Assembly: GCA_017609985.1 (NCBI GenBank)
Contig: JAFCCW010000001.1
Coordinates: forward strand, 16,397-80,396
From: Candidatus Iainarchaeum sp.
GTDB taxonomy: Archaea; Iainarchaeota; Iainarchaeia; Iainarchaeales; JAFCCW01
Direction of reading: 5' to 3'
DNA length: 64,000 bases
Shown: piece by piece, positions 1 to 64,000 of the stretch
How positions within the stretch are numbered: the stretch's first letter is position 1
How the letters are laid out: each line of letters starts with the position of its first letter
Translations under genes and position numbers: made by a program
The notes under the pieces: model-generated
Told to the model about the DNA's origin: nothing
Seen by the model: the letters and a program-made list of their open reading frames with translations, nothing else
Databases searched by the model: none

Positions 1-78
1 ATTTTCCTAATAAAAAAGACGATAAAACTTGGCTTTCCAAAGGAAAGAGTTAATAATTTTAGAAAAGCAATCTAATAT

Positions 79-1614
79 ATGGACAATCTTGTTGAAGAAT
101 CTATTGAAAAAATCGCAAAAGAATGTGAGGAAGCAGGAGCAACAAAATGGGATGTTACCAAGATTGTGAAAGAACTCTCAAAAGAAAAAGAAAAAGGAAT
201 AGAACATTTGAGAAACAAAACAATAGAACTCTTAGAAGAAATGAATCCAAAGGCAGCAAATGTTTACATCTCATTTCACAAACTAAGAGTTCACACAACT
301 GATGAGAAAATAGAACCCTTTGACAGAGGAAACATCATAAAATCGCTTACTAAAGAAACAGATGTAAACAGGAGTGTCGCAGAGAACATTGGAAACGAAG
401 TTGAAAACAAGATAAAAGATTATAAAATAAAATTTCTGACAACTGCACTAATAAGAGAAATGGTTAATGCAAAACTTCTGGAGTATGGTTATGAAAATGT
501 ACAAAACCAGTACACTCGACTGGGAATGCCTGTGTTTGATGTTCAAAAAAATATTGATAAAAAAACAGATTGGGAAGAAACCCTGCGAGAATTCAACATA
601 CTAAAAGTTATTCCGAGAGAAATACTGAAAAAGCATTTTGAGAACAGCATATTTATTGAAGACATTGCGGGATTTTCAACAAGAGCAATATCTTATTCAA
701 TGCAACCAGAAGAAGGAAACAATGTTTCTGAAACAATAATAAAAACAATGAAACACGCAGAGAAAATTCAAGGATTGTTCAAAAGAAAAATTTCAATAGA
801 CCAGTTAAATCTTTTTTTGTCAACAAAGATTTCTAAGAAAAAAGAAACAAAGGAAGCAACAGAACTCTGCGCTCTTGCATTCCCAAAGAACTGCGTTGGA
901 AATTATCTCTATGTTCCTGAAGAAACAGAAAAACAAATTGAGATAAATAAAACACACTCAAACGAAATAGCAAACCATATGCTGAGACTGTTGCGAGAAC
1001 AGGAAACAAAAACAGTTGTAGACAGCAGATTCAAACTAAAACTTCTCAAAAAGAATAGTTTCTCTGACGGAATGGTTGTTCTAAACTGCTCCAAAGAAAG
1101 GCTTTTCCCCCACACAGGACTGCTTTCAAGCAGTTCAAGAGGGATTTCAAGCAACATAATGATTAACATTTCAAAGATAACAAAAGAATCAGAAAATGAG
1201 GAAATATTTTCTGAAAAGCTTGACGAAATTGCAGAAGCAGTTAAAGAATGCGGACTTGAAAGAAAAAAACAAATTAAGGAAAGAAAACTGTTCAAAGAAA
1301 ATAATCTTTCTCCAGCAGAATTTGAAGAATGCGCAAGTCTTTATGGATTGGAAAACGGAACCAAATTTTCCAGAAAAAAAGTAATAAAAAAATGTTTTAT
1401 GAACAAAGGAATCAGAATAACAGAAAGCATTGTTCCCGAAGGAATTCACAGATTTGAAAAAGAAAACCAGAAATTAACAGAAATAAAAACAGAAATAGGA
1501 ACAAAAGAGAAAGAAATTGAATTTGAAGCAGAATCAAAAAAAGAGCTGTATACAAAAATAAAACAAGGAATTCCAATAATTATTCTCAAAAAAAATCAGT
1601 CTGAACAAAACTAA
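79..1614 (+). CDS. ATP-cone domain protein with a degenerate NrdD-like (class III ribonucleotide reductase) N-terminal region
   Basis: Residues about 75-150 (IEPFDRGNIIKSL...LIREMVNAKLLEYGYENVQNQYTRLG) follow the ATP-cone pattern. Downstream, HFENSIFIEDIAGF resembles the H-x-G-x-IHIHDL segment of NrdD. No C-terminal glycyl-radical motif is visible in the 511 aa. Confidence 0.5.
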   Translation: MDNLVEESIEKIAKECEEAGATKWDVTKIVKELSKEKEKGIEHLRNKTIELLEEMNPKAANVYISFHKLRVHTTDEKIEPFDRGNIIKSLTKETDVNRSVAENIGNEVENKIKDYKIKFLTTALIREMVNAKLLEYGYENVQNQYTRLGMPVFDVQKNIDKKTDWEETLREFNILKVIPREILKKHFENSIFIEDIAGFSTRAISYSMQPEEGNNVSETIIKTMKHAEKIQGLFKRKISIDQLNLFLSTKISKKKETKEATELCALAFPKNCVGNYLYVPEETEKQIEINKTHSNEIANHMLRLLREQETKTVVDSRFKLKLLKKNSFSDGMVVLNCSKERLFPHTGLLSSSSRGISSNIMINISKITKESENEEIFSEKLDEIAEAVKECGLERKKQIKERKLFKENNLSPAEFEECASLYGLENGTKFSRKKVIKKCFMNKGIRITESIVPEGIHRFEKENQKLTEIKTEIGTKEKEIEFEAESKKELYTKIKQGIPIIILKKNQSEQN

Positions 1615-2339
1615 TAATTCCCTTTTTCAAAATTTTTTATAAGATCAAACTTTTGCATAAAAAGATATGTCTTCATGACTTCCATAAAAGGAACCACAAA
1701 AACCATCACTAGCAAAAGAGAAACAAATCTTCCTGACAAAAAAACAGGATCGAAAGCAAACTCAACTAAAAGCACAAGCGCAAGAAGAATTGAACCGACA
1801 ATAATAACTGAGAAAAAATGTTTTGGATTTTTCAGCATAAATTCAATATTGTTGCTGAAAGCTTCCCTTATTTTTATTTCATCAACAACGATTGACTGAG
1901 GAACAAAAAGAGTCAAAAGAGAGACTAGAAGTGCAACAAGAGATGACAAAATAAGACCTATTCCAAAAAACTCAAAGATAAGGGAAAGCAGGAAAAGAAA
2001 AACAAAAAGAAAAGTGTAAAATGTAAAAATTTTTAGTGTGAACTTTTTAAGCATCTCAGAAATATAGTACTGAATTTTTACCTTGCTCAAATCACGCCGC
2101 ACTGCAAGAATAATTACGGAAATAAACAAAGAATAAAACACAAGATAAAGCAGAGAAAATAGAATTAATGCAACCAAAAACAAGGAATCAGCTGGATTGT
2201 ATTCTGCAAAAATCGTGCCAGAACCAACAACAGTATTTGGAAAAAATGAAAATAAAGCAACAAAAACCAACAGCAAACCAAATCCGAGCGCAGCCTTAAA
2301 GTTTGATAAATACTCTTGCAAAACCTTTTCCAAAAACAT
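1611..2339 (-). CDS. polytopic membrane protein, unknown function
   Basis: 242-aa ORF with several long hydrophobic segments (e.g. LGFGLLLVFVALFSFF, LVALLVSLLTLFV). It is the pyrimidine-rich strand in the + orientation, as expected for a minus-strand gene. No catalytic motif recognised. Confidence 0.6.
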   Translation of the reverse strand: MFLEKVLQEYLSNFKAALGFGLLLVFVALFSFFPNTVVGSGTIFAEYNPADSLFLVALILFSLLYLVFYSLFISVIILAVRRDLSKVKIQYYISEMLKKFTLKIFTFYTFLFVFLFLLSLIFEFFGIGLILSSLVALLVSLLTLFVPQSIVVDEIKIREAFSNNIEFMLKNPKHFFSVIIVGSILLALVLLVEFAFDPVFLSGRFVSLLLVMVFVVPFMEVMKTYLFMQKFDLIKNFEKGNY

Positions 2340-2382
2340 TTAACCCCGAAATAATAGAATTGGAAAAAGAATAAATAACCGT

Positions 2383-3630
2383 CTATTCAACAAGCTTGCC
2401 TGATAAATAGGTTGGAAACGCTTTTTCAATGAAAACATTGCAGAATCCCCCAAGCCTGTTTTCGGTCACTGCAACCTGCTTGTAAGAATTTGTTCTGCCA
2501 ATAAAATTGCCCCTATTGCCAGTAGCAGAGACAAGAATTTCCTGTTTTGTGCCGACAAGCAGTTTTTTTTGTTCAAGAGAAAAAGAAGAGCAAAGTGTTG
2601 AGAGTTGCCTGCTTCTCTGCTTTTTTTCACGGTCAATTATTTTGTCAGGCATTTTTTCAGCAGACGTGTTCGGCCTGTCACCGTAACGGGAAATATTGGT
2701 AATGTAAGGCTCTGCTTTTTTGAGAGCAGAAACTGTTTCATTAAATTCCTGTTCTGTTTCACCAGGAAAGCCAACGATTACATCAGTGCTTATTGAAATT
2801 TCTGGAAAACGCTTTTTTGCAGCAGAAACAATTGAATGAAACTCTTCAACAGAGTAAGGTCGGTTCATGCGCTCAAGCACACTGTCAGAACCGCTTTGCA
2901 AGGGAATATGAAGAAACTTGTAAATTCTCTTGTCCTCAAACAAGTCAAGAAATTTGTCAAGAACTGGAAGAATACGACCAGGATTCATCATGCCAATTCT
3001 CAGACGATAATTGCCCTTTGTTTCAAGAAAAGTTGAAATAAGTTCAGGGAGCGAAGAACCAATGTCAGCACCATAACAAGCAGTGTCTTGAGACGTGACC
3101 CAGATTTCAGTGCTTGAAGAAAGAGACTGTTTAAAGGAGTCAGCAAGCTCTTGAACAGAATAGCTTTTGAGAGGACCGCGAGCATTCCTTACTGCACAAA
3201 AACTGCATTCACCCAGACACCCCCTGCTAATTGGAAGAATTGAAATAGAGTCTCCAGGAACAGAAAAAGAAGGAAGAAGCGGAGAAAAACGTTTAGGAGG
3301 CAAAGAAAGAATTAAAGCAAGCTCTTCAAGGCAAGGTCCGCAAGAAACAATGTTTTTGGAAACAGGAATTAAATCAGGGTTAATTTTTGTGAGACAACCA
3401 AATACAACAAGGAGAGCATTGTTTTTTTTTGCGAATTTTTCAAGCTCTGAAATTCTGCGAAGCATCTTGTTTTCAGTGGGAAGCTTTACCGCACAAGTGT
3501 TGATTACTAAAACATCTGCAGTCTCTGGATTGGAAGAAAGTGTATACTTATTTAGTTCAAGAAAAGATTTAATTTTGAGAGTGTCGCTGTGATTAAGAGA
3601 ACAGCCATATCCTTCAACAAAAGCATTCAA
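2383..3630 (-). CDS. radical SAM methylthiotransferase, MiaB/CDKAL1 (tRNA t6A37 methylthiotransferase-like) family
   Basis: N-terminal UPF0004-type region (GCSLNHSDT...VLVINTCAV), a radical SAM cluster motif (GCLGECSFCAV) and a C-terminal TRAM-like region (LVGTKQEILV...GRTNSYKQV). Confidence 0.85.
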   Translation of the reverse strand: MNAFVEGYGCSLNHSDTLKIKSFLELNKYTLSSNPETADVLVINTCAVKLPTENKMLRRISELEKFAKKNNALLVVFGCLTKINPDLIPVSKNIVSCGPCLEELALILSLPPKRFSPLLPSFSVPGDSISILPISRGCLGECSFCAVRNARGPLKSYSVQELADSFKQSLSSSTEIWVTSQDTACYGADIGSSLPELISTFLETKGNYRLRIGMMNPGRILPVLDKFLDLFEDKRIYKFLHIPLQSGSDSVLERMNRPYSVEEFHSIVSAAKKRFPEISISTDVIVGFPGETEQEFNETVSALKKAEPYITNISRYGDRPNTSAEKMPDKIIDREKKQRSRQLSTLCSSFSLEQKKLLVGTKQEILVSATGNRGNFIGRTNSYKQVAVTENRLGGFCNVFIEKAFPTYLSGKLVE

Positions 3631-3644
3631 TCAGCTCACCAAAA

Positions 3645-4259
3645 TTAGAGAATATTTTTTCTGGCTAACACAAACAAAAGAAAATTTGAAGCCCAGCCAA
3701 GCAAACCTGCGACAGTAAAAAGGCTGAAAGAACTATTTGAAAACCTCTGAGGAAAATTAATAGTAAGAATTGTTTTTGCAGGGCTTGCAGCTTGACCCGC
3801 AGCAAAAATTTCATTGCACTGGTCCTCAGCAAAGCAAACAGCAAGCTCGTCCACGCCAGTATTTGGCTGAACAGCAGGAAGATTATACCAATAAAGCCCG
3901 ATAAAAAATGAGAAAAGTGCGAAGATTATGAAAATTGCGGGAAAAGCAAGCCTTAGGTTTTTGATATCTGGAAATTTTTTAACAACCCAGCCTGCTGAAA
4001 CAAAAGCAAAGAAGAATCCAAAAACAGGAGAAACAAGATAGAGAAGACTCTGCTGAATAGAAGGAGGGCTTGCAAACAAATTAATAATCGGCAAAGAACC
4101 AAAAAGAGAAAAAAGAGAAGAAGAAGCTGCAGAATAAACCCAGACTATTACATAACTTACAATGAAAAGCATTGCCACTATTGCAGGCATTACTCTCGCT
4201 GAACTGCTCGAATTCTTTTTTTCCATAACAATACTAACCCAGTTAACGTTTTTAACCAT
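3645..4259 (-). CDS. polytopic membrane protein, unknown function
   Basis: Hydrophobic ORF. I start it at Met41 (MVKNVNW, ATG at 4259) because the longer ORF to 4379 would overlap the divergent RFC gene by 90 nt. Confidence 0.55.
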   Translation of the reverse strand: MVKNVNWVSIVMEKKNSSSSARVMPAIVAMLFIVSYVIVWVYSAASSSLFSLFGSLPIINLFASPPSIQQSLLYLVSPVFGFFFAFVSAGWVVKKFPDIKNLRLAFPAIFIIFALFSFFIGLYWYNLPAVQPNTGVDELAVCFAEDQCNEIFAAGQAASPAKTILTINFPQRFSNSSFSLFTVAGLLGWASNFLLFVLARKNIL

Positions 4260-4289
4260 TATCTTTGATAAGATTCTTGAGGGATTAAG

Positions 4290-5249
4290 ATGGAAATAGA
4301 ATTGCCGTGGATTGAAAAATACAGGCCACAAAAACTGGAAGATGTTGTTGGTCAAGAAGAACCCATTAAAAGACTTCAAAGTTATGTGACCAACAAAACC
4401 CTGCCAAATTTGCTCTTTTCAGGCTCGGCCGGGGTTGGCAAAACATCCGCAGCAGTATCGCTTGCAAAAGAACTGTTTCAAACAGGATTTGAAAGAAATT
4501 TTCTTGAACTAAACGCAAGCGATGACAGGGGAATAGACGTAGTGAGGAAAACCATCAAAGACTTTGCAAGAACTCTGGCATTTGAAGCAGACTTTAAAAT
4601 AATTTTTTTAGATGAAAGCGATGCACTAACATCCGATGCACAACAGGCACTTAGACGAACAATGGAAAAGTATACAAGAACCTGCAGATTTATTCTTTCA
4701 TGCAATTATTCTTCACGAATAATTGAACCAATTCAAAGCAGGTGTGTAGTGTTTAGATTCAGACCATTAAACAGCAAAGATGTTGAAAAGAAAATTTTGT
4801 CAATCGCAGAAATTGAAAAAATTGAAATAGATGAAAGCGCACTCAAAGCAATTTCCTATGTGTCTCAAGGAGACATGCGAAAAGCAGTAAATGTTTTTCA
4901 GGCAGCAAGCAGTGGAAACGACAAGCTTGGAGAAGAATCTGTTTACAATGTTGCAAGCCAAGCAAGACCTGATGAAATAAAACAGCTCATAGAAAAAGCT
5001 CTTGCAGGAGAATTTCTAAAAGCAAGGGAACTGCTTGATAATCTGATGTACGAGCACGGAATGTCAGGAGAAGATGTTATTCTTCAACTGTACAGAGAAC
5101 TCATAGGAATGAGTGAAGAAGAAATGCCAAGCAAGAGAAAAATAGAACTTGTTGACACAATTGGCGAATACAACTTCAGACTGGTTGAAGGAGCAAATGA
5201 AAGAATTCAACTGGAAGCACTCATCGCCCAGTTTGGAAAAAAAGAATGA
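4290..5249 (+). CDS. rfcS: replication factor C small subunit
   Basis: LPWIEKYRPQKLEDVVGQ (RFC box II), Walker A GSAGVGKTS, the DEAD-like box LDESDALT, SRC motif (IQSRCVVFRF), and a typical length of 319 aa. Confidence 0.95.
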   Translation: MEIELPWIEKYRPQKLEDVVGQEEPIKRLQSYVTNKTLPNLLFSGSAGVGKTSAAVSLAKELFQTGFERNFLELNASDDRGIDVVRKTIKDFARTLAFEADFKIIFLDESDALTSDAQQALRRTMEKYTRTCRFILSCNYSSRIIEPIQSRCVVFRFRPLNSKDVEKKILSIAEIEKIEIDESALKAISYVSQGDMRKAVNVFQAASSGNDKLGEESVYNVASQARPDEIKQLIEKALAGEFLKARELLDNLMYEHGMSGEDVILQLYRELIGMSEEEMPSKRKIELVDTIGEYNFRLVEGANERIQLEALIAQFGKKE

Positions 5250-5257
5250 CCTGGTTT

Positions 5258-6916
5258 TCATTCCTGAGGGCAGACAACTGTTGCTTCAGTGTAATCCCCA
5301 GGATAAGATAAGTCTTTTTTTGGATTAAGTTTTACCCAGATAAAAAACTTTTCAGGAGAAAGATGCTTTGAAGGTTTTTTGGAAAACTGGAACAACTCGT
5401 TTTTCAGAGTCGGGTTTGTATCAACTAAATCACTCCATTTTTCATTCAGAGAATCAAACACTGGTCTTTTGTTTATTTCAGAAGCAAGTTTCTGCAAAGA
5501 GGCAACAAGCTGGGAATGATTCATTGCAAAAAAATACTTACCTCCTGTCTGCTTCGCAACATCTGAAAGAGTTGTGTGCTCAAAAGGAGTTTTCATATAT
5601 TCATCTGAACCAATTCCAATTACATAAATTTTCACCCCGAACTTTTTCGCAAGCTTGATTGATTCTGAAAGACTGAAAACTGTTTTGTCTTCTCCAGTTA
5701 CAGAATCAAGAAGATGTGGATTTGTATCGTGGCCATCTGACAAGAGAATTATTATCCGTTCCCTGTTCTTAGGAACAGAAGAAAGACGCTGGAACGCAGG
5801 ATACATTCCACTCAAAATGCACGTGCCCTCATTCCCCTTTATGTTTGGATAACTGCCCTGAATAGTTTTAAATACAGAGGAATGATCTGTTGAAATTCCT
5901 GAAACAAGAAAATTTTTTGTGTCAAACTTAACAGCACCAATTCTGTCCTTGTCAGAAATTTTTTCAAAAAATGTTTCAAGAGCAAACAAGGCAGATTTCC
6001 ATTTTGTGATTGTTGCACCCTCATACTTTGGCTCGCTCCATTCGCCGCGATTCACATAATAAACTGTTTTTGCAACAGACTCTGTTCTGGGAAAATCCCA
6101 CTTCATTGAACCTGATTTGTCAAGCACAAGCATTATGTCTGCTTCTACACCAGCCTGATTAGCAGGAGCATCATCAACCTCTGCTCTCACCCCGATTTCC
6201 ACATCAAAAAATTCAAGAGAAAAAGTTTCATCAAGCTTGTCAACAGCGGTGAGAACGCGATGGCTTGAAAGATCATAAACTGCTTTTGGGTTCTCAGGAT
6301 CGCGGCAGATTGTTTTTCCAGAGGAATCAAAAGAAGGAGGAACAATTGCAAGAGTAAGAATTCCGCTTGGGCCAGGCTCTGGGCCAGGCTCTGGGGCAGG
6401 CTCTGGGGCAGGCTCTGGACCGGGATCCGGGTCAGGACCGGGGTTGGGATTAGGATCAGGAACTACAGCAGGAATACCATCTCCAAGCACTGGAATGATT
6501 CCTGTTTCGAGAACAATTCCTTCAGTATCATAGAACTCTTGAATATAATGATTTTTTGCGATAAAAGCAGTTATTGTAACTGTGTTTGGAACAGAGCGAT
6601 CAAGAGGAGATGGAAGAGGAAACTCAAAATTAAGATTTTCTTCTTTCAGGATATCTGTTCTCTCCCGCTCCACAGACTGAGACAAGAAAAGACCAAGGCT
6701 GTTTCTGACTCCTATTTCAACTTCGTATTCACGAATTGCCTCATTCGGGTCAACAAGCTTAACAGCACTGACTATTCTCGGATTAGAAATTTTATCCTGA
6801 ACAAGCTCGTATTCATAATAAATTTTAGGGCTTGAACTCTCAACCCTAAGAGTTTCAGAAAAGCATGTTTGAGATAAGAGAACAAAAGCCAGTGCAAGAA
6901 TAAAGAATTTTTTCAT
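5258..6916 (-). CDS. secreted von Willebrand factor A (vWA/MIDAS) domain protein with a Pro-rich linker
   Basis: Signal peptide MKKFFILALAFVLLSQTCFS; linker PDPNPNPGPDPDPGPEPAPEPAPEPGPEPGP; MIDAS elements LVLDKSGSM and ILLSDGHDT; IGIGSD near the C-terminal end of the fold. Confidence 0.8.
   Translation of the reverse strand: MKKFFILALAFVLLSQTCFSETLRVESSSPKIYYEYELVQDKISNPRIVSAVKLVDPNEAIREYEVEIGVRNSLGLFLSQSVERERTDILKEENLNFEFPLPSPLDRSVPNTVTITAFIAKNHYIQEFYDTEGIVLETGIIPVLGDGIPAVVPDPNPNPGPDPDPGPEPAPEPAPEPGPEPGPSGILTLAIVPPSFDSSGKTICRDPENPKAVYDLSSHRVLTAVDKLDETFSLEFFDVEIGVRAEVDDAPANQAGVEADIMLVLDKSGSMKWDFPRTESVAKTVYYVNRGEWSEPKYEGATITKWKSALFALETFFEKISDKDRIGAVKFDTKNFLVSGISTDHSSVFKTIQGSYPNIKGNEGTCILSGMYPAFQRLSSVPKNRERIIILLSDGHDTNPHLLDSVTGEDKTVFSLSESIKLAKKFGVKIYVIGIGSDEYMKTPFEHTTLSDVAKQTGGKYFFAMNHSQLVASLQKLASEINKRPVFDSLNEKWSDLVDTNPTLKNELFQFSKKPSKHLSPEKFFIWVKLNPKKDLSYPGDYTEATVVCPQE
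6369..6460. repeat. GC-rich 12-nt tandem repeat (4 near-perfect units followed by degenerate units) encoding the PEPA/PEPG linker
   Basis: GGGCCAGGCTCT x2 (6369-6392) and GGGGCAGGCTCT x2 (6393-6416), then related GGACCGGG/GGATC units up to about 6460. Lies inside CDS 5258..6916. Confidence 0.85.
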
Positions 6917-6925
6917 TTAAATCAC

Positions 6926-7363
6926 TTACGAATACGATGAAGAAAGTTTTTTGTGAAGCGCAATTTCAAGATTGGAAAATTTTTCACTACAATCTGCTAA
7001 CTGATTAATAAAAGCAGACTGCAATTCAAAATAAGTAGAAGCTTCCTCTTCAGAAGAATTTTCAAAATCTATTTCTTGCGGAGCAGACTGTTTTGCAGAA
7101 TCAATGCAGGACTCGTAATCAGAAACAAGGCTGTTCAAAGAAGAATCATTGTATTCCTTGACTATGAGAAGAAATGTTTCAGAACTTGATTTTTCAGGAT
7201 AAATTGTTTTTGAAACCAGACCCTCTGAAGCAAGCCTTGATTCAAGAGAAACAAAAAAAAGCTTGCCATCAACATGGCTTGAAGAAGGCTGAAAAAACAA
7301 AAAACCTGCAACAATGGCAAAAAATACTGCAACTGCAAGAAAGAATAATTCTCTTTTTTCCAT
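6926..7363 (-). CDS. small N-terminally membrane-anchored protein, unknown function
   Basis: 145-aa ORF with one N-terminal hydrophobic helix (LFFLAVAVFFAIVAGFLFF) and an acidic Ser-rich remainder. It sits 9 nt upstream of the vWA gene on the same strand. Confidence 0.55.
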   Translation of the reverse strand: MEKRELFFLAVAVFFAIVAGFLFFQPSSSHVDGKLFFVSLESRLASEGLVSKTIYPEKSSSETFLLIVKEYNDSSLNSLVSDYESCIDSAKQSAPQEIDFENSSEEEASTYFELQSAFINQLADCSEKFSNLEIALHKKLSSSYS

Positions 7364-7433
7364 ACAAATAAAGAGGGATAAATTGTATTTAATGCTTTGC
7401 AGAAGAGATATTTCATGATTAAAATTTGCAGAA

Positions 7434-8672
7434 TTAAGAAAACCATTCAGTCAAGCGACGCTGCTTTTTAAGATTATCAATCAGTTTTGATTCTGCGAGA
7501 TAGTGAGACAAGGGAACTGAAAGTTTGTTGGAAACATACTCAAGAGCAAGATCAAGGTCAAAAAAGTTAAGAGGTTTTGAGGACAAGGCATTTCTGACAG
7601 TTTCCCTAATAACCCAGACACCCAGAGGAATATTGTATTCAGAACCGATTTCGCGAAAAACAATTGCGGAAGACTGCCTCTTTAATTCAACCAACTTTTC
7701 TGCAACAGCAAGACGAGCAGAATAATAAGCACCTTCAACATTGCTCGCATATGACTTGCGGGGCTTGTAAAATTCATGGTCTTGAATAACCTGCGAAGTT
7801 TTTGCTTCAGCAGTCCACGTCCCACCAGGAAGCCAGCACTCCAACTGTTCAAAAGACCATTCAGAAGGAATAAGAAGAATAAAAAAGCGGTTGTCAAGAT
7901 AGATTGAAGAAAAAAGAAGAATTTCTCCAAGCTGTTGAAATTGCTTTACTTTTTCCTCAATTAACTTTTTTGAAAGAGAATCATCAGCAGCAGTAATAGA
8001 CCAGCGAAGAGGAACAAGCTTGCGCTTTTTCCTGACTCCAAGAGTCCCAAGGGAAAGAAGCTTGTAAAGATATGAAACCGGCAAGCCAGAATCATAGAGT
8101 TCCGAGAGCGCAGTATTTGCTTTGACTGCAGTGTCAGAAACAAGATAATCAACCTTTTGAGGAACAGAAGTGTTTTCCGTGAGCGAGAATTTTTTGAGAG
8201 AAGCGCGGGGGCCGAGCGGAGCAGTAGTGTCAGAAAAGGAAAGAGAAGGAGAAGGCTTTTTGAAAAGAGAAATTTCAACATCAGTTGGCTTGTCACTCAT
8301 CGCAAGATCCTGAAGGTCAAGAAGAGAATAAGACGGATTAGCTGCTTCGTGAACAGAAATTGGACGAGTGGAATGCACAAGGGATTCGCGAAAAGAAACA
8401 ATTTCTTCCTGTGATAGGGAAAACCATTTTTCCGGAGAATCCAATAAAGCAGCTTTCGGGGTTTGTTCAGTCGGGGAGAGAGGAGCAATTGAAACCTTTG
8501 GATAACCCTTCCAAGAAACAAATACACTGGGGGGAGACGAACCCTGAAAACTTGTTCCCTTTATGTTGGAAACAACTTTTTTCTGGCTTGAATGACGTTC
8601 GAGAATAGGACACTTCTTGGCTCCACACAAGAGCTTGCCCTTGCACTTGATACAGAGAGAAGGAGAAACCAT
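7434..8672 (-). CDS. nreA: archaeal Nre-family protein (putative DNA repair protein NreA)
   Basis: The N-terminus LCIKCKGKLLCGAKKCPILE is the characteristic Cys-rich Nre start. The 412-aa length fits the family. Recognised from memory of the family, not from a search. Confidence 0.65.
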   Translation of the reverse strand: MVSPSLCIKCKGKLLCGAKKCPILERHSSQKKVVSNIKGTSFQGSSPPSVFVSWKGYPKVSIAPLSPTEQTPKAALLDSPEKWFSLSQEEIVSFRESLVHSTRPISVHEAANPSYSLLDLQDLAMSDKPTDVEISLFKKPSPSLSFSDTTAPLGPRASLKKFSLTENTSVPQKVDYLVSDTAVKANTALSELYDSGLPVSYLYKLLSLGTLGVRKKRKLVPLRWSITAADDSLSKKLIEEKVKQFQQLGEILLFSSIYLDNRFFILLIPSEWSFEQLECWLPGGTWTAEAKTSQVIQDHEFYKPRKSYASNVEGAYYSARLAVAEKLVELKRQSSAIVFREIGSEYNIPLGVWVIRETVRNALSSKPLNFFDLDLALEYVSNKLSVPLSHYLAESKLIDNLKKQRRLTEWFS

Positions 8673-8913
8673 TAGAAAAACCCCAACATATATTGAACTT
8701 GCTCGGAAGGTTTTAAGGAATTAATGAAATAGGACTCAGAAAAGAACAAAAACAAGCATTTAAAAAAACTAAGATTGAATAATATTTTATGTGGCTTGAA
8801 AGAAGGTGTTTTCGGACAGTGCAGCGGTAGTGCACTTTTCCAGAAAATTAAAGAAAAAAACTGTACTGATTCTGTAACAACCTTTGAAGAAGAGCCAAAC
8901 GGAGGCGTGAAAA

Positions 8914-10827
8914 ATGGCAGACCTAAAACTTGAGTTTCCAGATGGAAGCAAGAAAGACTACAAAAAAGGAATAACTGGATTGGAAATTGCAAAAGAAATT
9001 GGTGAAAGACTCGCAAAAGACGCAATAGCTATAGAAATAGATGGAAGCCTGCTTGATTTGACACGCCCAATAGAAACAAGCGGAAAATTCAGAATAATTA
9101 CTTTTAAAGACGCAGAAGGAAAACAGGTTTTATGGCACTCTGCAAGCCATGTCATGGCCGAAGCAGTGCAGAAACTCTGGCCGGATGTCAAGCTGGCAAT
9201 AGGGCCGTCAATAGAAGAAGGATTCTACTATGACTTTGACAAAGAAACTCCGTTTACCCCAAGCGACCTTATAAAGATTGAAAAGGAAATGAAAAACATA
9301 GTCAATGAAAATACAAAATTTGAAAGAACAGAAATCGGAAAGAAAGAAGCATTGGCTCATTTCAGAGAAATAAACGAAGAATACAAAGTTGAAATGATTG
9401 AAGAAATTGAAGACGAAAAAATCTCGTTTTACACAAATGGAAAATTCACAGACTTCTGCAGAGGACCGCATGTTCCAAGCACAGGATATGTAAAAGCATT
9501 CAAGCTATTGAAAGTCTCAGGAGCCTATTGGAGAGGAAGCGAAAAAAACAAGATGCTTCAAAGAATTTATGGAATTGCATTCAATGACAAAAAGCTTCTG
9601 AAAGAATGGTTGGGAAAGAGAGAAGAAGCAGAAAAAAGAAACCACATAAAGCTTGGAAAAGAACTTGACTTGTTCAGCATGCAGGACGCTGCTCCAGGAT
9701 GTGCTTTCTTTCACCCGAAAGGAATGGTGTTATGGAATGAACTCATGAAATTTTGGAAAGAAGAACATTTCAAAGACGGATACGTGGAAATAAAAACTCC
9801 AGAGATACTGAGACGAAACTTGTGGGAACAATCAGGTCACTGGGATCACTACAAGGAAAATATGTATTTTACAAAAATAGATGACGAAGACTTTGCAATA
9901 AAACCAATGAACTGCCCGGGAGGAATTCTTGTTTACAAAACCGAAAGACACTCGTACAGAGATCTTCCAATAAAAATGGGAGAAGTAGGAACAGTGCATA
10001 GACACGAGCTAAGCGGAGTGCTAAACGGGCTGTTCAGAGTAAGAAAATTTACACAGGACGATGCACACATATACTGCACAAGAGAACAGGTCAGAGAAGA
10101 AGTCTTAGGAGTAATAGACCTTATTGACAGAGTCTACAAAGTATTTGGATTTGAATACCACATGGAATTGAGCACACGCCCTGACAAAAGCATTGGAAGC
10201 GATGAAGTATGGGCTACAGCAGAAAAGTCACTTAAAGAAGCTCTTGAGTCCACTGGAAAAGAATTCAAAATCAATGAAGGAGACGGTGCATTCTATGGGC
10301 CAAAAATTGACTTTCACATAAAAGATTCATTGGGAAGGACTTGGCAGTGCGGAACAGTACAGCTTGATTTTGCAATGCCGGAAAAGTTTGACCTATACTA
10401 TATTGACGAAAATGACAACAAAAAACAGCCAGTAATGCTGCACAGGGTTGTGTTTGGGTCAGTGGAAAGATTTATTGGAAACATAATAGAACATTACGGA
10501 GGCGACTTTCCAACCTGGCTTGCTCCAGTGCAAGTAAAGGTTATTGCAGTAAGTGATGAGTTCGGAGACTATGCAAAAAAAGTACACAATGAATTGAGAA
10601 ACAAGTTAATTAGAAGCGAACTGGATTTGCGCAAGGAAACTGTTTCAAAAAAAGTCAGGGACGCAGAGCTTCAAAAAGTTCCGTATATTATAAACATCGG
10701 CGGCAAAGAAAAAGAAGCAGGAACAGTGGCTGTGAGAGGAAGAGATGGAAAGGTAAAGTTTGGAGTAAAGCTTGAAGACTTTATCAAAAGCATTGAGAAA
10801 GAAGTTTCTGAAAGAAAAAACATTTAG
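8914..10827 (+). CDS. thrS: threonyl-tRNA synthetase
   Basis: N-terminal TGS-like domain (LEFPDGSKKDYKKGITGLEIA), a second additional domain (HSASHVMAEAV), class II core motifs (FRVRKFTQDDAHIY, GAFYGPKIDF) and an anticodon-binding C-terminus. Confidence 0.95.
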   Translation: MADLKLEFPDGSKKDYKKGITGLEIAKEIGERLAKDAIAIEIDGSLLDLTRPIETSGKFRIITFKDAEGKQVLWHSASHVMAEAVQKLWPDVKLAIGPSIEEGFYYDFDKETPFTPSDLIKIEKEMKNIVNENTKFERTEIGKKEALAHFREINEEYKVEMIEEIEDEKISFYTNGKFTDFCRGPHVPSTGYVKAFKLLKVSGAYWRGSEKNKMLQRIYGIAFNDKKLLKEWLGKREEAEKRNHIKLGKELDLFSMQDAAPGCAFFHPKGMVLWNELMKFWKEEHFKDGYVEIKTPEILRRNLWEQSGHWDHYKENMYFTKIDDEDFAIKPMNCPGGILVYKTERHSYRDLPIKMGEVGTVHRHELSGVLNGLFRVRKFTQDDAHIYCTREQVREEVLGVIDLIDRVYKVFGFEYHMELSTRPDKSIGSDEVWATAEKSLKEALESTGKEFKINEGDGAFYGPKIDFHIKDSLGRTWQCGTVQLDFAMPEKFDLYYIDENDNKKQPVMLHRVVFGSVERFIGNIIEHYGGDFPTWLAPVQVKVIAVSDEFGDYAKKVHNELRNKLIRSELDLRKETVSKKVRDAELQKVPYIINIGGKEKEAGTVAVRGRDGKVKFGVKLEDFIKSIEKEVSERKNI

Positions 10828-10840
10828 GAATTAAAAATCC

Positions 10841-12016
10841 TCAAAGACAGTCAGAGTAAATCTTGTTTACCTTGCTTTTGTCAAGCTCAACAGGATTTCG
10901 AGAGAGAGTGCGCTGGCTTGCATTGAAAGTGTCTTTGCAAAACTTCTCAATGTCTTTATTTGAATAACCAAGTTCAGACAATGGTTTGAACAAGCCAATC
11001 TTTTTTGAGAGTTCAATTACTGCCTGAACTGAAGAAACAGGATTTGCGTCTTTTCCAAAAGCAGTTGAAATTTCTGAATAATGCTTTTTTGTTTTTTCAT
11101 CGCCAAACTCTATGTTAAGAGTCATTATTGTTGGAGAGAGCGAAGCAAGAGCCTGACCGTGAGCTATCTCAGTATTGTTTCCAGAAATTGCATGAGACAA
11201 AGCATGAACTGCAATTGTTCCGCTGAGAGTAATTGCAATTCCAGCAAAAGTGTCTGCTAAAGCCATTCCTTGCCTTGCTTCAAGATTGTCTCCGTTTTCA
11301 AATGCATTGACAAGATGCCTTGAAACAAGCTCTATTGCCGTAAGAGAAAAAGGAGCAGTAAAAGGACTAGTATTAGTGCTTACATGAGCCTCCATTGCAT
11401 GAGCAAGAACATCAAAACCAGTTTCAGCAGTAACCTTGGCAGGCATGCTCTTCACAAGTTCAAGATCGTAAATGCTTTCAACAGGATAAATAAATTCACT
11501 TCTCATTCCTGTTTTTTCCCCAGTCTCAGGATTGGTAACAACAGCATAAGGAGTAACATGCGAGCCAGTTCCAGAAGTAGAAGTAATCGCAATCAATGGA
11601 AGCGTAGCAGAAGTAATTGGTTTTGGTTCGCGATCGGAAGTACCAATAAAATTCCAGATTGTGTCATCTTCCTCAAAATGAGTAATGCCAACAGCTATTG
11701 CCTTTGCAGCATCCATTGCACTTCCCCCTCCAAGAGCAACAACAACATCACAGTCTGAATTTTTTCCAATAAAAATTCCCTTATCAATTGTTGGAACAGA
11801 CGGGTTTGGTTCAACTCCCTCAAACACAGTTACTTCAAGTCCAGATTGCTCTAAGAATTTCTTTGTAGAGTCAAGAAAGCCAAGCTTTTTCATAGCACCT
11901 TCTCCAGCAACAAGAAGTGCTTTCGAACCATGCAAAGAAGTTTTTTTTCCAACCTTGCCCAATACTCCTTTTCCAAAAGAAAGAAATGTGCGGGGGAGAA
12001 ATGCAGAAAAATTCAA
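10841..12016 (-). CDS. iron-containing (group III) alcohol dehydrogenase
   Basis: GGGSAMDAAKAIA glycine-rich motif and the His-rich metal site region (VLAHAMEAHVS, AVHALSHAISG). Length 391 aa. Confidence 0.9.
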   Translation of the reverse strand: MNFSAFLPRTFLSFGKGVLGKVGKKTSLHGSKALLVAGEGAMKKLGFLDSTKKFLEQSGLEVTVFEGVEPNPSVPTIDKGIFIGKNSDCDVVVALGGGSAMDAAKAIAVGITHFEEDDTIWNFIGTSDREPKPITSATLPLIAITSTSGTGSHVTPYAVVTNPETGEKTGMRSEFIYPVESIYDLELVKSMPAKVTAETGFDVLAHAMEAHVSTNTSPFTAPFSLTAIELVSRHLVNAFENGDNLEARQGMALADTFAGIAITLSGTIAVHALSHAISGNNTEIAHGQALASLSPTIMTLNIEFGDEKTKKHYSEISTAFGKDANPVSSVQAVIELSKKIGLFKPLSELGYSNKDIEKFCKDTFNASQRTLSRNPVELDKSKVNKIYSDCL

Positions 12017-12441
12017 ACAATCCCCTCTTTTTCAGAAATGAATTTTTTAGCTAATGCAATAATGTTCATGTCATTGTCAAACGTAAGCCGAGAAAAAGAT
12101 TCCTTGAATGAAAGCCATTCAAAACCCTGGTGCTCGTGAGAAATTGAAACACGGGATTCCCCAGTCTTTGCCACAAGATAGTGAACTGTCTTGTTAACAG
12201 GTTTTCCCTTGCTTGAAAAAAAGTACTGTATTTTTTCCTGAAAACCAGGAATAAAAACAAATTTCGTGATTCCTGTTTCCTCAATTATTTCACGGCGAGC
12301 TGTTTCCTCTTTTGTTTCCTCAGATTCACGATGGCCTTTTGGAAAACTCCAGTGACCGCCAGGATAATGAAGAAGAAGAAAAAGAATAGACTGCTCTTCA
12401 ATTCTGTAAAGCACTGCCCCAACACTCTTTTCTTTTGTCAT
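12013..12441 (-). CDS. NUDIX hydrolase
   Basis: Nudix box GHRESEETKEETARREIIEETGI. The stop overlaps the ADH start by 4 nt, consistent with an operon. Confidence 0.9.
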   Translation of the reverse strand: MTKEKSVGAVLYRIEEQSILFLLLHYPGGHWSFPKGHRESEETKEETARREIIEETGITKFVFIPGFQEKIQYFFSSKGKPVNKTVHYLVAKTGESRVSISHEHQGFEWLSFKESFSRLTFDNDMNIIALAKKFISEKEGIV

Positions 12442-12494
12442 ACAATTAATAAGTTACGAAATTTTTAAATAGAAGAAGCCTTTATATAATAATT

Positions 12495-12833
12495 GTGGCT
12501 AGAAGAAGACCGTGGAAAAAACCCGAAAAGGAAGCAAAAAAAGAAACAAAAAGAGATCCACGAACAAAAAGACCAGACTTAGATAGAGCAGACGAAGATT
12601 TGCTAAGAGGAAACTCTGAAAGAATAAAAAAAACTCTTCGCAGGCAAACTCGTAAAAAACTTAAACAGATACTGGAACAAATTCCGAGAGACCTCGCTTC
12701 CGCACAAATTGGACTTAGACTACTAGATAGGGAAAAAAGCCCTGGCAAAAAAGAAGATTACAAAAGAGATATTCGCTATTTAATCGCCTTGCAAAAAGCA
12801 GTCACGGAAGTTTTAGCAGAAAGAGAAAAATAA
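12495..12833 (+). CDS. small highly basic helical protein, unknown function (GTG start)
   Basis: 112-aa Lys/Arg/Glu-rich ORF on the purine-rich strand. The competing antisense ORF 12482..12748 has Ser/Phe/Leu-rich junk composition. The start is uncertain because there is no in-frame ATG. Confidence 0.4.
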   Translation: MARRRPWKKPEKEAKKETKRDPRTKRPDLDRADEDLLRGNSERIKKTLRRQTRKKLKQILEQIPRDLASAQIGLRLLDREKSPGKKEDYKRDIRYLIALQKAVTEVLAEREK

Positions 12834-12852
12834 GCTTGGAAAAAAGTAAAAC

Positions 12853-13461
12853 TTATTCAATAAACTGTTCATAATTTTGAGAATTGAATCTATAAAGAAA
12901 TTTTCTAATTTTTGAATTATCAAATTCATACTTGAGAAGAACTTCTTCTTTTCTTCCACAAAACTCGCTAAAATCGTGTTTTTGAGAAGGGTCAAGGATG
13001 TAAAAATTGCCTTCAATTTCAGAAATAACAAAAGCATGCATTTTCAAAGAATCAAGTTCCGCAATAACAACTTCTGCTTTTCCATCACCAAGACCTGCGA
13101 GAATAGAGCAAAGAAAAAGCGCAAGGTCTTCATCATCCCCTACTTTTTCAGTCATTATTTCTTTTGGAGAAATCCAATAATTAAGAGAAACATCAAGCTC
13201 TGCAAAATCAATTTCGTCTCTGACAAATTCAAAAGCAATTTTTGCGGTAGAAAGATAATCTTTTTCAAAAGAATAGTTTTCAGGGGAAAGGTCAGCTACA
13301 AGAGACTGAACTGTGAGATCTTCGCCGTTAACAAGCGCTTTTATCTCCCCAATAGTGCGCTTTTCCTTCTCGTTAATCAAGTCTGAATATTTCTGAATAA
13401 GAAGCCTGTAAAGCTTTAGTTTCAGTTCCGTATCGGAAGCAGCCTTTTTTGGCTCATTCAT
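12853..13461 (-). CDS. cytoplasmic transglutaminase-like (Cys-His-Asp) fold protein
   Basis: LALFLCSILAGLG ... MHAFVISEIEGNFYILDPS matches the C...H...D spacing of transglutaminase-like cysteine peptidase cores. Started at Met33 (MNEPKK, ATG 13461) because the upstream 32 codons are Cys/Phe-rich and atypical. Confidence 0.5.
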   Translation of the reverse strand: MNEPKKAASDTELKLKLYRLLIQKYSDLINEKEKRTIGEIKALVNGEDLTVQSLVADLSPENYSFEKDYLSTAKIAFEFVRDEIDFAELDVSLNYWISPKEIMTEKVGDDEDLALFLCSILAGLGDGKAEVVIAELDSLKMHAFVISEIEGNFYILDPSQKHDFSEFCGRKEEVLLKYEFDNSKIRKFLYRFNSQNYEQFIE

Positions 13462-13611
13462 TAAAAAAAGAACTGCGGAAAATCCTTTAAACCCGTGTTT
13501 TTGGCAATTCAAGGAAAAAAGCTGAAAAAAACAGCAATATTTAAACAGGTTTTCCAAATAAAAATATTGATTGCATAATTAATTGAGTAAAAAATTTACA
13601 TTGCAAAAAAA

Positions 13612-14745
13612 GTGTTTGAAATGAATCCAAAAACAGGCTCGTTAATCTTTCTTCTTTTACTGCTCATTGCAGCTTTCCCCCTGGTTGCGGGGCAGGAAAT
13701 AGGAAACTCTGAAAAAACAGTGATTAACTTTTTTTGGGCAGAAGGTTGCCCACACTGTGCAGCAGAAAAAGCATTCTTAACCAAACTTGAAGAAAAATAT
13801 GAAAACATTGACGTGAGAAGATACAATCTGTCAAAGAACGTGGAACTATATTTAGAGCTGGCAAAAAAACATGAAATTGAAATGATTGGCTCAGTTCCAG
13901 CAACATTCATTGGAGAAGAAAAATACACAATTGGCTTTCGGCCTGAAAAAATTGAAGAACAAATAAGAGCAGAGCTTGGAATCGAATCAGAAAACGAGTT
14001 CGGAGTAAACGTGCCCTGGCTTGGAAAAATTGATATGAGAACAGCTTCAATACCGCTGATAACTGTTGTGTTTGGGCTAGTTGATGGATTCAACCCATGC
14101 GCAATGGTTGTGCTAATGTTTCTGCTGTCAATTCTTGTAAGAGAAAGATCAAGAAAAAGAATAATCACGATTGCGGGAATTTTTGTGCTAATAAGCGGAC
14201 TGTTTTATTTCATGTTCATGGCTCTCTGGATTAACGTGCTAGAAATAATAAAATATGATTTCATGATAAGAGCAATAGCAGGAGCAATCGCAATAATTGT
14301 TGGATTGTTCAACATCAAAGATTTTTTTGCGCTCGGAAAAGGATTCTCTTTCTCAATATCTGAAGAAAAAAAAGGAAACATTCTGAGAAAAATTCATGGA
14401 ATCGTAAAAAAAGAAGCATTTCTTGCAATGATTGCGGGAGTAATAGTGCTTGCGATAACAGTGAACATGATAGAGCTAGTGTGCACATTCACTCTGCCGG
14501 TTATTTATGTAAGCATTCTAAAGATACAGGGAATTCCCCTGCTGGAGCAATATTTCTATCTGATTTTGTATGTCCTGTTTTACATGCTTGACGACATAGT
14601 AATGATTTCAATCGCAGTTGTTACACTGAGCAGCGACAGGGTGACAGAGGGAACTGGAAAAAAGTTAAAGCTCGTGTCAGGATTAATTCTGCTGGCACTC
14701 GGACTGGCACTTATTTTTGCACCAGGACTTTTGATACTGGGATAA
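13612..14745 (+). CDS. thioredoxin-fold (CPHC) domain fused to a CcdA/DsbD-type thiol-disulfide transfer membrane domain
   Basis: Signal or anchor segment, then FFWAEGCPHCAAEK (CxxC), then a membrane region with GLVDGFNPCAMVVLMFLL (the DsbD/CcdA NPC motif) and a later Cys in ELVCTFTLPV. Confidence 0.75.
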   Translation: MFEMNPKTGSLIFLLLLLIAAFPLVAGQEIGNSEKTVINFFWAEGCPHCAAEKAFLTKLEEKYENIDVRRYNLSKNVELYLELAKKHEIEMIGSVPATFIGEEKYTIGFRPEKIEEQIRAELGIESENEFGVNVPWLGKIDMRTASIPLITVVFGLVDGFNPCAMVVLMFLLSILVRERSRKRIITIAGIFVLISGLFYFMFMALWINVLEIIKYDFMIRAIAGAIAIIVGLFNIKDFFALGKGFSFSISEEKKGNILRKIHGIVKKEAFLAMIAGVIVLAITVNMIELVCTFTLPVIYVSILKIQGIPLLEQYFYLILYVLFYMLDDIVMISIAVVTLSSDRVTEGTGKKLKLVSGLILLALGLALIFAPGLLILG

Positions 14746-14776
14746 AACAATTAAAGGCAAAAGACATATTTTATTC

Positions 14777-16204
14777 ATGGAACCTATTTGCAAAATAAGC
14801 AATAAAACAGAAAATAAAAAAAATGAAATGCTGTTCTGGCCCTTGCTTGTTTTAGGTTCAATTATTATTCGAAGCATGATTGAAGGAGTTCTAGAAATAC
14901 AACACGAAATGGAAACCATTTTCAATATTTTTGTGCATTATCCATTGTGGAATTTTTGTCTCTTTATTGTACTTGCAATAATGATTGTGATAGTGTCCGG
15001 AGAAAAAGCAGAAAAAGTAACAAAATTTCTTGCAAAAGTCTGGCCCGCGGTAATTCTTGTCCCCATAATTGATTTTATTGTGTCAGGAGGAACTGGATTT
15101 TCAATAAACTACATCATCACTGAACTGAATCAATTGCCTGCTTTGTTTTTAGAAGGTGGAGGAAAATTTGTGACACCGGGACAAAACACAATAGTGTTTG
15201 GAGCAGTTGGCCTGTTCAGCATTTATGTTTTAAGAAAAACAAAAAACATTTCAAAAGCAATCGCAACAGGATTTGCAACTTACTCACTAGTGTTTATTTA
15301 TGCGGCAGCACCAAGTTTTATGCTCGCGCTGACCGGAACAGGAATTAGCTTAATTGGAACAGAGGGTGTTCTTGCAAGAAAACTGATTATTGTTGGATAT
15401 GGATTCCTGCTAGTGGGAGAAACTATATTGCTTGGGCTAGTCTGGAACAAGAAAAAAATTATTGAACTAATAAAAAATTCAAAACCAGAGCGAGCACTCC
15501 TTTACTCTTCACTGGCTTTGCTTGGAGCGATGATTGCGGGAGTCAGCCACGGATTTGAACTTGGCGCAGTAATGAGTGTGGCAGCAATAGCATTTGAGTC
15601 AGGATTGCTGTTAAACAATGCATTTGACAAAAACCACAAAACCTGTCTTGAAAAAAGAGAATTAAAGAATTTTTCAGTTTTTCTGGCAGCAATTGCTCTG
15701 GCAATAGCTCTGACAATCAGCACAGAAGTTGGTTTGTTGACCTTAGTGGCATTGATTAGCTCAACAGTTTATTCTTTGCCAAAGGGAATAAAACAAAAAA
15801 CAGGTTTTGCAAATAATTTCTTTCTTGCGGGAATTGCACTGCTCGAAGTTGGCACAGGATATTATTCACAGTTTCCAAAAACAGGTTTTCCAATAGAATA
15901 TTGTTTGCTTTTGATTATGGGGTTGGGACTTGCATTCAATGCAAAAGACCTAAAGGACTCAGAAGAAGACAAAAAAGAAGGAATCAGAACACTGCCTGTT
16001 TTACTGGGCTGGAAAAAATCAAAGATTTTTATTTCGGGACTGCTTGCCCTGGCTTATCTGCTGGTGCCAGTGTTCACAGGATTATTTTTTATGCAAGCAA
16101 TTGTGTTTGGAATTGCAAGCAGCATCATCTTTTACAAAACCGGAAACGAAAAAATATCCATTGTCTTATTTTTTGGTTTTTTGCTTTCCATTGCAATTGT
16201 GTGA
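14777..16204 (+). CDS. polytopic membrane protein with a C-terminal UbiA-type prenyltransferase signature
   Basis: NAKDLKDSEEDKKEGIRTLPVLLG fits the second Asp-rich UbiA motif. The candidate first motif reads LNNAFDKNHK, i.e. NDxxDxxxD degraded to NNxxDxxxK. About 230 N-terminal residues are additional TM helices. Confidence 0.5.
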   Translation: MEPICKISNKTENKKNEMLFWPLLVLGSIIIRSMIEGVLEIQHEMETIFNIFVHYPLWNFCLFIVLAIMIVIVSGEKAEKVTKFLAKVWPAVILVPIIDFIVSGGTGFSINYIITELNQLPALFLEGGGKFVTPGQNTIVFGAVGLFSIYVLRKTKNISKAIATGFATYSLVFIYAAAPSFMLALTGTGISLIGTEGVLARKLIIVGYGFLLVGETILLGLVWNKKKIIELIKNSKPERALLYSSLALLGAMIAGVSHGFELGAVMSVAAIAFESGLLLNNAFDKNHKTCLEKRELKNFSVFLAAIALAIALTISTEVGLLTLVALISSTVYSLPKGIKQKTGFANNFFLAGIALLEVGTGYYSQFPKTGFPIEYCLLLIMGLGLAFNAKDLKDSEEDKKEGIRTLPVLLGWKKSKIFISGLLALAYLLVPVFTGLFFMQAIVFGIASSIIFYKTGNEKISIVLFFGFLLSIAIV

Positions 16205-16290
16205 AGCTTGAATCAGTAAAAATCACAAAAAATGAAACAAAAAACTAGAAATAATAACACATATATACAAGAAAGAAAATAGTATAAGTT

Positions 16291-16686
16291 ATGCAAGAAA
16301 AAAGAGGCCAAACATCGCTAGAATATCTAAGCACAGTGGGAATTATACTAATTGTGATAGCAGGACTTGTGAGCTATGCCTTTGTAATATACCCGGAATA
16401 TGTTCAGATAAGCACTATGAACAAAAGCCTTAGAACTTTGAAGAGTGCGGTAAACTCTGTTTACTCGCTCGGGCCAGGAAACTCGGAAACAATTGAAATT
16501 GAAATAACTTCCGGAATTCAGGGTTCAAGAGTATTCAATAATCTTCTGGAATTTACATACGATGACGGAGCAGTTACACAAATTCTCGTGACTCCAAATT
16601 TGCACGGCACACTCCCAATTACCCGGGGCAGACATAATATTCTTGTAAAAGCAGTTGATGAAAATGTTTTGATTCAGGAGATTTAA
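16291..16686 (+). CDS. class III signal peptide (archaeal type IV pilin-like) protein 1
   Basis: N-terminus MQEKRG^QTSLEYLSTVGIILIVIAGLV: basic n-region, Gly at -1, Gln at +1, Glu at +5, then a hydrophobic helix. Confidence 0.85.
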   Translation: MQEKRGQTSLEYLSTVGIILIVIAGLVSYAFVIYPEYVQISTMNKSLRTLKSAVNSVYSLGPGNSETIEIEITSGIQGSRVFNNLLEFTYDDGAVTQILVTPNLHGTLPITRGRHNILVKAVDENVLIQEI

Positions 16687-17052
16687 ATGAAACAAAAAAA
16701 AGGCCAGGTTGCCCTTGAAACAATAGCAGGAATTGGAATAATCCTTTTCATGTTCCTAATAGTTTCTGTTGACAGCCTGAACAAGTCAATAACTCAAGAA
16801 ACTGTTGAAAATTTAGTGAAAGACGGAGCAAGATGCAGAACTATTGCTGAAAACATTACATCAGCCTATGTTCAAGGAAAATATTCAAAAATAGAAATTT
16901 CAACAGAATTTGATGTGAATATTTTGGGGAACGAAGTCAGTGTCGGAAACACAACCTGTCCAGTTCTTGGAAGAGTACAGGACGCAGTACTTGAAAAAGG
17001 AATAATTGTCTTGAAAAACAGTGACGGAATAGTGGTGCTGGAGAATGAATAA
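16687..17052 (+). CDS. class III signal peptide (pilin-like) protein 2
   Basis: MKQKKG^QVALETIAGIGIILFMFLIV. The start codon directly abuts the stop of the previous gene. Confidence 0.85.
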   Translation: MKQKKGQVALETIAGIGIILFMFLIVSVDSLNKSITQETVENLVKDGARCRTIAENITSAYVQGKYSKIEISTEFDVNILGNEVSVGNTTCPVLGRVQDAVLEKGIIVLKNSDGIVVLENE

Positions 17053-17527
17053 AAAAGGCCAAATCGCAACATATGACCTCTTGTTTGCAATAATCATATT
17101 TATGGGAATTTTTGTTTTAATGAACAGCATATGGGTGGAAAATTATTCCAATGCCATAAAAAAAGAAGAAACAAAAAGAATGCAATTCAGTGCAAAACAG
17201 GCAATGAAAATATTTGTTGACTCTTCAGGATATCCCGCAGACTGGACTTCAGGAAACGTAGAAATACCAGGGCTGTTAAGAGAGTATGGAGCAAAAAAAA
17301 TAAGCAATGAAAAAATAACAGAGCTTGCGGGAATGGACTATGATGCAATAAGGAGCTTGCTCAAAATAGAAGAATATGATTTTTTTCTGTCAATAGATGC
17401 TCTTGGCGAAAGCCATGACCAAAACATTGGAACTGTTGTTCCAGCAAACTCAAAAGCAGTACAGCTTGAGCGGGTTAGATACTATCAAGGAGGGGCTGCT
17501 TCAATTGCACTCACACTTTTTAAATAG
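17045..17527 (+). CDS. class III signal peptide (pilin-like) protein 3
   Basis: MNKKG^QIATYDLLFAIIIFMGIFVLM. There is an 8-nt overlap with the previous gene. Confidence 0.85.
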   Translation: MNKKGQIATYDLLFAIIIFMGIFVLMNSIWVENYSNAIKKEETKRMQFSAKQAMKIFVDSSGYPADWTSGNVEIPGLLREYGAKKISNEKITELAGMDYDAIRSLLKIEEYDFFLSIDALGESHDQNIGTVVPANSKAVQLERVRYYQGGAASIALTLFK

Positions 17528-19853
17528 CAAAAAAGGATTTGTTTTTACAATGGAGGCAGTGATAGCTCTCTTGTTTGTCGCAGGATTTATTATAGTAGCA
17601 GCATCAACCTCCACCCCAGTAAACGAAAGCACAAAAGAAACAGGTCTTGAATCAAAAGAGCTTCTTCAAGGAATTGCACTAGGCATTGATGTGAACGGGG
17701 TTGCACTGGAAGTGCTTGACAGAAATGGAATAACTGCAACTGAGAAAATGAACATAATAAAAGGAATAATTGACTCAAGACTGCCAGCAAGTTTTGAATC
17801 AAGAATAGAAATAAGACAATACGATTCAAATGTAGTAGAATGCAAAACAGGATTAAGCTTTGAAGACTGTTTCACAGAGCTTGGAACATTTCCAGCAACA
17901 GGACAAGCAGTTCCGGAAGACAGAGCAGTCCATCACGAAAAGTTTATGATTGTAAAAAAACAGCCGCCGGCAATGTGTGAAATAAGAGCCGAGGCAATGA
18001 GCCTTGAAAAAGAATTAAGCATTGGAAACAAAAGTATTGAAGAAATTTTTCCAGAAATCTTTTTTGGAGAAACAAAAGTGAAAAATGAGGCAAAGGGAGA
18101 AACCCTGTTTTTTGCAGAAAACGATTTAAACATTATTTTCGGAGCCAGTATGACTCCAAGCGGAGACGTGGAATGTGATGAAACAATAAGAGTTGATTTG
18201 AATGCAACTGTCCCAGACTACGGAAGATTGCCAGCAGACATTGTGCTAGTGCTGGACATAAGTGGAAGCATGATAGATTTTATGAATTTTGGAAAATTTG
18301 GAGACGGGTCCTTTAACAGCGGAACATACAACAAAGACTGGATGGGCTGCTATAATTATGGAAATTACCAGACATTGATGAGTTATGAAGCAACAGTTGA
18401 AAACGAGTTAGCAGAAATAACTCCAAGCCCAGAACACAGATTTGGAGGAATAAGAATAAGGCTTGGAAACTATTCATACAGCGGAGACTGCTCCCGCCCA
18501 ATTGTAAGACTTAGGTTTCCAGACAATTCAGTCGAAGATGATGGATCAAATGCTGTAACCTGGACAGAAATGCTGCCAGAGGGAACATATACAGTGGAGG
18601 GCTGGAGTGATGACCTGATAAATTATGATTTGAACATCGACATTCCAAAACTAAGGATTGCGAGAATTGCAGCAAAAACCTTTGTTGACCTCGCAGACTG
18701 GAAAAGTCAGGACCATATAGGACTGGTGTCCTATAGCGACACCACAGCAACAGAAGAAATTCTCACAAATGACAGAAACGCAATAAAAGATGCACTTGAC
18801 GATCTTAGAACTGGGGGCGGCACAGCAACAGGAGAAGGAATTTATGAAGCAACAGACGAACTTCAAGAGCCTTCAACAGGACACGGCAGAGCAGGAGCAA
18901 TGTCCTTCCAGATACTTCTTTCAGACGGGCAGACAAACTCAGGAAGAAGCTCTTCAGGAGCAGCAACAGATGCTGCAAGCAAAGACATCATAATCTACAC
19001 AATAGGGTTTGGAGAAGATGCAGACGAAACAGAGCTTGGAAACATTGCAAGCATTACAGGCGGAGAATATTATTATGCTCAAGACATCAACATATTGAAT
19101 GACGTGTATGAGCTAATAGCTCTTCAAATAGGGGCTGATTTAAGCCAGACAGAACCAGAAGTAGCCTATGATTCAAACATAAGTATTCCAATTCCAGAAT
19201 GGGCAGAAGTAACAGATTTGGGTGGAGGAACAATTGTAGAAAAAGCAGACGGAAACTATCTTGAATTTGATATAGGGCTTTTAAATGCAGACAACCCGTG
19301 GACAGGATATTTTGAAATAAATTTTCCATGCAACAATGAAAATGCCTGCGCAACAAGCCAGCTAACTTTTCCCCCAGACGGAACAAAATTTGGTTATGAT
19401 GATGGAGACGGAATTCCACAAGACCTGATAAACTTTGACGAGAATATTACTGTAAACTTCAAGTACAGGGATTTGGCAATAAAAGTGAATACTGCAGAAT
19501 TGATTGGAGACAATATGATAAAACTGGATGTGAATGTGTGGAACAATGGCTGGCTTTCATCAAACGCAAGCTATCTAGACTTTTACCTGCACGACCCAAT
19601 AACTGGAAACTTTATTAAACAAGAAACAGTCAATGCATTTTGCGCAGGAAAAGACCCAGCCTGCTCAAACTATATCCAGCTGTTCATAGATCAGGATATT
19701 GGAACAGAAGGATTTATTTATGCAATCGTCAACAGGGACGGAGCAATTTCAGAATGTCCAAACAACAATGTTGTAGAAATATACTGTTACGGCGGTTCAA
19801 AAACCCAGTACTATCTGATGGAGCTATGGATCTGGAGAAAGGGGGCAGAATAA
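17505..19853 (+). CDS. large pilin-like protein with a vWA/MIDAS domain (candidate pilus-associated adhesin); probable TTG start
   Basis: TTG at 17505 lies 11 nt after AAGGAGGGG (17487-17495) and yields (M)HSHFLNSKKG^FVFTMEAVIALLFVAGFIIV. MIDAS elements are LVLDISGSM, GGGTATGEG and LLSDGQTNSG. The longest ORF (ATG 17397) would overlap the upstream gene by 131 nt, and ATG 17550 would remove the charged n-region. Confidence 0.75.
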   Translation: MHSHFLNSKKGFVFTMEAVIALLFVAGFIIVAASTSTPVNESTKETGLESKELLQGIALGIDVNGVALEVLDRNGITATEKMNIIKGIIDSRLPASFESRIEIRQYDSNVVECKTGLSFEDCFTELGTFPATGQAVPEDRAVHHEKFMIVKKQPPAMCEIRAEAMSLEKELSIGNKSIEEIFPEIFFGETKVKNEAKGETLFFAENDLNIIFGASMTPSGDVECDETIRVDLNATVPDYGRLPADIVLVLDISGSMIDFMNFGKFGDGSFNSGTYNKDWMGCYNYGNYQTLMSYEATVENELAEITPSPEHRFGGIRIRLGNYSYSGDCSRPIVRLRFPDNSVEDDGSNAVTWTEMLPEGTYTVEGWSDDLINYDLNIDIPKLRIARIAAKTFVDLADWKSQDHIGLVSYSDTTATEEILTNDRNAIKDALDDLRTGGGTATGEGIYEATDELQEPSTGHGRAGAMSFQILLSDGQTNSGRSSSGAATDAASKDIIIYTIGFGEDADETELGNIASITGGEYYYAQDINILNDVYELIALQIGADLSQTEPEVAYDSNISIPIPEWAEVTDLGGGTIVEKADGNYLEFDIGLLNADNPWTGYFEINFPCNNENACATSQLTFPPDGTKFGYDDGDGIPQDLINFDENITVNFKYRDLAIKVNTAELIGDNMIKLDVNVWNNGWLSSNASYLDFYLHDPITGNFIKQETVNAFCAGKDPACSNYIQLFIDQDIGTEGFIYAIVNRDGAISECPNNNVVEIYCYGGSKTQYYLMELWIWRKGAE

Positions 19854-20834
19854 ATGAATCAGAAAGGAATGATGTTTACCCTAATGGCTCTATTTTTGGT
19901 TCTTGGAATAATTGCATTCAACGAAGACTCTATGAGCAAATGGATGCTTGAAAGCGAATCAACAAAATCAATAGATATTTCATCAGTAGAAAACAAGTAC
20001 GCAAACATAATGGAAACCGTGATTCTCCTGCACACAAACAGCTACAGAAAAGAAATTGATGAAAGAAACATTCCGTTTACGTATCTTTGGGCAGAAGACA
20101 GCAATTCAATAGAAATAAAGCAAAACATTCCCCTGAACACTGTTGATCTTGAAAACTATTTCAATTTTATAAACATATACAATTTTTATCTCTCAGACAA
20201 CAACTACAACAATGTATTTGACGGGCTCGAAATTGATATGAATTCAATAAAGAATGCTCCCTGGGGAGGAACAACTGAAGAACTTCGTTTTTTGGTAAAG
20301 CCCTTTTGTTATCAATACAGAGTAAATGGCGAAGAAGAAATGATACTAGAGGAAGCAAAAACAAAAAAATGTTCAGGAGTGTTTGTTCAATCAAACATTG
20401 CCAGATTTGACATAACCGTAGCAGTAAGAAATTTTGAAGAAGATTTCAATGTGATTAGCTGCAGTGGAGGCGCATGCCCGGAAGACGCGTTCAATCCCGC
20501 AAGCACAGACCCATACTATAGGATAGAAATAAACGATGAAAACTGCGGAAACTGCAACTTGAGCCAGAAAGTGATAAGCAAACACTTTGCATGGGGCTCA
20601 GATAACAACATAACTATTTACAACGACGGGGGCTCACCAGAGTCAACAGAAGTAAAAATAAGAATTAAAGACGATGTAAACATAAGCCGGTATGGAGAAA
20701 AAAGCATTGAAATAAGACTTAAAACAGAATTTGAAGAAGACATAAAGTCTTTTGAATTTCTTGACTTCAACTACACTGTGTACAGCAGGGACGGAAAAGT
20801 GAGAAAATCAAACAATCCGCTAGCAATTGAATAA
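19854..20834 (+). CDS. class III signal peptide-like protein 5
   Basis: MNQKG^MMFTLMALFLVLGIIAF. The start abuts the stop of the vWA gene. The rest of the protein is Asn/Cys-containing and has no recognised domain. Confidence 0.7.
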   Translation: MNQKGMMFTLMALFLVLGIIAFNEDSMSKWMLESESTKSIDISSVENKYANIMETVILLHTNSYRKEIDERNIPFTYLWAEDSNSIEIKQNIPLNTVDLENYFNFINIYNFYLSDNNYNNVFDGLEIDMNSIKNAPWGGTTEELRFLVKPFCYQYRVNGEEEMILEEAKTKKCSGVFVQSNIARFDITVAVRNFEEDFNVISCSGGACPEDAFNPASTDPYYRIEINDENCGNCNLSQKVISKHFAWGSDNNITIYNDGGSPESTEVKIRIKDDVNISRYGEKSIEIRLKTEFEEDIKSFEFLDFNYTVYSRDGKVRKSNNPLAIE

Positions 20835-20935
20835 ACACAAGAAAAATAAAAACTTAAAAATAAAAACTTAAAAATTAAAAATAAGAAAAATTAAAATAGG
20901 GAGAAAAAACAAATTAAAGAAACACAAGTGATTGA

Positions 20936-21841
20936 ATGAAAATACTTGAAGCCCACGAAATAACAAAATGCTTTGAAGACAAAAAAGCAGTTGACACTGT
21001 TTCGCTCTCGGTCAACAAAGGCGACTTTTTTGGACTGCTTGGGCCAAACGGGGCAGGAAAAACAACTCTTGTTAGAATCCTCATGAGCTTGAGAAACTAT
21101 GATTCTGGAAAAATATGGCTGTTTGGAAAAGAAAAATTTGGAGAAGAACTTCTTGAAAAAATAGGGTATCTTCCGGAAGAAAAAGGACTTTACGAAGAAA
21201 ACACAGGAATTGAAAACATTTGTTATATTGCTTCGCTTAAAGGAATCAAAAAAGAACAAGCAGAAACAGAGGGAAGAAAGCTTCTTGAAAAAATTAAAAT
21301 GGAAGAATATGCAGATAAAAAAGTAAAAAAAATGAGCAAAGGAACAAGACAAAAAATACAGCTCGTGGCAACACTCGTGCACGACCCACAGCTTTTAGTG
21401 CTTGACGAACCATTCTCGGGACTCGACCCATACAGTGTAAAGCTCATAAAAAGACTGTTGCTGGAGCTTCACAGCAAAGGTAAGACAATAGTGCTGAGCA
21501 CCCACCTAATAAATACAGTTGAAGAAATGTGCACGCGAATTTTAATGGTGAACAATGGAAGAAGAATGCTTTATGGAGACATTGATGATGTGAAAGAAAG
21601 ATATGCACAAAACTCAATTGTTGTTGAAACAAGCTCGGAAATAAAAGATTTAGAGGGTGCGGACCATATTGAAAGATACGGAAGCAATGTAGAAATAGCA
21701 ATAAATGTTACAAAAACACCAGAAGACATACTAGAAGAACTTTTGAAAAGAAAAATAAAGATTTCAAAATATGAAGTAAAAGAACTTTCACTGAATTCTA
21801 TTTTTATAAAACTTGTGGAGGCAGAACAATGGATAAAGTAG
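20936..21841 (+). CDS. ABC transporter ATP-binding protein
   Basis: Walker A GPNGAGKTT, a signature-like MSKGTRQKIQL, and Walker B LLVLDEPFSGLD. Confidence 0.9.
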   Translation: MKILEAHEITKCFEDKKAVDTVSLSVNKGDFFGLLGPNGAGKTTLVRILMSLRNYDSGKIWLFGKEKFGEELLEKIGYLPEEKGLYEENTGIENICYIASLKGIKKEQAETEGRKLLEKIKMEEYADKKVKKMSKGTRQKIQLVATLVHDPQLLVLDEPFSGLDPYSVKLIKRLLLELHSKGKTIVLSTHLINTVEEMCTRILMVNNGRRMLYGDIDDVKERYAQNSIVVETSSEIKDLEGADHIERYGSNVEIAINVTKTPEDILEELLKRKIKISKYEVKELSLNSIFIKLVEAEQWIK

Positions 21842-22692
21842 TCAGCATTCTAAAACACGAGTTTATGACAAACTTCAAAAGAACAGAATACAAGTTTCTG
21901 ACATTCTTAATTCCAGGACTTTTTCTGCTGGCAGGAGCATCCACTCTGTTAATAGATCAAACACAAACAGCAGCAATTCTAAGCACGTTTTCTTCACAAA
22001 ATATTTTCTTCACAATTCCAATGAGTTTTGCAATGATTTTCGGACTGACTATTCTGACATCATCTGGATTTTTGCTGAATGGAATGGCAAAAGAAAAAGA
22101 AAACAGGTTAATGGAAGTAATGCTTACTTCAATAAGTTTCAAAAAAATACTGCTTGGAAAAATTATAGGGCTAGGTTTGCTTGGATTGGTTCAAGTAACA
22201 GCATGGCTTGCATCAATAGCAATTGTTTTCCTACTCTTTATCCCGCCAACGATAGGAACAGGAATAAATCTTCCAGGACTCGGAACACTGGCTTTTTTTG
22301 CAGCAATATATTTTTTCACAGGATATCTCTTTTTTGCATCACTTCTCGCAGGAATCGGAGCACTGGCAAATGACTTGAGGCAAGCACAACAAATCGGTTC
22401 ACTCATAACTGTTTTTGCACTGTTGCCTGCGTGGTCATCAATAATGCTTGTCTCAGCATCAAACTCGCTTGCAGCAAAAGCAATGAGTTATTTTCCAGTG
22501 ACTGCGCCAGTGACAATGATAATTAGAATTTTTCTCGGAGGAGTTGAAACAGGAGAAATAGCCATAAGCATTGTCTCCCTGCTTGTTTCAACAATAGCAG
22601 TCATACTTGTTTCAGGTTATCTGTTCAAATCAGATTCACTCATAAAAGATATTGAAAAACAGATGCAAAAAGCAGGAAACAAAGCTGAATAA
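21829..22692 (+). CDS. ABC-2 type transporter permease
   Basis: A 13-nt overlap with the ATPase gene. About 6 TM helices with a large first loop, the typical ABC-2 layout. Confidence 0.75.
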   Translation: MDKVVSILKHEFMTNFKRTEYKFLTFLIPGLFLLAGASTLLIDQTQTAAILSTFSSQNIFFTIPMSFAMIFGLTILTSSGFLLNGMAKEKENRLMEVMLTSISFKKILLGKIIGLGLLGLVQVTAWLASIAIVFLLFIPPTIGTGINLPGLGTLAFFAAIYFFTGYLFFASLLAGIGALANDLRQAQQIGSLITVFALLPAWSSIMLVSASNSLAAKAMSYFPVTAPVTMIIRIFLGGVETGEIAISIVSLLVSTIAVILVSGYLFKSDSLIKDIEKQMQKAGNKAE

Positions 22693-22781
22693 GAACCAGG
22701 AATAAAAATTCAAAGGAAGGTTTATTAAAAAGAAATAATATAAAAAGAAGGGGAACAGCTCAAAAAGACAGGCGTGGCTAA

Positions 22782-24803
22782 ATGACAAAAAACAAAAGAA
22801 AAAAACAAGGATTCTTTCAAAGACTCTTCTTAAACAGGATATTCAAAAGGATGAGAAAACTTTTGGGAAAAAGTGAAAACAAGCAAGACAAGGAGATGAA
22901 AAAATATGTTGAAAGCGAACTTGACAAGATTTCAAAAGTACACAATTTAAGCAAAAAGGCAGAAGAGGAAAGAATACAGGCATTGAGTGAAAAAGTTGAA
23001 AAGCATGTTCAAAAAGAGAAAGCAGGAAAAGCAAGAGTTCCCCTGAAACCAATACTTGAATCAAGAATAAAAAATGAGAAAACAAAAGAAACTGAAAAAT
23101 CAATGAAAGAAACAGGTCTGAAAACGAAAACAACTAAACTGAAAACAGCAACAAAGACAAAAAAAGCCAAGTCACGAAAAAAGAAAATAAGTGCGAAACC
23201 AAAGAGAAAAGAAAAAAAAATAACCAGTAAAAAAAAGACTGTTAAAAAAGCAAGTGTTTCAAAAAAGAAAAAAAAGAAACCAGCGAAAAAAGATACTGAA
23301 ATTACTGCAAAGCAAAAAGATGTAAAAGAAATCAAAGAAGAGCTTAGAAAACTTAGAAAAAGCCAGCCAAAGGATTCTGGTTCAAAACAAAAAATAAAAA
23401 AGCTTGAAGAAAAACTTAAAAATCTTAAATTAAACTCTGTTGAAAAAGAAAGATACCAAAAAATGCAGAAAAAACTGCTTCAAGGATTTGAAAAAGTTGT
23501 AAAACAACAAAAGATTCCTTCAATTCAGATAATTTTAAACCAATTGCAAAACGCGGAAACACCAGACGAAAAAATAAAACATTACAAAGAACTTTTGAAA
23601 AGAGCAAAATATGAATATTACAAAATGAATCTTTCGCCAGACCAATACAAGAGAATGGTTCTTGAATATGATCACGGAATAAGAGAACAGTTGATTGAAA
23701 AAAAAGTCAAGAAAAAAGAATCAAAAAAGAAAGGAAAAAATAAGACTCAAAAAATCACTGTAAAGGTTACTAAATCAAAACAAAAAACCAGCAGAAGCCC
23801 GCCTTTTCAGATAGATGTTGGAAAGGCAGTGGAAGCCCAACAGCAGCCAGTTCCCGAACCAAAACAAGCAAGAGAAATTCCAGAACCGCCTGCAAAAGAA
23901 CAAGAGCCTGTTCCAAGAAAGCGCGAAGAACGAGAAAAGAGCGAATTTTCCAAGGAAGATCCAAAACCAGAGAAACCAGTTAAAATTCAAAAACCATTTA
24001 AACAAGTCAAACAAGAAATTCAAAAACAAAAAATAATGCCCGCGGCAGCAGAAAAGCCTGCTGAAACTAAAAAAACTCGCGAGAATGGAAAAATTAATGA
24101 AATAAAGGAACTGTTTAAAGATGATGAAGAAGAAAAAAGATCAGAACCAGGAGCAGCAACAATTAGTGCTGAAAGAAGAGACCAAAAAATTCAGGCAATG
24201 GTCAGAGAACACTCTCCCGAAATGACACAAGACCAATCAAGAGAAATTGAAAACAAAATACAAGAAGCAATGAAAAAATATGAAGTAAGCCATAAAGAAA
24301 TAAGCCAACACCTGTCCCATGTTGAATCAAACAATCTTGTTCAAGACTTTGACAAGCTTATTGGAATGATTGAAAAAGACAGAGGAATTAACCGAGGAAG
24401 CGTTGTAAGGCACGAAGTTATTCCTGACATGCCGAAAGGATTTGAAGCAAAAAAAGAAGAAAAAGCAGTGAGCAAAGAAATCAAAGAATTTCAAGTTGAA
24501 ACAGACTATGACAGAATTATGAATATTGTGCAAGAAAAAGGCTCAGCAAGCGGAAAAGAAATAGCAAAACTGCTCAACATCACTCCTGCAGAAGTAAAAG
24601 AAAGAAGCCAAGTGCTGGAAGACAGTGGATTAATCAAGCTAGAGTATCCCGCAATAGGGGGAATAAGAATAGTTGATCCTGAAAAAGAAAAAAAAGACAA
24701 AGAACTGAAAGAAAAGGAAAAAAAAGACAAGGAAGAAACAGCGCTGAAAGCAAAACAAAAAAAAGAAAAAAAGGGGGAAAAGGAAAATGATGCAAAAGCA
24801 TGA
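22782..24803 (+). CDS. lysine-rich low-complexity protein with a C-terminal winged-helix-like domain
   Basis: 673 aa. Long K/T/S/E tracts (KTKTTKLKTATKTKKAKSRKKKISAKPKRKEKK) and a Pro/Gln/Glu segment. Near the C-terminus, DYDRIMNIVQEKGSASGKEIAKLLNITPAEVKERSQVLEDSGLIKLEY has an HTH/wHTH pattern. It overlaps the ATPase gene by 17 nt. Confidence 0.7.
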   Translation: MTKNKRKKQGFFQRLFLNRIFKRMRKLLGKSENKQDKEMKKYVESELDKISKVHNLSKKAEEERIQALSEKVEKHVQKEKAGKARVPLKPILESRIKNEKTKETEKSMKETGLKTKTTKLKTATKTKKAKSRKKKISAKPKRKEKKITSKKKTVKKASVSKKKKKKPAKKDTEITAKQKDVKEIKEELRKLRKSQPKDSGSKQKIKKLEEKLKNLKLNSVEKERYQKMQKKLLQGFEKVVKQQKIPSIQIILNQLQNAETPDEKIKHYKELLKRAKYEYYKMNLSPDQYKRMVLEYDHGIREQLIEKKVKKKESKKKGKNKTQKITVKVTKSKQKTSRSPPFQIDVGKAVEAQQQPVPEPKQAREIPEPPAKEQEPVPRKREEREKSEFSKEDPKPEKPVKIQKPFKQVKQEIQKQKIMPAAAEKPAETKKTRENGKINEIKELFKDDEEEKRSEPGAATISAERRDQKIQAMVREHSPEMTQDQSREIENKIQEAMKKYEVSHKEISQHLSHVESNNLVQDFDKLIGMIEKDRGINRGSVVRHEVIPDMPKGFEAKKEEKAVSKEIKEFQVETDYDRIMNIVQEKGSASGKEIAKLLNITPAEVKERSQVLEDSGLIKLEYPAIGGIRIVDPEKEKKDKELKEKEKKDKEETALKAKQKKEKKGEKENDAKA

Positions 24804-26298
24804 TGTTCTCGAATCCTATTCAGTAAACTTGGAAGAAATTGAGATTGAAATACACATCATTGAAGAAAAAAAAGAATTTGTAAGACAATACTACTTAAAT
24901 CTCCCTCATTTTGGAGCAGGAACAGAGGCTTTGCTGAAAAGACTTAAAACAGGAATTTTGTCAGAAACAAATATTCAAATAGAAAGAAGCCTTGATGCAG
25001 AATTTATCAAAAAAGTAAAAAATAGTTTCAGAGAAAGAGCATTTACAATTCTTAAAAAAGAAATTCCTGACGCAGACGAAAAAACAATGAAAACAATTGT
25101 TGCAGTGCTGTTGCAGGAAATGCTTGGACTAGGCCCAATAGAATTTATGCTTGCAGACCCAAATCTTGAAGAAATAGTAGTAAATCAAAGCAAAGAACCA
25201 GTATGGGTATACCATAAAAAATACGGCTGGCTGAGAACAAATATTTCAATCAAGCCAGAAGAAGAAATAGAAAACTATGCAAATATTATTGCGAGAAGAG
25301 TTGGAAAACAAGTTACAACACTTAACCCGCTGCTTGACGCGCACTTGGTAACAGGAGACAGAGCAAACGCAACGCTTTTTCCAATTTCAACAAAAGGAAA
25401 CACAATAACCATAAGAAGATTTAGAAGAGACCCCTGGACTGTAACAGATTTCATAAAAAACAAAACAACTTCCAGCGAACTAATGGCACTCATCTGGACA
25501 GCAATGCAGTATGAAATGAATATTGTGCTAAGCGGAGGAACAGCTTCAGGAAAAACATCATTCATGAATATTTGCATGCCTTTTATTCAGCCAAACCACA
25601 GAGTAATAAGCATTGAAGACACCAGAGAAATGCAACTTCCAGAATACCTGCATTGGGTTCCACTGACTACAAGAGAGCCAAATGCAGAAGGCAAGGGCGG
25701 AGTAAAAATGCTTGACCTGCTTGTAAACAGTCTAAGAATGAGACCTGACAGAATAATTGTCGGAGAAATTAGAAGACAAAGAGAAGCAGAAGTCTTGTTT
25801 GAAGCAATGCACACAGGACACAGCGCATACACTACATTTCACGCAACAACAGCAGAAGAAACAGTCAGAAGGCTAACAAATCCCCCTATTCTTGTGCCAC
25901 CATCAATGCTTGACGCAATTCACCTGAATGTAGTAATGTTCAGGAACAGAAGACTAGGAGTTAGAAGAGTATTGCAGGTTGGAGAAATTTTAACAGAAAG
26001 AAGAGGAGAAACAGAGTCAGTTAAGGCAAATGTTCTTTATAGATGGAAACCAACAGACGACACAATAAGCAAACACTCAGATTCAATAAGACTCTATGAT
26101 GAACTAGGTCTGCACACTGGACTCAGCTACAAAGAAATCGAACAAGAACTTGAAAAAAAGAAAAAAATACTTGACTATATGGTAAAGAATGATATTCACG
26201 CAATAGGAGAAGTAGGAGCAATCATGGCAAAATTCTACATGGATGAAAAAGAAGTAGTATCAATGGTTGAAAAAAACAAAAAAATGGAGATTGAATGA
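24787..26298 (+). CDS. type II/IV secretion system ATPase (archaeal FlaI/PilB/TadA-like)
   Basis: Walker A SGGTASGKTS; the Asp box and Walker B region RPDRIIVGEIR; the His box HTGHSAYTTFHA. Confidence 0.9.
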   Translation: MMQKHDVLESYSVNLEEIEIEIHIIEEKKEFVRQYYLNLPHFGAGTEALLKRLKTGILSETNIQIERSLDAEFIKKVKNSFRERAFTILKKEIPDADEKTMKTIVAVLLQEMLGLGPIEFMLADPNLEEIVVNQSKEPVWVYHKKYGWLRTNISIKPEEEIENYANIIARRVGKQVTTLNPLLDAHLVTGDRANATLFPISTKGNTITIRRFRRDPWTVTDFIKNKTTSSELMALIWTAMQYEMNIVLSGGTASGKTSFMNICMPFIQPNHRVISIEDTREMQLPEYLHWVPLTTREPNAEGKGGVKMLDLLVNSLRMRPDRIIVGEIRRQREAEVLFEAMHTGHSAYTTFHATTAEETVRRLTNPPILVPPSMLDAIHLNVVMFRNRRLGVRRVLQVGEILTERRGETESVKANVLYRWKPTDDTISKHSDSIRLYDELGLHTGLSYKEIEQELEKKKKILDYMVKNDIHAIGEVGAIMAKFYMDEKEVVSMVEKNKKMEIE

Positions 26299-27185
26299 AT
26301 CTAAAAATTCCCTTTGCGCCATTGCCTGTTCCGGTTCTGAAGAGAATAAGCAACATATTCATTTCTCCAGGATCTAAATTTGCAAAGTCAATGCCTTACA
26401 TAGAAGAAAACCTAAAACAGGGAAACTTTGAAATTCAGTCAGAAGAGTACTGCTCGATAATGCTTTTCACAAGCCTGCTGTACTTTGTTTTCTTCACACT
26501 GCTTCTTGGCCTGCTATTGTCAAAAATAGGGTTAAGAGGTGGCTGGCTTTTAGCTGCAACTGTTGGAGCAATAGTGGCATTTCTGATTGCACTGCAAATA
26601 TTGATTTATCCAAAAATGATGGTAAACAAAAAAGTGAAAAATATTGAAATCAACCTGATATATGCACTGAGAACAATTCTTATCCAGATAAGAAGCGGAG
26701 TAACACTTTTTGATGCAATGAACACAGTGGCAAAGGGAGACTTTGGAGAACTGGGAAATGAATTCAAGATAACAGTTGAAGCAATAGAAACAGGAATGCT
26801 GCAAGACGAAGCACTTGACAAAATGGCGGAAAGAAACCCGTCACACTATCTCAGAAAAGCTCTTTGGCAAATTTCAAACGGATTAAAAGCAGGAGGAGAT
26901 GTGCAGTCAGTAATTGGAGAAAGTGTTTCAACAATGCTAAGGGAAGAAAAAATAGGAATAACAAAATTTGGAGCATCCCTTAGACTGCTTTCCCTGATGT
27001 ACATGATGATTGGAGTCATAATGCCGGCAATGGGTTTAACATTCCTTATTGTTCTAGGCTCTTTTCCAAATGTTCCGCTGGACGAAAGTCTTTTTTGGAT
27101 ATTATTAATTTCAAGCGCAATAATGCAGTTTATGTATATTGGAATAATTAAATCAAAGAGACCAAATCTTATGAGCACCGGGTGA
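26295..27185 (+). CDS. type II secretion system F-domain platform protein, first of two (TadB-like)
   Basis: Single T2SF-type cytoplasmic helical domain (LRTILIQIRSGVTLFDAMNTVAKG...ALWQISNGLKAGGD) flanked by TM helices. It overlaps its neighbours by 4 nt on each side. Confidence 0.8.
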   Translation: MNLKIPFAPLPVPVLKRISNIFISPGSKFAKSMPYIEENLKQGNFEIQSEEYCSIMLFTSLLYFVFFTLLLGLLLSKIGLRGGWLLAATVGAIVAFLIALQILIYPKMMVNKKVKNIEINLIYALRTILIQIRSGVTLFDAMNTVAKGDFGELGNEFKITVEAIETGMLQDEALDKMAERNPSHYLRKALWQISNGLKAGGDVQSVIGESVSTMLREEKIGITKFGASLRLLSLMYMMIGVIMPAMGLTFLIVLGSFPNVPLDESLFWILLISSAIMQFMYIGIIKSKRPNLMSTG

Positions 27186-28186
27186 AAAAAATGTATCAAA
27201 GAATAGCAGCAATATTACCAAAAAGTTTTGTAAACTGGATTCAATCAGAACTAGACTTTGTGGGAATCAAAGTAGATGAAAGACAGTTTGCAGGATTTGT
27301 AGTATCGTTTGGAATAGGATTAAGCATTGCAGTAGCAATAAATCTTCAAGTATTTCTTGAACTTGCTTTTCCAATAGGATTCTTTGGAACATTAATAGTC
27401 TTTGTTGGAGGAATGCTTTTCTGGATAAATTCAGTTGCAGAAAACAAGGGAAAATTTGTTGAAAGAATTCTTCCGGATGCACTCCAGTTGATTGCGTCAA
27501 ATATCAAAGCAGGAATGACAGCTGAAAGAGCATTGATGGCGAGTGCAAGACCAGAATTTGGACCACTATCAGAAGAATTCAAAAACGCAAGCAAAAAAGT
27601 GTTTGCAGGCACTCCATTTGACACTGCACTACTGGAAATTGCAACAAAAATCAAGTCACCACTGCTCAAAAGAACAATATGGCTGTTAACACAGGGAATA
27701 AAAAGCGGAGGAGAAATCGCAGACCTATTACTGCAAATTGGGTCAGACCTAAGAGAAGAAAACGCGATAAAAGATGAAATACAGGGAAACGTAAGCATTT
27801 ACGTGCTGATGATATTTGTTGCAGCAGCATTTGGCTCACCACTGCTGTTTGGAATGAGCTCGATTGTTGTTGGAACACTCTCAGAACAGATGGATAATGT
27901 AGACCTTTCCCCTGAAAAACTTGCCGAAATGCAAACCCAAAGCAGAGTAGGAAACATTATAGGAGTGCCAACAGCATCAATAACAGAAGAATTTGTAGTA
28001 TTCTTTTCAACGATTTCACTACTAGTAATATCTGTTTTTGCATCACTGACACTGGGAGCAATAAGCTCTGGCAAGGAAAAAGACGGAATAAAATACATTC
28101 CAGTGCTGATTCTGATGACAATAACTATCTTCTTTGTGATAAGAATATTCATCGGCGGAGCAATAGGCTCACTTGGAATGATGTAA
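27182..28186 (+). CDS. type II secretion system F-domain platform protein, second of two (TadC-like)
   Basis: Single T2SF-type domain (LQLIASNIKAGMTAERALMASA...IWLLTQGIKSGGE) plus TM helices. Confidence 0.8.
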   Translation: MKKMYQRIAAILPKSFVNWIQSELDFVGIKVDERQFAGFVVSFGIGLSIAVAINLQVFLELAFPIGFFGTLIVFVGGMLFWINSVAENKGKFVERILPDALQLIASNIKAGMTAERALMASARPEFGPLSEEFKNASKKVFAGTPFDTALLEIATKIKSPLLKRTIWLLTQGIKSGGEIADLLLQIGSDLREENAIKDEIQGNVSIYVLMIFVAAAFGSPLLFGMSSIVVGTLSEQMDNVDLSPEKLAEMQTQSRVGNIIGVPTASITEEFVVFFSTISLLVISVFASLTLGAISSGKEKDGIKYIPVLILMTITIFFVIRIFIGGAIGSLGMM

Positions 28187-28283
28187 TCAACAAGGCAGAA
28201 ACAAAACTAATTGAAGATAACTAACTCTGCAAAAGAAATAAAAAAAAGAAAAAAAAAGAAAAAGAAAGAACGGAAAACAATCA

Positions 28284-28739
28284 TTAGATTGTTCCGTTAC
28301 AAACTATTTTTGCTGTGGCTGGTAAAGTGCCTTCTGTTGTGTACAACACTGTAGCAGTAGCGCCAGTGACGTTTCCGGCAGTAGCAGGACCATCAAGCGT
28401 TGTGACTGTAAATGTTGAACCTGCCGCAACAGTTCCAGCAGTACATTCAGCTGTGCCTGCACAGTCAGTAATCCCTGTACCATCACACGAAGTTACACAA
28501 TTATCCACAAGTGTTATTGTTCCACCCGTAGCATTCTGCAGTGTAAATCCAACCGCATCAGTACCAAGACTAAACGTGCTCTCTTTCAGAATAATTGAAT
28601 TATTCTGGCTGACACAGGTAACTCCTCCGCCTGTTGTACTGGTCACATAAATAAGGATTCCGATTACAATCGCAATCACGATAAGTGCCCAGCCATAGGT
28701 CATCAAATACTCAAGAGCTGCTTGTCCTTTTTTTTCCAT
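28284..28739 (-). CDS. archaeal type IV pilin (probable major subunit)
   Basis: MEKKG^QAALEYLMTYGWALIVIAIVIGILIYV followed by a Thr/Gly/Ala-rich beta-type domain. A strong SD, AAGGAGGGAAAAC, precedes the ATG on the minus strand. Confidence 0.9.
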   Translation of the reverse strand: MEKKGQAALEYLMTYGWALIVIAIVIGILIYVTSTTGGGVTCVSQNNSIILKESTFSLGTDAVGFTLQNATGGTITLVDNCVTSCDGTGITDCAGTAECTAGTVAAGSTFTVTTLDGPATAGNVTGATATVLYTTEGTLPATAKIVCNGTI

Positions 28740-28841
28740 GTTTTCCCTCCTTTGAAAGTTTTAAACATCCCGTGCTGGGAGTTTTGTTTATAATATATTT
28801 TTGTTATTTAAAAATATTCGCTTTGAAAATAGCAAAACAGG

Positions 28842-29315
28842 TTATTTAAGGGCTTTTTTAAGAGAAAGCTCAACCTTTTTTGGAACAAAACAGGACACGT
28901 TCCCGCCCATTTCAGCAATTTCCTTGACCATTGAAGAGCTTAAATAGAAATATTTTGGGTCTGTCACAATGAGAACAGTTTCAAGATTTCCCAGCTTTCT
29001 GTTAACAATAGCAGTCTGGAATTCAAATTCAAAATCGGAAAGTTCGCGCAAGCCACGCACTACAGCAGAAGCTTTTTTCTTTTTAGCATACTCAACAAGC
29101 AAACCAGTGAAAGATTCAACCTCAACACCCTTAACATCAGACAACGCATCTTTAGCCAGCGCAATACGCTTTGCCACAGAAAAAGTCGGCTTCTTTCTCG
29201 GATTGTTGGAAATAGCAACAGTTACTTTTCCAAAAAGCTTGGCTGCACGCTTTACAACATCCACGTGACCAAAAGTAATAGGATCAAACGTGCCAGGATA
29301 AATAACTCTATTCAT
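28842..29315 (-). CDS. coaD: phosphopantetheine adenylyltransferase, bacterial CoaD type
   Basis: YPGTFDPITFGHVDVVKRA (the T/HxGH nucleotidyltransferase motif in the bacterial CoaD context). Length 157 aa, with ISSSMVKEI near the C-terminus. Confidence 0.9.
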   Translation of the reverse strand: MNRVIYPGTFDPITFGHVDVVKRAAKLFGKVTVAISNNPRKKPTFSVAKRIALAKDALSDVKGVEVESFTGLLVEYAKKKKASAVVRGLRELSDFEFEFQTAIVNRKLGNLETVLIVTDPKYFYLSSSMVKEIAEMGGNVSCFVPKKVELSLKKALK

Positions 29316-29874
29316 TCAAATCCCTCAAAATTTTCAAAACCTGCTCAGCAGTAAAATCAATGCTTCTTGAATTATCTAAAGAGTAATCAGCCTTTTTAAG
29401 CTTTTCATCAAAAGGCATCTGGCAGTCAATCATCTTAACTGCAAAATCCTTTGAAAAACCACGGGATTCAAGTCTTGAAATTTGCTGAGAACGAGAACAG
29501 GTTACAACTGCAACAGCATCAAACAGGCTTTCCCAGCCAACCTCAAACAAGAGAGGAACATCAACAACAACAAGCTTGCAGGACAAAGAAACAAGTTTAA
29601 GGAAACTGTCTTCAAGCTCGCTTTTGACAAGAGGGTGAAGAATTGATTCAAGCTGTTCTCTCTTCACAGGGTTCTGAAAAACAATCTGAGAAATAACTTC
29701 CTTGGAAGAAGAGCCAAAAACAGAGGCAATTCTGTCAACAACCTGCGGCAGAGAATAAAGAGAGTCAACAATCTCGTCGCAGTCAATTGTTTCAGCAGAA
29801 TTTTCGCTAAAAAGCTTCAGAACAGTTGACTTTCCAGAAGCAATTCCTCCAGTTAAACCAAGCTTAAACATCAA
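29308..29874 (-). CDS. coaE: dephospho-CoA kinase, bacterial/eukaryotic CoaE type
   Basis: GLTGGIASGKSTV P-loop at the N-terminus; 188 aa; 8-nt overlap with coaD. Confidence 0.85.
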   Translation of the reverse strand: MMFKLGLTGGIASGKSTVLKLFSENSAETIDCDEIVDSLYSLPQVVDRIASVFGSSSKEVISQIVFQNPVKREQLESILHPLVKSELEDSFLKLVSLSCKLVVVDVPLLFEVGWESLFDAVAVVTCSRSQQISRLESRGFSKDFAVKMIDCQMPFDEKLKKADYSLDNSRSIDFTAEQVLKILRDLNE

Positions 29875-29902
29875 ATCACTGAAAGAAGTAATGCAAAAAG
29901 AT

Positions 29903-30074
29903 TAATAAAAAGGAGATGGAACAAGAGAAACAGAAGAAAATAAAGAAAAGAAATGGAAACAAAAGGGAAAAAGAAGAGAAAAGAAAGAGAAAAAAGAAAA
30001 GAAAGAAAAGAAGCAGGAAAAAAGCACGGGAAAAAAGAGAAAACAAGAGAAAAAACAGGAAAAAAACAGCTTGA
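29903..30074 (+). repeat. about 170-nt polypurine (A/G) tract, which could encode a 52-aa ultrabasic peptide (29916..30074)
   Basis: Almost uninterrupted A/G on the + strand (AAGAAAAGAAAG-type units). An in-frame ATG at 29916 and TGA at 30072-30074 give MEQEKQKKIKKRNGNKREKEEKRKRKKKRKKRSRKKAREKRENKRKNRKKTA. Confidence 0.6.
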
Positions 30075-30119
30075 AAAAAACCAAATTTTTAGTCAAAAAA
30101 GAGTTTGAAATCCTAAAAA

Positions 30120-30130
30120 TTTAAAATTAA
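30120..30130 (+). promoter_or_regulatory. TATA-like box upstream of the candidate sRNA
   Basis: TTTAAAATTAA lies 26-36 nt upstream of the first paired base (30156) of the structured element. Confidence 0.3.
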
Positions 30131-30155
30131 TAGTAAGTTATGCGAAAATAATAAT

Positions 30156-30221
30156 GTGACCTAACAGCGGAGGAATCTTGTCTCCTTCGGGGGATGGACT
30201 TTGACGCTGTTAGGGTAGCAC
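30156..30221 (+). ncRNA. candidate structured small RNA, class unknown
   Basis: 10-bp stem CCTAACAGCG (30160-30169) / CGCTGTTAGG (30205-30214). An apical hairpin CTCC-TTCG-GGGG (30182-30193) sits between two symmetric 10-12 nt internal loops. Local GC is clearly above the surroundings, and a T-rich stretch (TTCTTT) follows. Confidence 0.4.
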
Positions 30222-30299
30222 TTCCCTAATTCTTTAAAACAAACAAAATTTACTGAGGCAATATTTAAAAGCAATCACAGCATATTATTAGTGGTTTAA

Positions 30300-30998
30300 A
30301 TGAGAGAAGACATAAGAATCAAAACCGGAGTGCCGGGACTGGACGAAATACTCTACGGAGGAATTCCTAAAAGCAATCTTGTAGTGCTCTCCGGAGACCC
30401 TGGAAGCGGAAAAACCATAATGTGCCTGCAATATCTTTACAATGGCGCGACAAAATTTAATGAAGCCGGAATTTATATTTCACTTGAAGAAAGTGAAGAA
30501 GAACTCATAAAGATTGCAGCAGACTTCGGATGGGATTTTAACAAGCTTCAAAAAGAAGGAAAGGTTGCAATAATTACAGTAGAATTATACGACTTTGACA
30601 AACTGAAAAATACTATTGAAGATGCAATAAGCAAAATGGGCGCAAAAAGGCTGGTGATAGACCCTGGAGTAATATTCAGACTATACTTTGAAAGAGAACT
30701 GGATGCAAGAAAAAGAATAATGGGTTTAGGAAAAATGCTCAAAAAAATAAACTGCACTTCAATAATTACAAACGAAATAGCACTTGACAAAATTGACTCC
30801 TTGTTTGGGCTTGAAGAATATGTTGCAGACGGAGTGATTCTCTTATACCACACATGTTCACAAAACAAGTTTATTAGATCCATTGGAGTACTAAAAATGA
30901 GAGGCACAAAAATTTCCGAAAAACTCCATCCTCTTCAGATAACAAAAAACGGATTAAAGGCACTGCACAAGCAAGAGCTTTTTGAAGACATCAAATGA
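30300..30998 (+). CDS. KaiC-like RecA-superfamily ATPase (single domain)
   Basis: GVPGLDEILYGGIPKSNLVVLSGDPGSGKTIMCLQYLYNG (Walker A), SLEESEEELIKIAADFGWDF (KaiC-family hallmark), and VIDPG as Walker B. Confidence 0.85.
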   Translation: MREDIRIKTGVPGLDEILYGGIPKSNLVVLSGDPGSGKTIMCLQYLYNGATKFNEAGIYISLEESEEELIKIAADFGWDFNKLQKEGKVAIITVELYDFDKLKNTIEDAISKMGAKRLVIDPGVIFRLYFERELDARKRIMGLGKMLKKINCTSIITNEIALDKIDSLFGLEEYVADGVILLYHTCSQNKFIRSIGVLKMRGTKISEKLHPLQITKNGLKALHKQELFEDIK

Positions 30999-31007
30999 CG
31001 TGATTAA

Positions 31008-31790
31008 ATGAAGAAAAATAACACAAAAAAAGGAAAGCACAAGCTTGTTGAAAGAATTAAATCCAAAATCTTAAAAAAACCTGAAAATAAAATAAAAAAA
31101 AGAGAATCAAAACCTGTGAAAAAAGTAGAGAAAAAAATTGAATCTCCAAAAAAGAAGGAAAAAGTAAAACCTGCTGAAAAAAGAAAAATAAGCGATGGGG
31201 CAGAAGACGAAGAACTATTTCAGATGCTAAGCCCGTTCTACAAAATAGAATTGAAGGTAAAAAAAACAATGGATGAAGGCGGAAAAGACTACAACTGTAT
31301 CCTACTTGTGGAAAACCTGAAAGAATATTCCAACATTAATTTAGCGCTTTTGAAATATTTTCAGAGCCAAAAAATTCCAGGAATATTTGTAACAGTAAAC
31401 AAGCCAGTGCAGGACATAATTAAGACAGCGAAAAAAAACAATATTGGAATAGAAAATGTAAAGTTTATTGATGCAATAACCCTGCAGTCAGGAAATATTA
31501 CAATAAATCAACAAGTAGACTATGTTGAATCCCCAAAAGATCTTGTGGAACTGATAACCCTAATTGAAGAAGAAATAGACGGAATGACTGAAAAATTCTT
31601 TCTAGTGTTTGATTCTGTTTCAACAATGCTCGTGTACAACAAAAAACAGTCTGTTGAAAAATTTATTCATTCCCTGTCAGGAAAAATAAAGTCAAGCGAA
31701 TGTCAGGGAATAATTATTGCAGTAGAATCAACTGAAGAAGAAACACTTCATGCACTTGCCCAATTCTGCGATGCCACAATAAAAGTTTGA
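31008..31790 (+). CDS. Lys-rich N-terminal tail plus a P-loop-less RecA/KaiC-like domain (hypothetical)
   Basis: 9 nt downstream of the KaiC-like gene. The C-terminal 180 aa show strand-helix alternation similar to the KaiC fold (ILLVENLKEY..., FLVFDSVSTMLVY, GIIIAVES) but there is no GxxGxGKT. Confidence 0.45.
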   Translation: MKKNNTKKGKHKLVERIKSKILKKPENKIKKRESKPVKKVEKKIESPKKKEKVKPAEKRKISDGAEDEELFQMLSPFYKIELKVKKTMDEGGKDYNCILLVENLKEYSNINLALLKYFQSQKIPGIFVTVNKPVQDIIKTAKKNNIGIENVKFIDAITLQSGNITINQQVDYVESPKDLVELITLIEEEIDGMTEKFFLVFDSVSTMLVYNKKQSVEKFIHSLSGKIKSSECQGIIIAVESTEEETLHALAQFCDATIKV

Positions 31791-31794
31791 TTTG

Positions 31795-33090
31795 TCACTG
31801 CTTTAAAGAAACTTTTCCCTCATAAAGCTTTGAAAGCACGGATTCCAACTCAGAAAAAAGAGAATCTGTTTCAGTCACAGAAGAACTTGCATTCTTTTTC
31901 TTTCCCAAAAGAATAGATTTTTTCTCTAAAATTTCTCGTTCAACAGAATCAATCTCACGCTCGATTTTCTCTGATTTTTCAAAAACATTGTTTTTGCGCA
32001 ACAAAGTCTCTGTTTCAGAAAGCTTTGCTTCAACCTTGTTAAGTTTCCAGAAAACATTTTCAAAAAAGTCAAAAGAAACAAGTTCTTCAATTGCAGAAAT
32101 CTTTTTATCGCGCTCTTTGTCCTTCAGAGAAATTTCTCCAGAAATAATCTGTTCCTTTAAAGCTGAAAGAATTTTTTTAAGAACTAAAGCGCCATGATCT
32201 TTCTTGAATGCAATAAGTGGATTTGAAAGATATTCTTTCAGCAAAGACTCTTCCTTTGAGGATAAAGAAACCTTGTTAACAGAAACAAGTTTTTCAAACT
32301 TTTTCAGGGGTTTTTCAACAGGAAACAAAAGCTGGGAAAGCCTGGACTTAAGTTCCTGCTTTTCATGAAGAAGCTTGCTCTTGTTTTCTTTAAGAGATTC
32401 AAATTTTTTAAAATCCAAGGAAGAGGAAAGCTCTTCAAGGCTGGCTACAAGAGACTTTTTATTGTCTTCAAGCTCTGAAATTTTTTCAGAAAAAGAGTCA
32501 AGTTCATCAACTGCATTTAAGTTTTTGGAAGAAACATCACGAATAGAAGAAACAAGAATTTTTGCCCGCTCAGAAAGAAAAACCTTACTCTCCGGACTGA
32601 ATTTTTCAGAAATTTCTGCAAGAACAGCTCTTGTTTCCTCTAAAATTTCTCCGAACTCCTTTATTTCTTCTTTAAGATAAACAGAAGAATAAGCAATATT
32701 CTTCCAAGAAGACTCAACCTCTTTTCTGATTAGTTCAAGCGAAGAAATAGAATAGCTCCTAGCTTCTTTTGGAGAAAAAAAAGGAGGGGGCGAGATGCGT
32801 TCAGCAAGCGAAGAAAGTTTTCTGACAGCATTTGTCCTACTGGTTGAAACAATCTTCTCAACACGCTTGTTTTGTTTGTCGATTCCTGCCTGCTCCAAAG
32901 AAACAGCTTTTGCAGAAAGTTGGCGGAGAAGATGCTTTATTTCAGAAGATTTTTTAGCATAAAACTCCTCTAATTCTCCTGCTTCAAATGCAGATTGGGA
33001 TTTAATGAAGTCATCTGCATTGGAGAACAAGAGTTCCACTGGCTTTTTTTCTTTCTTGGTCTTTCCAAAAATTTTTTCAAGAAAACTCAT
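31795..33090 (-). CDS. long coiled-coil protein, unknown function
   Basis: 431 aa, Ser/Glu/Lys/Leu-rich with heptad-like periodicity throughout. No TM segment or enzymatic motif. Confidence 0.6.
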   Translation of the reverse strand: MSFLEKIFGKTKKEKKPVELLFSNADDFIKSQSAFEAGELEEFYAKKSSEIKHLLRQLSAKAVSLEQAGIDKQNKRVEKIVSTSRTNAVRKLSSLAERISPPPFFSPKEARSYSISSLELIRKEVESSWKNIAYSSVYLKEEIKEFGEILEETRAVLAEISEKFSPESKVFLSERAKILVSSIRDVSSKNLNAVDELDSFSEKISELEDNKKSLVASLEELSSSLDFKKFESLKENKSKLLHEKQELKSRLSQLLFPVEKPLKKFEKLVSVNKVSLSSKEESLLKEYLSNPLIAFKKDHGALVLKKILSALKEQIISGEISLKDKERDKKISAIEELVSFDFFENVFWKLNKVEAKLSETETLLRKNNVFEKSEKIEREIDSVEREILEKKSILLGKKKNASSSVTETDSLFSELESVLSKLYEGKVSLKQ

Positions 33091-33190
33091 TCAAACCAAT
33101 AATAGTTTCAGGGGAACAAATTAAAATACGCAGTCAGAGGAAATGCAGAGACAAAAAAGGGTTAAAAAAGGCTCCCAGTAAAAGTTAGTT

Positions 33191-34597
33191 ATGGAGAAAA
33201 AAGAAGCAGGAAAAATAAAAGAATCCTTGAAGACAGCAGCAGACTGGATTAAGAAAAAGGACAAGTTTGCGCTCATAAGCCATTATGATGCGGATGGCCT
33301 GACAGCAGCAGGGATAATGGGAAAAACACTTCAAAGAGAAAACAAAGAATTCAAAACAAAGAATGTAAAACAGCTGTACAGTGAAACAGTAAAAGAAATT
33401 CAAACAATGGGAGAAAATTTTATTTTTACAGATTTTGGCTCAGCACTAATTCCAAAAATTGAAAAAAACTTCAAAGGAAAATGGATAGTGCTAGACCATC
33501 ACCAGCCAAAAACAAAAGAACAGGATTCTGAAAGCCATGTAAACCCAGCATTCTTTGGACTGGACGGGGGCAAGGAAATTTCAGGGTCAGGTCTTGCGTA
33601 TTTGCTTGCAAAAGAAATGAGTGAGAAAAATAAGGATTTGTCTGCTTTGGCTATTGTTGGAGCAGTAGGAGATATGCAGGATTTCAGCGGAAAACTTATC
33701 GGCAAAAACAGAGAAATTATGGAAGACGGAATAAAAGAAGGAGTGCTGGGAGTAAAAAATGATTTGAGACTTTACGGCAGAATTTCAAGACCGCTCACCC
33801 AGTTTTTGTGCTATAGCTCTTCTCCAATCTTGCCGGAACTAACAGCAAATGAACAAAAGTGCAGTGAATTTCTCAAAACTCATAAAATTGAATTAAGAGA
33901 AGGAGAGCAATGGAGAAGCTACGAAGATCTTGATGCAGGAGAAAAACAAAAACTAGCGAGTGCTATAGCAATGCATCTTGCAGAGCATAATACTCCGGAA
34001 TGGAAAATAAGAAGCATGATTGGAGAAGTGTACACGCTCAAAAACGAGGAATTGAAAAGCCCGTTAAGAGATGCAAAAGAGTATGCCACCCTGCTGAATG
34101 CATGCGGAAGACATGCTCAGCCAGAAATAGGATTAAGTGTTACAATGGGGGACAGGGAAGAAGAATTTGAAAAAGCAATACTGCTTCTAGCCCAGCACAG
34201 AAAAGAATTAAGAGCAGGAATAGAATTAATGCAAAGCAGAGGAGTGGAAGAATATGAAAACTTTTACTTCTTTGACGCAGGCAACGAAATAAAAGATTCC
34301 ATTGTGGGAATTGTTGCAGGAATGTTGTATGGGAGCGGAGCAATACCTGGAAACAAACCAGTTATTGCATTTGCAATGCACGAAGACAAAACAATCAAGG
34401 TCAGCGGAAGAGGAACACAAGATCTGTTGCGAAAAGGACTGAATCTGGGCCAGGCATTGAAGGATGTTTGTGCAGAACTAGGGGAGAGTGCAGAAGGCGG
34501 AGGACACAAAATAGCAGCAGGCTGCAGGATAGAAGAAAAAGAAAAAGAAGAATTTTTGAAAATACTAGACACAAAAATAAAAGAGAATTATACATAA
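33191..34597 (+). CDS. DHH/DHHA1 phosphoesterase, archaeal RecJ/Cdc45-like
   Basis: ISHYDADGLTAAG (DHH motif I/II), LDHHQP (DHH motif) and GGGHKIAAG (DHHA1). Confidence 0.8.
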   Translation: MEKKEAGKIKESLKTAADWIKKKDKFALISHYDADGLTAAGIMGKTLQRENKEFKTKNVKQLYSETVKEIQTMGENFIFTDFGSALIPKIEKNFKGKWIVLDHHQPKTKEQDSESHVNPAFFGLDGGKEISGSGLAYLLAKEMSEKNKDLSALAIVGAVGDMQDFSGKLIGKNREIMEDGIKEGVLGVKNDLRLYGRISRPLTQFLCYSSSPILPELTANEQKCSEFLKTHKIELREGEQWRSYEDLDAGEKQKLASAIAMHLAEHNTPEWKIRSMIGEVYTLKNEELKSPLRDAKEYATLLNACGRHAQPEIGLSVTMGDREEEFEKAILLLAQHRKELRAGIELMQSRGVEEYENFYFFDAGNEIKDSIVGIVAGMLYGSGAIPGNKPVIAFAMHEDKTIKVSGRGTQDLLRKGLNLGQALKDVCAELGESAEGGGHKIAAGCRIEEKEKEEFLKILDTKIKENYT

Positions 34598-34645
34598 CAA
34601 GTTGTTTATTTAATTGTTTTGCAAAAAGATAGTTACTGACATAAT

Positions 34646-35710
34646 ATGGATTTCAAAAAAATTCTTGAAGCATATCAAAAAAAAGTTGACAAAGAAATTT
34701 CTGCGTTCATGTCAAAAAAAGAAAAAGAAGGAAAACAAATTTCAGAAGAATGCGGAGAAATGGCAAGGCTTTTGAAAGAATTTGCTGAAAGACCCGGCAA
34801 AAGAATAAGGCCAGTGCTGGTTGTTTTTGGATACAAAGCCTGTGGTGGAGAAAACGAAAAAGAAATCCTGAAAGCCTCAATTGCAATAGAATTAATTCAC
34901 GCATACCTGCTTATTCACGACGATGTAATGGACAAATCTGAAACAAGAAGGGGACAGCCAGCATTTCACAAAGAATACGAAGAAATCTATTCAAAAAAAT
35001 ATGGCAAAGGAAAAGAATGGAATGCTATAAGTGCTTCAGTAATTGCTGGAGACATAATCGAAGCTTTTGCAGCACAAGCAATAGCTGAAACAGAATTCGA
35101 CTCTGAAAAAAAATCAGGATTTATGACAAAACTTAACGAAATAAACGCAAACACAGGATATGGACAGCTTCTGGACATGGAACTTGAAATAAAGAAAGAT
35201 GCAAGTGAAGAAAACGTGGAATTAGTGCATCTTCTCAAAACAGCAAAGTATACAATTGAAGGACCATTACTGCTTGGAGCAATTCTGGCAGGAGCAAACA
35301 AAAAACAAGTAAAAGAATTAAGCAATTATGCAATACCTGTTGGAAAAGCATTTCAAATGCAGGACGATATCCTGGGCGTGTTTGGAAGTGAAGAAAAAAC
35401 AGGAAAACCAGTTGACTCTGATTTAAAAGAAGGAAAAAAAACTCACTTAGTAATTAAGGCAATGGAAAATGGAAACAAGGAAGAACAAGAAATTCTTTTA
35501 GCAGCAATTGGAAATCCAGAACTGACAAAAGAAGAATTTGAAAAAACAAAAGAAATAATAAAGAAAACCAAAGCGCTTGACTATACAAAAGAAAAAGCAA
35601 AAACCTATGCCCAAGAAGGAATGAAATCTCTTAAAAAAAGCTCATTGAATATAAAGGGGCGAGAATTTTTGGAGGGAATGGCGCGCTATATTCTTGAAAG
35701 AGAACTTTGA
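34646..35710 (+). CDS. trans-polyprenyl diphosphate synthase (GGPP synthase-like)
   Basis: First Asp-rich motif LLIHDDVMD. The second motif region, FQMQDDILGVFG...GKPVDSDLKEGKKT, reads DDILG: the third position is Gly where DDxxD is usual. Confidence 0.85.
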   Translation: MDFKKILEAYQKKVDKEISAFMSKKEKEGKQISEECGEMARLLKEFAERPGKRIRPVLVVFGYKACGGENEKEILKASIAIELIHAYLLIHDDVMDKSETRRGQPAFHKEYEEIYSKKYGKGKEWNAISASVIAGDIIEAFAAQAIAETEFDSEKKSGFMTKLNEINANTGYGQLLDMELEIKKDASEENVELVHLLKTAKYTIEGPLLLGAILAGANKKQVKELSNYAIPVGKAFQMQDDILGVFGSEEKTGKPVDSDLKEGKKTHLVIKAMENGNKEEQEILLAAIGNPELTKEEFEKTKEIIKKTKALDYTKEKAKTYAQEGMKSLKKSSLNIKGREFLEGMARYILEREL

Positions 35711-35712
35711 TT

Positions 35713-35829
35713 TAATCGCTTATGTTAATCAATTAATTTAATCAATTAATTTAATCAATTAATTTAATCAATTAATTTAATCAATTAATTTAATCAATTA
35801 ATTTAATCAATTAATTTAATCGCTTATTT
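35713..35829. repeat. 13-bp tandem repeat array (7 perfect TAATCAATTAATT units) flanked by two variant units TAATCGCTTAT(G/T)T
   Basis: Perfect units start at 35726, 35739, 35752, 35765, 35778, 35791 and 35804. Variant units lie at 35713-35725 and 35817-29. The right variant encodes the last codons and stop of the minus-strand Pus10 gene. Confidence 0.95.
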
Positions 35830-36832
35830 TAAGAACATCAAGTTCCGAACAAACACAATCTGCATTAATAAGCAAAGAAATGCTTGGATTACTCCTTCCC
35901 TTATCCCCTGAAATAAATTCCTTGATATAAAGACCAGCCTCAGCATCCAGTTCAATCTGAAACACGGAAGAAGACAAAATATTTACAGACGTGATTGTAC
36001 AGTTTCTCTCCCTAACAAGATCACTTCTTCTCTTTGAAACACGATTGGGAGTGCGCTGTTTTATCTCAATTTTTTTTCCAAGAAGAGAATTAATCACTTC
36101 ATGATTGGGAGGCGAAGAACAAGTTACTGTTGCAAGATAAAGCTTGCGAGCCTTGCTTTCTTTTAATTCAGCAATTCTTTGCTTTGAAGAAATAACAATA
36201 GAAGAAACAGTGACTTTCCCATCAGCAAAAGAATTGATTGCTTTTTCAAGTTCTGAAACATCGACAACTCTTTTCTTGGGTTCAATAAGTTCAAGAACAA
36301 AACTTCTGCCAGAACCAAGCATTTTCACGTCCACATCTTCTCTTCCCTGACCATGGAACTTGTTTCCGCTTGCCTGAAAAAAAATCATTGCCTGTTCAGC
36401 CACAAGCTCTTGAACAGACTCAATACTTGAAACTCCTTTGAAAGAACATTCTTTGCAACCCCTGCCCCTGCATTTTTGACAGGAAAAGATTGTCTGAGCT
36501 ATTTCACGGGAAAATTTATTGTATTTTGCTTCAATATAAACAGAACGAATGAAAATCGAAACAATGGAAGAATTAAAGTCAACAATTATTTCCGCATCAG
36601 GCAGTTCTCCATCAAAAGGAACAGAAAGATTCTTTTCAACAGCACTCGCAAGCTTGAACTGAAACTCGTGCTTTAGCATTGAAACCTCATCATCTGAAAG
36701 ATTAATTGGGAAAGAACATCCAAGAACAAAAGAAGAAATTGAAAAACCAGAAAGCATTGAATAAATTGTTTCCGAAATTGGTTTGATTGCCTCTTGTGAA
36801 AAATCAGAAAACTCAAAAGATTGTTTTAACAT
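35816..36832 (-). CDS. pus10: tRNA pseudouridine(54/55) synthase Pus10
   Basis: Zinc-ribbon-like CQKCRGRGCKEC and the catalytic region KFHGQGREDVDVKMLGSGRSFVLE, characteristic of Pus10. Confidence 0.8.
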   Translation of the reverse strand: MLKQSFEFSDFSQEAIKPISETIYSMLSGFSISSFVLGCSFPINLSDDEVSMLKHEFQFKLASAVEKNLSVPFDGELPDAEIIVDFNSSIVSIFIRSVYIEAKYNKFSREIAQTIFSCQKCRGRGCKECSFKGVSSIESVQELVAEQAMIFFQASGNKFHGQGREDVDVKMLGSGRSFVLELIEPKKRVVDVSELEKAINSFADGKVTVSSIVISSKQRIAELKESKARKLYLATVTCSSPPNHEVINSLLGKKIEIKQRTPNRVSKRRSDLVRERNCTITSVNILSSSVFQIELDAEAGLYIKEFISGDKGRSNPSISLLINADCVCSELDVLKISD

Positions 36833-36874
36833 AAAAAAAATAACCAGAAAAAAAGATTAAAAAAAGAGGAGAAT

Positions 36875-39529
36875 TTATTTCTCCTTCTTTTCCCTTATTG
36901 CGGCCTGAGCTGCAGCAAGCCTTGCAATTGGAACCCTAAAAGGTGAGCAAGAAACATAGTTCAATCCAATTCTGTGGCAAAACTCCACAGAAGCTGGCTC
37001 TCCACCGTGCTCTCCGCAAATTCCAATTTTGAGCTTTTCTTTAGTGCTTCTTCCCTTTTCCACAGCCATTTCAACAAGCTTTCCCACACCAGACTGATCA
37101 AGAACCTGGAAAGGGTCCTGTTCGAGAATTGAATTCTCGACATAGAATGGAATGAAAGTTCCAGCATCGTCTCGGCTGTAACCGAATGTGGTTTGAGTTA
37201 AATCATTTGTTCCAAATGAAAAGAACTCTGCGTGCTTTGCAATCTCGTCAGCTGTCAAGCAAGCTCTTGGCAATTCCATCATTACTCCAACAGAATAAGA
37301 AATTTCTTTTCCTTTTTCTTTCAGAATCTTTTTTGCAGTGGAATCAACAAGAGACCTCATGCGCTGCATTTCATTAACATGGCCAAGAACAGGAATCATT
37401 ATTTCCGGTTTTGCGTCAATTCCGTCTTCCTTTGCCTCGATAGCTGCTTCAATGATTGCCTGAACCTGCATTTCATTTATTTCAGGATAGACAATTCCTA
37501 GTCTGCAACCTCTGAATCCAAGCATTGGATTAAACTCGTGAAGAGACTCAATTTTTTCCTTGAGTTCTTCAACAGAAACATTCATTTCTGTCGCAAGCTC
37601 GTTTATTTCCTTGTCCTCTCTTGGAAGGAATTCATGCAAAGGAGGGTCAAGCAATCTGATTGTGACTGGCAAGCCATCCATTGACTTGAACAAGCCCTTG
37701 AAATCATCTCTCTGGAAAGGCAAAAGTTTTGCAAGAGCCTTCTCCCGCCCTGCCTTGTCCTTGGAAAGAATCATTTCCCTGACTGCCTTAATTCTGTTCT
37801 CTTCAAAGAACATATGCTCTGTTCTGGTTAAACCAATTCCCTGAGCTCCAAAATCTCGAGCAATCTTTGCATCATTTGGAGTGTCAGCATTAGCCCAGAC
37901 CTGAAGTTTGCGCACTTCATCAGCCCACTTCATCACAGTGTCAAAGTCACCTGAAAGTTTTGGTTCAACTAAAGGAACCTGTCCCTCCAAAACCTCTCCA
38001 AGACTTCCGTCAAGACTAATCCACTCACCCTCTTTGAGCTCAAGGCCTTTTGATGGAATCTTTAGAACCTTGTTTTTCTCATCAACAGTAATTTCATTGC
38101 TTCCAGCAACACAGCACTTACCCATTCCGCGGGCAACAACTGCTGCATGGCTGGTCATTCCGCCTCTTGCAGTGAGAATTCCCTGAGCTGCATTCATTCC
38201 CTCAATATCCTCAGGGCTTGTTTCAGTTCTGACAAGAATAACTGTTGCATCAGCATCTGCTTCAACAGCAGCAGCAACATCGTCAGCATGAAACATTACT
38301 TTTCCAACAGCTGCTCCGGGAGAAGCAGGCAAACCCATTGCAATAACCTTGTGTTCCTTTTTTGCATTCTCATCAAGCTGCTTGTGCAAGAGCTGATCAA
38401 GCTGAGCAGGCTTTAACTGAAGAAGAGCATCGTCTCTTGAAATAAGACCTTCGCCCTCCATGTCAACCGCAATTTTCAAAGCAGCCTGTGCAGTTCTCTT
38501 ACCATTTCTGCTCTGCAAAATCCAAAGCTTTTCGTTCTCAATAGTGAACTCAAAATCCTGCAAGTCCTTGTAATGCTTTTCAAGCTTTTCATAGACTTCA
38601 ATAAGCTCATCATAGACCTTTGGCAAGATTTTTTTGAGGTCGTCAACTGGCAAAGGTGTTCTGATTCCAGCAACAACATCTTCACCCTGTGCATTGATGA
38701 GAAATTCACCGTAATGCTCTTTTTCTCCTGTTGCAGGATTTCTAGTAAAAGAAACACCTGTTCCAGAATCGTCTCCGAGATTACCAAAAACCATTGCCTG
38801 AACATTCACGCCAGTTCCAGCATCCTGCTTCAAGTGATTGATTTTTCTGTACTTGATTGCTCTTGGATTATAAAAAGAGTCAAAGACAGCGTTGATTGCC
38901 AACTTCAACTGCTCCCAAGGATCGCTTGGAAACAATTCTCCTCTTGTTTCCTTAACAATTTCCTTGTAATCGTTTACAAGCTCTTTCAAGTCCTCAATAG
39001 AGAGTTCAGTGTCATTCTCCACTCCCTTCTCGTTCTTTTTTGCCTGAATAGCGTGCTCGAATTTTTCGTGTGGAACTTCCATTACCACGTCTCCAAACAT
39101 CTGAATAAAACGCCTGTAAGAATCCCAAGCACCTCTCTCGTTGCTGGTCATCTTTCCAAAAGCCTCCACTGTTTCGTCATTCATTCCAAGATTAAGAACA
39201 GTGTCCATCATCCCAGGCATTGAAACATAGGAACCAGAGCGAACAGAAACAAGAAGAGGTTTTTCCTTGTCACCAAACTTTCTTCCGATTTCGCTTTCAA
39301 GCTTTTCAATATTCTTCTTAACCTCGGCTTCGAGTTCAGAAGGCCATTTTTTGCCGCCTTCATAAAATTCAACACAAGCTTCTGTGCTTAGAGTAAAGCC
39401 CGGGGGAACTGGCAAGCCAGCATTAGTCATCTCACACAACTGCGCTCCCTTGTTTCCCAGCTTAAGAATCCATTCCCAAGTGTTTGCGTTTTCTACTTCA
39501 TCAAAAAAATACACATATTTCTTGCTCAC
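36875..39529 (-). CDS. ppdK: pyruvate, phosphate dikinase
   Basis: 884 aa. N-terminal ATP-grasp region (LGNKGAQLCEM), phospho-His domain GGMTSHAAVVARGMGKCCV, and a C-terminal PEP-utilising TIM barrel (FFSFGTNDLTQ). Confidence 0.95.
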   Translation of the reverse strand: MSKKYVYFFDEVENANTWEWILKLGNKGAQLCEMTNAGLPVPPGFTLSTEACVEFYEGGKKWPSELEAEVKKNIEKLESEIGRKFGDKEKPLLVSVRSGSYVSMPGMMDTVLNLGMNDETVEAFGKMTSNERGAWDSYRRFIQMFGDVVMEVPHEKFEHAIQAKKNEKGVENDTELSIEDLKELVNDYKEIVKETRGELFPSDPWEQLKLAINAVFDSFYNPRAIKYRKINHLKQDAGTGVNVQAMVFGNLGDDSGTGVSFTRNPATGEKEHYGEFLINAQGEDVVAGIRTPLPVDDLKKILPKVYDELIEVYEKLEKHYKDLQDFEFTIENEKLWILQSRNGKRTAQAALKIAVDMEGEGLISRDDALLQLKPAQLDQLLHKQLDENAKKEHKVIAMGLPASPGAAVGKVMFHADDVAAAVEADADATVILVRTETSPEDIEGMNAAQGILTARGGMTSHAAVVARGMGKCCVAGSNEITVDEKNKVLKIPSKGLELKEGEWISLDGSLGEVLEGQVPLVEPKLSGDFDTVMKWADEVRKLQVWANADTPNDAKIARDFGAQGIGLTRTEHMFFEENRIKAVREMILSKDKAGREKALAKLLPFQRDDFKGLFKSMDGLPVTIRLLDPPLHEFLPREDKEINELATEMNVSVEELKEKIESLHEFNPMLGFRGCRLGIVYPEINEMQVQAIIEAAIEAKEDGIDAKPEIMIPVLGHVNEMQRMRSLVDSTAKKILKEKGKEISYSVGVMMELPRACLTADEIAKHAEFFSFGTNDLTQTTFGYSRDDAGTFIPFYVENSILEQDPFQVLDQSGVGKLVEMAVEKGRSTKEKLKIGICGEHGGEPASVEFCHRIGLNYVSCSPFRVPIARLAAAQAAIREKKEK

Positions 39530-39610
39530 TAAACCACCTCAAAAGTTATTGTATTTACCATAATTTGTAAAATAAGTAATATAATTGGAAAGAAAAGGAT
39601 TTTTAAAGCT

Positions 39611-40309
39611 TCAGTTTTTTTTGAAAAATTCGGTTTTTGACGGTTTTCTGCCACAAGACTTCTTCTCAGTGCAATAACCAAGGCGCTCGCACTTAGGACC
39701 AACTGAATTAAACAGGAGGGGAGCAACCTTTTTGCATTCTTCAAGCATGGCTTCTGCTAGCTGACGGATTTCCCACTGAGCGCGAGTGCACAAGCGATGC
39801 TCGAAGAAGTTGTAGAGGGAACGAGTGTTCATGGTTACGACTATTCTAGTCTCGGCAGCATTAGGAAGAAGAAAACGCGCGTCCTCTTTTGGAGAAATTT
39901 CAAGCATTTCCACGTACGCCTTTCTAGAAGATTCAATGGAATCAGTGAATTTTTTAAGAGCAGAAGGATTTGACTTGATTTTTGGAGGAACAATGTAATT
40001 GAAGGATTCCTCATCAACGTATCTCTGGGATTGCTGGCTGTAAGAAGCAATTCTGTGCCTGACAAGCTGGTGAGAACAAGCCCTGCTAATGCCTTCAATG
40101 CCAAAAGTGAAAGAAACATGCTCAAGAACAGAAAAATGGCCTGCTTCCACAAGATGAGAAATAAGCTTTTTTGCATAGTCAGGAGTAACCTTTTTCTTAA
40201 GCTCGTCAATTGTTGCATTAGCATAGCAAATATGACCGGCAGTAGCAGCAGTAAGGTCTGGCTCAGGAGTATGGGACAAGAGTTCAACTTTCAGGCTTGT
40301 TTCAGGCAT
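39611..40309 (-). CDS. thyX: FAD-dependent thymidylate synthase
   Basis: ThyX motif RHRIASYSQQSQRY; 232 aa. Confidence 0.9.
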   Translation of the reverse strand: MPETSLKVELLSHTPEPDLTAATAGHICYANATIDELKKKVTPDYAKKLISHLVEAGHFSVLEHVSFTFGIEGISRACSHQLVRHRIASYSQQSQRYVDEESFNYIVPPKIKSNPSALKKFTDSIESSRKAYVEMLEISPKEDARFLLPNAAETRIVVTMNTRSLYNFFEHRLCTRAQWEIRQLAEAMLEECKKVAPLLFNSVGPKCERLGYCTEKKSCGRKPSKTEFFKKN

Positions 40310-40367
40310 AAATCATCAGATTATAATATGATGGAAAAAGAATAATAATGAATATTGCGTAATAATA

Positions 40368-40862
40368 TTGAGTAAAATGGAAAGACGTAAAAAAACCAAA
40401 AGAGGAAAAAGAGAAGAAAAGGAAAAAAAGAGGAGACAAAGAGAAAGAGATGTAAGAGAATACAAGACACTGGTTGAAACAACAAATAAGTTGCTCGCTG
40501 ATAAAGACATAAGCTCTCAAACTTTAAGTGATTCTATAGATATAATAAATGCAGGAATTAAAGCAGAGGAAAGAATGGGAAACCGGCAAGCCGCAAATGC
40601 TTTGAAAAGAATTGCTGAAAAACTTGAAGCACGGCGTAAAGAAATTGATAAATTGGAAGAAATAATAGAAAGATGGGTACAAACTGCAAGAAATATGACA
40701 TACCAGACTGATGTGAATATTATCAGAGGATTGAGAAATAAAATAAAAAATATTGCAAGAAGAGAACATAAAGCAGGTCATGTGAAACTGGCAAAACGTC
40801 TTACTGGATCTGCAAGCCAGCTAACAAGAAGAATAAATGAGCTAACCCAAGGAAAGCAATAA
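40368..40862 (+). CDS. basic helical/coiled-coil protein, unknown function
   Basis: The N-terminus MSKMERRKKTKRGKREEKEKKRRQRERD is encoded by a polypurine tract and is followed by about 130 aa of helical sequence. The antisense ORFs have junk composition. Confidence 0.5.
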   Translation: MSKMERRKKTKRGKREEKEKKRRQRERDVREYKTLVETTNKLLADKDISSQTLSDSIDIINAGIKAEERMGNRQAANALKRIAEKLEARRKEIDKLEEIIERWVQTARNMTYQTDVNIIRGLRNKIKNIARREHKAGHVKLAKRLTGSASQLTRRINELTQGKQ

Positions 40863-40910
40863 AAACAATAAAGTCCTATTTTTATTATCGAATTTTTTTG
40901 GTGAGAAAAA

Positions 40911-41231
40911 ATGGAAGCATTATTTGAAGTAAAAAGCATGAAACAACAATGGAAACCTCCGTTCAAGAAAGACATTGAAACAAAAGAGGTTTCTGTGCCA
41001 GTCAACGGAAGCTTTGAGACATTCGGCGGAGCAAACGAAAACATATTCAAACTAGTCAAGGCAGAAAACAATGAAGCAAGCATCTGGTACAGTGAACAGT
41101 TTACGCTCAAAGGCCATTCACACCCAGGCGACAGGATTGTAAACCTGAAACAGGGAGAAAGCGCTTCATTCACCTATCTCTGGGGCGAAGACGGAGTAAC
41201 AAAGACTGTTACACTCAAAAAAACAAACTGA
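40911..41231 (+). CDS. hypothetical small protein
   Basis: 106-aa ORF with balanced composition and purine-rich codons. No motif recognised. Confidence 0.5.
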   Translation: MEALFEVKSMKQQWKPPFKKDIETKEVSVPVNGSFETFGGANENIFKLVKAENNEASIWYSEQFTLKGHSHPGDRIVNLKQGESASFTYLWGEDGVTKTVTLKKTN

Positions 41232-41296
41232 TTGAAAGAGCAAAGAGTGTTAGGAAAAACGATTGCTTTAAAAGATTTATGTGAAAATATTTACAT

Positions 41297-41617
41297 ATGA
41301 AAGAACATTCATATGTTAGCTGTTTTTCAGTGCTGTCAAACGAGTTAAGGATGAGCATTCTCTCCGAGCTAGAAAAAGGAGAGAGCAATGTCGGCGATAT
41401 AGTGCAGGAAATAAAAGCAGACCAAAGCAGAGTAAGCCATGCATTAAGACAGCTAAAAAAATGCGGTTTTGTAAAGTCAAGAGTTGAAGGAAAAGAAAGA
41501 TTTTACTCGCTGAGACAAGAAACATTTGATTCCCTTAAAGCAAAGAAAGGAGAGAGCATGCTTGACATAGCAAAAAGACATTATGAAAACTGCCCATTCA
41601 AGGAGGAAAGAAAATGA
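41297..41617 (+). CDS. ArsR/SmtB-family winged-helix transcriptional regulator
   Basis: FSVLSNELRMSILSELEKGESNVGDIVQEIKADQSRVSHALRQLKKCGFV fits the ArsR HTH. There is a 4-nt overlap with the cysteine desulfurase gene. Confidence 0.8.
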   Translation: MKEHSYVSCFSVLSNELRMSILSELEKGESNVGDIVQEIKADQSRVSHALRQLKKCGFVKSRVEGKERFYSLRQETFDSLKAKKGESMLDIAKRHYENCPFKEERK

Positions 41618-42789
41618 GCACGAAACAAGTTTATCTCGACAATGCAGCAAGCACACCGGTCGACAAGAGAGTATTAAAAGAAATACTGCCATTCTTCGGC
41701 GAAAAGTATGGAAACGCAAGCAGTGTTCACTCCAGCGGAAGAGAGGGAATGGAAGCAATCCAAAAAGCAAGGGAGAAAATAGCAAAAGCAATCAATGCTG
41801 AGCCAGAAGAAATAATTTTCACCTCATCAGGAACTGAATCAAACAATTTGCTGATTAAGGGATTCGCAAGAGCAGGATTGGAAAAAGAAAAACATATCCT
41901 GACACAGAAAACAGAGCACGATGCAGTACTTCACCCAATTGAAGAGCTTGCAAAGCAAGGATTTGAAACAAGAGTGCTTGAAGTAGACAGAGAAGGCTTC
42001 TTTCAGATGGAAGAATTTGAAAAAGAAGCAGGACGAGCAGGGCTTGCGAGCATAATGCACGCAAACAACGAGATTGGAACAATTTACCCTATTAAAAAAA
42101 TAGGAAAGATTTGCAGAGAGAAAGGAACTGTGTTTCACACTGACGCAGTGCAAACTGTTGGCAAGGAAAAAATTAATGTCAAGAAGATGAAAATAGATGC
42201 ATTGTCTGCTTCAGCGCACAAGTTTTACGGGCCAAAGGGAGCTGGCTTTCTGTATTTGAAAGAAGGAATTAAAATAGAGGGATTAATGAGCGGAGGCGGA
42301 CAAGAGAGAAAGCTGAGACCGGGAACATACAACACGCAAGGAATTGTTGGAATGGGAAAAGCACTCGAAATCGCAAACAAGGAAATGAACAATGCCAAGG
42401 AAAAGGAAAAGAAAATGCAGAAAGAGCTTGCAAAGAGATTAATGGAAATAGATGACAGCTGGATTAACGGGCCAAAGATTGGAAGTAAGAGACTGGCAAA
42501 CAACTTGAGTGCTGGCTTTGAATACGTGGAAGGAGAAGCAATGCTGATAAAACTGGATGATTATGGAATTGCAGCAAGCACTGGAAGTGCCTGCTCTTCA
42601 GACTCGCTGAAAGCAAGCCATGTTCTGCTAGGAATAGGATTAAGACCAAGGAGAGCTCACGGCACGCTGAGGTTCTCTCTTGGCAAGCAGAACAACATAC
42701 AGGATGTTAAATATGTTGGAGAAAAAATGAAAAAAGTAGTGGGTGAGTTGAGAAACATTAGCCCGTTGAAAAAAGGAGTGATTAAATGA
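41614..42789 (+). CDS. iscS: cysteine desulfurase (NifS/IscS type)
   Basis: PLP-lysine motif SASAHKFYGPKG and active-site loop STGSACSSDS; 391 aa. Confidence 0.9.
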   Translation: MSTKQVYLDNAASTPVDKRVLKEILPFFGEKYGNASSVHSSGREGMEAIQKAREKIAKAINAEPEEIIFTSSGTESNNLLIKGFARAGLEKEKHILTQKTEHDAVLHPIEELAKQGFETRVLEVDREGFFQMEEFEKEAGRAGLASIMHANNEIGTIYPIKKIGKICREKGTVFHTDAVQTVGKEKINVKKMKIDALSASAHKFYGPKGAGFLYLKEGIKIEGLMSGGGQERKLRPGTYNTQGIVGMGKALEIANKEMNNAKEKEKKMQKELAKRLMEIDDSWINGPKIGSKRLANNLSAGFEYVEGEAMLIKLDDYGIAASTGSACSSDSLKASHVLLGIGLRPRRAHGTLRFSLGKQNNIQDVKYVGEKMKKVVGELRNISPLKKGVIK

Positions 42790-43187
42790 GTGAAGCTTAT
42801 TCAGAAAAGGTAATGAACTATTTCAGAAAGCCAAAAAATATTGGAGAAATTGAAGATGCAGACGCAATAGGGAAGGTTGGAAATCCAACATGCGGAGACC
42901 TGATGTGGGTTTATATAAAAGTTGGAAAGAAAGAAGACAAGGAAATTCTTAAGGATGTGAAGGTCAAAACTTTTGGGTGTGTTGCAGCAATTGCAACAAG
43001 CTCTGCGCTGACCGAGATGGCAAAAGGAATGGAGTTGGAAGAGGCAGGGAAAATAACAAAGCAAGACATTGCAGACGAGCTAGGCGGATTGCCACCAGCA
43101 AAAATGCACTGCTCCATGCTCGCACTTGACGGGCTAAAAAAAGCAATTGAAGAATATTATGGAAAGCAATATGAGAAAAGTAAATAA
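42786..43187 (+). CDS. iscU: Fe-S cluster scaffold protein IscU/NifU-like
   Basis: Three conserved Cys in GNPTCGD, KTFGCVAAIA and PPAKMHCSMLA. Confidence 0.9.
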   Translation: MSEAYSEKVMNYFRKPKNIGEIEDADAIGKVGNPTCGDLMWVYIKVGKKEDKEILKDVKVKTFGCVAAIATSSALTEMAKGMELEEAGKITKQDIADELGGLPPAKMHCSMLALDGLKKAIEEYYGKQYEKSK

Positions 43188-43207
43188 AGAAAGAGAAAAT
43201 AATAGTA

Positions 43208-43993
43208 TTGATGAAAAAGCCTATGAGAAGTCAGCAAGAAAGATGGGGATTTAAACACAGCCCTGTTAGAATCAAGGGAAAAACACCCCAACAGACTGGC
43301 GGAGTTGCAAGAAGCTTTTATAGACAGCTTGATGAAAACAGATTTACTGTTGGAAAACATTATCTAAAAGCGCATGCGCACAGAGTAAGAACACTGCCTG
43401 ATACACACACAGCAGGAAGTCCTGATTTTGATGCCCATCTTATTGTGGCAGCAAAAAAATTTCTTGGAAAACTTAAAGGAAAAACATGCTGTGAGTTTGG
43501 AGCAGGATATGGAACGCTATTGAATGCGTTGGGAAAAGAAGGAATGAAACTAAGAGGAATTGAAAAAGAAAAAAAGCAAACTACAATAACAAAACAGTTT
43601 GTTAATGGACAAATAGTTCACGGAATTGACGCAGGAAACAGGAAACAAGTTCGTTCAGCTACGGGAAACAGAAAGTTCAATCTGACTATAAGCAGTTTAT
43701 TGTTTCAATCAAATATAATGACAGAGAAAGCTGTATCTAAAATTGCAAGAAATATTGCGGAAGCAACAGAGGAAGGAGGTTACTCAATTCATTTTGCAGG
43801 AACATCAGGAGAAAGTAAGGATATTGTTCCAATTAAAGAATTTGAAAAACAAGGGCTGGAGTTAGTGGAAGTGAGACATGTTTATGGGCGAGGGCACGAC
43901 CCAATGCTACAAAAAATGAGAAAAGAAGAACCAGCATTAACACGTATCATACCGGGAACAGTATACATTTTTCAAAAGAAGGGTAGGCAATAG
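43208..43993 (+). CDS. putative class I SAM-dependent methyltransferase-like protein
   Basis: CCEFGAGYGTLLNALGKEGMKLRGIE resembles motif I (ExGxGxG) followed by an acidic residue at the end of beta-2. The rest is unassigned. Confidence 0.4.
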   Translation: MMKKPMRSQQERWGFKHSPVRIKGKTPQQTGGVARSFYRQLDENRFTVGKHYLKAHAHRVRTLPDTHTAGSPDFDAHLIVAAKKFLGKLKGKTCCEFGAGYGTLLNALGKEGMKLRGIEKEKKQTTITKQFVNGQIVHGIDAGNRKQVRSATGNRKFNLTISSLLFQSNIMTEKAVSKIARNIAEATEEGGYSIHFAGTSGESKDIVPIKEFEKQGLELVEVRHVYGRGHDPMLQKMRKEEPALTRIIPGTVYIFQKKGRQ

Positions 43994-44013
43994 TAGAGTA
44001 ATAGGGTGATGAA

Positions 44014-44364
44014 ATGGAACTAAAGCAGGCAATTATTGTCAGAAGCGATTTGGGAATGGAAAAGGGCAAGATAGCTGCTCAGAGCAGTCATGCGAGTGTT
44101 GAGGCAATGGAGAAGGCAAGACTGAAGGAAGAAGAATGGGTTGAGAAATGGAAAGAACAGGGACAAAAAAAGATTGTTTTGAAGATTTCAGGAAAAGACG
44201 AGCTTGTTAAACTATTTGAGCAGATGAAGGGGGAGCTACCATGCGCATTGATTAAGGATGCTGGAAAGACTCAGACAAACCCAGGAGAAATAACCTGCTT
44301 TGCGTGCGGACCAGCACCGGAAGCAAAAATCAACAAGCATACAAAAGAGTTAAAGCTGTTGTGA
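44014..44364 (+). CDS. pth2: peptidyl-tRNA hydrolase, archaeal PTH2 type
   Basis: KQAIIVRSDLGMEKGKIAAQSSHASV ... DAGKTQTNPGEITCFACGP; 116 aa. Confidence 0.9.
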   Translation: MELKQAIIVRSDLGMEKGKIAAQSSHASVEAMEKARLKEEEWVEKWKEQGQKKIVLKISGKDELVKLFEQMKGELPCALIKDAGKTQTNPGEITCFACGPAPEAKINKHTKELKLL

Positions 44365-44383
44365 AAAAGGAGAGTGAATCCAG

Positions 44384-45124
44384 GTGGGGTTCAAAAACAT
44401 TGTTTCAAGAATTGTTGAAAAAGCAGACATAGTAATAGAAGTGCTTGACGCAAGATTTCCAGAGTTAACAAGAAATGAAGAACTGGAAAAAAAAGTAAAC
44501 GGCAGAGGAAAAAAACTTATTTTTGCATTAAACAAAAGTGACTTGGTTTCAAGAAACTATGCTAAACGAAAGAAAAAAGCACTTGAAAAAGATGGAAGAG
44601 CTGTCTTTGTTTCAGCATCAGAAAAAAAAGGAATCATAAAATTGAGGGAAGAAATTGGAAAAGCAAGCAATGGACAAGAAGTAAAGATTGCAATAGTTGG
44701 AGTGCCCAATATCGGAAAAAGTTCGCTGCTCAACGCACTTAAAGGAAAGCAGTCAGCAAAAGTTGCGCCAATTGCAGGATACACAAAGGGAGAGCAATGG
44801 GTTAGGATATCCGACAAGATAATGCTGTTGGATTCCCCCGGAGTTCTGCCGATTGAAAAAGCAGATGAATTCAGTTCCGCCCTAACCTGCTCAAAGAATC
44901 CAGAACAGTTAAGTGATGCAGAGGGAATCGCACTACAGCTGATTGACTTTGTAAAAAAAGAAATTCCTGAAAAAGCTGAAAAAGCAGGCTGGGCTGAAAA
45001 AAGCGCAGAACAAGTGCTTGAAGAAACTGCCAAAAAAAAAGGAAAGCTACTGAAAGGCGGAAAAGCCAATACTTCGGAAGCAGGAAAGCTGATTATAAGA
45101 GAATGGCAGCGAGGAAAACTTTAA
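44384..45124 (+). CDS. circularly permuted GTPase (YlqF/RbgA/MJ1464-like ribosome biogenesis GTPase); GTG start
   Basis: G4 (ALNKSDLV) precedes G1 (GVPNIGKSSLLNAL) and G3 (DSPGV). GGAG lies 11 nt upstream of the GTG. Confidence 0.8.
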   Translation: MGFKNIVSRIVEKADIVIEVLDARFPELTRNEELEKKVNGRGKKLIFALNKSDLVSRNYAKRKKKALEKDGRAVFVSASEKKGIIKLREEIGKASNGQEVKIAIVGVPNIGKSSLLNALKGKQSAKVAPIAGYTKGEQWVRISDKIMLLDSPGVLPIEKADEFSSALTCSKNPEQLSDAEGIALQLIDFVKKEIPEKAEKAGWAEKSAEQVLEETAKKKGKLLKGGKANTSEAGKLIIREWQRGKL

Positions 45125-45150
45125 ATAATTTGAAAAACAATTCAATTCAG

Positions 45151-45834
45151 ATGGCAAAAAACCCGAAAAAAAGAGCAGCAAAAGTTTTTGTTGCAGTACT
45201 ACTTTGCTTTGCAGTGATTATTACTTATCTGCTCTTCTTTAATCAGGGACTTGAATTAGAACACGACTACAACATAGACACAAAAATAATTGTTATCACA
45301 GTCAAAAACAATTCAATTCACACAATCAGAGAAATTAATATAAGTTATACAACAATGGATGGACAGACAAAAGAAGTTGCAAAAATTGAAAAACTTGAAT
45401 CGCGAGAAACAAAAAATATTGAAATTCAAAAAGAAAATTGGATGAAAGGATTTATTGATGTAACAGCAGATGCGTTATTCCACCAGCCAGCCACCAAAAG
45501 AGTAATTGTTAACGAAGCAGAAACACAGGCAAGCCTTAGCTACAGCATTACTGCGCCAGAATATGCATTTATAGGATTTGAATATCCCCTAAAAATAAAA
45601 ATCTGCAATTCAGAATCAAAAAACCCAATAAATCTTGAGTTAAGTGAAGAACACTCAGAAGAATTTTTTGAACAAGAAAACACAACCCAAAAAACAAGCA
45701 TAGAACCAGGAAAATGCAGTGAATTAACATATGAATTTATTCCAAACAAAATAGGAGAAACAGAAATATATTTTAATATAGAAGCTGGTTCTTATAGTAA
45801 GAGCTTTTCTCAGAGACTGAGTGTGGAAGAATGA
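45151..45834 (+). CDS. N-terminally anchored extracytoplasmic protein, unknown function
   Basis: Started at MAKNPKKRAAKVFVAVLLCFAVIITYLLF (ATG 45151). Beta-rich repeats with a CARDB-like feel (EPGKCSELTYEFIPNKIGETEIYF), not verified. Confidence 0.55.
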   Translation: MAKNPKKRAAKVFVAVLLCFAVIITYLLFFNQGLELEHDYNIDTKIIVITVKNNSIHTIREINISYTTMDGQTKEVAKIEKLESRETKNIEIQKENWMKGFIDVTADALFHQPATKRVIVNEAETQASLSYSITAPEYAFIGFEYPLKIKICNSESKNPINLELSEEHSEEFFEQENTTQKTSIEPGKCSELTYEFIPNKIGETEIYFNIEAGSYSKSFSQRLSVEE

Positions 45835-46493
45835 AAAAAAACAAAAACCAAGAATCAAGCATAATAAAAATAATTCAGGAAATGGTTAGCAAGGGAGAGA
45901 GTGAAACAAAAATAGTCAGCACTCTGAAAGATATTGGAGTAGAAGAAGAACAGGCAAAAAGGCTTCTTCTTCTAGGACAAGCAAACACATTTTCAATACT
46001 AAAAGGAGAAATAAGCAATATTGTAAAAGAAGACCTTGAAAAAGAAAAAACAGAAATAAAAAAATTTGTACAGAATGAAGTGAAAAGAGAAGAAACCAAA
46101 AGCAAAATAAAAATTGAGCGAGAAATAATAGAAGACATAAAGAAATATGAAAAAGAAATCACTGGACAAAGCAATACATTTCAGGAACAAATTCACGAAA
46201 CAGTAGGAAAAATGGCTGAGCTAAGCGAGAGAGTAAAAAATCAGTTAAACGAATTAGGAGAACAAGTTCACCAAATACAGCTTGACATGGATGAAATGCA
46301 CTTAAAGGGAGCCGGAGCAAAAAACAGAATGATGAGCAGAACAATGATTATTTTTGGAATAGGATTTTTGATTGCTGATTTTTATCTGTTTCTAACAACA
46401 TTTGGAGGTGCAATAAACATTGACTCAGTTATTCTGACAGTAGTAATGGGAATGATTGGAATAACTCTTTTGTTTGTTGCAACGCTTATATAA
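45831..46493 (+). CDS. coiled-coil protein with C-terminal TM helices, unknown function
   Basis: ATGA overlap with the previous gene. Charged helical N-terminal 160 aa, then IIFGIGFLIADFYLFLTTF and VVMGMIGITLLFVATLI. Confidence 0.55.
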   Translation: MKKNKNQESSIIKIIQEMVSKGESETKIVSTLKDIGVEEEQAKRLLLLGQANTFSILKGEISNIVKEDLEKEKTEIKKFVQNEVKREETKSKIKIEREIIEDIKKYEKEITGQSNTFQEQIHETVGKMAELSERVKNQLNELGEQVHQIQLDMDEMHLKGAGAKNRMMSRTMIIFGIGFLIADFYLFLTTFGGAINIDSVILTVVMGMIGITLLFVATLI

Positions 46494-46501
46494 ACAGACG
46501 A

Positions 46502-46642
46502 TTAAAGAGGTTTTTCAGAAAAACGCTTGTATTTTTCAAGTTCTGAAAGTGCATTCTTCAAGTAAGTACAATTGCGAATGCTCTTGTCAGATTCAAGGCG
46601 CATTTTTAGTTCCCGCGTGATTTCTTCAAGTTGCAGTCTCAT
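46502..46642 (-). CDS. candidate 46-aa helical micro-protein (below the ORF-track threshold)
   Basis: The ATG at 46642 lies 37 nt downstream of hjc on the same strand. Sequence MRLQLEEITRELKMRLESDKSIRNCTYLKNALSELEKYKRFSEKPL. No homology recognised. Confidence 0.3.
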   Translation of the reverse strand: MRLQLEEITRELKMRLESDKSIRNCTYLKNALSELEKYKRFSEKPL

Positions 46643-46679
46643 GCTATCAATAATATTTGGCTAGGAATAGTTTAAAAAC

Positions 46680-47096
46680 TCAATCAATAGAAGGTGGAAG
46701 AGTTTTTTGTTTACCAATAGCAACCAAAAGAGGGATGCCAAATTTCATTGCATTCTTTTTAGAGACAGTGAAATTTTTCTTGTTTTTATTGAAGTGTGTT
46801 GGAAGCAAAAAAAACCAGCCCTTGTTAGGAATCTTCCAGGCAACAAACATCTCTGTGCCAGCTCTTCCAGCCCATCCAGCCAGCTGTTCCATTTCATCAA
46901 CAGGAATATGCAAATAATCAGAATTCCAAAACTTGCACTCTATTGCAAGACGCTTTTCAGGGGTAAGAGCAATAATGTCAGGGCTTGGAAGAGAAGTTGA
47001 ACCCGAACCAGCAATTCTTGCAACAGAAAAACCAAGAGAAAACAGTTTGTGAATGAGTTCTCTCTCTGCTCCAGCCCCTTTTCTATATTTTCCCAT
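46680..47096 (-). CDS. hjc: Holliday junction resolvase Hjc
   Basis: KGAGAERELIHKLFSLGFSVARIAGSG ... PDIIAL ... LAIECK matches the archaeal Hjc nuclease core (E...D...ExK). Confidence 0.85.
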   Translation of the reverse strand: MGKYRKGAGAERELIHKLFSLGFSVARIAGSGSTSLPSPDIIALTPEKRLAIECKFWNSDYLHIPVDEMEQLAGWAGRAGTEMFVAWKIPNKGWFFLLPTHFNKNKKNFTVSKKNAMKFGIPLLVAIGKQKTLPPSID

Positions 47097-47240
47097 AAAA
47101 ACCAGGAATACTTAAGTAAAAAGAGATTAAATTAGTTGCGGGCAAAAGTTAGGGTTTAAATAGTTTTCAGTTCCCAATTATAGCATTATACTTGAAAAAG
47201 AGAGAATTAGAGCAACTTTGATTGTTTTAACCCAGAAATT

Positions 47241-47519
47241 ATGATTAAAAGTAATGAAAAAGGCATATTGCTTGAATTAAGGGTTTCACCTGGAAAAAAC
47301 CAATTCAGTTTTCAGGGTTTTGACAAATGGGCAAACGCCCTAAAGGTGAACACCGCAAGTCAGCCGGAAAATGGGAAAGCAAACAAAGAGCTCATAAAAG
47401 AGCTTGAAAAATTTTTTAATGCAAAAGCTGAAATTCTGAAAGGAAAAACATCAAGGAAAAAAACAGTCCTTGTAAAAACATCTTCAGAAAACGCAAAAAA
47501 ACAGCTTGAAAAGCTCTGA
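47241..47519 (+). CDS. DUF167/YggU (UPF0235) family protein
   Basis: LELRVSPGKNQFSFQGFDKW..ALKVNTASQPENGKANKELIKELEKFF fits the YggU pattern; 92 aa. Confidence 0.7.
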   Translation: MIKSNEKGILLELRVSPGKNQFSFQGFDKWANALKVNTASQPENGKANKELIKELEKFFNAKAEILKGKTSRKKTVLVKTSSENAKKQLEKL

Positions 47520-47544
47520 TTCTCTCCAAGCAGGAGATGGTTTA

Positions 47545-48801
47545 ATGGCAAAAACATACATTAATACAGTAAAATATGAAATAAAGGCAGAATTTGAAGT
47601 TGATGGAATAGTTGACAAACATGACATAATTGGAGCAATATTTGGACAAAGTGAAGGTCTTCTAGGAGAAGACATGGACCTAAGAGAACTCCAAAAAGGA
47701 GGAAAATTGGGAAGAATTGAAATAACAGAAAAATCCCACTCTGGAAAAACCTCTGGAACTGTTTACGTGCCATCCTCAATGGACAGAGTACAAACAGCTC
47801 TGCTCGCAGCAGCTATTGAAAGCGTTGACAAAGTAGGACCGTGCGATGCAAAATTTGACATAAAGAGTATCAGCGATGCAAGAGCAGACAGAAGGAAAAA
47901 AATAGAAGACAGAGCAAAAGAACTACTTAAATCACTGAACGCAGGAGTTCCGGAAACACAGGAAATGACTGACTCAGTGAGAACAGAAATGAAAAAAGCA
48001 GAAATAACAGAATATGGAAGAGACAAACTGCCAGCAGGGCCAGATCTCTTAAAAGGCAATGAAGTAATTGTAGTAGAAGGAAGAGCAGATGTTCTAACAC
48101 TCCTAAAAAACAGCATTACAAATGTTGTTGGAATGGGCGGAAGCAATGTTCCAAAAGACCTTATCTTCCTCTCAAAAAAGAAATCAATAACACTGTTTAT
48201 TGATGGAGACAGAGGCGGAGAACTCAATTTCAGAAAAATGAGTGCTCTGGCCAAAGTTGACTATATTGCAAGAGCTCCAGACGGAAAAGAAGTTGAAGAG
48301 CTCACAAGAAAAGAAATAGAAGCAGCTCTCAGAAAAAAAATGCCTGCAAAGGATTTCTTAATAAGAAGACCAAGGGCAAGAATCTCAAGCCGAGAGCCGA
48401 CAAAAAAGTTTGAAATAAAGAAAACAGAGGGAAGAACAACAAAAACTATCCCAAGAAAAAAAACACTGGTGTCTCCAACACGAAGACCCCCAGTAATAAA
48501 AACAAAACCGAAAGCAAACACGAAAGAAATTGAAAAATTCTCTCCGGTAATGAAAGAACTTGAAAATAGTCTAAAAGCAAGATTGCTTGACAAGAACGAC
48601 AAAAAACTAAAAGAAATAAGTGTAAGAAACATGCTAGAAGAAATGGGAAAAACAAAGAATGCAGAAACAATAGTTTTTGACGGAATAGTAACAAAGAGAC
48701 TTCTTGAAGAAGCAGAAAAAAATGGAATAAAAAATCTTGTCGGAGTAAAGAAAGGAAAAATTGAAGAATCAGACAAGGTAAGAGTAATAATTTTGGGCTA
48801 A
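47545..48801 (+). CDS. dnaG: archaeal DnaG (Toprim domain primase-like protein)
   Basis: N-terminus MAKTYINTVKYEIKAEFEVDGIVDKHDIIGAIFGQSEGLLG is typical of archaeal DnaG. Toprim region VIVVEGRADVLTL ... FIDGDRGGE. AGGAG lies 8 nt upstream of ATG 47545. The C-terminal third is a Lys/Arg-rich extension. Confidence 0.9.
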   Translation: MAKTYINTVKYEIKAEFEVDGIVDKHDIIGAIFGQSEGLLGEDMDLRELQKGGKLGRIEITEKSHSGKTSGTVYVPSSMDRVQTALLAAAIESVDKVGPCDAKFDIKSISDARADRRKKIEDRAKELLKSLNAGVPETQEMTDSVRTEMKKAEITEYGRDKLPAGPDLLKGNEVIVVEGRADVLTLLKNSITNVVGMGGSNVPKDLIFLSKKKSITLFIDGDRGGELNFRKMSALAKVDYIARAPDGKEVEELTRKEIEAALRKKMPAKDFLIRRPRARISSREPTKKFEIKKTEGRTTKTIPRKKTLVSPTRRPPVIKTKPKANTKEIEKFSPVMKELENSLKARLLDKNDKKLKEISVRNMLEEMGKTKNAETIVFDGIVTKRLLEEAEKNGIKNLVGVKKGKIEESDKVRVIILG

Positions 48802-48818
48802 AAAGCCCTGCTTTTTTT
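48800..48818. terminator. bidirectional hairpin plus T-run between convergent genes
   Basis: AAAAAGC (48800-48806) - CCT - GCTTTTT (48810-48816) followed by further T runs. It sits between the dnaG stop and the stop of the minus-strand gene at 48824. Confidence 0.4.
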
Positions 48819-48823
48819 ATTTT

Positions 48824-49261
48824 TTATTTCTTTTTTAATTTCTTTTTTTTATTCAATTCAACAATAGCCTGTTCAATTGGAACAACTAATTCCCCGGCGC
48901 GATAGAAAGCAATTCCAGCAATTAAAATAGCCGCCCAAAAGAAAAGAGAAGCAATCGGGGAAATGAGAGCACTCCAAAACTGCCGAGTTGTAATTCTGTC
49001 CTGTCCGCCCCTCAACTGAAGACCAGTGAGTTCATTCAAAGAATCCTTGCAATCAAGATACTGCATTTGAGCAAGAACAACATTGTCTGAAGAAACAGAA
49101 GAAATGCAAGTAGGATAATCCTTCAAAGCAGTCCAAGAATCAAACATGTTAGCAGAAGCACTGAAAAACATCAGCAAAGCAGCAATCATTATAAAAGAAC
49201 CAATCAAGCGAGTAAGATAAAAATCAGTAGAACCAAGCTTGAAATACATAATCCGTCTCAT
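48824..49261 (-). CDS. membrane protein, unknown function
   Basis: 145 aa, two hydrophobic helices (LIGSFIMIAALLMFF, LFFWAAILIAGIAFY) with a Cys-containing loop between them. Confidence 0.55.
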   Translation of the reverse strand: MRRIMYFKLGSTDFYLTRLIGSFIMIAALLMFFSASANMFDSWTALKDYPTCISSVSSDNVVLAQMQYLDCKDSLNELTGLQLRGGQDRITTRQFWSALISPIASLFFWAAILIAGIAFYRAGELVVPIEQAIVELNKKKKLKKK

Positions 49262-49290
49262 ACAAACCGTAAGTATAACAGGTATTTTCT

Positions 49291-49300
49291 ATTTAAATAT
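49291..49300 (+). promoter_or_regulatory. TATA-like box for tRNA-Val
   Basis: ATTTAAATAT is centred about 27 nt upstream of the tRNA 5' end (49322). Confidence 0.35.
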
Positions 49301-49321
49301 TTGCATGGACAAGTGTTTTGT

Positions 49322-49394
49322 GGGCCTGTGGTCTAGTGGCTATGACATCTCGTTTACAACGAGAGGATCGGCGGTTCGATTCCGCCCAGGCCCA
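49322..49394 (+). tRNA. tRNA-Val (anticodon UAC)
   Basis: Manual fold: acceptor GGGCCTG/CAGGCCC, anticodon stem TCTCG/CGAGA with loop TT-TAC-AA, T arm GGCGG-TTCGATT-CCGCC, discriminator A. No encoded CCA and no intron. Confidence 0.9.
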
Positions 49395-49411
49395 ATAAGA
49401 GGTATTTTTAA

Positions 49412-49807
49412 ATGAAAATTCCGGAAAAAATTCAAAAAATTATTCAAGAACAAGATATTCATATCTTAGCTACTGCTTCAAAAAAAGGCAAGCCAAACAT
49501 TATTTATTTGAAATTTCTCAAAGTATGCTCTGATGAACAAATTTTAATTGCAGACAATAAATTTTTTAAAACCCGAAAAAATCTTGAAGAAAACCCAAAA
49601 ATTGCGTTTGTAGTCCTTGATAAAAAAGAAGGCAAATCATACCAGTTAAAAGGAAATATTAAAACCATTGAAAAAGGACCTGTTTTTGAAAGTGCAATTA
49701 ACTGGGTTAAGAAAAAAAGAAGCAGCTCAACCACCCGCCCAAAAGCAGCAATCTTGCTAACTGTGAAAGAAATTTATTCCGGAGCAAAAAAAATAACTGA
49801 TAAATAA
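49412..49807 (+). CDS. pyridoxamine 5'-phosphate oxidase-like FMN-binding split-barrel protein
   Basis: ILATASKKGKPNIIYLKFLKVCSDEQILIADNKFFKTRKNLEENPKIAFVVLD..SYQLKG fits the PNPOx-like fold pattern. Confidence 0.65.
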   Translation: MKIPEKIQKIIQEQDIHILATASKKGKPNIIYLKFLKVCSDEQILIADNKFFKTRKNLEENPKIAFVVLDKKEGKSYQLKGNIKTIEKGPVFESAINWVKKKRSSSTTRPKAAILLTVKEIYSGAKKITDK

Positions 49808-49839
49808 AACATTTATTAAGCAAAAACTCTATTTCTATC

Positions 49840-50019
49840 ATGAAAAGAGGAAAAAAATACGAGATTGAAGTTCTCATGGAAGGCAGGGGAGGAGAGCTTG
49901 TTTTTCAGCCAGTGAAAGCAAGCAAGCACGATCTCAAAGCATTGATTGAAGCAACAAAGAATCCTGTTATTAAAGAAAACATCAGAAAAAGTGCAGAGGA
50001 AAAAAAGGTGAAACTGTGA
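49840..50019 (+). CDS. candidate 59-aa protein (below the ORF-track threshold)
   Basis: MKRGKKYEIEVLMEGRGGELVFQPVKASKHDLKALIEATKNPVIKENIRKSAEEKKVKL. Its stop overlaps the GTG start of the next gene (GTGA). The competing antisense ORF 49816..50052 has Phe/Cys-rich junk composition. Confidence 0.45.
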   Translation: MKRGKKYEIEVLMEGRGGELVFQPVKASKHDLKALIEATKNPVIKENIRKSAEEKKVKL

Positions 50020-51686
50020 AAAAAATTGTTTTTCTTTTAATTGCAGTAACACTGTTTTGTGAAATAGGCTTTGCAGAAATAGACTTTAATGCTCCGACTT
50101 CAGTTAAGGGAATAAAGGCAAGAGTGCTTATTGAAGGTCAGGGAAATATCAGCGGAGAGCTTGAAGGAGGAACAGTAAAGATAAGTGTTTTAACTTTTAG
50201 AGACGAAAGCAGAACAACAATTCATTCCCTTTCAGAAAAACTAAAAATAAATGAAAAAGAAATAGAAGCAGTTCACGAAACAGACGAGGTTGGAAACAAG
50301 TATGCTGTTTTTGAAGTAAGGGAAACAGGAGAATTTGAATTCTTTATAGACGCAATAGTTGAAACAAATATTGAAATTACTGGATTACGAGACTACAATC
50401 TCATAAATGGAATAACGCTTAACGAAGAGTATTTGAAACCAAGCGAGAGTGTTCAATCAAATCATGCGGAAATAAGGACAATTGCCTTAAACAAATTCCA
50501 AAGCAGTTCGCTTCTTGAAACAGTGGGGCAAGTAACTGAATGGACAAACAACTTTCTTGAATATGACTGGGCTTATTATCCTGGAACATACTCTGCACTA
50601 GAAACACTGGAGAACAGAGCAGGAGTGTGCGATGAGTTTGCAACGCTTTCAGCAGCAATGCTAAGAGCGAGTGGAATTCCAACAAGATTCGTGCACGGAA
50701 TAGTGTATTCTGGACAAAAATGGGGACAGCACGCCTGGCTAGAATTTTATTCACCAGAAAATGGGTGGCTAGAAATAGATTCCACTTACGGAGAAGCAGG
50801 CTTTGTAGACGGAACACACATTGGAATGGGAATCGCAACAGATCCAAAGAACGCAATAGAATTGAGAGCAGAGTATCCTGAGACTGCTGCGCTATCAATA
50901 GAAAAAAATGAACCAAAAATTTCAATAGATTATTTTAACAGTTTTTCAAATGAAATAGAAATCAAAGCAGGAGAAAAAGAAGCAGTAGCCATGAACTGGG
51001 AAAGTCTGGAAATAGAATTGAAAAATAATACAAACTCATATATGTTTGTTCCACTGCAGGCAACAATGCACCCTGATTTTAAAATACTGGAAGAGCAAAG
51101 AACCCTGCTTTTTAAGCCAGGGGAAACAAGAATAGAAAAATTTTCTTTTTCATGCCAAAAACAGTTTGAAAAAGGACAAATTGCAACATACCAATACAAG
51201 ATTGTTTCACTTCTTCCAACAATAACAAGCAAGATAATCGTGTATCCGGAAAAGGAAATAGGAAAAGATGGCAAACTATCAGTCGAAAGCATCACGCCAC
51301 TGGTTAAGGGAAAAGACCTGATTATAGAAATTGTGATTGAAAATATGGGATTGAAAAAAAAAGAAGTAACACTTTCAATTAAAAATGGAATAAAAGAAGA
51401 AGAAACCTACTCGATTGAAGGACTTCAAAGAAAAACAATTCAATACAGGGTTTCAAATTATTCCTCTAAAGAGTATACAATAACAATTGAAGGAGAAGAA
51501 ATATTTGAAGAAAAAATAATACAGCCTAAAGAAACAAAGAAAGACGAAGAAAAACAAGAGAAAAAAGAATTAGAAGAAAACAAAGTGTTGATTGAAGAAG
51601 AAGATGAAACAACGCTTTTATTGGCTGGGAGCGCAGGACTTGCACTCGCATTAGTTTTATTAATCTTGCTCAGAAAAAAGTTGTAA
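50016..51686 (+). CDS. secreted, C-terminally anchored transglutaminase-like protein; GTG start
   Basis: Signal peptide (M)KKIVFLLIAVTLFCEIGFA. Core GVCDEFATLSAAMLRASGIPTRFVHG...QHAWLEFY...WLEIDST (Cys-His-Asp). Beta-rich repeats, an acidic stalk, and the C-terminal helix LLLAGSAGLALALVLLILLRKKL. AAGGTGA lies 5 nt upstream of the GTG. Confidence 0.85.
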   Translation: MKKIVFLLIAVTLFCEIGFAEIDFNAPTSVKGIKARVLIEGQGNISGELEGGTVKISVLTFRDESRTTIHSLSEKLKINEKEIEAVHETDEVGNKYAVFEVRETGEFEFFIDAIVETNIEITGLRDYNLINGITLNEEYLKPSESVQSNHAEIRTIALNKFQSSSLLETVGQVTEWTNNFLEYDWAYYPGTYSALETLENRAGVCDEFATLSAAMLRASGIPTRFVHGIVYSGQKWGQHAWLEFYSPENGWLEIDSTYGEAGFVDGTHIGMGIATDPKNAIELRAEYPETAALSIEKNEPKISIDYFNSFSNEIEIKAGEKEAVAMNWESLEIELKNNTNSYMFVPLQATMHPDFKILEEQRTLLFKPGETRIEKFSFSCQKQFEKGQIATYQYKIVSLLPTITSKIIVYPEKEIGKDGKLSVESITPLVKGKDLIIEIVIENMGLKKKEVTLSIKNGIKEEETYSIEGLQRKTIQYRVSNYSSKEYTITIEGEEIFEEKIIQPKETKKDEEKQEKKELEENKVLIEEEDETTLLLAGSAGLALALVLLILLRKKL

Positions 51687-51688
51687 GA

Positions 51689-51760
51689 GCGGCCATAGTC
51701 TAGTGGTTAGGACTCCACGTTGCCAACGTGGTAACCCGGGTTCGAATCCCGGTGGCCGCA
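51689..51760 (+). tRNA. tRNA-Gly (anticodon GCC)
   Basis: Acceptor GCGGCCA/TGGCCGC, anticodon stem CCACG/CGTGG with loop TT-GCC-AA, T arm CCGGG-TTCGAAT-CCCGG, discriminator A. It starts 2 nt after the stop codon of the preceding CDS. Confidence 0.9.
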
Positions 51761-51809
51761 TAACACTATCGAACGAAGAATCAGAACAGGGTTGGAAAAA
51801 AAGATTAAA

Positions 51810-52712
51810 CTATTTCTTTGATGGAGACGCAATAACTTCTGCATAAATTGCTATTGAAAGAAAAGCAAAGGAAAAAATCTGAAGCGGAGAAATAAGCATT
51901 GAAAAAAGCAGGTTAAGACCAATCTGCAAATAAACAATCCCGGAAACAAAAACAAGAATTGTAGTGAAGATGCTGAAAATCAAAGAAGCAACATAGAATA
52001 AAACATAAATCGCAATTCCGCCTACAACTGAAGCCAGAATAATTTCAAGTACCTTACCGCGAGTGATTACCCAGCTCTCCTTAAGAGCAGTAGATATCTT
52101 GACATTTCGTGAAAGAAAAACAATTGGAGCAAGACCAAGCCGTATAGAGTTATAAACAACAATAATCAAAAAAGCAAAAAATGCAAGAAAAGCAAAAATC
52201 CCAAACAAGGCAGCAACAATAGGACTTATTAAAACTGAAAAAAGTGCAATAGCTGACAAAATGATTGCTGCAAAAAGAACAAGCAAAAACTTAAGATTGA
52301 AAACACATAAAAGTGCAGCAAACTCTGCGACAACTCCTAAGAGGATATATTTCAAAACCTTAATTGTGTTAACAGGAGCTGCAGGAAGATTTCTGGAACG
52401 CAATGCAAACAAGTAAACAAGAACTGAAACAAAAGTAACTGCTAGCCCATACACCAAACTCCAAAAAACTGCGACAAGAAGAAAACCAGAGAATGCAGGG
52501 ATAATAGAAGGAGATTGCACAGCAGAGAGCAAAGCAGCAGTGTTTCCTGCAAGAGCCAGAGTTATTAAATTTTGAAAGAAAACAAGGCCAATGCCAGCAA
52601 GACCCACAAAGAACAAAATACTGAGTAAGTAAAAAAGCAAAACATATTTTGCAGATTCTCTTTTGTGATTAATCCAAGCAAAAGAAAGTTTTACAATTCC
52701 TCCATAATCCAT
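51810..52712 (-). CDS. polytopic membrane protein, unknown function
   Basis: 300 aa with about 7 hydrophobic helices. No motif recognised. Confidence 0.6.
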   Translation of the reverse strand: MDYGGIVKLSFAWINHKRESAKYVLLFYLLSILFFVGLAGIGLVFFQNLITLALAGNTAALLSAVQSPSIIPAFSGFLLVAVFWSLVYGLAVTFVSVLVYLFALRSRNLPAAPVNTIKVLKYILLGVVAEFAALLCVFNLKFLLVLFAAIILSAIALFSVLISPIVAALFGIFAFLAFFAFLIIVVYNSIRLGLAPIVFLSRNVKISTALKESWVITRGKVLEIILASVVGGIAIYVLFYVASLIFSIFTTILVFVSGIVYLQIGLNLLFSMLISPLQIFSFAFLSIAIYAEVIASPSKK

Positions 52713-52733
52713 GAATAAACAGACTGCACAATA

Positions 52734-53372
52734 CTATAAAAATCTTTTTATGGAGTCAAAAATCTTGGAATGGATTTTTTCTCTTGAGAAAATGCATTCA
52801 TTTTCAGTGCAGTTTATCTTGAACCAGTTTTCTTTTTCTGCAAGCATGAGATAAGCAGAGCGAACTCTTTCAAGATATTGAATATTGGATTCGTGAATGT
52901 CAGTGGAAGAACGATTCTTCATGAGCTTTTGAGAAATTGAAACAGGAACATCAAGAAAAATAGTTGCAATTGGTTTAGGAAGACGAGACTCAGTAAAAGA
53001 AATCCATTCAATGAATTTTTTTCTGTCATTTAAATCAGAAAACTTTGCACCCTGATGCGCAGCATTTGAAGCAGTAAACCTGTCGCAGACAACAATTTTT
53101 CCAGAGTCAAGCGCCTGTTCAAGTTCCTTAAGCGCAGCATATTTGTCAAGAGAATAAAGAAGTGAAGCAAACTCTGGAGTAACCTGTTCAAGGGAACCAA
53201 AGTCTCCATCAAGATACTGCTTCACAATTCTTCCGGTTCTGGTGTCATAACGAGGAAAAGAAAAAATAACTGAATCAAGGCCTTTTTTTATAAGCCTGTT
53301 CTTGAGAAGCTCTACCTGAGTTGCTTTGCCACTTGCGTCAGTACCCTCAATCACAAAAAGCATGCCCTTCAT
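52734..53372 (-). CDS. tmk: thymidylate kinase
   Basis: Started at MKGMLFVIEGTDASGKATQ (P-loop; ATG 53372), with the DRF motif (VCDRFTASNAAHQ). The 61 extra upstream codons of the long ORF are Phe/Leu junk antisense to a polypurine tract. Confidence 0.85.
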   Translation of the reverse strand: MKGMLFVIEGTDASGKATQVELLKNRLIKKGLDSVIFSFPRYDTRTGRIVKQYLDGDFGSLEQVTPEFASLLYSLDKYAALKELEQALDSGKIVVCDRFTASNAAHQGAKFSDLNDRKKFIEWISFTESRLPKPIATIFLDVPVSISQKLMKNRSSTDIHESNIQYLERVRSAYLMLAEKENWFKINCTENECIFSREKIHSKIFDSIKRFL

Positions 53373-53425
53373 GAAATTATATTGTCTAAAAGATATTAAA
53401 AGAATGTCTGAATAGGAAGAATGTA

Positions 53426-53776
53426 ATGAAAGGAAGAGGAAAGAAAAGGGAAACAGGAAAAAAACAGGGAAAAAAAAGAAAAAACAGACGAGAAAATAAA
53501 GGGTTTGAACCGGTGAAAGCCAAAGCCCAGCTTTTAGCGCTTGGCAAAACAGCAAAAGCTCTTGAAACAGGACTTAAAAAAGCAGAAGAAAGAAAGAAAA
53601 AGACGATTGAAAATGAGCTCGTGATAACCTTGACAATGATGTGGTCAAGCGCAAGACTTCTAGAAAATTACCATGAAAAAGCAGGAAACAAAGACAAGAA
53701 AGAAAAATATGGAAGAATAGCAGAAACAATAAACCAAAGGCTTGGCCAGTTAGGAAACAGAATAGAAACAGAATAG
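53426..53776 (+). CDS. small basic helical protein, unknown function
   Basis: The N-terminus MKGRGKKRETGKKQGKKRKNRRENKG is encoded by a polypurine tract, followed by about 85 aa of helical sequence. The stop codon lies inside an 11-bp tandem repeat. Confidence 0.4.
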   Translation: MKGRGKKRETGKKQGKKRKNRRENKGFEPVKAKAQLLALGKTAKALETGLKKAEERKKKTIENELVITLTMMWSSARLLENYHEKAGNKDKKEKYGRIAETINQRLGQLGNRIETE

Positions 53777-53816
53777 AAACAGAATAGAAACAGAATAGAA
53801 ACAGGAAAAAAATAAA
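53765..53816. repeat. 11-bp tandem repeat (AACAGAATAGA, about 4.5 copies)
   Basis: GAAACAGAATAGAAACAGAATAGAAACAGAATAGAAACAGAATAGAAACAGG. It overlaps the 3' end of CDS 53426..53776 and lies upstream of tRNA-Gly(UCC). Confidence 0.9.
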
Positions 53817-53850
53817 AGTATTTAATTGTTTCCAGAGGAAATTATTTGAC

Positions 53851-53921
53851 GCGTCCATGGTGTAGTGGTAGCATTAGAGCCTTCCAAGCTCTCCGCCCGG
53901 GTTCGAATCCCGGTGGGCGCA
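53851..53921 (+). tRNA. tRNA-Gly (anticodon UCC)
   Basis: Acceptor GCGTCCA/TGGGCGC (one G-U pair), anticodon stem AGAGC/GCTCT with loop CT-TCC-AA, T arm CCGGG-TTCGAAT-CCCGG, discriminator A. Confidence 0.85.
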
Positions 53922-53947
53922 TCACCAAATACACTGGCGGAACATAA

Positions 53948-54448
53948 ATGAAAGAACTGATTGAAGAGATTGATGAAAAAGGTAATCCAGTGAAAACTAT
54001 AAGCAGACAAGAAGCACATGAAAAAGGGTTAATGCACAGGACAGTTGTTCTGATGCTGTTCGACTTGGATGGTAGATTGTTTCTCCAAAAGAGAGCAGGC
54101 TGGAAAAAGTATTTTGGAGGAAAATGGGAATTTTCAGCAGGAGGGCATCTTGAAGCAGGCGAGGGAGAAGAAAAAGGAATGAAAAAAGAAGCAGAGGAAG
54201 AAATAGGCGTAAAGGAATTGAATTTGAAGAAGATTGGAGAAGAAAGAGTTGATGTGAAGCAAGAGGGAATGCACAACAAAGAGATTGTGAGCGTGTTCAA
54301 AACAGTTTCCAAAACAGGGATTGTAATTGATGGAGAAGAAGTTGAAGACGGCAGGTTTTGGGAGCTAGAAGAATTAAAGAAAGAAATTGAGGAAAATGAA
54401 GCAGAATTTACTCCATTGCTTGTGAGATGTTTGAAAAAATACTTTTAG
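53948..54448 (+). CDS. NUDIX hydrolase
   Basis: Nudix box GGHLEAGEGEEKGMKKEAEEEIGV, preceded by an IDI-like N-terminal segment (HEKGLMHRTVVLMLF). The type-1 IPP isomerase catalytic Cys was not seen. Confidence 0.8.
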   Translation: MKELIEEIDEKGNPVKTISRQEAHEKGLMHRTVVLMLFDLDGRLFLQKRAGWKKYFGGKWEFSAGGHLEAGEGEEKGMKKEAEEEIGVKELNLKKIGEERVDVKQEGMHNKEIVSVFKTVSKTGIVIDGEEVEDGRFWELEELKKEIEENEAEFTPLLVRCLKKYF

Positions 54449-54484
54449 AAAGAAATAAAAGCTAAAAAAACACTAATTCTTTGA

Positions 54485-54796
54485 ATGACAAAAAAGAGAA
54501 TTGGAAAAAAACAGGTTCAAGCAATAGCTCTTGAACGTATTTACAGATTGTTCGAGCTGGCAGAACAGGAATTTGAAAAACACCCAGAGAGAAGCAAGAG
54601 ATATGTAGAGCTTGCACGAAAGATTGGGACAAGAAGCAATGTAACTATTCCCTCAAAATTAAAGAAAAGATTCTGCAAAAAATGCGGAGCATTCCTTGTA
54701 TATGGAACAAATGGAGAACTTGAAGAAAAGGAAAAAATTGGAAATCTCAAATGCAGAGAATGCGGAGCAGAAAGAAAGGTGAAACTTTGTGAATAG
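54485..54796 (+). CDS. rnp4: RNase P protein component 4 (Rpp21/Rpr2 family)
   Basis: AIALERIYRLFELAEQEF...RSKRYVELARKIGTRSNVTIP..LKKRFCKKCGAFLV...CRECGA: helical N-terminus plus a zinc ribbon, as in Rpp21. Confidence 0.85.
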   Translation: MTKKRIGKKQVQAIALERIYRLFELAEQEFEKHPERSKRYVELARKIGTRSNVTIPSKLKKRFCKKCGAFLVYGTNGELEEKEKIGNLKCRECGAERKVKLCE

Positions 54797-55478
54797 TAAA
54801 AAAGGACAAGGTGCAATAGAGTATCTCTTGCTGATTGCCGCAGCAGTGCTTATCGCAGCAGTAGTGATTTTTCTTCTCGCAACAATGAGTGGAACGGGAA
54901 AAGAAGCAGGGGAAGAGGGGATGAGAGAAGTGTCTGGCGGATTAGACAATTTATTTAATTTAATTGATGAAGACGAAGGAAGATTTTTTATAGATGGAAC
55001 AAATATTGTTCCAATAGAGGGAAGTGAAAGCTATTCAGATTATTATCAATATGATTTAACTGAAGCATCAAGCTTGAATCTTGCGCAAGAAAGCAATCAC
55101 GCACTATTTTATTTATACCAACAGCAAGGCTCAAGTAGGATTGGGATTGCAATAGTCTTGGATAAACAGGATGATGGAAGTAGCGGAGATATGCAATTGA
55201 GAATAACAGGAGATGCTGGGAAAGGCAATATTGTGGTAATGGATGACAGTGGAGAAATGTCAGAAAACAGCTCTGAACTCAATGGAAGTTGGAGCTGGGC
55301 TGGCTGCTGTACTGACGGCGGATTGTTTACGATGCCGAACAATGAAAGCTGGAGCCTTGATTTTGAGATTGATGCAGCAAGCCTGAGTGGAATTTATGAA
55401 AGATATGTTGTGTTTGAAGGCAGTGGAAGACAAGCAGTTGGAAACAGTTTTACTTTGAGTTATGAATATACTCCTTAA
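54789..55478 (+). CDS. class III signal peptide (pilin-like) protein; GTG start
   Basis: (M)NSKKG^QGAIEYLLLIAAAVLIAAVVIFLLA. AAGGTGA lies about 7 nt upstream of GTG 54789. There is an 8-nt overlap with the rnp4 stop. Confidence 0.8.
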   Translation: MNSKKGQGAIEYLLLIAAAVLIAAVVIFLLATMSGTGKEAGEEGMREVSGGLDNLFNLIDEDEGRFFIDGTNIVPIEGSESYSDYYQYDLTEASSLNLAQESNHALFYLYQQQGSSRIGIAIVLDKQDDGSSGDMQLRITGDAGKGNIVVMDDSGEMSENSSELNGSWSWAGCCTDGGLFTMPNNESWSLDFEIDAASLSGIYERYVVFEGSGRQAVGNSFTLSYEYTP

Positions 55479-55494
55479 TCCACCACCGCCACCA

Positions 55495-55527
55495 CCCCCT
55501 AAAAAGCTTTTTAAATGTTTTTGGGGG
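55495..55527 (+). terminator. hairpin-rich element after the pilin-like gene
   Basis: CCCCC (55495-55499) ... GGGGG (55523-55527) enclose the palindrome AAAAAGCTTTTT and a T-run. Confidence 0.3.
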
Positions 55528-55615
55528 AGAATTTGTTTGAAAAGCTCTAATTTTAGAGCTACAGTCAAAGACTGTATAGCAAATGTCCCGAAAGGGACAC
55601 AATGGAGGAATAAAT

Positions 55616-56179
55616 GTGGGAATTTACGACATTCCAGCTTCAGAACTGATTGAAGCAATGGCAAAAGATTTTGAAAAAGAAATTGAAAAACCTGAATTCA
55701 CAGAATATGTGAAAACCGGAGCAAGCAGAGAACGCGCACCAGTGAGAAGTGACTGGTGGCATATCAGACTTGCTTCAATTCTTTACAGAATTTCCAAGGA
55801 CGGAGCAACAGGAACAGAAAGCCTAAGAACCTACTATGGCGGAAAAAAGAACAGAGGAAGCAAACCACACAGGTTCAGAAAAGCAAGCGGAAAAATTATT
55901 AGACAAGCACTCCAGGAACTTGAAAAAGCAGGTTATCTCAAGAAAATCAAAAAAGGAAGAGATGTAACTGGAAAAGCCCAGAGCTTTATGTTAAAAAAAG
56001 CAAAAGAAGTTGAAAAAGAAGCAAAAGAAAACAAGGCAAAAAAGCCGGTGGAAAAAATAAAAAAATCTACAGAAAAAAGCATGGAAGAAAAAAAGGTTGA
56101 AGAAGCCCTTAAAGGAGACAAACCAAAACAGCAAAAAGAGGGCAAAAAAGAAAAACCTGAAAAAAATGAACAAAAATAG
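55616..56179 (+). CDS. rps19e: ribosomal protein S19e with a Lys/Glu-rich C-terminal extension
   Basis: IYDIPASELIEAMAKDF...YVKTGASRERAP...DWWHIRLASILYRI...PHRFRKASGKIIRQALQELEKAGYL. I prefer GTG 55616, which lies 7 nt after GGAGG at 55604-55608 and gives the usual S19e N-terminus. The longest ORF starts at ATG 55583. Confidence 0.85.
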   Translation: MGIYDIPASELIEAMAKDFEKEIEKPEFTEYVKTGASRERAPVRSDWWHIRLASILYRISKDGATGTESLRTYYGGKKNRGSKPHRFRKASGKIIRQALQELEKAGYLKKIKKGRDVTGKAQSFMLKKAKEVEKEAKENKAKKPVEKIKKSTEKSMEEKKVEEALKGDKPKQQKEGKKEKPEKNEQK

Positions 56180-56187
56180 TGTTTTCT

Positions 56188-56502
56188 ATGGACTATGCTG
56201 AAATTCAAGAAAAAAGAAAACAACAATTAGTTGAAAATGGAGAAAGCAGGGAGGAAATAGAAAAAGCTGAAAAAAACGCAGAAAATCAAATTGCAGAAAT
56301 TGCAAGAAAGATTCTCTCCGACAAAGCAAGGGAAAGGCTGAACAATGTAAAACTTGTTGACCGAGAAAAATATATGAGAGCTGTGCAAGTGCTTATGTAT
56401 TTTTATCAAAATAATCCAGCCTCAAAAATTTCCGACCAACAGCTAAAATCAATTCTTGCAAAACTCTCAGCAAAAAGGGAAACAAAAATCGTGAGGAAAT
56501 GA
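56188..56502 (+). CDS. PDCD5/TFAR19-like DNA-binding protein
   Basis: ILSDKARERLNNVKLVDREKYMRAVQVLMYFYQNN...ISDQQLKSILAKL fits this family, and its position after S19e is the usual archaeal context. An alternative GTG start at 56179 overlaps the S19e stop. Confidence 0.75.
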   Translation: MDYAEIQEKRKQQLVENGESREEIEKAEKNAENQIAEIARKILSDKARERLNNVKLVDREKYMRAVQVLMYFYQNNPASKISDQQLKSILAKLSAKRETKIVRK

Positions 56503-56507
56503 TAATT

Positions 56508-56711
56508 ATGAGCTCAAACAAAGAACAAGACAAAAAAGAATTTCTTGTATCTGCAAGAAAATCCGTTAGTGCGGGCGTAACCAGCGTACCCGTATGGATA
56601 CTGCAAAAGGCAGGAAAAAGAATCTGGAACCCAAAACAGAAAAGACACTGGACAATGACAGACTTTGGAAAACAGTACAGAAAAAGAAAAAATCAAAAAA
56701 AGGACTCTTAA
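56508..56711 (+). CDS. rpl39e: ribosomal protein L39e with short basic extensions
   Basis: SVPVWILQKAGKRIWNPKQKRHWTMTDFG resembles the L39e core (..P.W...KT.R.......RRHWRR). The conserved neighbourhood (before L31e) supports the call. Start 56508 is preferred over 56499 on SD spacing. Confidence 0.6.
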   Translation: MSSNKEQDKKEFLVSARKSVSAGVTSVPVWILQKAGKRIWNPKQKRHWTMTDFGKQYRKRKNQKKDS

Positions 56712-56722
56712 CAGGTGATTGA

Positions 56723-57208
56723 ATGGCAGAAAAGAAAGCTGAAAAAGCAAAAGTGAAAAAAGCAGTAAAAAAGGAAAAAGAAGCACCAAAAGAACTTCAT
56801 TACATTGTGCCGCTTCAAAAAATAAACAATGCTCCAAAACCAAAGAGAGCAAGACGCGCAATCAAAAAGATTAAAGAGTTCTTCAAAAAGCATCTTCGCC
56901 TTGAAGAGTCACAGATAAAGCTGTCAGGAAAAATAAATGAAGCAATCTGGAAAAGGTCTGGAGAAAAGGTGCCGAAGAAACTTGCACTAAAAGCTGTTGC
57001 AGAAAAAAACAGAGCCAGTATTTTTCTCGAAGAAGAAAAAATAGAAAAAGCAAAAAAGAAAGAAAAAGCAAAAGAAGATAAAAAAGAAAAAAAAGAACCA
57101 AAGGGAAAAGAGGAAAAAGAAGAAGCCAAACAAGAGGAAAAAAAGAAAGAAAAAAAGCAAAGAGAAAAAGCATCAGAAGCATCAGCAATAAAACGCGGAA
57201 CAATGTAG
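56723..57208 (+). CDS. rpl31e: ribosomal protein L31e with Lys/Glu-rich N- and C-terminal extensions
   Basis: ELHYIVPLQKINNAPKPKRARRAIKKIKEFFKKHLRLEESQIKLSGKINEAIWKRSGEKVPKKLALKA is the L31e core. The remaining 70 or so residues are K/E low complexity. Confidence 0.8.
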   Translation: MAEKKAEKAKVKKAVKKEKEAPKELHYIVPLQKINNAPKPKRARRAIKKIKEFFKKHLRLEESQIKLSGKINEAIWKRSGEKVPKKLALKAVAEKNRASIFLEEEKIEKAKKKEKAKEDKKEKKEPKGKEEKEEAKQEEKKKEKKQREKASEASAIKRGTM

Positions 57209-57217
57209 GGTAGAGAA

Positions 57218-57880
57218 ATGGAAATAGAAAAAGCAAAATTAGAGCAGAGCCCATACATAGGAGTTTTTGCAATTATAACTGAAGAAAGAGCGCTTTTGCC
57301 TCTTAGAACAGAAAAAAGTGAACAAAAACTCTTTGAAAAAGTTCTCAAAGTAAAGATAGAAAAAGCAACAATTGCTTCTTCCCCACTGCTTGGAGCATTT
57401 GCAGCAGGAAACAGCAAAGGAATTGTAACAAGCGGGCTTGCAAGCAAGCAGGAAATAAAAAATCTTGAAAAAAAAGATTTCAATGTGCTGAGACTAAAAA
57501 GTATTTCCGCAATAGGAAATATTCTTGAAATAAATGATGAAAAAGGAGTTTGTTCTCAAATTATTTCAGAAAAAGAAAAAAAAGAAATTGAAAAATTTTT
57601 AGGAATAACAATTGAAACCCAAAAAATAGCTGGCACAGATCTTATTGGAAGCTGTATGGTGGCAACAAACAAAGGATTCATTGTTAATCCAAATATTTCC
57701 CAAAAAGAATTTGAAGAACTTGAAAAAAATTTTGGATTAGAAGGAAATGTGTCAACAGCAAACTATGGAGATGAACTTGTAGGAAACAGTGTTGTTGCAA
57801 ACAGTAAAGGAGCAATGGTGGGAGGACTCACATCAGGACACGAGCTGATAAGGATTGATGAAGGATTAAGAGGTGAATAA
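57218..57880 (+). CDS. eif6: translation initiation factor 6 (aIF6)
   Basis: Five-fold pseudo-repeat with SPYIGVFAIITEE, SPLLGAFAAGNSKG, SAIGNILEINDE, DLIGSCMVATNKG and ELVGNSVVANSKG; 220 aa. Confidence 0.9.
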   Translation: MEIEKAKLEQSPYIGVFAIITEERALLPLRTEKSEQKLFEKVLKVKIEKATIASSPLLGAFAAGNSKGIVTSGLASKQEIKNLEKKDFNVLRLKSISAIGNILEINDEKGVCSQIISEKEKKEIEKFLGITIETQKIAGTDLIGSCMVATNKGFIVNPNISQKEFEELEKNFGLEGNVSTANYGDELVGNSVVANSKGAMVGGLTSGHELIRIDEGLRGE

Positions 57881-57881
57881 A

Positions 57882-58106
57882 ATGGCTGAAACTGAAAAAA
57901 AGGAAAATAAAAAAGAATTCAAAACATTTACTGTGACTGGAAGCTTTATAGATATAAAAGAAACCAAAAAGTTTTCAAAAGAAATTAAAGCAATTAATGA
58001 AAGAAACGCAGAAGAAAAAATAATGTCTATTTTTGGATCAAAGCATGGGGCTAAAAGAAGAAAGATTATAATAACAGAATTAAAAGAAGGAGGCAAAGAA
58101 AAATGA
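57882..58106 (+). CDS. rplX: ribosomal protein LX (L18Ae/L20A family)
   Basis: FKTFTVTGSFIDIKETKKFSKEIKAINERNAEEKIMSIFGSKHGAKRRKIIITELKE, in the canonical position between aIF6 and prefoldin alpha. ATG 57882 lies 5-6 nt after AAGAGGTGA. An alternative GTG start exists at 57873. Confidence 0.7.
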   Translation: MAETEKKENKKEFKTFTVTGSFIDIKETKKFSKEIKAINERNAEEKIMSIFGSKHGAKRRKIIITELKEGGKEK

Positions 58107-58546
58107 CTAAAGAACAAAAAATAACACTAAGCCTTCAGCAACTGGTTGAAGAAAGACAAAAATTGAATTCACGAATGAAATCATTGCAGCAGAAAGCAGG
58201 AACAAGAAGCCAGATCTTAGCAGAACTTTTTGCAGCAAGAGACACTCTTAATCACATAAAAGATTCAAAAACTGAAGAAAAAATAATGGTTGATTTGGGA
58301 GCGGGAGTGTATATTGAAGCAAAAATAGATGTAAAGGGAAAAGTACAACGAAGTTTTGCAGGAAATATAATTATTGATAAGAAAGCAGAAAATGTCCTAA
58401 AAGACATAACAACAGATATTGAAAAAGTTCAAAAAGACATTGAGGCAATACAGCAGGAAATGGGACAGCTTGTTCAAAGCCAGCAGGGAATAGACACAAT
58501 AATTGGACAGATTCAACAAAAACAATTTCAAGACAGAAAAAAATAG
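58103..58546 (+). CDS. pfdA: prefoldin alpha subunit
   Basis: Two long coiled-coil arms flank a beta-hairpin region (MVDLGAGVYIEAKIDVKGKVQRSFAGNIIIDK). ATGA overlap with rplX, in the canonical context. Confidence 0.75.
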   Translation: MTKEQKITLSLQQLVEERQKLNSRMKSLQQKAGTRSQILAELFAARDTLNHIKDSKTEEKIMVDLGAGVYIEAKIDVKGKVQRSFAGNIIIDKKAENVLKDITTDIEKVQKDIEAIQQEMGQLVQSQQGIDTIIGQIQQKQFQDRKK

Positions 58547-58561
58547 AGAGACAGGTTTGAA

Positions 58562-59899
58562 ATGTTTGAATTCCTCAAAAAAAAAATAAACAACTTTACT
58601 TCAAAGATTGGAAAAAAAGAGGAACAAAAAGAACAACCTGAAGAAAAAAAAGAAACAGCTATTTCTCTAAAAGAAGAAAAAACTGGTCTTCCTGAAAAAA
58701 AGGAAAAAAAAGAAACCGGTTTACTAAAAGAACCAGTAGTCAAAGGCACAAAAGAAGTTGAACTGGAAACAGTAAAAGAAGTTGAAACAGGAGAATTGAA
58801 AGAAAAAAGTAAATCAGAAAATGAAGACTGGGAAGAAAAAAAGATTAGAAAAACAGAGGAGGAGACTGAAGAATTAGGTGCGCAGGAAGTTGGTGAAGAA
58901 AAAAACGAGCAAGAGATTGTTGAAAAATTAGAACCACAAAAAATTATTGACGAAGCAGAGGAAAAAAAAGCAATCGCAAAATCAGCAGAGGAATTAGACA
59001 AAAGAGAGCTTAAAGCAAAAATGAGTGTTTCAGGAAAGCTCCTTGGATTTGTCACAGGAAAAGTAAAACTTAAAGAAAAAGAACTTGAAGAACTTATCTG
59101 GGAATTTGAACTTTCTCTCCTAGAAGCAGATGTTGAACAAGAAACAGCAGAAAAAATTTGCTCAAAATTAAAAGAAGAAATGGTTGGAAAAGAAATTCCA
59201 AAAAAAGAAATTGACAAATTTGTAAAAGAAAACATAAAAAAAGCTCTTGAAAAAGCACTTGAAAGCAGTAAATACAATCTCTTGGAAGAAATTGGTTCAA
59301 AAAAAGAAAAACCATTCAAAATACTGTTTCTTGGACCGAACGGAGCAGGAAAAACAACAACAATTGCAAAGATAACAAAGCTCCTGCAAGGAAACGGAAA
59401 ACAAGTACTGCTTGCAGCAGCAGACACTTTCAGAGCAGCTTCAATAGAACAGCTTGAAACACACGCAGAAAAACTTGGAGTAAGAGTAATCAAGCACGAT
59501 TATGGAGCAGATCCTGCGGCAGTTGCATTCGATGCAGTTGAATCAGCAAAAAGCAAGGGAATAGATGTAGTGCTTATTGATACTGCGGGAAGACAGCACA
59601 CAAACAAGAATCTACTGGAAGAATTAAAAAAAATTGAACGGGTAGTGAAACCAGATGCAAAGATATTCATCGGAGAAGCATTGTCGGGACAAAGCCTGAT
59701 TGAACAGGCAAAAAAGTTTGACGAAGAATTAGGATTGGATGGATTTATTTTGACAAAGATTGACACAGACGCAAAAGGGGGGACACTTATTTCGCTTGTT
59801 TCAAAGATTGGCAAACCAGTAATCTATGTTGGAACAGGACAAGAATATACTGATTTGGAAGAGTTCTCTCCAGAATTTATAATAGGCAGAGTTGTCTAG
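58562..59899 (+). CDS. ftsY: signal recognition particle receptor FtsY
   Basis: Acidic/Lys-rich N-terminal region and an NG domain with LFLGPNGAGKTTTIAKI, DTAGRQH and TKIDTDAKGG. Confidence 0.95.
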   Translation: MFEFLKKKINNFTSKIGKKEEQKEQPEEKKETAISLKEEKTGLPEKKEKKETGLLKEPVVKGTKEVELETVKEVETGELKEKSKSENEDWEEKKIRKTEEETEELGAQEVGEEKNEQEIVEKLEPQKIIDEAEEKKAIAKSAEELDKRELKAKMSVSGKLLGFVTGKVKLKEKELEELIWEFELSLLEADVEQETAEKICSKLKEEMVGKEIPKKEIDKFVKENIKKALEKALESSKYNLLEEIGSKKEKPFKILFLGPNGAGKTTTIAKITKLLQGNGKQVLLAAADTFRAASIEQLETHAEKLGVRVIKHDYGADPAAVAFDAVESAKSKGIDVVLIDTAGRQHTNKNLLEELKKIERVVKPDAKIFIGEALSGQSLIEQAKKFDEELGLDGFILTKIDTDAKGGTLISLVSKIGKPVIYVGTGQEYTDLEEFSPEFIIGRVV

Positions 59900-60999
59900 A
59901 CAAGTTCTTCAACAGGAGTAAAATCAAGGGAATGAGCAGAAGCAACTCCCTGATTTGTAATTTTTCCATCAACAATGTTTACTCCCTTTGCAAACTCTTT
60001 GTCAGACTTAAAAACAGAAAAACCAGCTTTTGCAAGTTTTTGAATATAAGAAAGAGTAGAGTTTGTAAGAGCAATTGTTGAAGTGCGTGGAAACGCACCA
60101 GGCATGTTTGCAACACAGTAATGAATTACTCCATACTTTTCAAAAACAGGGTTTGAATGAGTTGTAGGGTGAGAAGTTTCAAAGATGCCTCCCTGGTCAA
60201 TTGCAACATCCACAATAACAGAACCAGGTTTCATTGAAGAAACCATTTCTTCGGAAACAATTTTTGGAGCACGAGAGCCAGGAATATAAACTGCTCCAAC
60301 AACAACATCGGATTTTTTGACAGTTTCAGTAATTGAATCAAGAGTTGACTCGAGAATTTTTGCATTTGGAAAAATGTTCTTAAGTTCCATAATACGGTCT
60401 GAACTTTTTTCAAGAATTGTTAAGTCTGCACCAAGACCAGATGCAACCTGAGCAGCTGACTGACCAACTACGCCTCCGCCAATAACGGTTATTACTGCGG
60501 GAGAAACTCCGGTTACACCTGAAAATAGCAATCCTTTTCCGCCAGCTGGTTTTGAAAGATAAAAAGAACCCATTAATGGAGCCATTTTTCCCGCAACCTC
60601 AGACATTGGCGCAAGCAAGGGGGTTTTTCCATCAACCTCAACTGTTTCATAAGCAATGCAGGTAGCGCCAGAAGAAAGCATTGCATCAGTTAGCTTGCGA
60701 TTTGAAGCAAAATGAAAATAAGTAAAAATAAGCTGTCCTTTTTTGAAAAAAGAATACTCACTTTCAAGAGGCTCTTTTATTTTAACAACCAGTTCAGAGC
60801 GTGAGGCAATCTGCTCAGGGCTTGAAACAAGCTCTGCACCGGAATCAGAGTATTCTTTATCAGGGAATCCAGATCCAAGACCAGCCCCGGCTTCAACTAA
60901 AACAGTATGCCTGTTAGACACCAGAGTTTTTGTGCCAGCGGGAGTTAGAGCAACGCGATTTTCATTGTCTTTAATTTCTTTCAAACACCCAATAATCAT
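59896..60999 (-). CDS. ald: alanine dehydrogenase
   Basis: MIIGCLKEIKDNENRVALTPAG start and the Rossmann motif VIGGGVVGQSAA; 367 aa. Convergent 4-nt overlap with ftsY. Confidence 0.9.
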   Translation of the reverse strand: MIIGCLKEIKDNENRVALTPAGTKTLVSNRHTVLVEAGAGLGSGFPDKEYSDSGAELVSSPEQIASRSELVVKIKEPLESEYSFFKKGQLIFTYFHFASNRKLTDAMLSSGATCIAYETVEVDGKTPLLAPMSEVAGKMAPLMGSFYLSKPAGGKGLLFSGVTGVSPAVITVIGGGVVGQSAAQVASGLGADLTILEKSSDRIMELKNIFPNAKILESTLDSITETVKKSDVVVGAVYIPGSRAPKIVSEEMVSSMKPGSVIVDVAIDQGGIFETSHPTTHSNPVFEKYGVIHYCVANMPGAFPRTSTIALTNSTLSYIQKLAKAGFSVFKSDKEFAKGVNIVDGKITNQGVASAHSLDFTPVEELV

Positions 61000-61166
61000 A
61001 AAAAAAAGACGAGATCTAAGAATTTAATTGTTTTGGTTGAAAAAATAGAAATTAGTTAATGAATGAATCAGAGAATGCAATCAAAGAAGAGAAGACTTGC
61101 TTTTGAAAAAAATGAAAACATTGTGTTTATTTAATGCTTTCGGGGGAAAAATCTTGAAGTGAGTAA

Positions 61167-62528
61167 ATGGCATTAGGCGAAAAATTAAGAGGAGCGCTTG
61201 ACAAAATACAGCAGGCAAGCGCAATAGACAAAGAAACTGTAAAAGACGCTCTCAAAGAAATGCAACGAGCGTTAATCAGTGCAGATGTAGAAATAAAACT
61301 GGTTTTAGAACTTTCAAAAAAGATTGAAGGGAAAGCATTTAAAGAGCTTCCAAAGGGACTGACAAGGCGCGAGCACATAGTCAAGCTAATGCACGACTCT
61401 CTCTCAGAATTAATTGGAGGCAAAAATGAAACACAGGAAAAAGAGCCAAAAAAAATACTGCTGGTTGGACTGTATGGAATGGGAAAAACAACTACTGCAG
61501 TAAAGCTTGCAAAATATTACTCAAAACGGGGAAGAAAGGTTGGATTAATCGGAGCAGACACTTACAGACCTGCTGCACTTGAACAGTTAAAACAGTTAGC
61601 AGAAAAAGAAAAAATTGCAGTGTATGGAAACAAGAAAGAAAAAGAACCATACAAGGTAGTGGAACAGGGATTAAGGGAATTGAAAGACTATGATTTATTG
61701 ATTGTGGACAGTGCAGGAAGAAATGCGCTTGAAGGAAATTTAGTAGAAGAAATTGAAAAAGTGGAAAAAACACTTAAAGCAGACCAAAGATGGCTTGTGA
61801 TGGGTGCAGACATTGGGCAGATAGCAAAAAAGCAGGCAGAAGCATTTCACAATGCAGTGAAAGTAAACGGAGTGATTATTACAAGAATTGACGGATCAGC
61901 AAAGGGAGGCGGAGCACTGGCAGGATGCGCAGTCACTAAGGCACAGGTTCTGTTTATTGGAACAGGAGAAAAAGCAGGAGACTTGGAAGAATTTGATGCA
62001 CAGAGATATCTTGGAAGAATAATGGGTTATGGAGACCTAGCAGGACTTCTGGAAAAAGCAAAAGAAGCAGCAGAGAATGAGGAAATATCACCAGAAGAAA
62101 TGCTCAAAGGAGAATTCACACTCAAAGCATTTTATCAGCAGTTAAAAGCAGCCAGAAAAATGGGGCCTCTGGACAAAGTAGCGGAAATGATGGGATTGAA
62201 AATGCAGCTGCCAAAAGAAGCTCTAGAGCAAAGCGAAGAAAAACTTGACAAATTCAAAGTAATGATGGATTCAATGACAGAGCAAGAATTGCGAGAGCCG
62301 GAAAAACTGAACAAGAACAGGATTCAGAGAGTATCAAAAGGAAGCGGAACAACAGAGGAAGAAGTAAGAGAGCTTATTAAACAGTACAAGCAAATGAAAA
62401 AAATGTTTAAGAATTTCAAAAAAATTGGAAGCAAAAAAAAGATTGAGAAAATGCAGAAAAAAGGCGGACTAGACCTGGCTGGGTTGATGGGCGGAAAAGT
62501 TAAAAAGAAAAAGTTCAAGATAAGATAG
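61167..62528 (+). CDS. srp54: signal recognition particle protein SRP54
   Basis: N domain, G domain (LVGLYGMGKTTTAVKL, DSAGR, TRIDGSAKGG) and a Met-rich M domain (MMGLKMQLP, MMDSMT). Confidence 0.95.
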   Translation: MALGEKLRGALDKIQQASAIDKETVKDALKEMQRALISADVEIKLVLELSKKIEGKAFKELPKGLTRREHIVKLMHDSLSELIGGKNETQEKEPKKILLVGLYGMGKTTTAVKLAKYYSKRGRKVGLIGADTYRPAALEQLKQLAEKEKIAVYGNKKEKEPYKVVEQGLRELKDYDLLIVDSAGRNALEGNLVEEIEKVEKTLKADQRWLVMGADIGQIAKKQAEAFHNAVKVNGVIITRIDGSAKGGGALAGCAVTKAQVLFIGTGEKAGDLEEFDAQRYLGRIMGYGDLAGLLEKAKEAAENEEISPEEMLKGEFTLKAFYQQLKAARKMGPLDKVAEMMGLKMQLPKEALEQSEEKLDKFKVMMDSMTEQELREPEKLNKNRIQRVSKGSGTTEEEVRELIKQYKQMKKMFKNFKKIGSKKKIEKMQKKGGLDLAGLMGGKVKKKKFKIR

Positions 62529-62534
62529 AGAAGC

Positions 62535-63350
62535 ATGGGCTTTCTGATTTTAAGACAAGCAATAATATTGCTCGGAACAGGAGCTGGAGCAATAACAGAT
62601 GCAAGAACAGGGATGATACCCGACAAGATTACGTTGACAATGATTGCAATCGGGATTCTATTAAATATTGCTGAACTAAAGATAGAGCTTTTTGCAGTTG
62701 GCGCAATAGTGTTTGCAATAGGATATCTTGCCTACTGGGCTGGAAAAATTGGGGGTGGAGACGTAAAACTGTTCACAGGAATAGCGCTTCTTATTCCCTT
62801 TTCAGGAAAGGGAATTTTTATTCTAGATGTATTGATGGCAGCAGCACTGACCTCCATCGTATTCTACGGAGCGCTCTACTCAATCAAGTATGCAAGAAAA
62901 GGAATTGAATGGAAAGAAATCAAAACAGGGGTTGGAAGAGCAGGATTGATTGGAGCATTTATTACATTGTATTTTTTCATGATTTATTCCTACAAGTTAA
63001 TGAGCCTTGAAGGAATTAGCGTGCTCGGAATAGCAGTTTTCTTTGCACTAGTATTCCTTGCGCTGGAAAAAGGAATAAGAAAAGAATTCTTTTTGAAAAA
63101 AGTGAAGCTAGGGAACCTAGAAGAAGACGAGGTTGTAGCACAAGATTTTTTGGATGAAAAAGTGAAAAAAATACTGGGATTAAAATTCAAGGGAGTTATT
63201 GGACAAAAAGAATTGATTGCATTGAAGAAAGAAGGAGTAAAGGAAATATCTGTTTATCAGAACCTGCCACCGTTTGCACCATTTATTTTTATTGGAATAG
63301 TTATTGCAATAGCAGTCCCTGGGTTGATGGAAAAAATATTATTTGTTTGA
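62535..63350 (+). CDS. archaeal A24-family prepilin/preflagellin peptidase (EppA/PibD/FlaK-like)
   Basis: Two catalytic Asp contexts: AITDARTGMIPDKIT (first) and KIGGGDVKLFTGIALL (the GxGD type). Polytopic membrane protein with a cytoplasmic insert. Confidence 0.8.
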   Translation: MGFLILRQAIILLGTGAGAITDARTGMIPDKITLTMIAIGILLNIAELKIELFAVGAIVFAIGYLAYWAGKIGGGDVKLFTGIALLIPFSGKGIFILDVLMAAALTSIVFYGALYSIKYARKGIEWKEIKTGVGRAGLIGAFITLYFFMIYSYKLMSLEGISVLGIAVFFALVFLALEKGIRKEFFLKKVKLGNLEEDEVVAQDFLDEKVKKILGLKFKGVIGQKELIALKKEGVKEISVYQNLPPFAPFIFIGIVIAIAVPGLMEKILFV

Positions 63351-63356
63351 ATTAGT

Positions 63357-63686
63357 TTATGTCTTCTTCAAGTATTTATTGTGGAGCCGTTCAATTTCTG
63401 AAATTTGCGCAGAAGTAAATGAGTTTCCTTCTTCTCTCCGGCTTCTCCAAATATTTGCTAAGATAGATAGTTCTTCCTCACGCCCAGTAGGAGCTTCACC
63501 AAACTGATTGAATTCTCTGTGAAGTTCTTCAAGCATTTTATCAGGAGAAATTTCAGGAAGCTCACGTCTAACAGAACCAGAAACAAGTCTTTTGAAAACA
63601 CGGCCTATTCTTTGCAGAGCACGTGCTGACAAATTGCGATTAGGATTATCTCCAAGCGCTCTCCTCTTTCCAGGTTTTGCAGGCAT
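63357..63686 (-). CDS. small basic hypothetical protein
   Basis: 109-aa ORF, Arg/Glu-rich and helical. No motif recognised. Confidence 0.45.
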   Translation of the reverse strand: MPAKPGKRRALGDNPNRNLSARALQRIGRVFKRLVSGSVRRELPEISPDKMLEELHREFNQFGEAPTGREEELSILANIWRSRREEGNSFTSAQISEIERLHNKYLKKT

Positions 63687-63724
63687 AATAGATATATTAA
63701 ACGCTTTCTACAATAAAAATGTTT

Positions 63725-64000
63725 ATGGTGACTGAAAAATTTATGCAAACCGCTCTCAGGCTTGCGCGAAAGGGGCGTGGAAGAGTCTCTCCGAACCCAA
63801 TGGTTGGAGCAGTGATTGTCAAGAACGGAAAAATTGTTGGTAAGGGATGGCACAAAAAATTTGGAGAAACACATGCTGAAGTGAATGCGCTTGCAGAAGC
63901 AGGAAGTAAAGCAAGACATGCAGAGCTATATGTTAATCTTGAGCCCTGTTCTCATTTTGGAAAACAACCGCCTTGCGTAAATGCAATAATTGACGCAGGC
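63725..64000 (+). CDS. ribD: riboflavin biosynthesis deaminase domain (RibD), 3'-truncated by the window edge
   Basis: MVTEKFMQTALRLARKGRGRVSPNPMVGAVIVKNGKIVGKGWH..GETHAEVNAL...YVNLEPCSHFGKQPPC carries the CMP/dCMP-type deaminase zinc motifs HAE and PCxxC in the typical RibD context. The frame is open to position 64000. Confidence 0.85.
   Translation, partial: MVTEKFMQTALRLARKGRGRVSPNPMVGAVIVKNGKIVGKGWHKKFGETHAEVNALAEAGSKARHAELYVNLEPCSHFGKQPPCVNAIIDAG

Follow-up and report, generated by a model that had tools for sequence, protein, structure and literature searches.

Positions 16291-28739 of the window, the whole 64-kb stretch of DNA analysed here, very probably hold a conserved type IV pilus (type IV filament) gene cluster of the Iainarchaeota, which are DPANN archaea, broken by unrelated insertions. 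The locus has a simple layout: five pilin-like genes; an ABC-2 pair; a coupled block for a winged helix-turn-helix (wHTH) protein, an assembly ATPase and two platform proteins; and a convergent pilin gene (Table 1). All of the reading frames listed in a preliminary description are present at the coordinates given there. Type IV pilus loci of DPANN archaea have already been described, so the Iainarchaeota cluster belongs to a known kind. Its most notable feature is the wHTH protein that almost always accompanies the motor ATPase.

Gene order was compared across 80 loci from genome representatives, together with the closely related L081, whose ATPase shows 83% identity where it aligns, making 81 related loci. 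The nearest genomes are those of Candidatus Iainarchaeum MAGs. Within the 80, the ATPase is present throughout, platform protein a in 74 and platform protein b in 72, so that ATPase and split platform are kept in about 72-74. Other components are more restricted: the major-pilin N-terminus occurs in 39 loci, the KaiC-like ATPase in 35, g01 in 34, g03 in 31, the vWA pilin in 20, g02 in 10, and the ABC pair in none. The cluster also reaches past the locus proper, to 12853-13557, 30300-31790, 54789-55478 and 62535-63350. Upstream, the thioredoxin-membrane and UbiA genes are insertions specific to this lineage.

Table 1. Features of the filament cluster and its surroundings. Positions are those of the window; a slash marks the putative cleavage site of the class III signal.
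Feature	Position	Strand	Length	Details
Transglutaminase-like (cysteine-protease fold) protein	12853..13557	-		Pfam CEPT76_peptidase, DUF553, marginal or below cut-offs
Minor pilin-like protein 1 (g01)	16291..16686	+	131 aa	Class III signal MQEKRG/QTSLEY
Minor pilin-like protein 2 (g02)	16687..17052	+	121 aa	MKQKKG/QVALET
Minor pilin-like protein 3 (g03)	17045..17527	+	160 aa	MNKKG/QIATYD
Modular pilin with putative vWA (MIDAS) adhesin module (g04)	17505..19853	+	782 aa	From TTG 17505; signal ...SKKG/FVFTME
Cys-rich pilin-like protein (g05)	19854..20834	+	326 aa	MNQKG/MMFTLMA; Iainarchaeota-specific
ABC ATPase (DrrA/GldA-like)	20936..21841	+		Pfam ABC_tran with DrrA C-terminal domain; NCBIfam
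ABC-2 permease	21829..22692	+		Pfam ABC2_membrane_3
Lys-rich protein ending in wHTH domain (g08)	22782..24803	+	673 aa	No TM segment; wHTH aa 571-631
PilB/FlaI-family assembly ATPase (g09)	24787..26298	+	503 aa	Intact Walker A, Asp box, Walker B, His box
Platform protein a (g10)	26295..27185	+	296 aa	One T2SSF domain, Pfam E 8e-13
Platform protein b (g11)	27182..28186	+	334 aa	GTG start; one T2SSF domain, Pfam E 4e-16
Candidate major pilin (g12)	28284..28739	-	151 aa	MEKKG/QAALEYLMTYGWA; globular Thr/Gly/Cys-rich domain, ~115 aa
Single-domain KaiC-like ATPase (g15)	30300..30998	+		Pfam KaiC E 2e-63
Degenerate KaiC-like / DUF7504 protein	31008..31790	+		Present in 19/80 loci
Additional stand-alone pilin-like protein	54789..55478	+	229 aa	MNSKKG/QGAIEYLLL
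Prepilin (class III signal) peptidase, A24 family	62535..63350	+	271 aa	D22, GGGD76; Pfam Peptidase_A24 E 1.2e-10

The ATPase g09 matches Pfam T2SSE (E 5.8e-32), and its motifs GGTASGKTS, SIEDTRE, RPDRIIVGEIR and TGHSAYTTFHA align with those of GspE2, FlaI and CpaF. Among solved structures (a reference set without EpdL), Archaeoglobus fulgidus GspE2 (2oap) scores highest at 233 bits, ahead of FlaI (193), CpaF (167) and VirB11 (82); similarity to GspE2 runs the full length, N- and C-terminal regions included. Among NCBIfam models the order is FlaI (297 bits, cut-off 550), TadA (188) and VirB11 (TIGR02788, 145 bits, cut-off 250), and Pfam adds a weak PilB3_C match. Identity to the ATPases of Woese-, Nano-, Aenigmat-, Nanohalo- and Altiarchaeota loci is 53-68%. 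The VirB11 scores place g09 among filament-type ATPases and outside the VirB11/TrbB clade, as the preliminary description had supposed, and a conjugative, VirB11-type type IV secretion system was rejected on the same scores. An archaellum would be recognised by an ArlF/ArlG stator, ArlH, ArlCDE or ArlX, archaellins, and an ATPase at the FlaI equivalog cut-off; it was also rejected, because the FlaI score lies far below that cut-off and archaellum families are absent among the locus proteins in Pfam and NCBIfam.

Two paralogous platform genes follow, each encoding a single T2SSF domain (30% identity between g10 and g11 over the domain). Overlaps of 17 nt (g08/g09), 4 nt (g09/g10) and 4 nt (g10/g11) agree with the translationally coupled block first described, and the profile searches proposed with it returned T2SSE, T2SSF and VWA matches in Pfam.

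The five upstream pilin-like genes are packed as tightly as had been noted: g01/g02 and g04/g05 abut with a gap of 0, g02/g03 overlap by 8 nt, and g03/g04 overlap by 23 nt with TTG 17505 as the g04 start. Their N-termini read as first quoted, Gln at +1 included. Class III signals were sought with a motif scan: [KR]G[QFMILVA] within the first 14 residues, then a hydrophobic 15-mer. The window yields eight such reading frames: six in the locus; the pilin at 54789-55478; and one antisense frame. Shuffling the triplets twenty times left 0.1 on average, and reversing the sequence left 1, so that seven class III signal proteins stand against 0.1 expected by chance. Profile evidence is narrower: the pilin at 54789-55478 reaches 32.9 bits with PF04021 (Class_IIIsignal; cut-off 23.7), whereas the six locus proteins fall below, and their signal peptides are therefore read from the motif scan together with conservation in orthologues. 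Flp_Fap gives the 54789-55478 pilin just 16 bits (cut-off 32).

Two of these proteins are conserved in Iainarchaeota: the vWA pilin g04 and the 326-aa Cys-rich g05. The preliminary description had a vWA-bearing pilin here, and g04 indeed joins a predicted class III signal to a VWA domain (Pfam E 1.5e-22) with the MIDAS motif DISGS at residue 251, a combination seen in vWA modular pilins of the Streptococcus sanguinis PilB and TadG type. An insertion of about 125 aa separates the DxSxS motif from the remainder of the vWA fold, as judged from the sequence and the Pfam coordinates. DxSGS is kept in 14 of 19 orthologues, and in these 14 the N-terminal [KR][GA]/[FY]xF[ST][LM][DE] is kept with it. 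The 20 loci that hold the vWA pilin beside the core include 14 of the 20 close relatives; L081 has it too. Homologues of g05 are found at 16 of the 20 close loci and at none of the 60 distant ones. Across 13 orthologues, five Cys columns are invariant and three nearly so; no family matched g05 in Pfam or NCBIfam, and its AF2 model has low confidence (pLDDT 41). Conservation of g01 homologues extends to the N-terminus G/Q..(E)Y.

The convergent gene g12 has six Cys, four N-x-S/T sequons, and a GGAGG Shine-Dalgarno sequence 7 nt 5' of its ATG, which bears out the strong initiation signal ascribed to it. The 39 loci with its type of N-terminus, GQ[SA]A[LM]E[YF]LMTYGWA, frequently carry tandem copies. 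Position, Shine-Dalgarno sequence and conservation, on which the assignment draws, make g12 the likely major pilin.

The locus had also been called a complete machine. ATPase, platform and pilins are all there, but the term is wrong for 16291-28739 because the A24 peptidase sits elsewhere in the window, 34 kb away. That protein has about six or seven hydrophobic segments with a soluble insert before the last, and searches of NCBIfam and PDB gave no match. With it, the window holds the features of the type IV filament superfamily: an assembly ATPase; a T2SSF platform; predicted class III signals; and an A24 peptidase with two catalytic Asp. Upstream, the transglutaminase-like gene, divergently oriented, is kept next to the minor-pilin block in relatives as well (just upstream of it in ten Iainarchaeota loci, at 41-61% identity), and such peptidases have been linked with type IV pilus loci (PMC4858521). 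Downstream, g15 scores 152-168 bits with archaeal KaiC families in NCBIfam, against 38-43 for ArlH/FlaH, and its homologues often come right after platform b.

Pilus loci with FlaI/CpaF-like ATPases, TadB/TadC-like platforms and divergent pilins are known from DPANN genomes: Makarova et al. 2019 show them in their Fig. 2A (PMC6393860); Hamm et al. 2024 found two conserved loci in cluster 2 DPANN (PMC11291902); and Sivabalasarma and Albers 2026 describe them further, with a single platform gene in their system 2 (bioRxiv 10.64898/2026.04.22.720090). The present locus shares with these the ATPase type, the two platforms, pilins with class III signals, and a coiled-coil or charged accessory protein beside the ATPase; unlike them it comes from Iainarchaeota (cluster 1 DPANN) and carries the conserved wHTH domain protein. 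The euryarchaeal clade 2/system 2 (A. fulgidus GspE2, Haloferax volcanii PilB3-PilC3) supplies the best solved-structure match and the weak PilB3_C match, and two tadC genes and KaiC linkage are reported for clade 2 (PMC4858521); the pilins here, however, are not of the haloarchaeal PilA (DUF1628) type, and in the 2026 classification system 2 has one platform gene. Bacterial Tad loci (TadA/CpaF, TadB, TadC, TadG) have the same order of ATPase and two single-T2SSF genes and, in TadG, a vWA pseudopilin; their ATPase gene is likewise preceded immediately by an accessory gene, TadZ, where the present locus has the wHTH protein. Yet the present locus, in an archaeal envelope, is without secretin, RcpC, TadD, a TadZ/ParA-like ATPase or Flp pilin, and CpaF scores below the archaeal ATPases; a bacterial Tad pilus was rejected, Flp pilin, secretin RcpA and TadZ being without a Pfam match among the locus proteins. 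The S. sanguinis PilB pilin, a bimodular vWA pilin that acts as an adhesin (PMC8179133), resembles g04 in its class III signal, its pilin module joined to a vWA domain with intact MIDAS, and its insertion beside the MIDAS (the "arm" of PilB). Beyond the vWA domain no sequence relationship with g04 is detectable, and g04 is archaeal and larger, with a long C-terminal beta-rich region and Phe at +1.

How much of the "Tad/Epd-like" label survives depends on the component considered: the split platform and the Gln+1 pilins uphold it, but the ATPase scores higher with GspE2 and FlaI than with CpaF, and g12 has a globular domain. True membership of the Epd/Tad lineage (Makarova clade 1/system 1), which would imply an EppA-dependent-type pilus whose TadB/TadC-like platform has undergone fission and whose short, Flp-like major pilin lies elsewhere, is rather unlikely. 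Two single-T2SSF platform genes are a defining feature of Epd-like and Tad systems (PMC6668835), but clade 2 often has two tadC genes as well, so a split platform is not exclusive to Epd/Tad (PMC4858521). The pilins speak for the lineage in having Gln at +1 and Glu at +5 in five of seven cases, recalling the QxxxE(Y) of Methanococcus maripaludis Epd pilins, and in the PF04021 match at 54789; they speak against it in g12, the only pilin beside the core genes, whose 151 aa with a globular domain differ from a short Flp/EpdE-like pilin (~60-70 aa when mature). Several minor pilins, an adhesin-like one included, the kind of transglutaminase-like neighbour known from clade 1 loci, and a KaiC/FlaH-like ATPase nearby are also shared with M. 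maripaludis Epd, and system 1 is reported for DPANN (bioRxiv 10.64898/2026.04.22.720090). Against these stand the ATPase scores above, in the PDB as in NCBIfam, with the weak PilB3_C match; an ATPase gene that precedes the platforms, unlike epdJ-epdK-epdL; and an A24 peptidase that, in the 64 kb of genome covered, gives no hint of being a 9-TM EppA. The wHTH partner also sets the locus apart from M. maripaludis Epd. The ABC-2 pair lies between the two blocks as described, on their strand, and GldA-type ABC transporters are tied to motility in Bacteroidetes (the GldA likeness coming from the NCBIfam name only). A part as a pilus accessory, for example as an exporter for pilin modification or assembly, is nonetheless most improbable: of the genes expected to travel with the core, the vWA pilin and the wHTH protein do so, but the pair is absent from all 80 loci. 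It is missing in L081 too, whose g05 is 68% identical and whose vWA, g05, wHTH and ATPase genes are contiguous. Elsewhere the wHTH gene, or an unrelated Cys-rich FN3-like protein, directly follows g05, and AT-rich spacers of 101 nt and 89 nt flank the pair. Its absence from 81 of 81 loci marks it as a lineage-specific insertion unrelated to the pilus system.

The wHTH protein is a different matter. Lys makes up 22.9% of g08, which matches Pfam HTH_24 (E 9.7e-8); the description of a Lys-rich wHTH protein syntenic with the core holds. A family HMM detects a wHTH domain of about 65 aa immediately before the ATPase gene in 73 of 80 loci, spanning DPANN phyla, always as exactly one reading frame on the ATPase's strand, from a 39-nt overlap to a 351-nt gap away; in five of the seven exceptions the contig ends less than 400 nt upstream. 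In the public library 2145 representative proteins match the family, and among the best 152 the domain is C-terminal in 130 and TM-like segments occur in 122 (~80%). One nanohaloarchaeal locus (L055) encodes a 666-aa coiled-coil protein separately from the wHTH protein. The conserved domain goes unmentioned in searchable texts on DPANN type IV pilus loci. The favoured reading is that g08 serves as a cytoplasmic adaptor or scaffold, keeping the ATPase at the platform or controlling it there, and a DNA-binding, operon-specific regulator role is nearly as likely. That g08 is purely such a transcription factor, an autoregulator of the pilus genes outside the machine, is a distinct if lesser possibility. 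The domain is a canonical wHTH by sequence and by AF2 model (pLDDT >90 over the domain), with IclR/LrpA similarity at E ~1e-5. Its structural neighbours are ordinary DNA-binding regulators of MarR, ArsR and TFE types, and its variable, sensor-like N-terminal modules (CBS-like in Aenigmatarchaeota, C2H2 zinc finger in Nanohaloarchaeota, TM) before a constant wHTH resemble one-component regulators; both observations count against an adaptor. Regulators are also common in archaeal type IV pilus loci. However, at phylum-level divergence the wHTH gene keeps its place beside the ATPase gene, often overlapping it, as strictly as the platform genes do; most representatives have TM segments; and helix 3 (E-E-W) and the wing tip (G-E-P-E) both carry conserved acidic residues. 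A nucleic-acid-binding-type domain on the ATPase's partner is also a reason to consider a short, bindosome-like pseudopilus for display or secretion, or a DNA-uptake or exchange filament whose wHTH protein handles DNA, neither being primarily adhesive. Type IV filament machines are versatile, DPANN genomes are reduced, and g09 matches the bindosome ATPase BasE in NCBIfam (145 bits). Such a function is improbable: the BasE score lies far under its cut-off and under the FlaI and TadA scores; no class III-signal substrate-binding protein, ComEC-like channel or HerA/VirB4-type translocase is found among the reading frames of the locus with Pfam; the wHTH protein is predicted to be cytoplasmic, not extracellular; and a dedicated pilin of abundant type with a vWA adhesin pilin suits adhesion better.

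For the type IV pilus, homologous bacterial and archaeal machines suggest the following course. The A24 peptidase would cut a short basic leader after [KR]G from the seven pilin-like proteins. The g09 ATPase, presumably a hexamer, would power the g10-g11 platform, which would pull mature pilins from the membrane and polymerise the major pilin g12. Minor pilins g01-g05 may form a priming or tip complex, with the MIDAS-containing module of g04 as adhesin and g05 as its Cys-rich partner. The neighbouring KaiC-like ATPases probably modulate activity. The wHTH protein would be a fixed partner of the ATPase across DPANN, membrane-tethered in most lineages and here Lys-rich without a TM segment. From this gene content we infer a filament for which a role in host attachment or adhesion is plausible.

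The locus spanning 16291-28739 is a genuine and conserved type IV pilus cluster. The preliminary description, which proposed an archaeal type IV filament machine here, is confirmed in what it observed, and every ORF position in it is exact. The ATPase g09 matches Pfam T2SSE, with a weak match to PilB3_C. Among NCBIfam models it scores highest with FlaI (297 bits, against a cut-off of 550), followed by TadA (188 bits), VirB11 and BasE (145 bits each). Compared with solved structures, it matches Archaeoglobus fulgidus GspE2 over its full length (233 bits), then FlaI (193), CpaF (167) and VirB11 (82). These scores, together with intact Walker A, Asp-box, Walker B and His-box motifs, identify a filament-assembly ATPase of other than the conjugation type. 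Conjugative type IV secretion is rejected on the gap between the GspE2 and VirB11 scores, and an archaellum on the FlaI score, well under its cut-off.

The platform is indeed split, with one T2SSF domain each in g10 and g11 (Pfam); these are paralogues sharing 30% identity across the domain. An argument from fission order, with the two genes as the amino- and carboxyl-terminal halves of FlaJ/UpsF, was dropped because the NCBIfam coordinates are ambiguous.

The Epd/Tad label is unproven: clade placement rests on comparative scores, with EpdL outside the reference set. In Makarova et al. (2016; PMC4858521), a pair of TadC genes defines clade 1 (Epd), but such pairs are also noted in many clade 2 loci; the authors further report that KaiC, vWA and transglutaminase genes are linked to these loci. 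Denise et al. (2019; PMC6668835) recognise Epd-like and Tad systems by a pair of single-T2SSF genes, by short major pilins, and by a secondary ATPase adjoining the main one. The locus adds a member to a type of system already catalogued in DPANN, where earlier accounts describe islands with FliI-like, TadB and TadC genes and unrecognisable pilins (Makarova et al. 2019; PMC6393860); two conserved pilus loci of cluster 2 DPANN that include coiled-coil proteins (Hamm et al. 2024; PMC11291902); and system 1 along with some two-platform 4A loci (2026 preprint; bioRxiv 10.64898/2026.04.22.720090).

When one genome per species was scanned, the ATPase had at least 596 relatives, and the 80 best were compared. 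All 80 are from DPANN. The top relatives among them come from Candidatus Iainarchaeum MAGs (60-68% identity); next are those of Woese-, Nano-, Aenigmat-, Nanohalo- and Altiarchaeota, with 53-59%. A closer relative, L081 (GCA_964622495.1), was reached through g05, which is 68% identical there; its ATPase shares 83% identity across the aligned part. The conserved order in Iainarchaeota is a transglutaminase-like gene (- strand), g01-g05, the wHTH gene, the ATPase, platforms a and b, then the pilin, CoaD and CoaE (all - strand), and finally the KaiC pair.

Features of the window and of related loci. Counts give loci with a counterpart among the 80 compared, many of which lie on truncated contigs.
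Feature	Position	Strand	Context	Loci
Secreted vWA protein	5258-6916	-		
Transglutaminase-like gene		-	upstream of g01 in Iainarchaeota	10/80
Thioredoxin-membrane protein	13612-14745	+		
UbiA-like prenyltransferase	14777-16204	+		0/80
g01, minor pilin	16291-16686	+	gap 0 nt to g02	34/80
g02, minor pilin	16687-17052	+	8 nt overlap with g03	10/80
g03, minor pilin	17045-17527	+	23 nt overlap with g04	31/80
g04, vWA pilin	17505-19853	+	TTG start; gap 0 nt to g05	20/80 (14 of the 20 closest)
g05, Cys-rich pilin	19854-20834	+	last gene of pilin block	16/80 (all among the 20 closest)
ABC ATPase and permease	20936-21841, 21829-22692	+	Pfam	0/80
g08, wHTH protein	22782-24803	+	17 nt overlap with g09	73/80
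g09, ATPase	24787-26298	+	4 nt overlap with g10	80/80
g10, platform a	26295-27185	+	4 nt overlap with g11	74/80
g11, platform b	27182-28186	+	end of core block	72/80
g12, candidate major pilin	28284-28739	-	convergent; AAAGGAGGGAAAAC precedes ATG	39/80 (N-terminus)
CoaD, CoaE	28842-29874	-		10/80, 9/80
Purine-rich tract	29875-30100			
Hairpin	30155-30220	+		
g15, KaiC-like	30300-30998			35/80
g16, KaiC-like	31008-31790			19/80
Transglutaminase-core protein	50016-51686	+		
Extra pilin	54789-55478			
FtsY-like	58562-59899	+		
SRP54-like	61167-62528	+		
A24 prepilin peptidase	62535-63350	+		
L055 (nanohaloarchaeal), 666-aa coiled-coil protein	5959-7959		distinct from wHTH protein	
L055, A24 peptidase with Arc_PepC domain	8269-9243	-		
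L055, wHTH protein	9319-9996		directly upstream of ATPase	
Cys-rich protein with FN3-like end, L003	7055-8257		ABC slot	
Same, L006	7376-8491		ABC slot	
Same, L009	8250-9335		ABC slot	
Same, L014	8057-9199		ABC slot	
Same, L015	8217-9350		ABC slot	
Same, L019	8315-9448		ABC slot	
Same, L035	8269-9402		ABC slot	

The class III-like amino termini quoted for the locus pilins are correct. Scanning for a basic residue, Gly, the +1 residue and a hydrophobic 15-mer returned eight ORFs in the window, versus a mean of 0.1 in triplet shuffles and 1 in the reversed sequence. Seven of the eight are credible: six in the locus, and an extra pilin elsewhere that meets the PF04021 cut-off. The window also encodes an A24 prepilin peptidase with D22 and GGGD76 present. 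Because the peptidase and the extra pilin lie outside the locus as delimited, the locus falls short of the complete machine once claimed for it; the window is complete. Genes read from their sequence as SRP54-like, directly upstream of the peptidase gene, and FtsY-like, nearby, make a neighbourhood suited to membrane insertion and processing of pilins.

Pfam assigns VWA to g04, the vWA pilin. Its MIDAS start is intact (DISGS at residue 251), with approximately 125 residues inserted ahead of the remaining vWA fold; orthologues keep the MIDAS motif and the amino terminus [KR][GA]|[FY]xF[ST][LM][DE]. In Streptococcus sanguinis PilB, a vWA modular pilin is an established adhesin (PMC8179133). Within a domain of approximately 115 residues, g12 carries six Cys residues and four N-x-S/T sequons. 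An AF2 model of g05, built from three sequences, was unusable (pLDDT 41). Outside the locus, two proteins are further candidates for a surface or adhesive role. One is a secreted vWA protein of 552 residues that has a Pro-rich PDPNPNPGPEPAPEP linker, and the other, of 556 residues, combines a transglutaminase core with a membrane anchor at its carboxyl terminus.

The Lys-rich protein g08 (22.9% Lys) ends in a region matching Pfam HTH_24; its carboxyl terminus (residues 571-631) belongs to a sharply conserved domain of approximately 65 residues (consensus xTDxDxLYxxV..K....L...AK...I.....EEW..ILE...LI...YPA.G.PEL). An HMM built from 45 members detects exactly one ORF per locus in 73 of the 80 loci, always on the ATPase strand and directly ahead of the ATPase gene, with spacing from an overlap of 39 nt to a gap of 351 nt. 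Five of the seven other loci have less than 400 nt upstream before the contig edge. Thus, the wHTH protein and the vWA pilin (20 of 80 loci) are both conserved content, as had been thought. An exhaustive profile search of 1.84 billion representative proteins gave 2145 matches at E<=1e-3, of which 1006 reach E<=1e-10; among the best 152 of the 2145, the domain is carboxyl-terminal in 130 and TM-like segments occur in 122. The domain is unmentioned in the searchable texts of papers on archaeal and DPANN pili. Other proteins with carboxyl-terminal wHTH domains do appear beside crenarchaeal pilus genes in Makarova's neighbourhood tables.

What precedes the domain varies with lineage: a Lys/Glu-rich region with no TM segment in Iainarchaeota; two to six TM segments in Woese- and Nanoarchaeota; and a CBS-like region in Aenigmatarchaeota. 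In Nanohaloarchaeota the wHTH domain comes first, and a coiled coil and then a C2H2 zinc finger come after it, as in L055. In one representative of 657 residues (P0041), the ATPase-associated domain is repeated five times in tandem, with Lys/Glu/Pro-rich linkers between the copies.

What does this protein do? A transcription factor is a possible, somewhat less likely reading, for which the fold and the sensor-like amino-terminal modules speak. The AF2 model of the g08 carboxyl terminus is a confident three-helix, three-strand wHTH with structural neighbours of the MarR, ArsR and TFE types; these are generic wHTH regulators and do not tell the possible functions apart. The family profile weakly matches the IclR and LrpA wHTH domains, and the 45 members match generic wHTH Pfam families only, and in part (TrmB, 8 of 45; HTH_24, 4 of 45). 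A TTCAAAGG-like motif is common to the regions upstream of g08 and g12; it was considered as an operator and set aside, since it may reflect chance in an AT-rich genome.

However, strict adjacency to the ATPase gene, frequent gene overlap, membrane tethering, and an acidic wing fit a regulator poorly, and favor a partner of the ATPase. The conserved residues are E-E-W in helix 3 and G-E-P-E at the wing tip. There is close to an even chance that the protein is an adaptor and stoichiometric partner of the ATPase. The fuller proposal, that it is an obligatory cytoplasmic motor subunit that tethers or gates the ATPase at the split platform through its membrane anchor or Lys-rich region, is unlikely as it stands.

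The ABC pair (ABC_tran with a DrrA carboxyl-terminal domain; ABC2_membrane_3) had been counted as accessory content of the machine. No counterpart occurs in the 80 loci or in L081, where the vWA pilin, g05, the K-rich wHTH protein and the ATPase follow one another, and a functional pilus role is rejected. In other Iainarchaeota, the wHTH gene lies 48-150 nt after g05, or an unrelated Cys-rich protein of approximately 360-400 residues takes the slot. It follows that the pair was recently inserted between two conserved blocks; AT-rich spacers, of 101 and 89 nt, lie on either side of it. The protein in the slot elsewhere is secreted or anchored, with the motif C.DGT..G.CS...P..C.....L...C..CGC and an FN3-like carboxyl terminus; the window holds no homologue.

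What looks like a second insertion separates the transglutaminase-like gene from g01. It comprises two genes. The first encodes a thioredoxin fold (CPHC) joined to a polytopic membrane domain, and the second a UbiA-like prenyltransferase whose amino terminus carries a long membrane extension; close relatives have neither at this position. The thioredoxin-membrane protein does have a homologue beside the pilus core in three loci (L041, L047 and L079). A link to disulfide handling in pilins is possible, g05 and g12 being Cys-rich.

Next to g12, CoaD (phosphopantetheine adenylyltransferase) and CoaE (dephospho-CoA kinase) are of bacterial type, unusual for archaea, and were probably acquired horizontally; this placement beside the pilin gene is conserved in 9-10 loci of Iainarchaeota. 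Between CoaE and the first KaiC-like gene, a purine-rich tract of approximately 230 nt precedes a GC-rich hairpin of 65 nt, capped by a UUCG loop (dG -32.5 kcal/mol; z -3.7 versus shuffles). Neither Rfam nor the 80 related loci yielded a match to the hairpin.

Together, these results provide a clean, well-conserved parts list for Iainarchaeota, with conserved parts told from local insertions: the minor-pilin block; the putative vWA tip adhesin; the wHTH partner; the ATPase; the split platform; the candidate major pilin; the KaiC pair; and the peptidase. Dependence on contact with surfaces or other cells is generally assumed for DPANN archaea, and pili are obvious candidates for making it. Were the wHTH protein a motor subunit, it would be a winged-helix functional counterpart of ArlX, PilM, GspL or TadZ, and a component class so far undescribed in type IV filament machines. 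This near-universal partner, with approximately 2,000 representatives, is the best lead toward the anchoring or regulation of archaeal pilus motors.

Follow-up and report, generated by a model that had tools for sequence, protein, structure and literature searches.

The window, the whole stretch of 64,000 nt that was analysed, contains a gene for a 782-residue vWA protein (17505-19853, + strand) that starts with a TTG codon. The gene is surrounded by genes for proteins with class III signals and is followed by genes of a type IV pilus machinery. Its parts and its neighbours are listed below, with a slash marking the predicted cleavage site.

16291-16686, 16687-17052 and 17045-17527, + strand: three small minor-pilin-like genes with class III signals, recognised by their N-termini (MQEKRG/QTSLE, MKQKKG/QVALE and MNKKG/QIATYD)
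17487-17495, + strand: Shine-Dalgarno-like AAGGAGGGG, which precedes the TTG and also codes for ..QGG.. close to the C-terminal end of the upstream protein
17505-17537, + strand: TTG start and 11-residue class III leader MHSHFLNSKKG, with predicted cleavage after G11 (orthologue N-termini, family logo)
17538-17606, + strand: hydrophobic N-terminal helix of the mature protein (aa 12-34, FVFTMEAVIALLFVAGFIIVAAS; AlphaFold2, motif conserved in the family)
17607-18233, + strand: N-terminal domain (aa 35-243), with helices at 41-92 followed by β-strands
18234-18272, + strand: vWA strand β1 and the MIDAS DxSxS motif (DIVLVLDISGSM; D251, S253 and S255), aligned to DxSGSM of PDB 4rck
18273-18647, + strand: 125-residue all-β insert (aa 257-381) in the β1-α1 loop of the vWA fold
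18648-19142, + strand: remainder of the vWA Rossmann fold (aa 382-546; Pfam VWA, pLDDT, Foldseek)
18822-18824, + strand: MIDAS T440
18924-18926, + strand: MIDAS D474
19143-19853, + strand: C-terminal all-β region (aa 547-782) and stop codon, with invariant cysteines 609, 615, 751 and 761
19854-20834, + strand: 326-residue Cys-rich class-III-signal protein (MNQKG/MMFTLMAL), directly 3' of the vWA gene, its position kept in related loci
24787-26298, + strand: T2SSE ATPase (Pfam)
26295-27185 and 27182-28186, + strand: two T2SSF platform genes (Pfam)
28284-28739, - strand: candidate major pilin (MEKKG/QAALEYLMTYGWALIV), divergent and just downstream, in the same position in L001-L003 and L006
62535-63350, + strand: A24 prepilin (class III signal) peptidase, elsewhere in the window (Pfam Peptidase_A24, E = 1.2e-10)

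A search with a 6-sequence family alignment retrieved related loci. Six loci, the window and L001, L002, L003, L005 and L006, share a gene order of three small class III genes, the vWA gene and a further class III gene. In all six, the vWA gene is tightly packed, with overlapping frames, amid the minor-pilin-like genes, and the T2SSE ATPase and both T2SSF genes follow. The related loci have a long linker protein of 135-834 aa ahead of the ATPase, and the window has one of 673 aa. Genes for a retraction ATPase or for sensory proteins were not identified in the locus.

The reading frame of the vWA gene extends over 17397-19853 (+ strand) and encodes 818 aa if counted from its first ATG, while the deposited annotation (P0001) starts at ATG 17550 and comprises 767 aa. 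Comparative sequence data place the start at TTG 17505, in the same frame, a codon that public annotation missed. Orthologous proteins begin 9-12 residues ahead of a conserved K-G/F-V-F-T-x-E motif, and in-frame stops lie 8-10 codons 5' of the orthologue starts in L001, L002 and L003; the frame 5' of 17505 is not conserved. Among the nine in-frame ATG, GTG and TTG codons between 17397 and 17559, only TTG 17505 is preceded by a well-spaced GGAGG. These three lines of evidence agree with the TTG start of the original prediction, which had placed it 11 nt past the ribosome-binding motif. That distance is right if counted from the GGAGG core, and the gap from the end of AAGGAGGGG is 9 nt. GGAGG or GGTG is found 6-10 nt 5' of the start in many genes of the window, and a GGAGG/GGGGG-like element occupies the equivalent place in L001-L003. 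Some of the conservation of the GGAGG may reflect its use as coding sequence by the upstream gene.

Other starts were rejected. ATG 17397 lacks a Shine-Dalgarno motif and lies in the stretch where the orthologues have stops. Since the upstream gene ends at 17527, a start there would overlap it by 131 nt, and it would bury the signal, with KKG at residues 45-47; both had been anticipated. ATG 17550 and GTG 17559 would each truncate the conserved motif. ATG 17550 has a canonical start codon and is used by the deposited annotation. If this call were right, the product would be a plain signal-anchor vWA membrane protein without a class III leader. We consider this highly improbable, as the orthologues have Leu or Phe in place of the Met, the KG/FVFT motif upstream of the codon is kept in at least 60 relatives, and no good Shine-Dalgarno motif lies ahead of it. 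The public 767-residue model loses the N-terminal signal, and the original prediction had noted that a start at ATG 17550 would remove the basic n-region. Pipelines for signal or pilin prediction will therefore overlook this protein, along with relatives whose starts have been miscalled in a similar way.

The N-terminus reads MHSHFLNSKKG/FVFTMEAVIALLFVAGFIIVAAS, a short basic leader ending in [KR][GA] and followed by about 20 hydrophobic residues. In the family logo (n = 66), K occupies position -2 in 46 sequences, G or A position -1 in 63, F position +1 in 57, and D or E position +6 in 62. The median leader is 12 aa. The conserved acidic residue lies at +6, versus the classical +5, which counts against a pilin reading. 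AlphaFold2 predicts a hydrophobic helix at aa 16-33 in the full model and aa 11-34 in a fragment model, as expected for a pilin-type N-terminus. The helix is comparable to α1-N of pilins.

The N-terminal domain has four invariant cysteines (113, 122, 158 and 224) and an acidic loop at aa 162-206 that is modelled with low confidence by AlphaFold2. The predicted order of helices at 16-64 and 78-92 followed by four strands at 97-161 is compatible with a pilin fold, which the domain may have. A Foldseek search with the aa 1-381 model (pLDDT 66.5) gave no match to a pilin structure (best E = 0.008, none below 1e-3). Comparison of the family profile for the N-terminal domain with the families of the upstream 160-residue and downstream 326-residue proteins by hhalign gave probabilities of 1-3%, which are not significant and lend no support to paralogy with these pilin-like neighbours. 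The Pfam models Class_IIIsignal, N_methyl and TadE do not match the vWA protein, and Pfam and NCBIfam scans of the N-terminal domain, the insert and the C-terminal region returned chance-level matches only.

That Foldseek and profile comparison detected no pilin fold would suit a surface vWA protein that relies on the class III signal and on the pilus machinery solely to be exported and anchored in the membrane and stays outside the filament, on the model of the Sulfolobus bindosome substrates. Class III signals also occur on archaeal non-pilin surface proteins (Makarova 2016, PMC4858521), and 782 residues would be very bulky for a filament subunit. However, bulky modular pilins are known at tips (PMC8179133), and the tight packing among minor-pilin-like genes in six loci argues for a place in the filament. 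A use of the signal and machinery for export and anchoring alone is thus considered improbable.

The Pfam VWA model (PF00092) matches aa 388-535 with E = 1.7e-22 and 80.9 bits, against a cutoff of 23.8. The match covers profile positions 22-172 only; therefore, the strand with DxSxS is separated from the remainder of the domain. The AlphaFold2 model has a mean pLDDT of 79, with 85-96 in the vWA domain, and a pTM of 0.43. Foldseek matches it to vWA structures with E values down to 2e-14. These include the pilus tip adhesins SpaC (6m3y, 4e-13), Mfa5 (6to1, 1.8e-10), PilB (7ba2, 3.9e-8) and RrgA (2ww8, 9e-8), and PilB was also recovered weakly by a PDB profile search (6.8e-5). The MIDAS is complete, as originally described, and D251, S253, S255, T440 and D474 are invariant in all 19 homologues compared. 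The domain probably binds a divalent cation through these five residues. The Foldseek matches also include 8s05 and 5a8j. An ArnB-like cytoplasmic regulator was considered and rejected, being opposed by the signal peptide, the invariant cysteine pairs and the operon context.

The DISGSM motif spans aa 251-256 and the next vWA helix, KLRIARIAAK, begins at aa 382, so the insert between them comprises 125 aa. The original prediction correctly placed the break in the vWA fold directly after DISGSM, but its estimate of 128 aa (18273-18656) was slightly too large. It also described the insert as rich in Gly, Tyr, Cys and Asp. Gly, Asp, Asn, Ser and Tyr are in fact abundant in the insert, whereas cysteines number only two. 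The insert also has a conserved GTWTVxGWSDDxINYD motif. Structure prediction models it as an independent all-β module, in keeping with the domain that had been suggested. In the aa 1-381 model it shows a weak fold likeness to furin/kexin P-domains and to the collagen-binding domains of collagenases (Foldseek E = 0.008-0.1). No sequence match to the insert was found in Pfam or the PDB, and a PDB profile search with a 10-sequence insert alignment gave a best E of 0.39.

Relatives contain unrelated modules at the same site, ranging from 9 to about 1570 aa and including a β-sandwich and LVIVD β-propellers; LVIVD repeats are present in 16 of 38 relatives. In a tree made from the alignment columns outside the insert, sequences of different insert size classes are intermixed. 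With the long-insert relatives, the protein shares an identity of 0.51 in the vWA core versus 0.16 in the insert. The relatives thus appear to have traded the 125-residue module for unrelated ones, which fits the proposal that the insert shapes ligand specificity. At 50% identity the family falls into about 90 clusters, and its named sources include Candidatus Diapherotrites. Named homologues of the ThrRS are from Diapherotrites or Woesearchaeota, and the taxonomic assignment from sequence rests on these two sets of homologues.

A broader reading joins two claims. The β1-α1 (DxSxS) loop would be a dedicated cassette site, directly adjacent to the metal site, at which repeated swaps of whole binding modules in DPANN archaea retarget pili, and the split-vWA minor pilins of bacteria, TadG/CpaL, would have their archaeal root in this family. 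The swapped modules would include a β-sandwich, LVIVD propellers of three to seven blades, DUF4082 and inserts as long as 1.5 kaa. The retargeted pili might grab host cells, and the split-vWA minor pilins would have travelled with the Epd-to-Tad transfer. We advance this joint reading as a tentative possibility that is more doubtful than likely.

The C-terminal region follows the vWA domain and contains several cysteines, as predicted, but measures 236 aa rather than about 300 aa. Pfam CARDB is matched in some relatives, and a weak PDB profile match was obtained to 3idu. In total, eight cysteines of the vWA protein are invariant in the homologue alignment, consistent with an extracellular location.

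We propose that the product of the gene at 17505-19853 is a minor-pilin-like adhesin of modular build. It would belong to an archaeal type IV pilus of the Epd/Tad-like, two-platform kind, in an archaeon of the DPANN type. The A24 prepilin peptidase would remove the 11-residue leader after Gly11, and the hydrophobic helix would anchor the protein in the membrane and then insert it into the filament. The four adjacent class-III-signal proteins may enter the filament with it, by analogy most plausibly as a tip or priming complex, and its own position is presumed to be at the pilus tip. The outward-facing vWA domain would bind a carboxylate of the ligand via a divalent cation held by the five MIDAS residues, as the motif suggests. 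Because the 125-residue β-module grows from the loop carrying DxSxS, it would be situated on the same side of the fold as the MIDAS and could there shape or add to ligand recognition. The original prediction had likewise arrived at an adhesin, by analogy with TadG and PilY1; the results support it, and the checks of the N-terminal helix, the MIDAS and the upstream frame did not refute it. Its probable function, in our view, is that of an adhesin that is anchored as a pilin and depends on its MIDAS, in an archaeal pilus of the Epd/Tad-like type.

A role as an assembly-priming or mechanosensing factor instead of an adhesin overlaps with this proposal and does not exclude it. In that role, the protein and the minor pilins would together nucleate or cap the pilus, and the protein would govern piliation or the sensing of surfaces, functions that have been proposed for PilY1 and CpaL. 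Its vWA domain would serve as a force-sensitive element. Its operon position, shared with four other class III proteins, and its invariant disulfide-type cysteine pairs are compatible with such a role. Deletion of CpaL lowers piliation and changes surface sensing (PMC11870444), and PilY1 and minor pilins are described, in work cited there, as priming assembly. Nevertheless, a fully conserved MIDAS and a hyper-variable outward module suit ligand recognition better, and neither a retraction ATPase nor sensory genes were identified in the locus. Priming or mechanosensing in place of adhesion is therefore judged unlikely.

Little is understood of the means by which DPANN archaea attach to surfaces or to partner cells. 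The vWA family offers a concrete candidate adhesin open to mutational testing, in about 90 sequence clusters, and a natural experiment in swapping modules beside a MIDAS site. It is also an archaeal counterpart of the bacterial PilB and CpaL/TadG proteins and is relevant to the descent of Tad pili from archaeal ones.

Several known systems share features with the archaeal protein. RrgA, SpaC and Mfa5, the tip adhesins of sortase-assembled and type V pili, also have a vWA domain and MIDAS with inserted arms or domains, flanking β-sandwiches and a location at the pilus tip. However, they lack a class III signal and are assembled by unrelated chemistry, sortase or strand exchange. PilY1/PilC of type IVa pili is likewise a pilus-associated vWA protein that acts with minor pilins in adhesion, priming and surface sensing. 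Unlike the archaeal protein, whose N-terminus is class-III-like, PilY1 is not a pilin and has a Sec signal and a C-terminal PilY1 β-propeller; Pfam finds no PilY1 domain in the archaeal vWA protein.

The locus resembles the archaeal TFF 'System 1' or Epd pilus loci of Methanococcus maripaludis in its ATPase, two platform genes, several class III pilins and a dedicated A24 peptidase. 'System 1'/Epd-type loci have been reported in methanogens and some DPANN archaea (bioRxiv 10.64898/2026.04.22.720090). Their adhesin-like components, in contrast, are DUF2341/PilY-like or galactose-binding proteins (PMC4858521; bioRxiv 10.64898/2026.04.22.720090). These two surveys of archaeal type IV filaments make no mention of a vWA/MIDAS pilin, and the vWA proteins in PMC4858521 are cytoplasmic ArnB-type regulators only.

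CpaL/TadG combines a pilin-like N-terminal module with a MIDAS-containing vWA domain split into two segments by a β-rich insert (PMC11870444), an architecture resembling that of the archaeal protein. It also belongs to a two-platform (TadB/TadC) system, is encoded with minor pilins and, in the case of CpaL, is predicted at the tip (PMC11870444). The ancestors of Tad pili are Epd-like pili of archaea, which have two platform genes (PMC6668835). The inserts differ in position. In CpaL, about 40 residues separate DxTxS from the start of the insert (aa 204 versus MIDAS 160-164), and the insert reportedly points away from the MIDAS, whereas the archaeal insert begins two residues after DxSxS. The archaeal protein has no Pfam match to TadE/Tad (PF07811/PF13400) or Tad_C (PF09977) at E <= 0.01, nor at E <= 5 with the N-terminal fragment. 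The match in architecture and locus is a resemblance, not proof of orthology, with homology seen only in the generic vWA domain.

PilB of Streptococcus sanguinis (PDB 7b7p/7ba2) is a pilin fused to a vWA domain whose arms flank the MIDAS, with a predicted role as tip adhesin (PMC8179133). The two proteins share a class III signal, a hydrophobic helix, a vWA domain with a complete MIDAS and extra β-structure beside that site. PilB is a bacterial protein of a monoderm, is only 426 aa long, and has a small pilin module joined directly to the vWA domain and short arms. The archaeal protein, in contrast, has an N-terminal domain of about 230 aa, a 125-residue domain right after DxSxS and 236 aa of C-terminal β-domains.

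The window holds an archaeal type IV pilus locus. Five genes at 16291-20834 overlap or are tightly packed, and each starts with a short basic leader that ends in K/R-G and precedes a hydrophobic helix. The vWA gene, encoding a pilin-like protein with a vWA domain and a metal ion-dependent adhesion site (MIDAS), is the fourth of these class-III-signal genes. The other pilus components are as follows.

24787-26298, T2SSE-type ATPase, downstream of the five class-III genes
26295-28186, two T2SSF platform genes, also downstream of the five
28284-28739 (-), candidate major pilin, divergent
54789-55478 (+), further class-III pilin (229 aa, GTG start; Pfam Class_IIIsignal, E = 5.5e-8), far from the main locus
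62535-63350, A24 prepilin peptidase

The candidate major pilin has no exact match in the public protein collection, which does contain its neighbors; its gene may have been missed or assigned another start.

Six loci, the window and L001, L002, L003, L005 and L006 from other genomes, share a common gene order: three small class-III genes, the vWA gene, a ~325-aa Cys-rich class-III gene, a linker protein, the ATPase, and two platform genes. Having two platform genes is the defining feature of the Epd-like/Tad clade and, among archaeal type IV filaments, of 'System 1' (bioRxiv 10.64898/2026.04.22.720090; PMC6668835). The window, L001-L003, and L006 each have one or two major pilins encoded on the opposite strand; none was seen at this position in L005. 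The linker protein varies from 135 to 834 aa in the related loci, all of which have this slot filled. In the window (22782-24803, +) it is a Lys/Glu-rich protein of 673 aa whose C-terminal part contains a winged-helix domain (HTH_24, aa 578-619), and its gene overlaps the start of the ATPase gene. An ABC transporter pair (ATPase and permease; 20936-22692, +) within the pilus operon is specific to the window genome, being absent from the corresponding position in the five related loci.

The reading frame of the vWA gene is open from ATG 17397 (818 aa), and the deposited version of the protein (767 aa) starts at ATG 17550. The original prediction of a start at TTG 17505 is upheld by several lines of evidence. 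First, four orthologous proteins, as well as the vWA proteins of L005 and L006, begin 9-12 residues ahead of a conserved K-G|F-V-F-T motif, which reads (S/N/K)-K-G|F-V-F-T-(L/F/M)-E in the four orthologues. Second, instead of conserved sequence upstream of the start, L001-L003 carry stop codons in the vWA frame 8-10 codons before it, making a long extension like that from ATG 17397 impossible there. Third, among nine in-frame ATG/GTG/TTG codons at 17397-17559, only TTG 17505 has a suitably spaced GGAGG in front of it; many other genes in the window are preceded by GGAGG or GGTG. In addition, the Met of ATG 17550 is replaced by Leu or Phe in every orthologue. Aligned orthologue DNA contains a G-rich element and a GTG, TTG, or ATG codon at the equivalent place, but this element also encodes the conserved C terminus of the upstream gene and its conservation is thus not independent evidence. 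By sequence comparison, the vWA gene is assigned to 17505-19853 (782 aa), with a 23-nt overlap with the upstream gene; the corresponding overlap in the orthologues is 26-41 nt. The practical consequence is correction of a mis-called start in the public gene model.

An exhaustive profile search identified 91 family clusters (50% identity) at E < 1e-30. Among 66 members with an intact N terminus, the leader has a median length of 12 aa and is followed by ~20 hydrophobic residues. K occupies position -2 in 46, G/A position -1 in 63, F position +1 in 57, and D/E position +6 in 62. By this pattern, the vWA protein carries a class-III (prepilin-type) signal; the Pfam Class_IIIsignal model gives it no score. 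Named family members are labeled 'Candidatus Diapherotrites archaeon', and full-length relatives in GTDB representative genomes come only from archaeal MAGs. The window also encodes a threonyl-tRNA synthetase (8914-10827, +) whose nearest sequences are from Diapherotrites and Woesearchaeota. It shares ~59% identity with enzymes of the Firmicutes Thermincola and Tepidanaerobacter and is about equally close to the Candidatus Diapherotrites and Woesearchaeota ones, suggesting a bacterial-type enzyme common to DPANN lineages.

The Pfam VWA match (aa 388-535, E = 1.7e-22) covers only profile positions 22-172. The missing first strand and DxSxS motif are located at aa 244-256 (DIVLVLDISGSM). As originally proposed, the MIDAS is complete, with D251, S253, S255, T440, and D474 invariant in 19/19 aligned homologues, and the fold is interrupted after DISGSM: 125 residues separate this motif from helix α1, versus ~8 in a canonical vWA domain (PDB 4rck). 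Eight Cys residues (113, 122, 158, 224, 609, 615, 751, and 761) are invariant, as would be expected if the protein is extracellular. A gene beside the operon (13612-14745, +) encodes a CPHC-containing thioredoxin-fold domain joined to a multi-pass membrane domain; its product could serve to form disulfides in the pilus proteins rich in Cys. Another extracellular protein with a vWA domain and a MIDAS (552 aa) is encoded at 5258-6916 (-); it has a Sec-type signal, a Pro/Glu-rich linker, and ~38 extra residues immediately following its own DKSGSM motif.

An AlphaFold2 model from a 19-sequence alignment (mean pLDDT 79.4, pTM 0.43) contains the following elements.

aa 16-33, N-terminal helix
to aa 92, further helices, then four strands at aa 97-161
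aa 162-206, disordered acidic loop
aa 244-251, vWA strand β1
aa 259-381, all-β insert, pLDDT mostly 76-90
aa 382-546, vWA core, pLDDT 85-96
aa 554-778, all-β C-terminal domains, pLDDT 85-93

The N-terminal helix agrees with the original prediction, and the insert is modeled as an independent all-β unit. The secondary-structure order of the N-domain is compatible with a pilin fold. Foldseek searches of the PDB with the model retrieved vWA proteins, among them SpaC, Mfa5, PilB from S. sanguinis, and RrgA, which are pilus tip adhesins. When aa 1-381 were modeled separately, no match fell below E = 1e-3 and no pilin was retrieved. The strongest of the weak resemblances were to furin/kexin P-domains, the Tk-SP C-terminal jelly roll, and collagenase collagen-binding domains, so that the insert probably forms a small β-sandwich of a new sequence family. 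The DxSxS loop lies on the MIDAS face of the vWA fold, and this topology would place the insert on the same face.

Across 67 family members, the insert falls into size classes of ~100-150 (20 representatives, including the vWA protein), ~240, ~300, ~440-510, and ~590 aa, reaches 896-1573 aa in a few, and is near zero (9-12 aa) in two. Scanned members contain LVIVD β-propeller repeats (16/38), Beta_propel (5/38), or DUF4082 (3/38). Short-class inserts share 0.33-0.38 identity and a GTWTVxGWSDDxINYD motif, whereas identity with the long-insert class is 0.16 in the insert and 0.51 in the flanking vWA core. On a neighbor-joining tree of non-insert columns, calculated without support values, the classes are interleaved, and sister pairs have inserts of 127/482, 122/235, 297/455, and 305/448 aa. 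This interleaving indicates repeated module replacement at a single position.

A transglutaminase-like/CEP76-peptidase-like protein is conserved immediately upstream of the pilin operon in the window (12853-13557, -), L002 (3402-4001), L003 (6046-6642), and L005 (6540-7151); a second surface protein with a transglutaminase core is found at 50016-51686. A KaiC/RecA-like ATPase, of a class proposed to regulate type IV pili (Makarova et al. 2016, PMC4858521), is close to the locus in both the window (30300-30998, +) and L006 (19429-20115).

[quoted passage not shown] S. sanguinis PilB provides the experimental precedent: it combines a pilin with a vWA domain whose MIDAS is needed for adhesion, arms flank this MIDAS, and its architecture fits only at the tip (PMC8179133). 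PilY1 identity is ruled out by the lack of a PilY1 propeller, and the TadE, Tad, and Tad_C models do not match the vWA protein. A literature search found no paper joining DPANN, pilin, and vWA domain, and in the surveys of archaeal type IV filaments from 2016 and 2026, vWA proteins figure, if at all, only as cytoplasmic regulators (PMC4858521; bioRxiv 10.64898/2026.04.22.720090). Predictions give Caulobacter CpaL, the orthologue of TadG, the same general architecture as the vWA protein, with a β-rich insert splitting its vWA domain. However, the CpaL insert begins ~40 residues past DxTxS and is described as facing away from the MIDAS (PMC11870444), whereas that of the vWA protein arises from the DxSxS loop itself. 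Proteins of this kind are already known in bacteria; new here are the archaeal lineage, the point of insertion, and the cassette-like variability.
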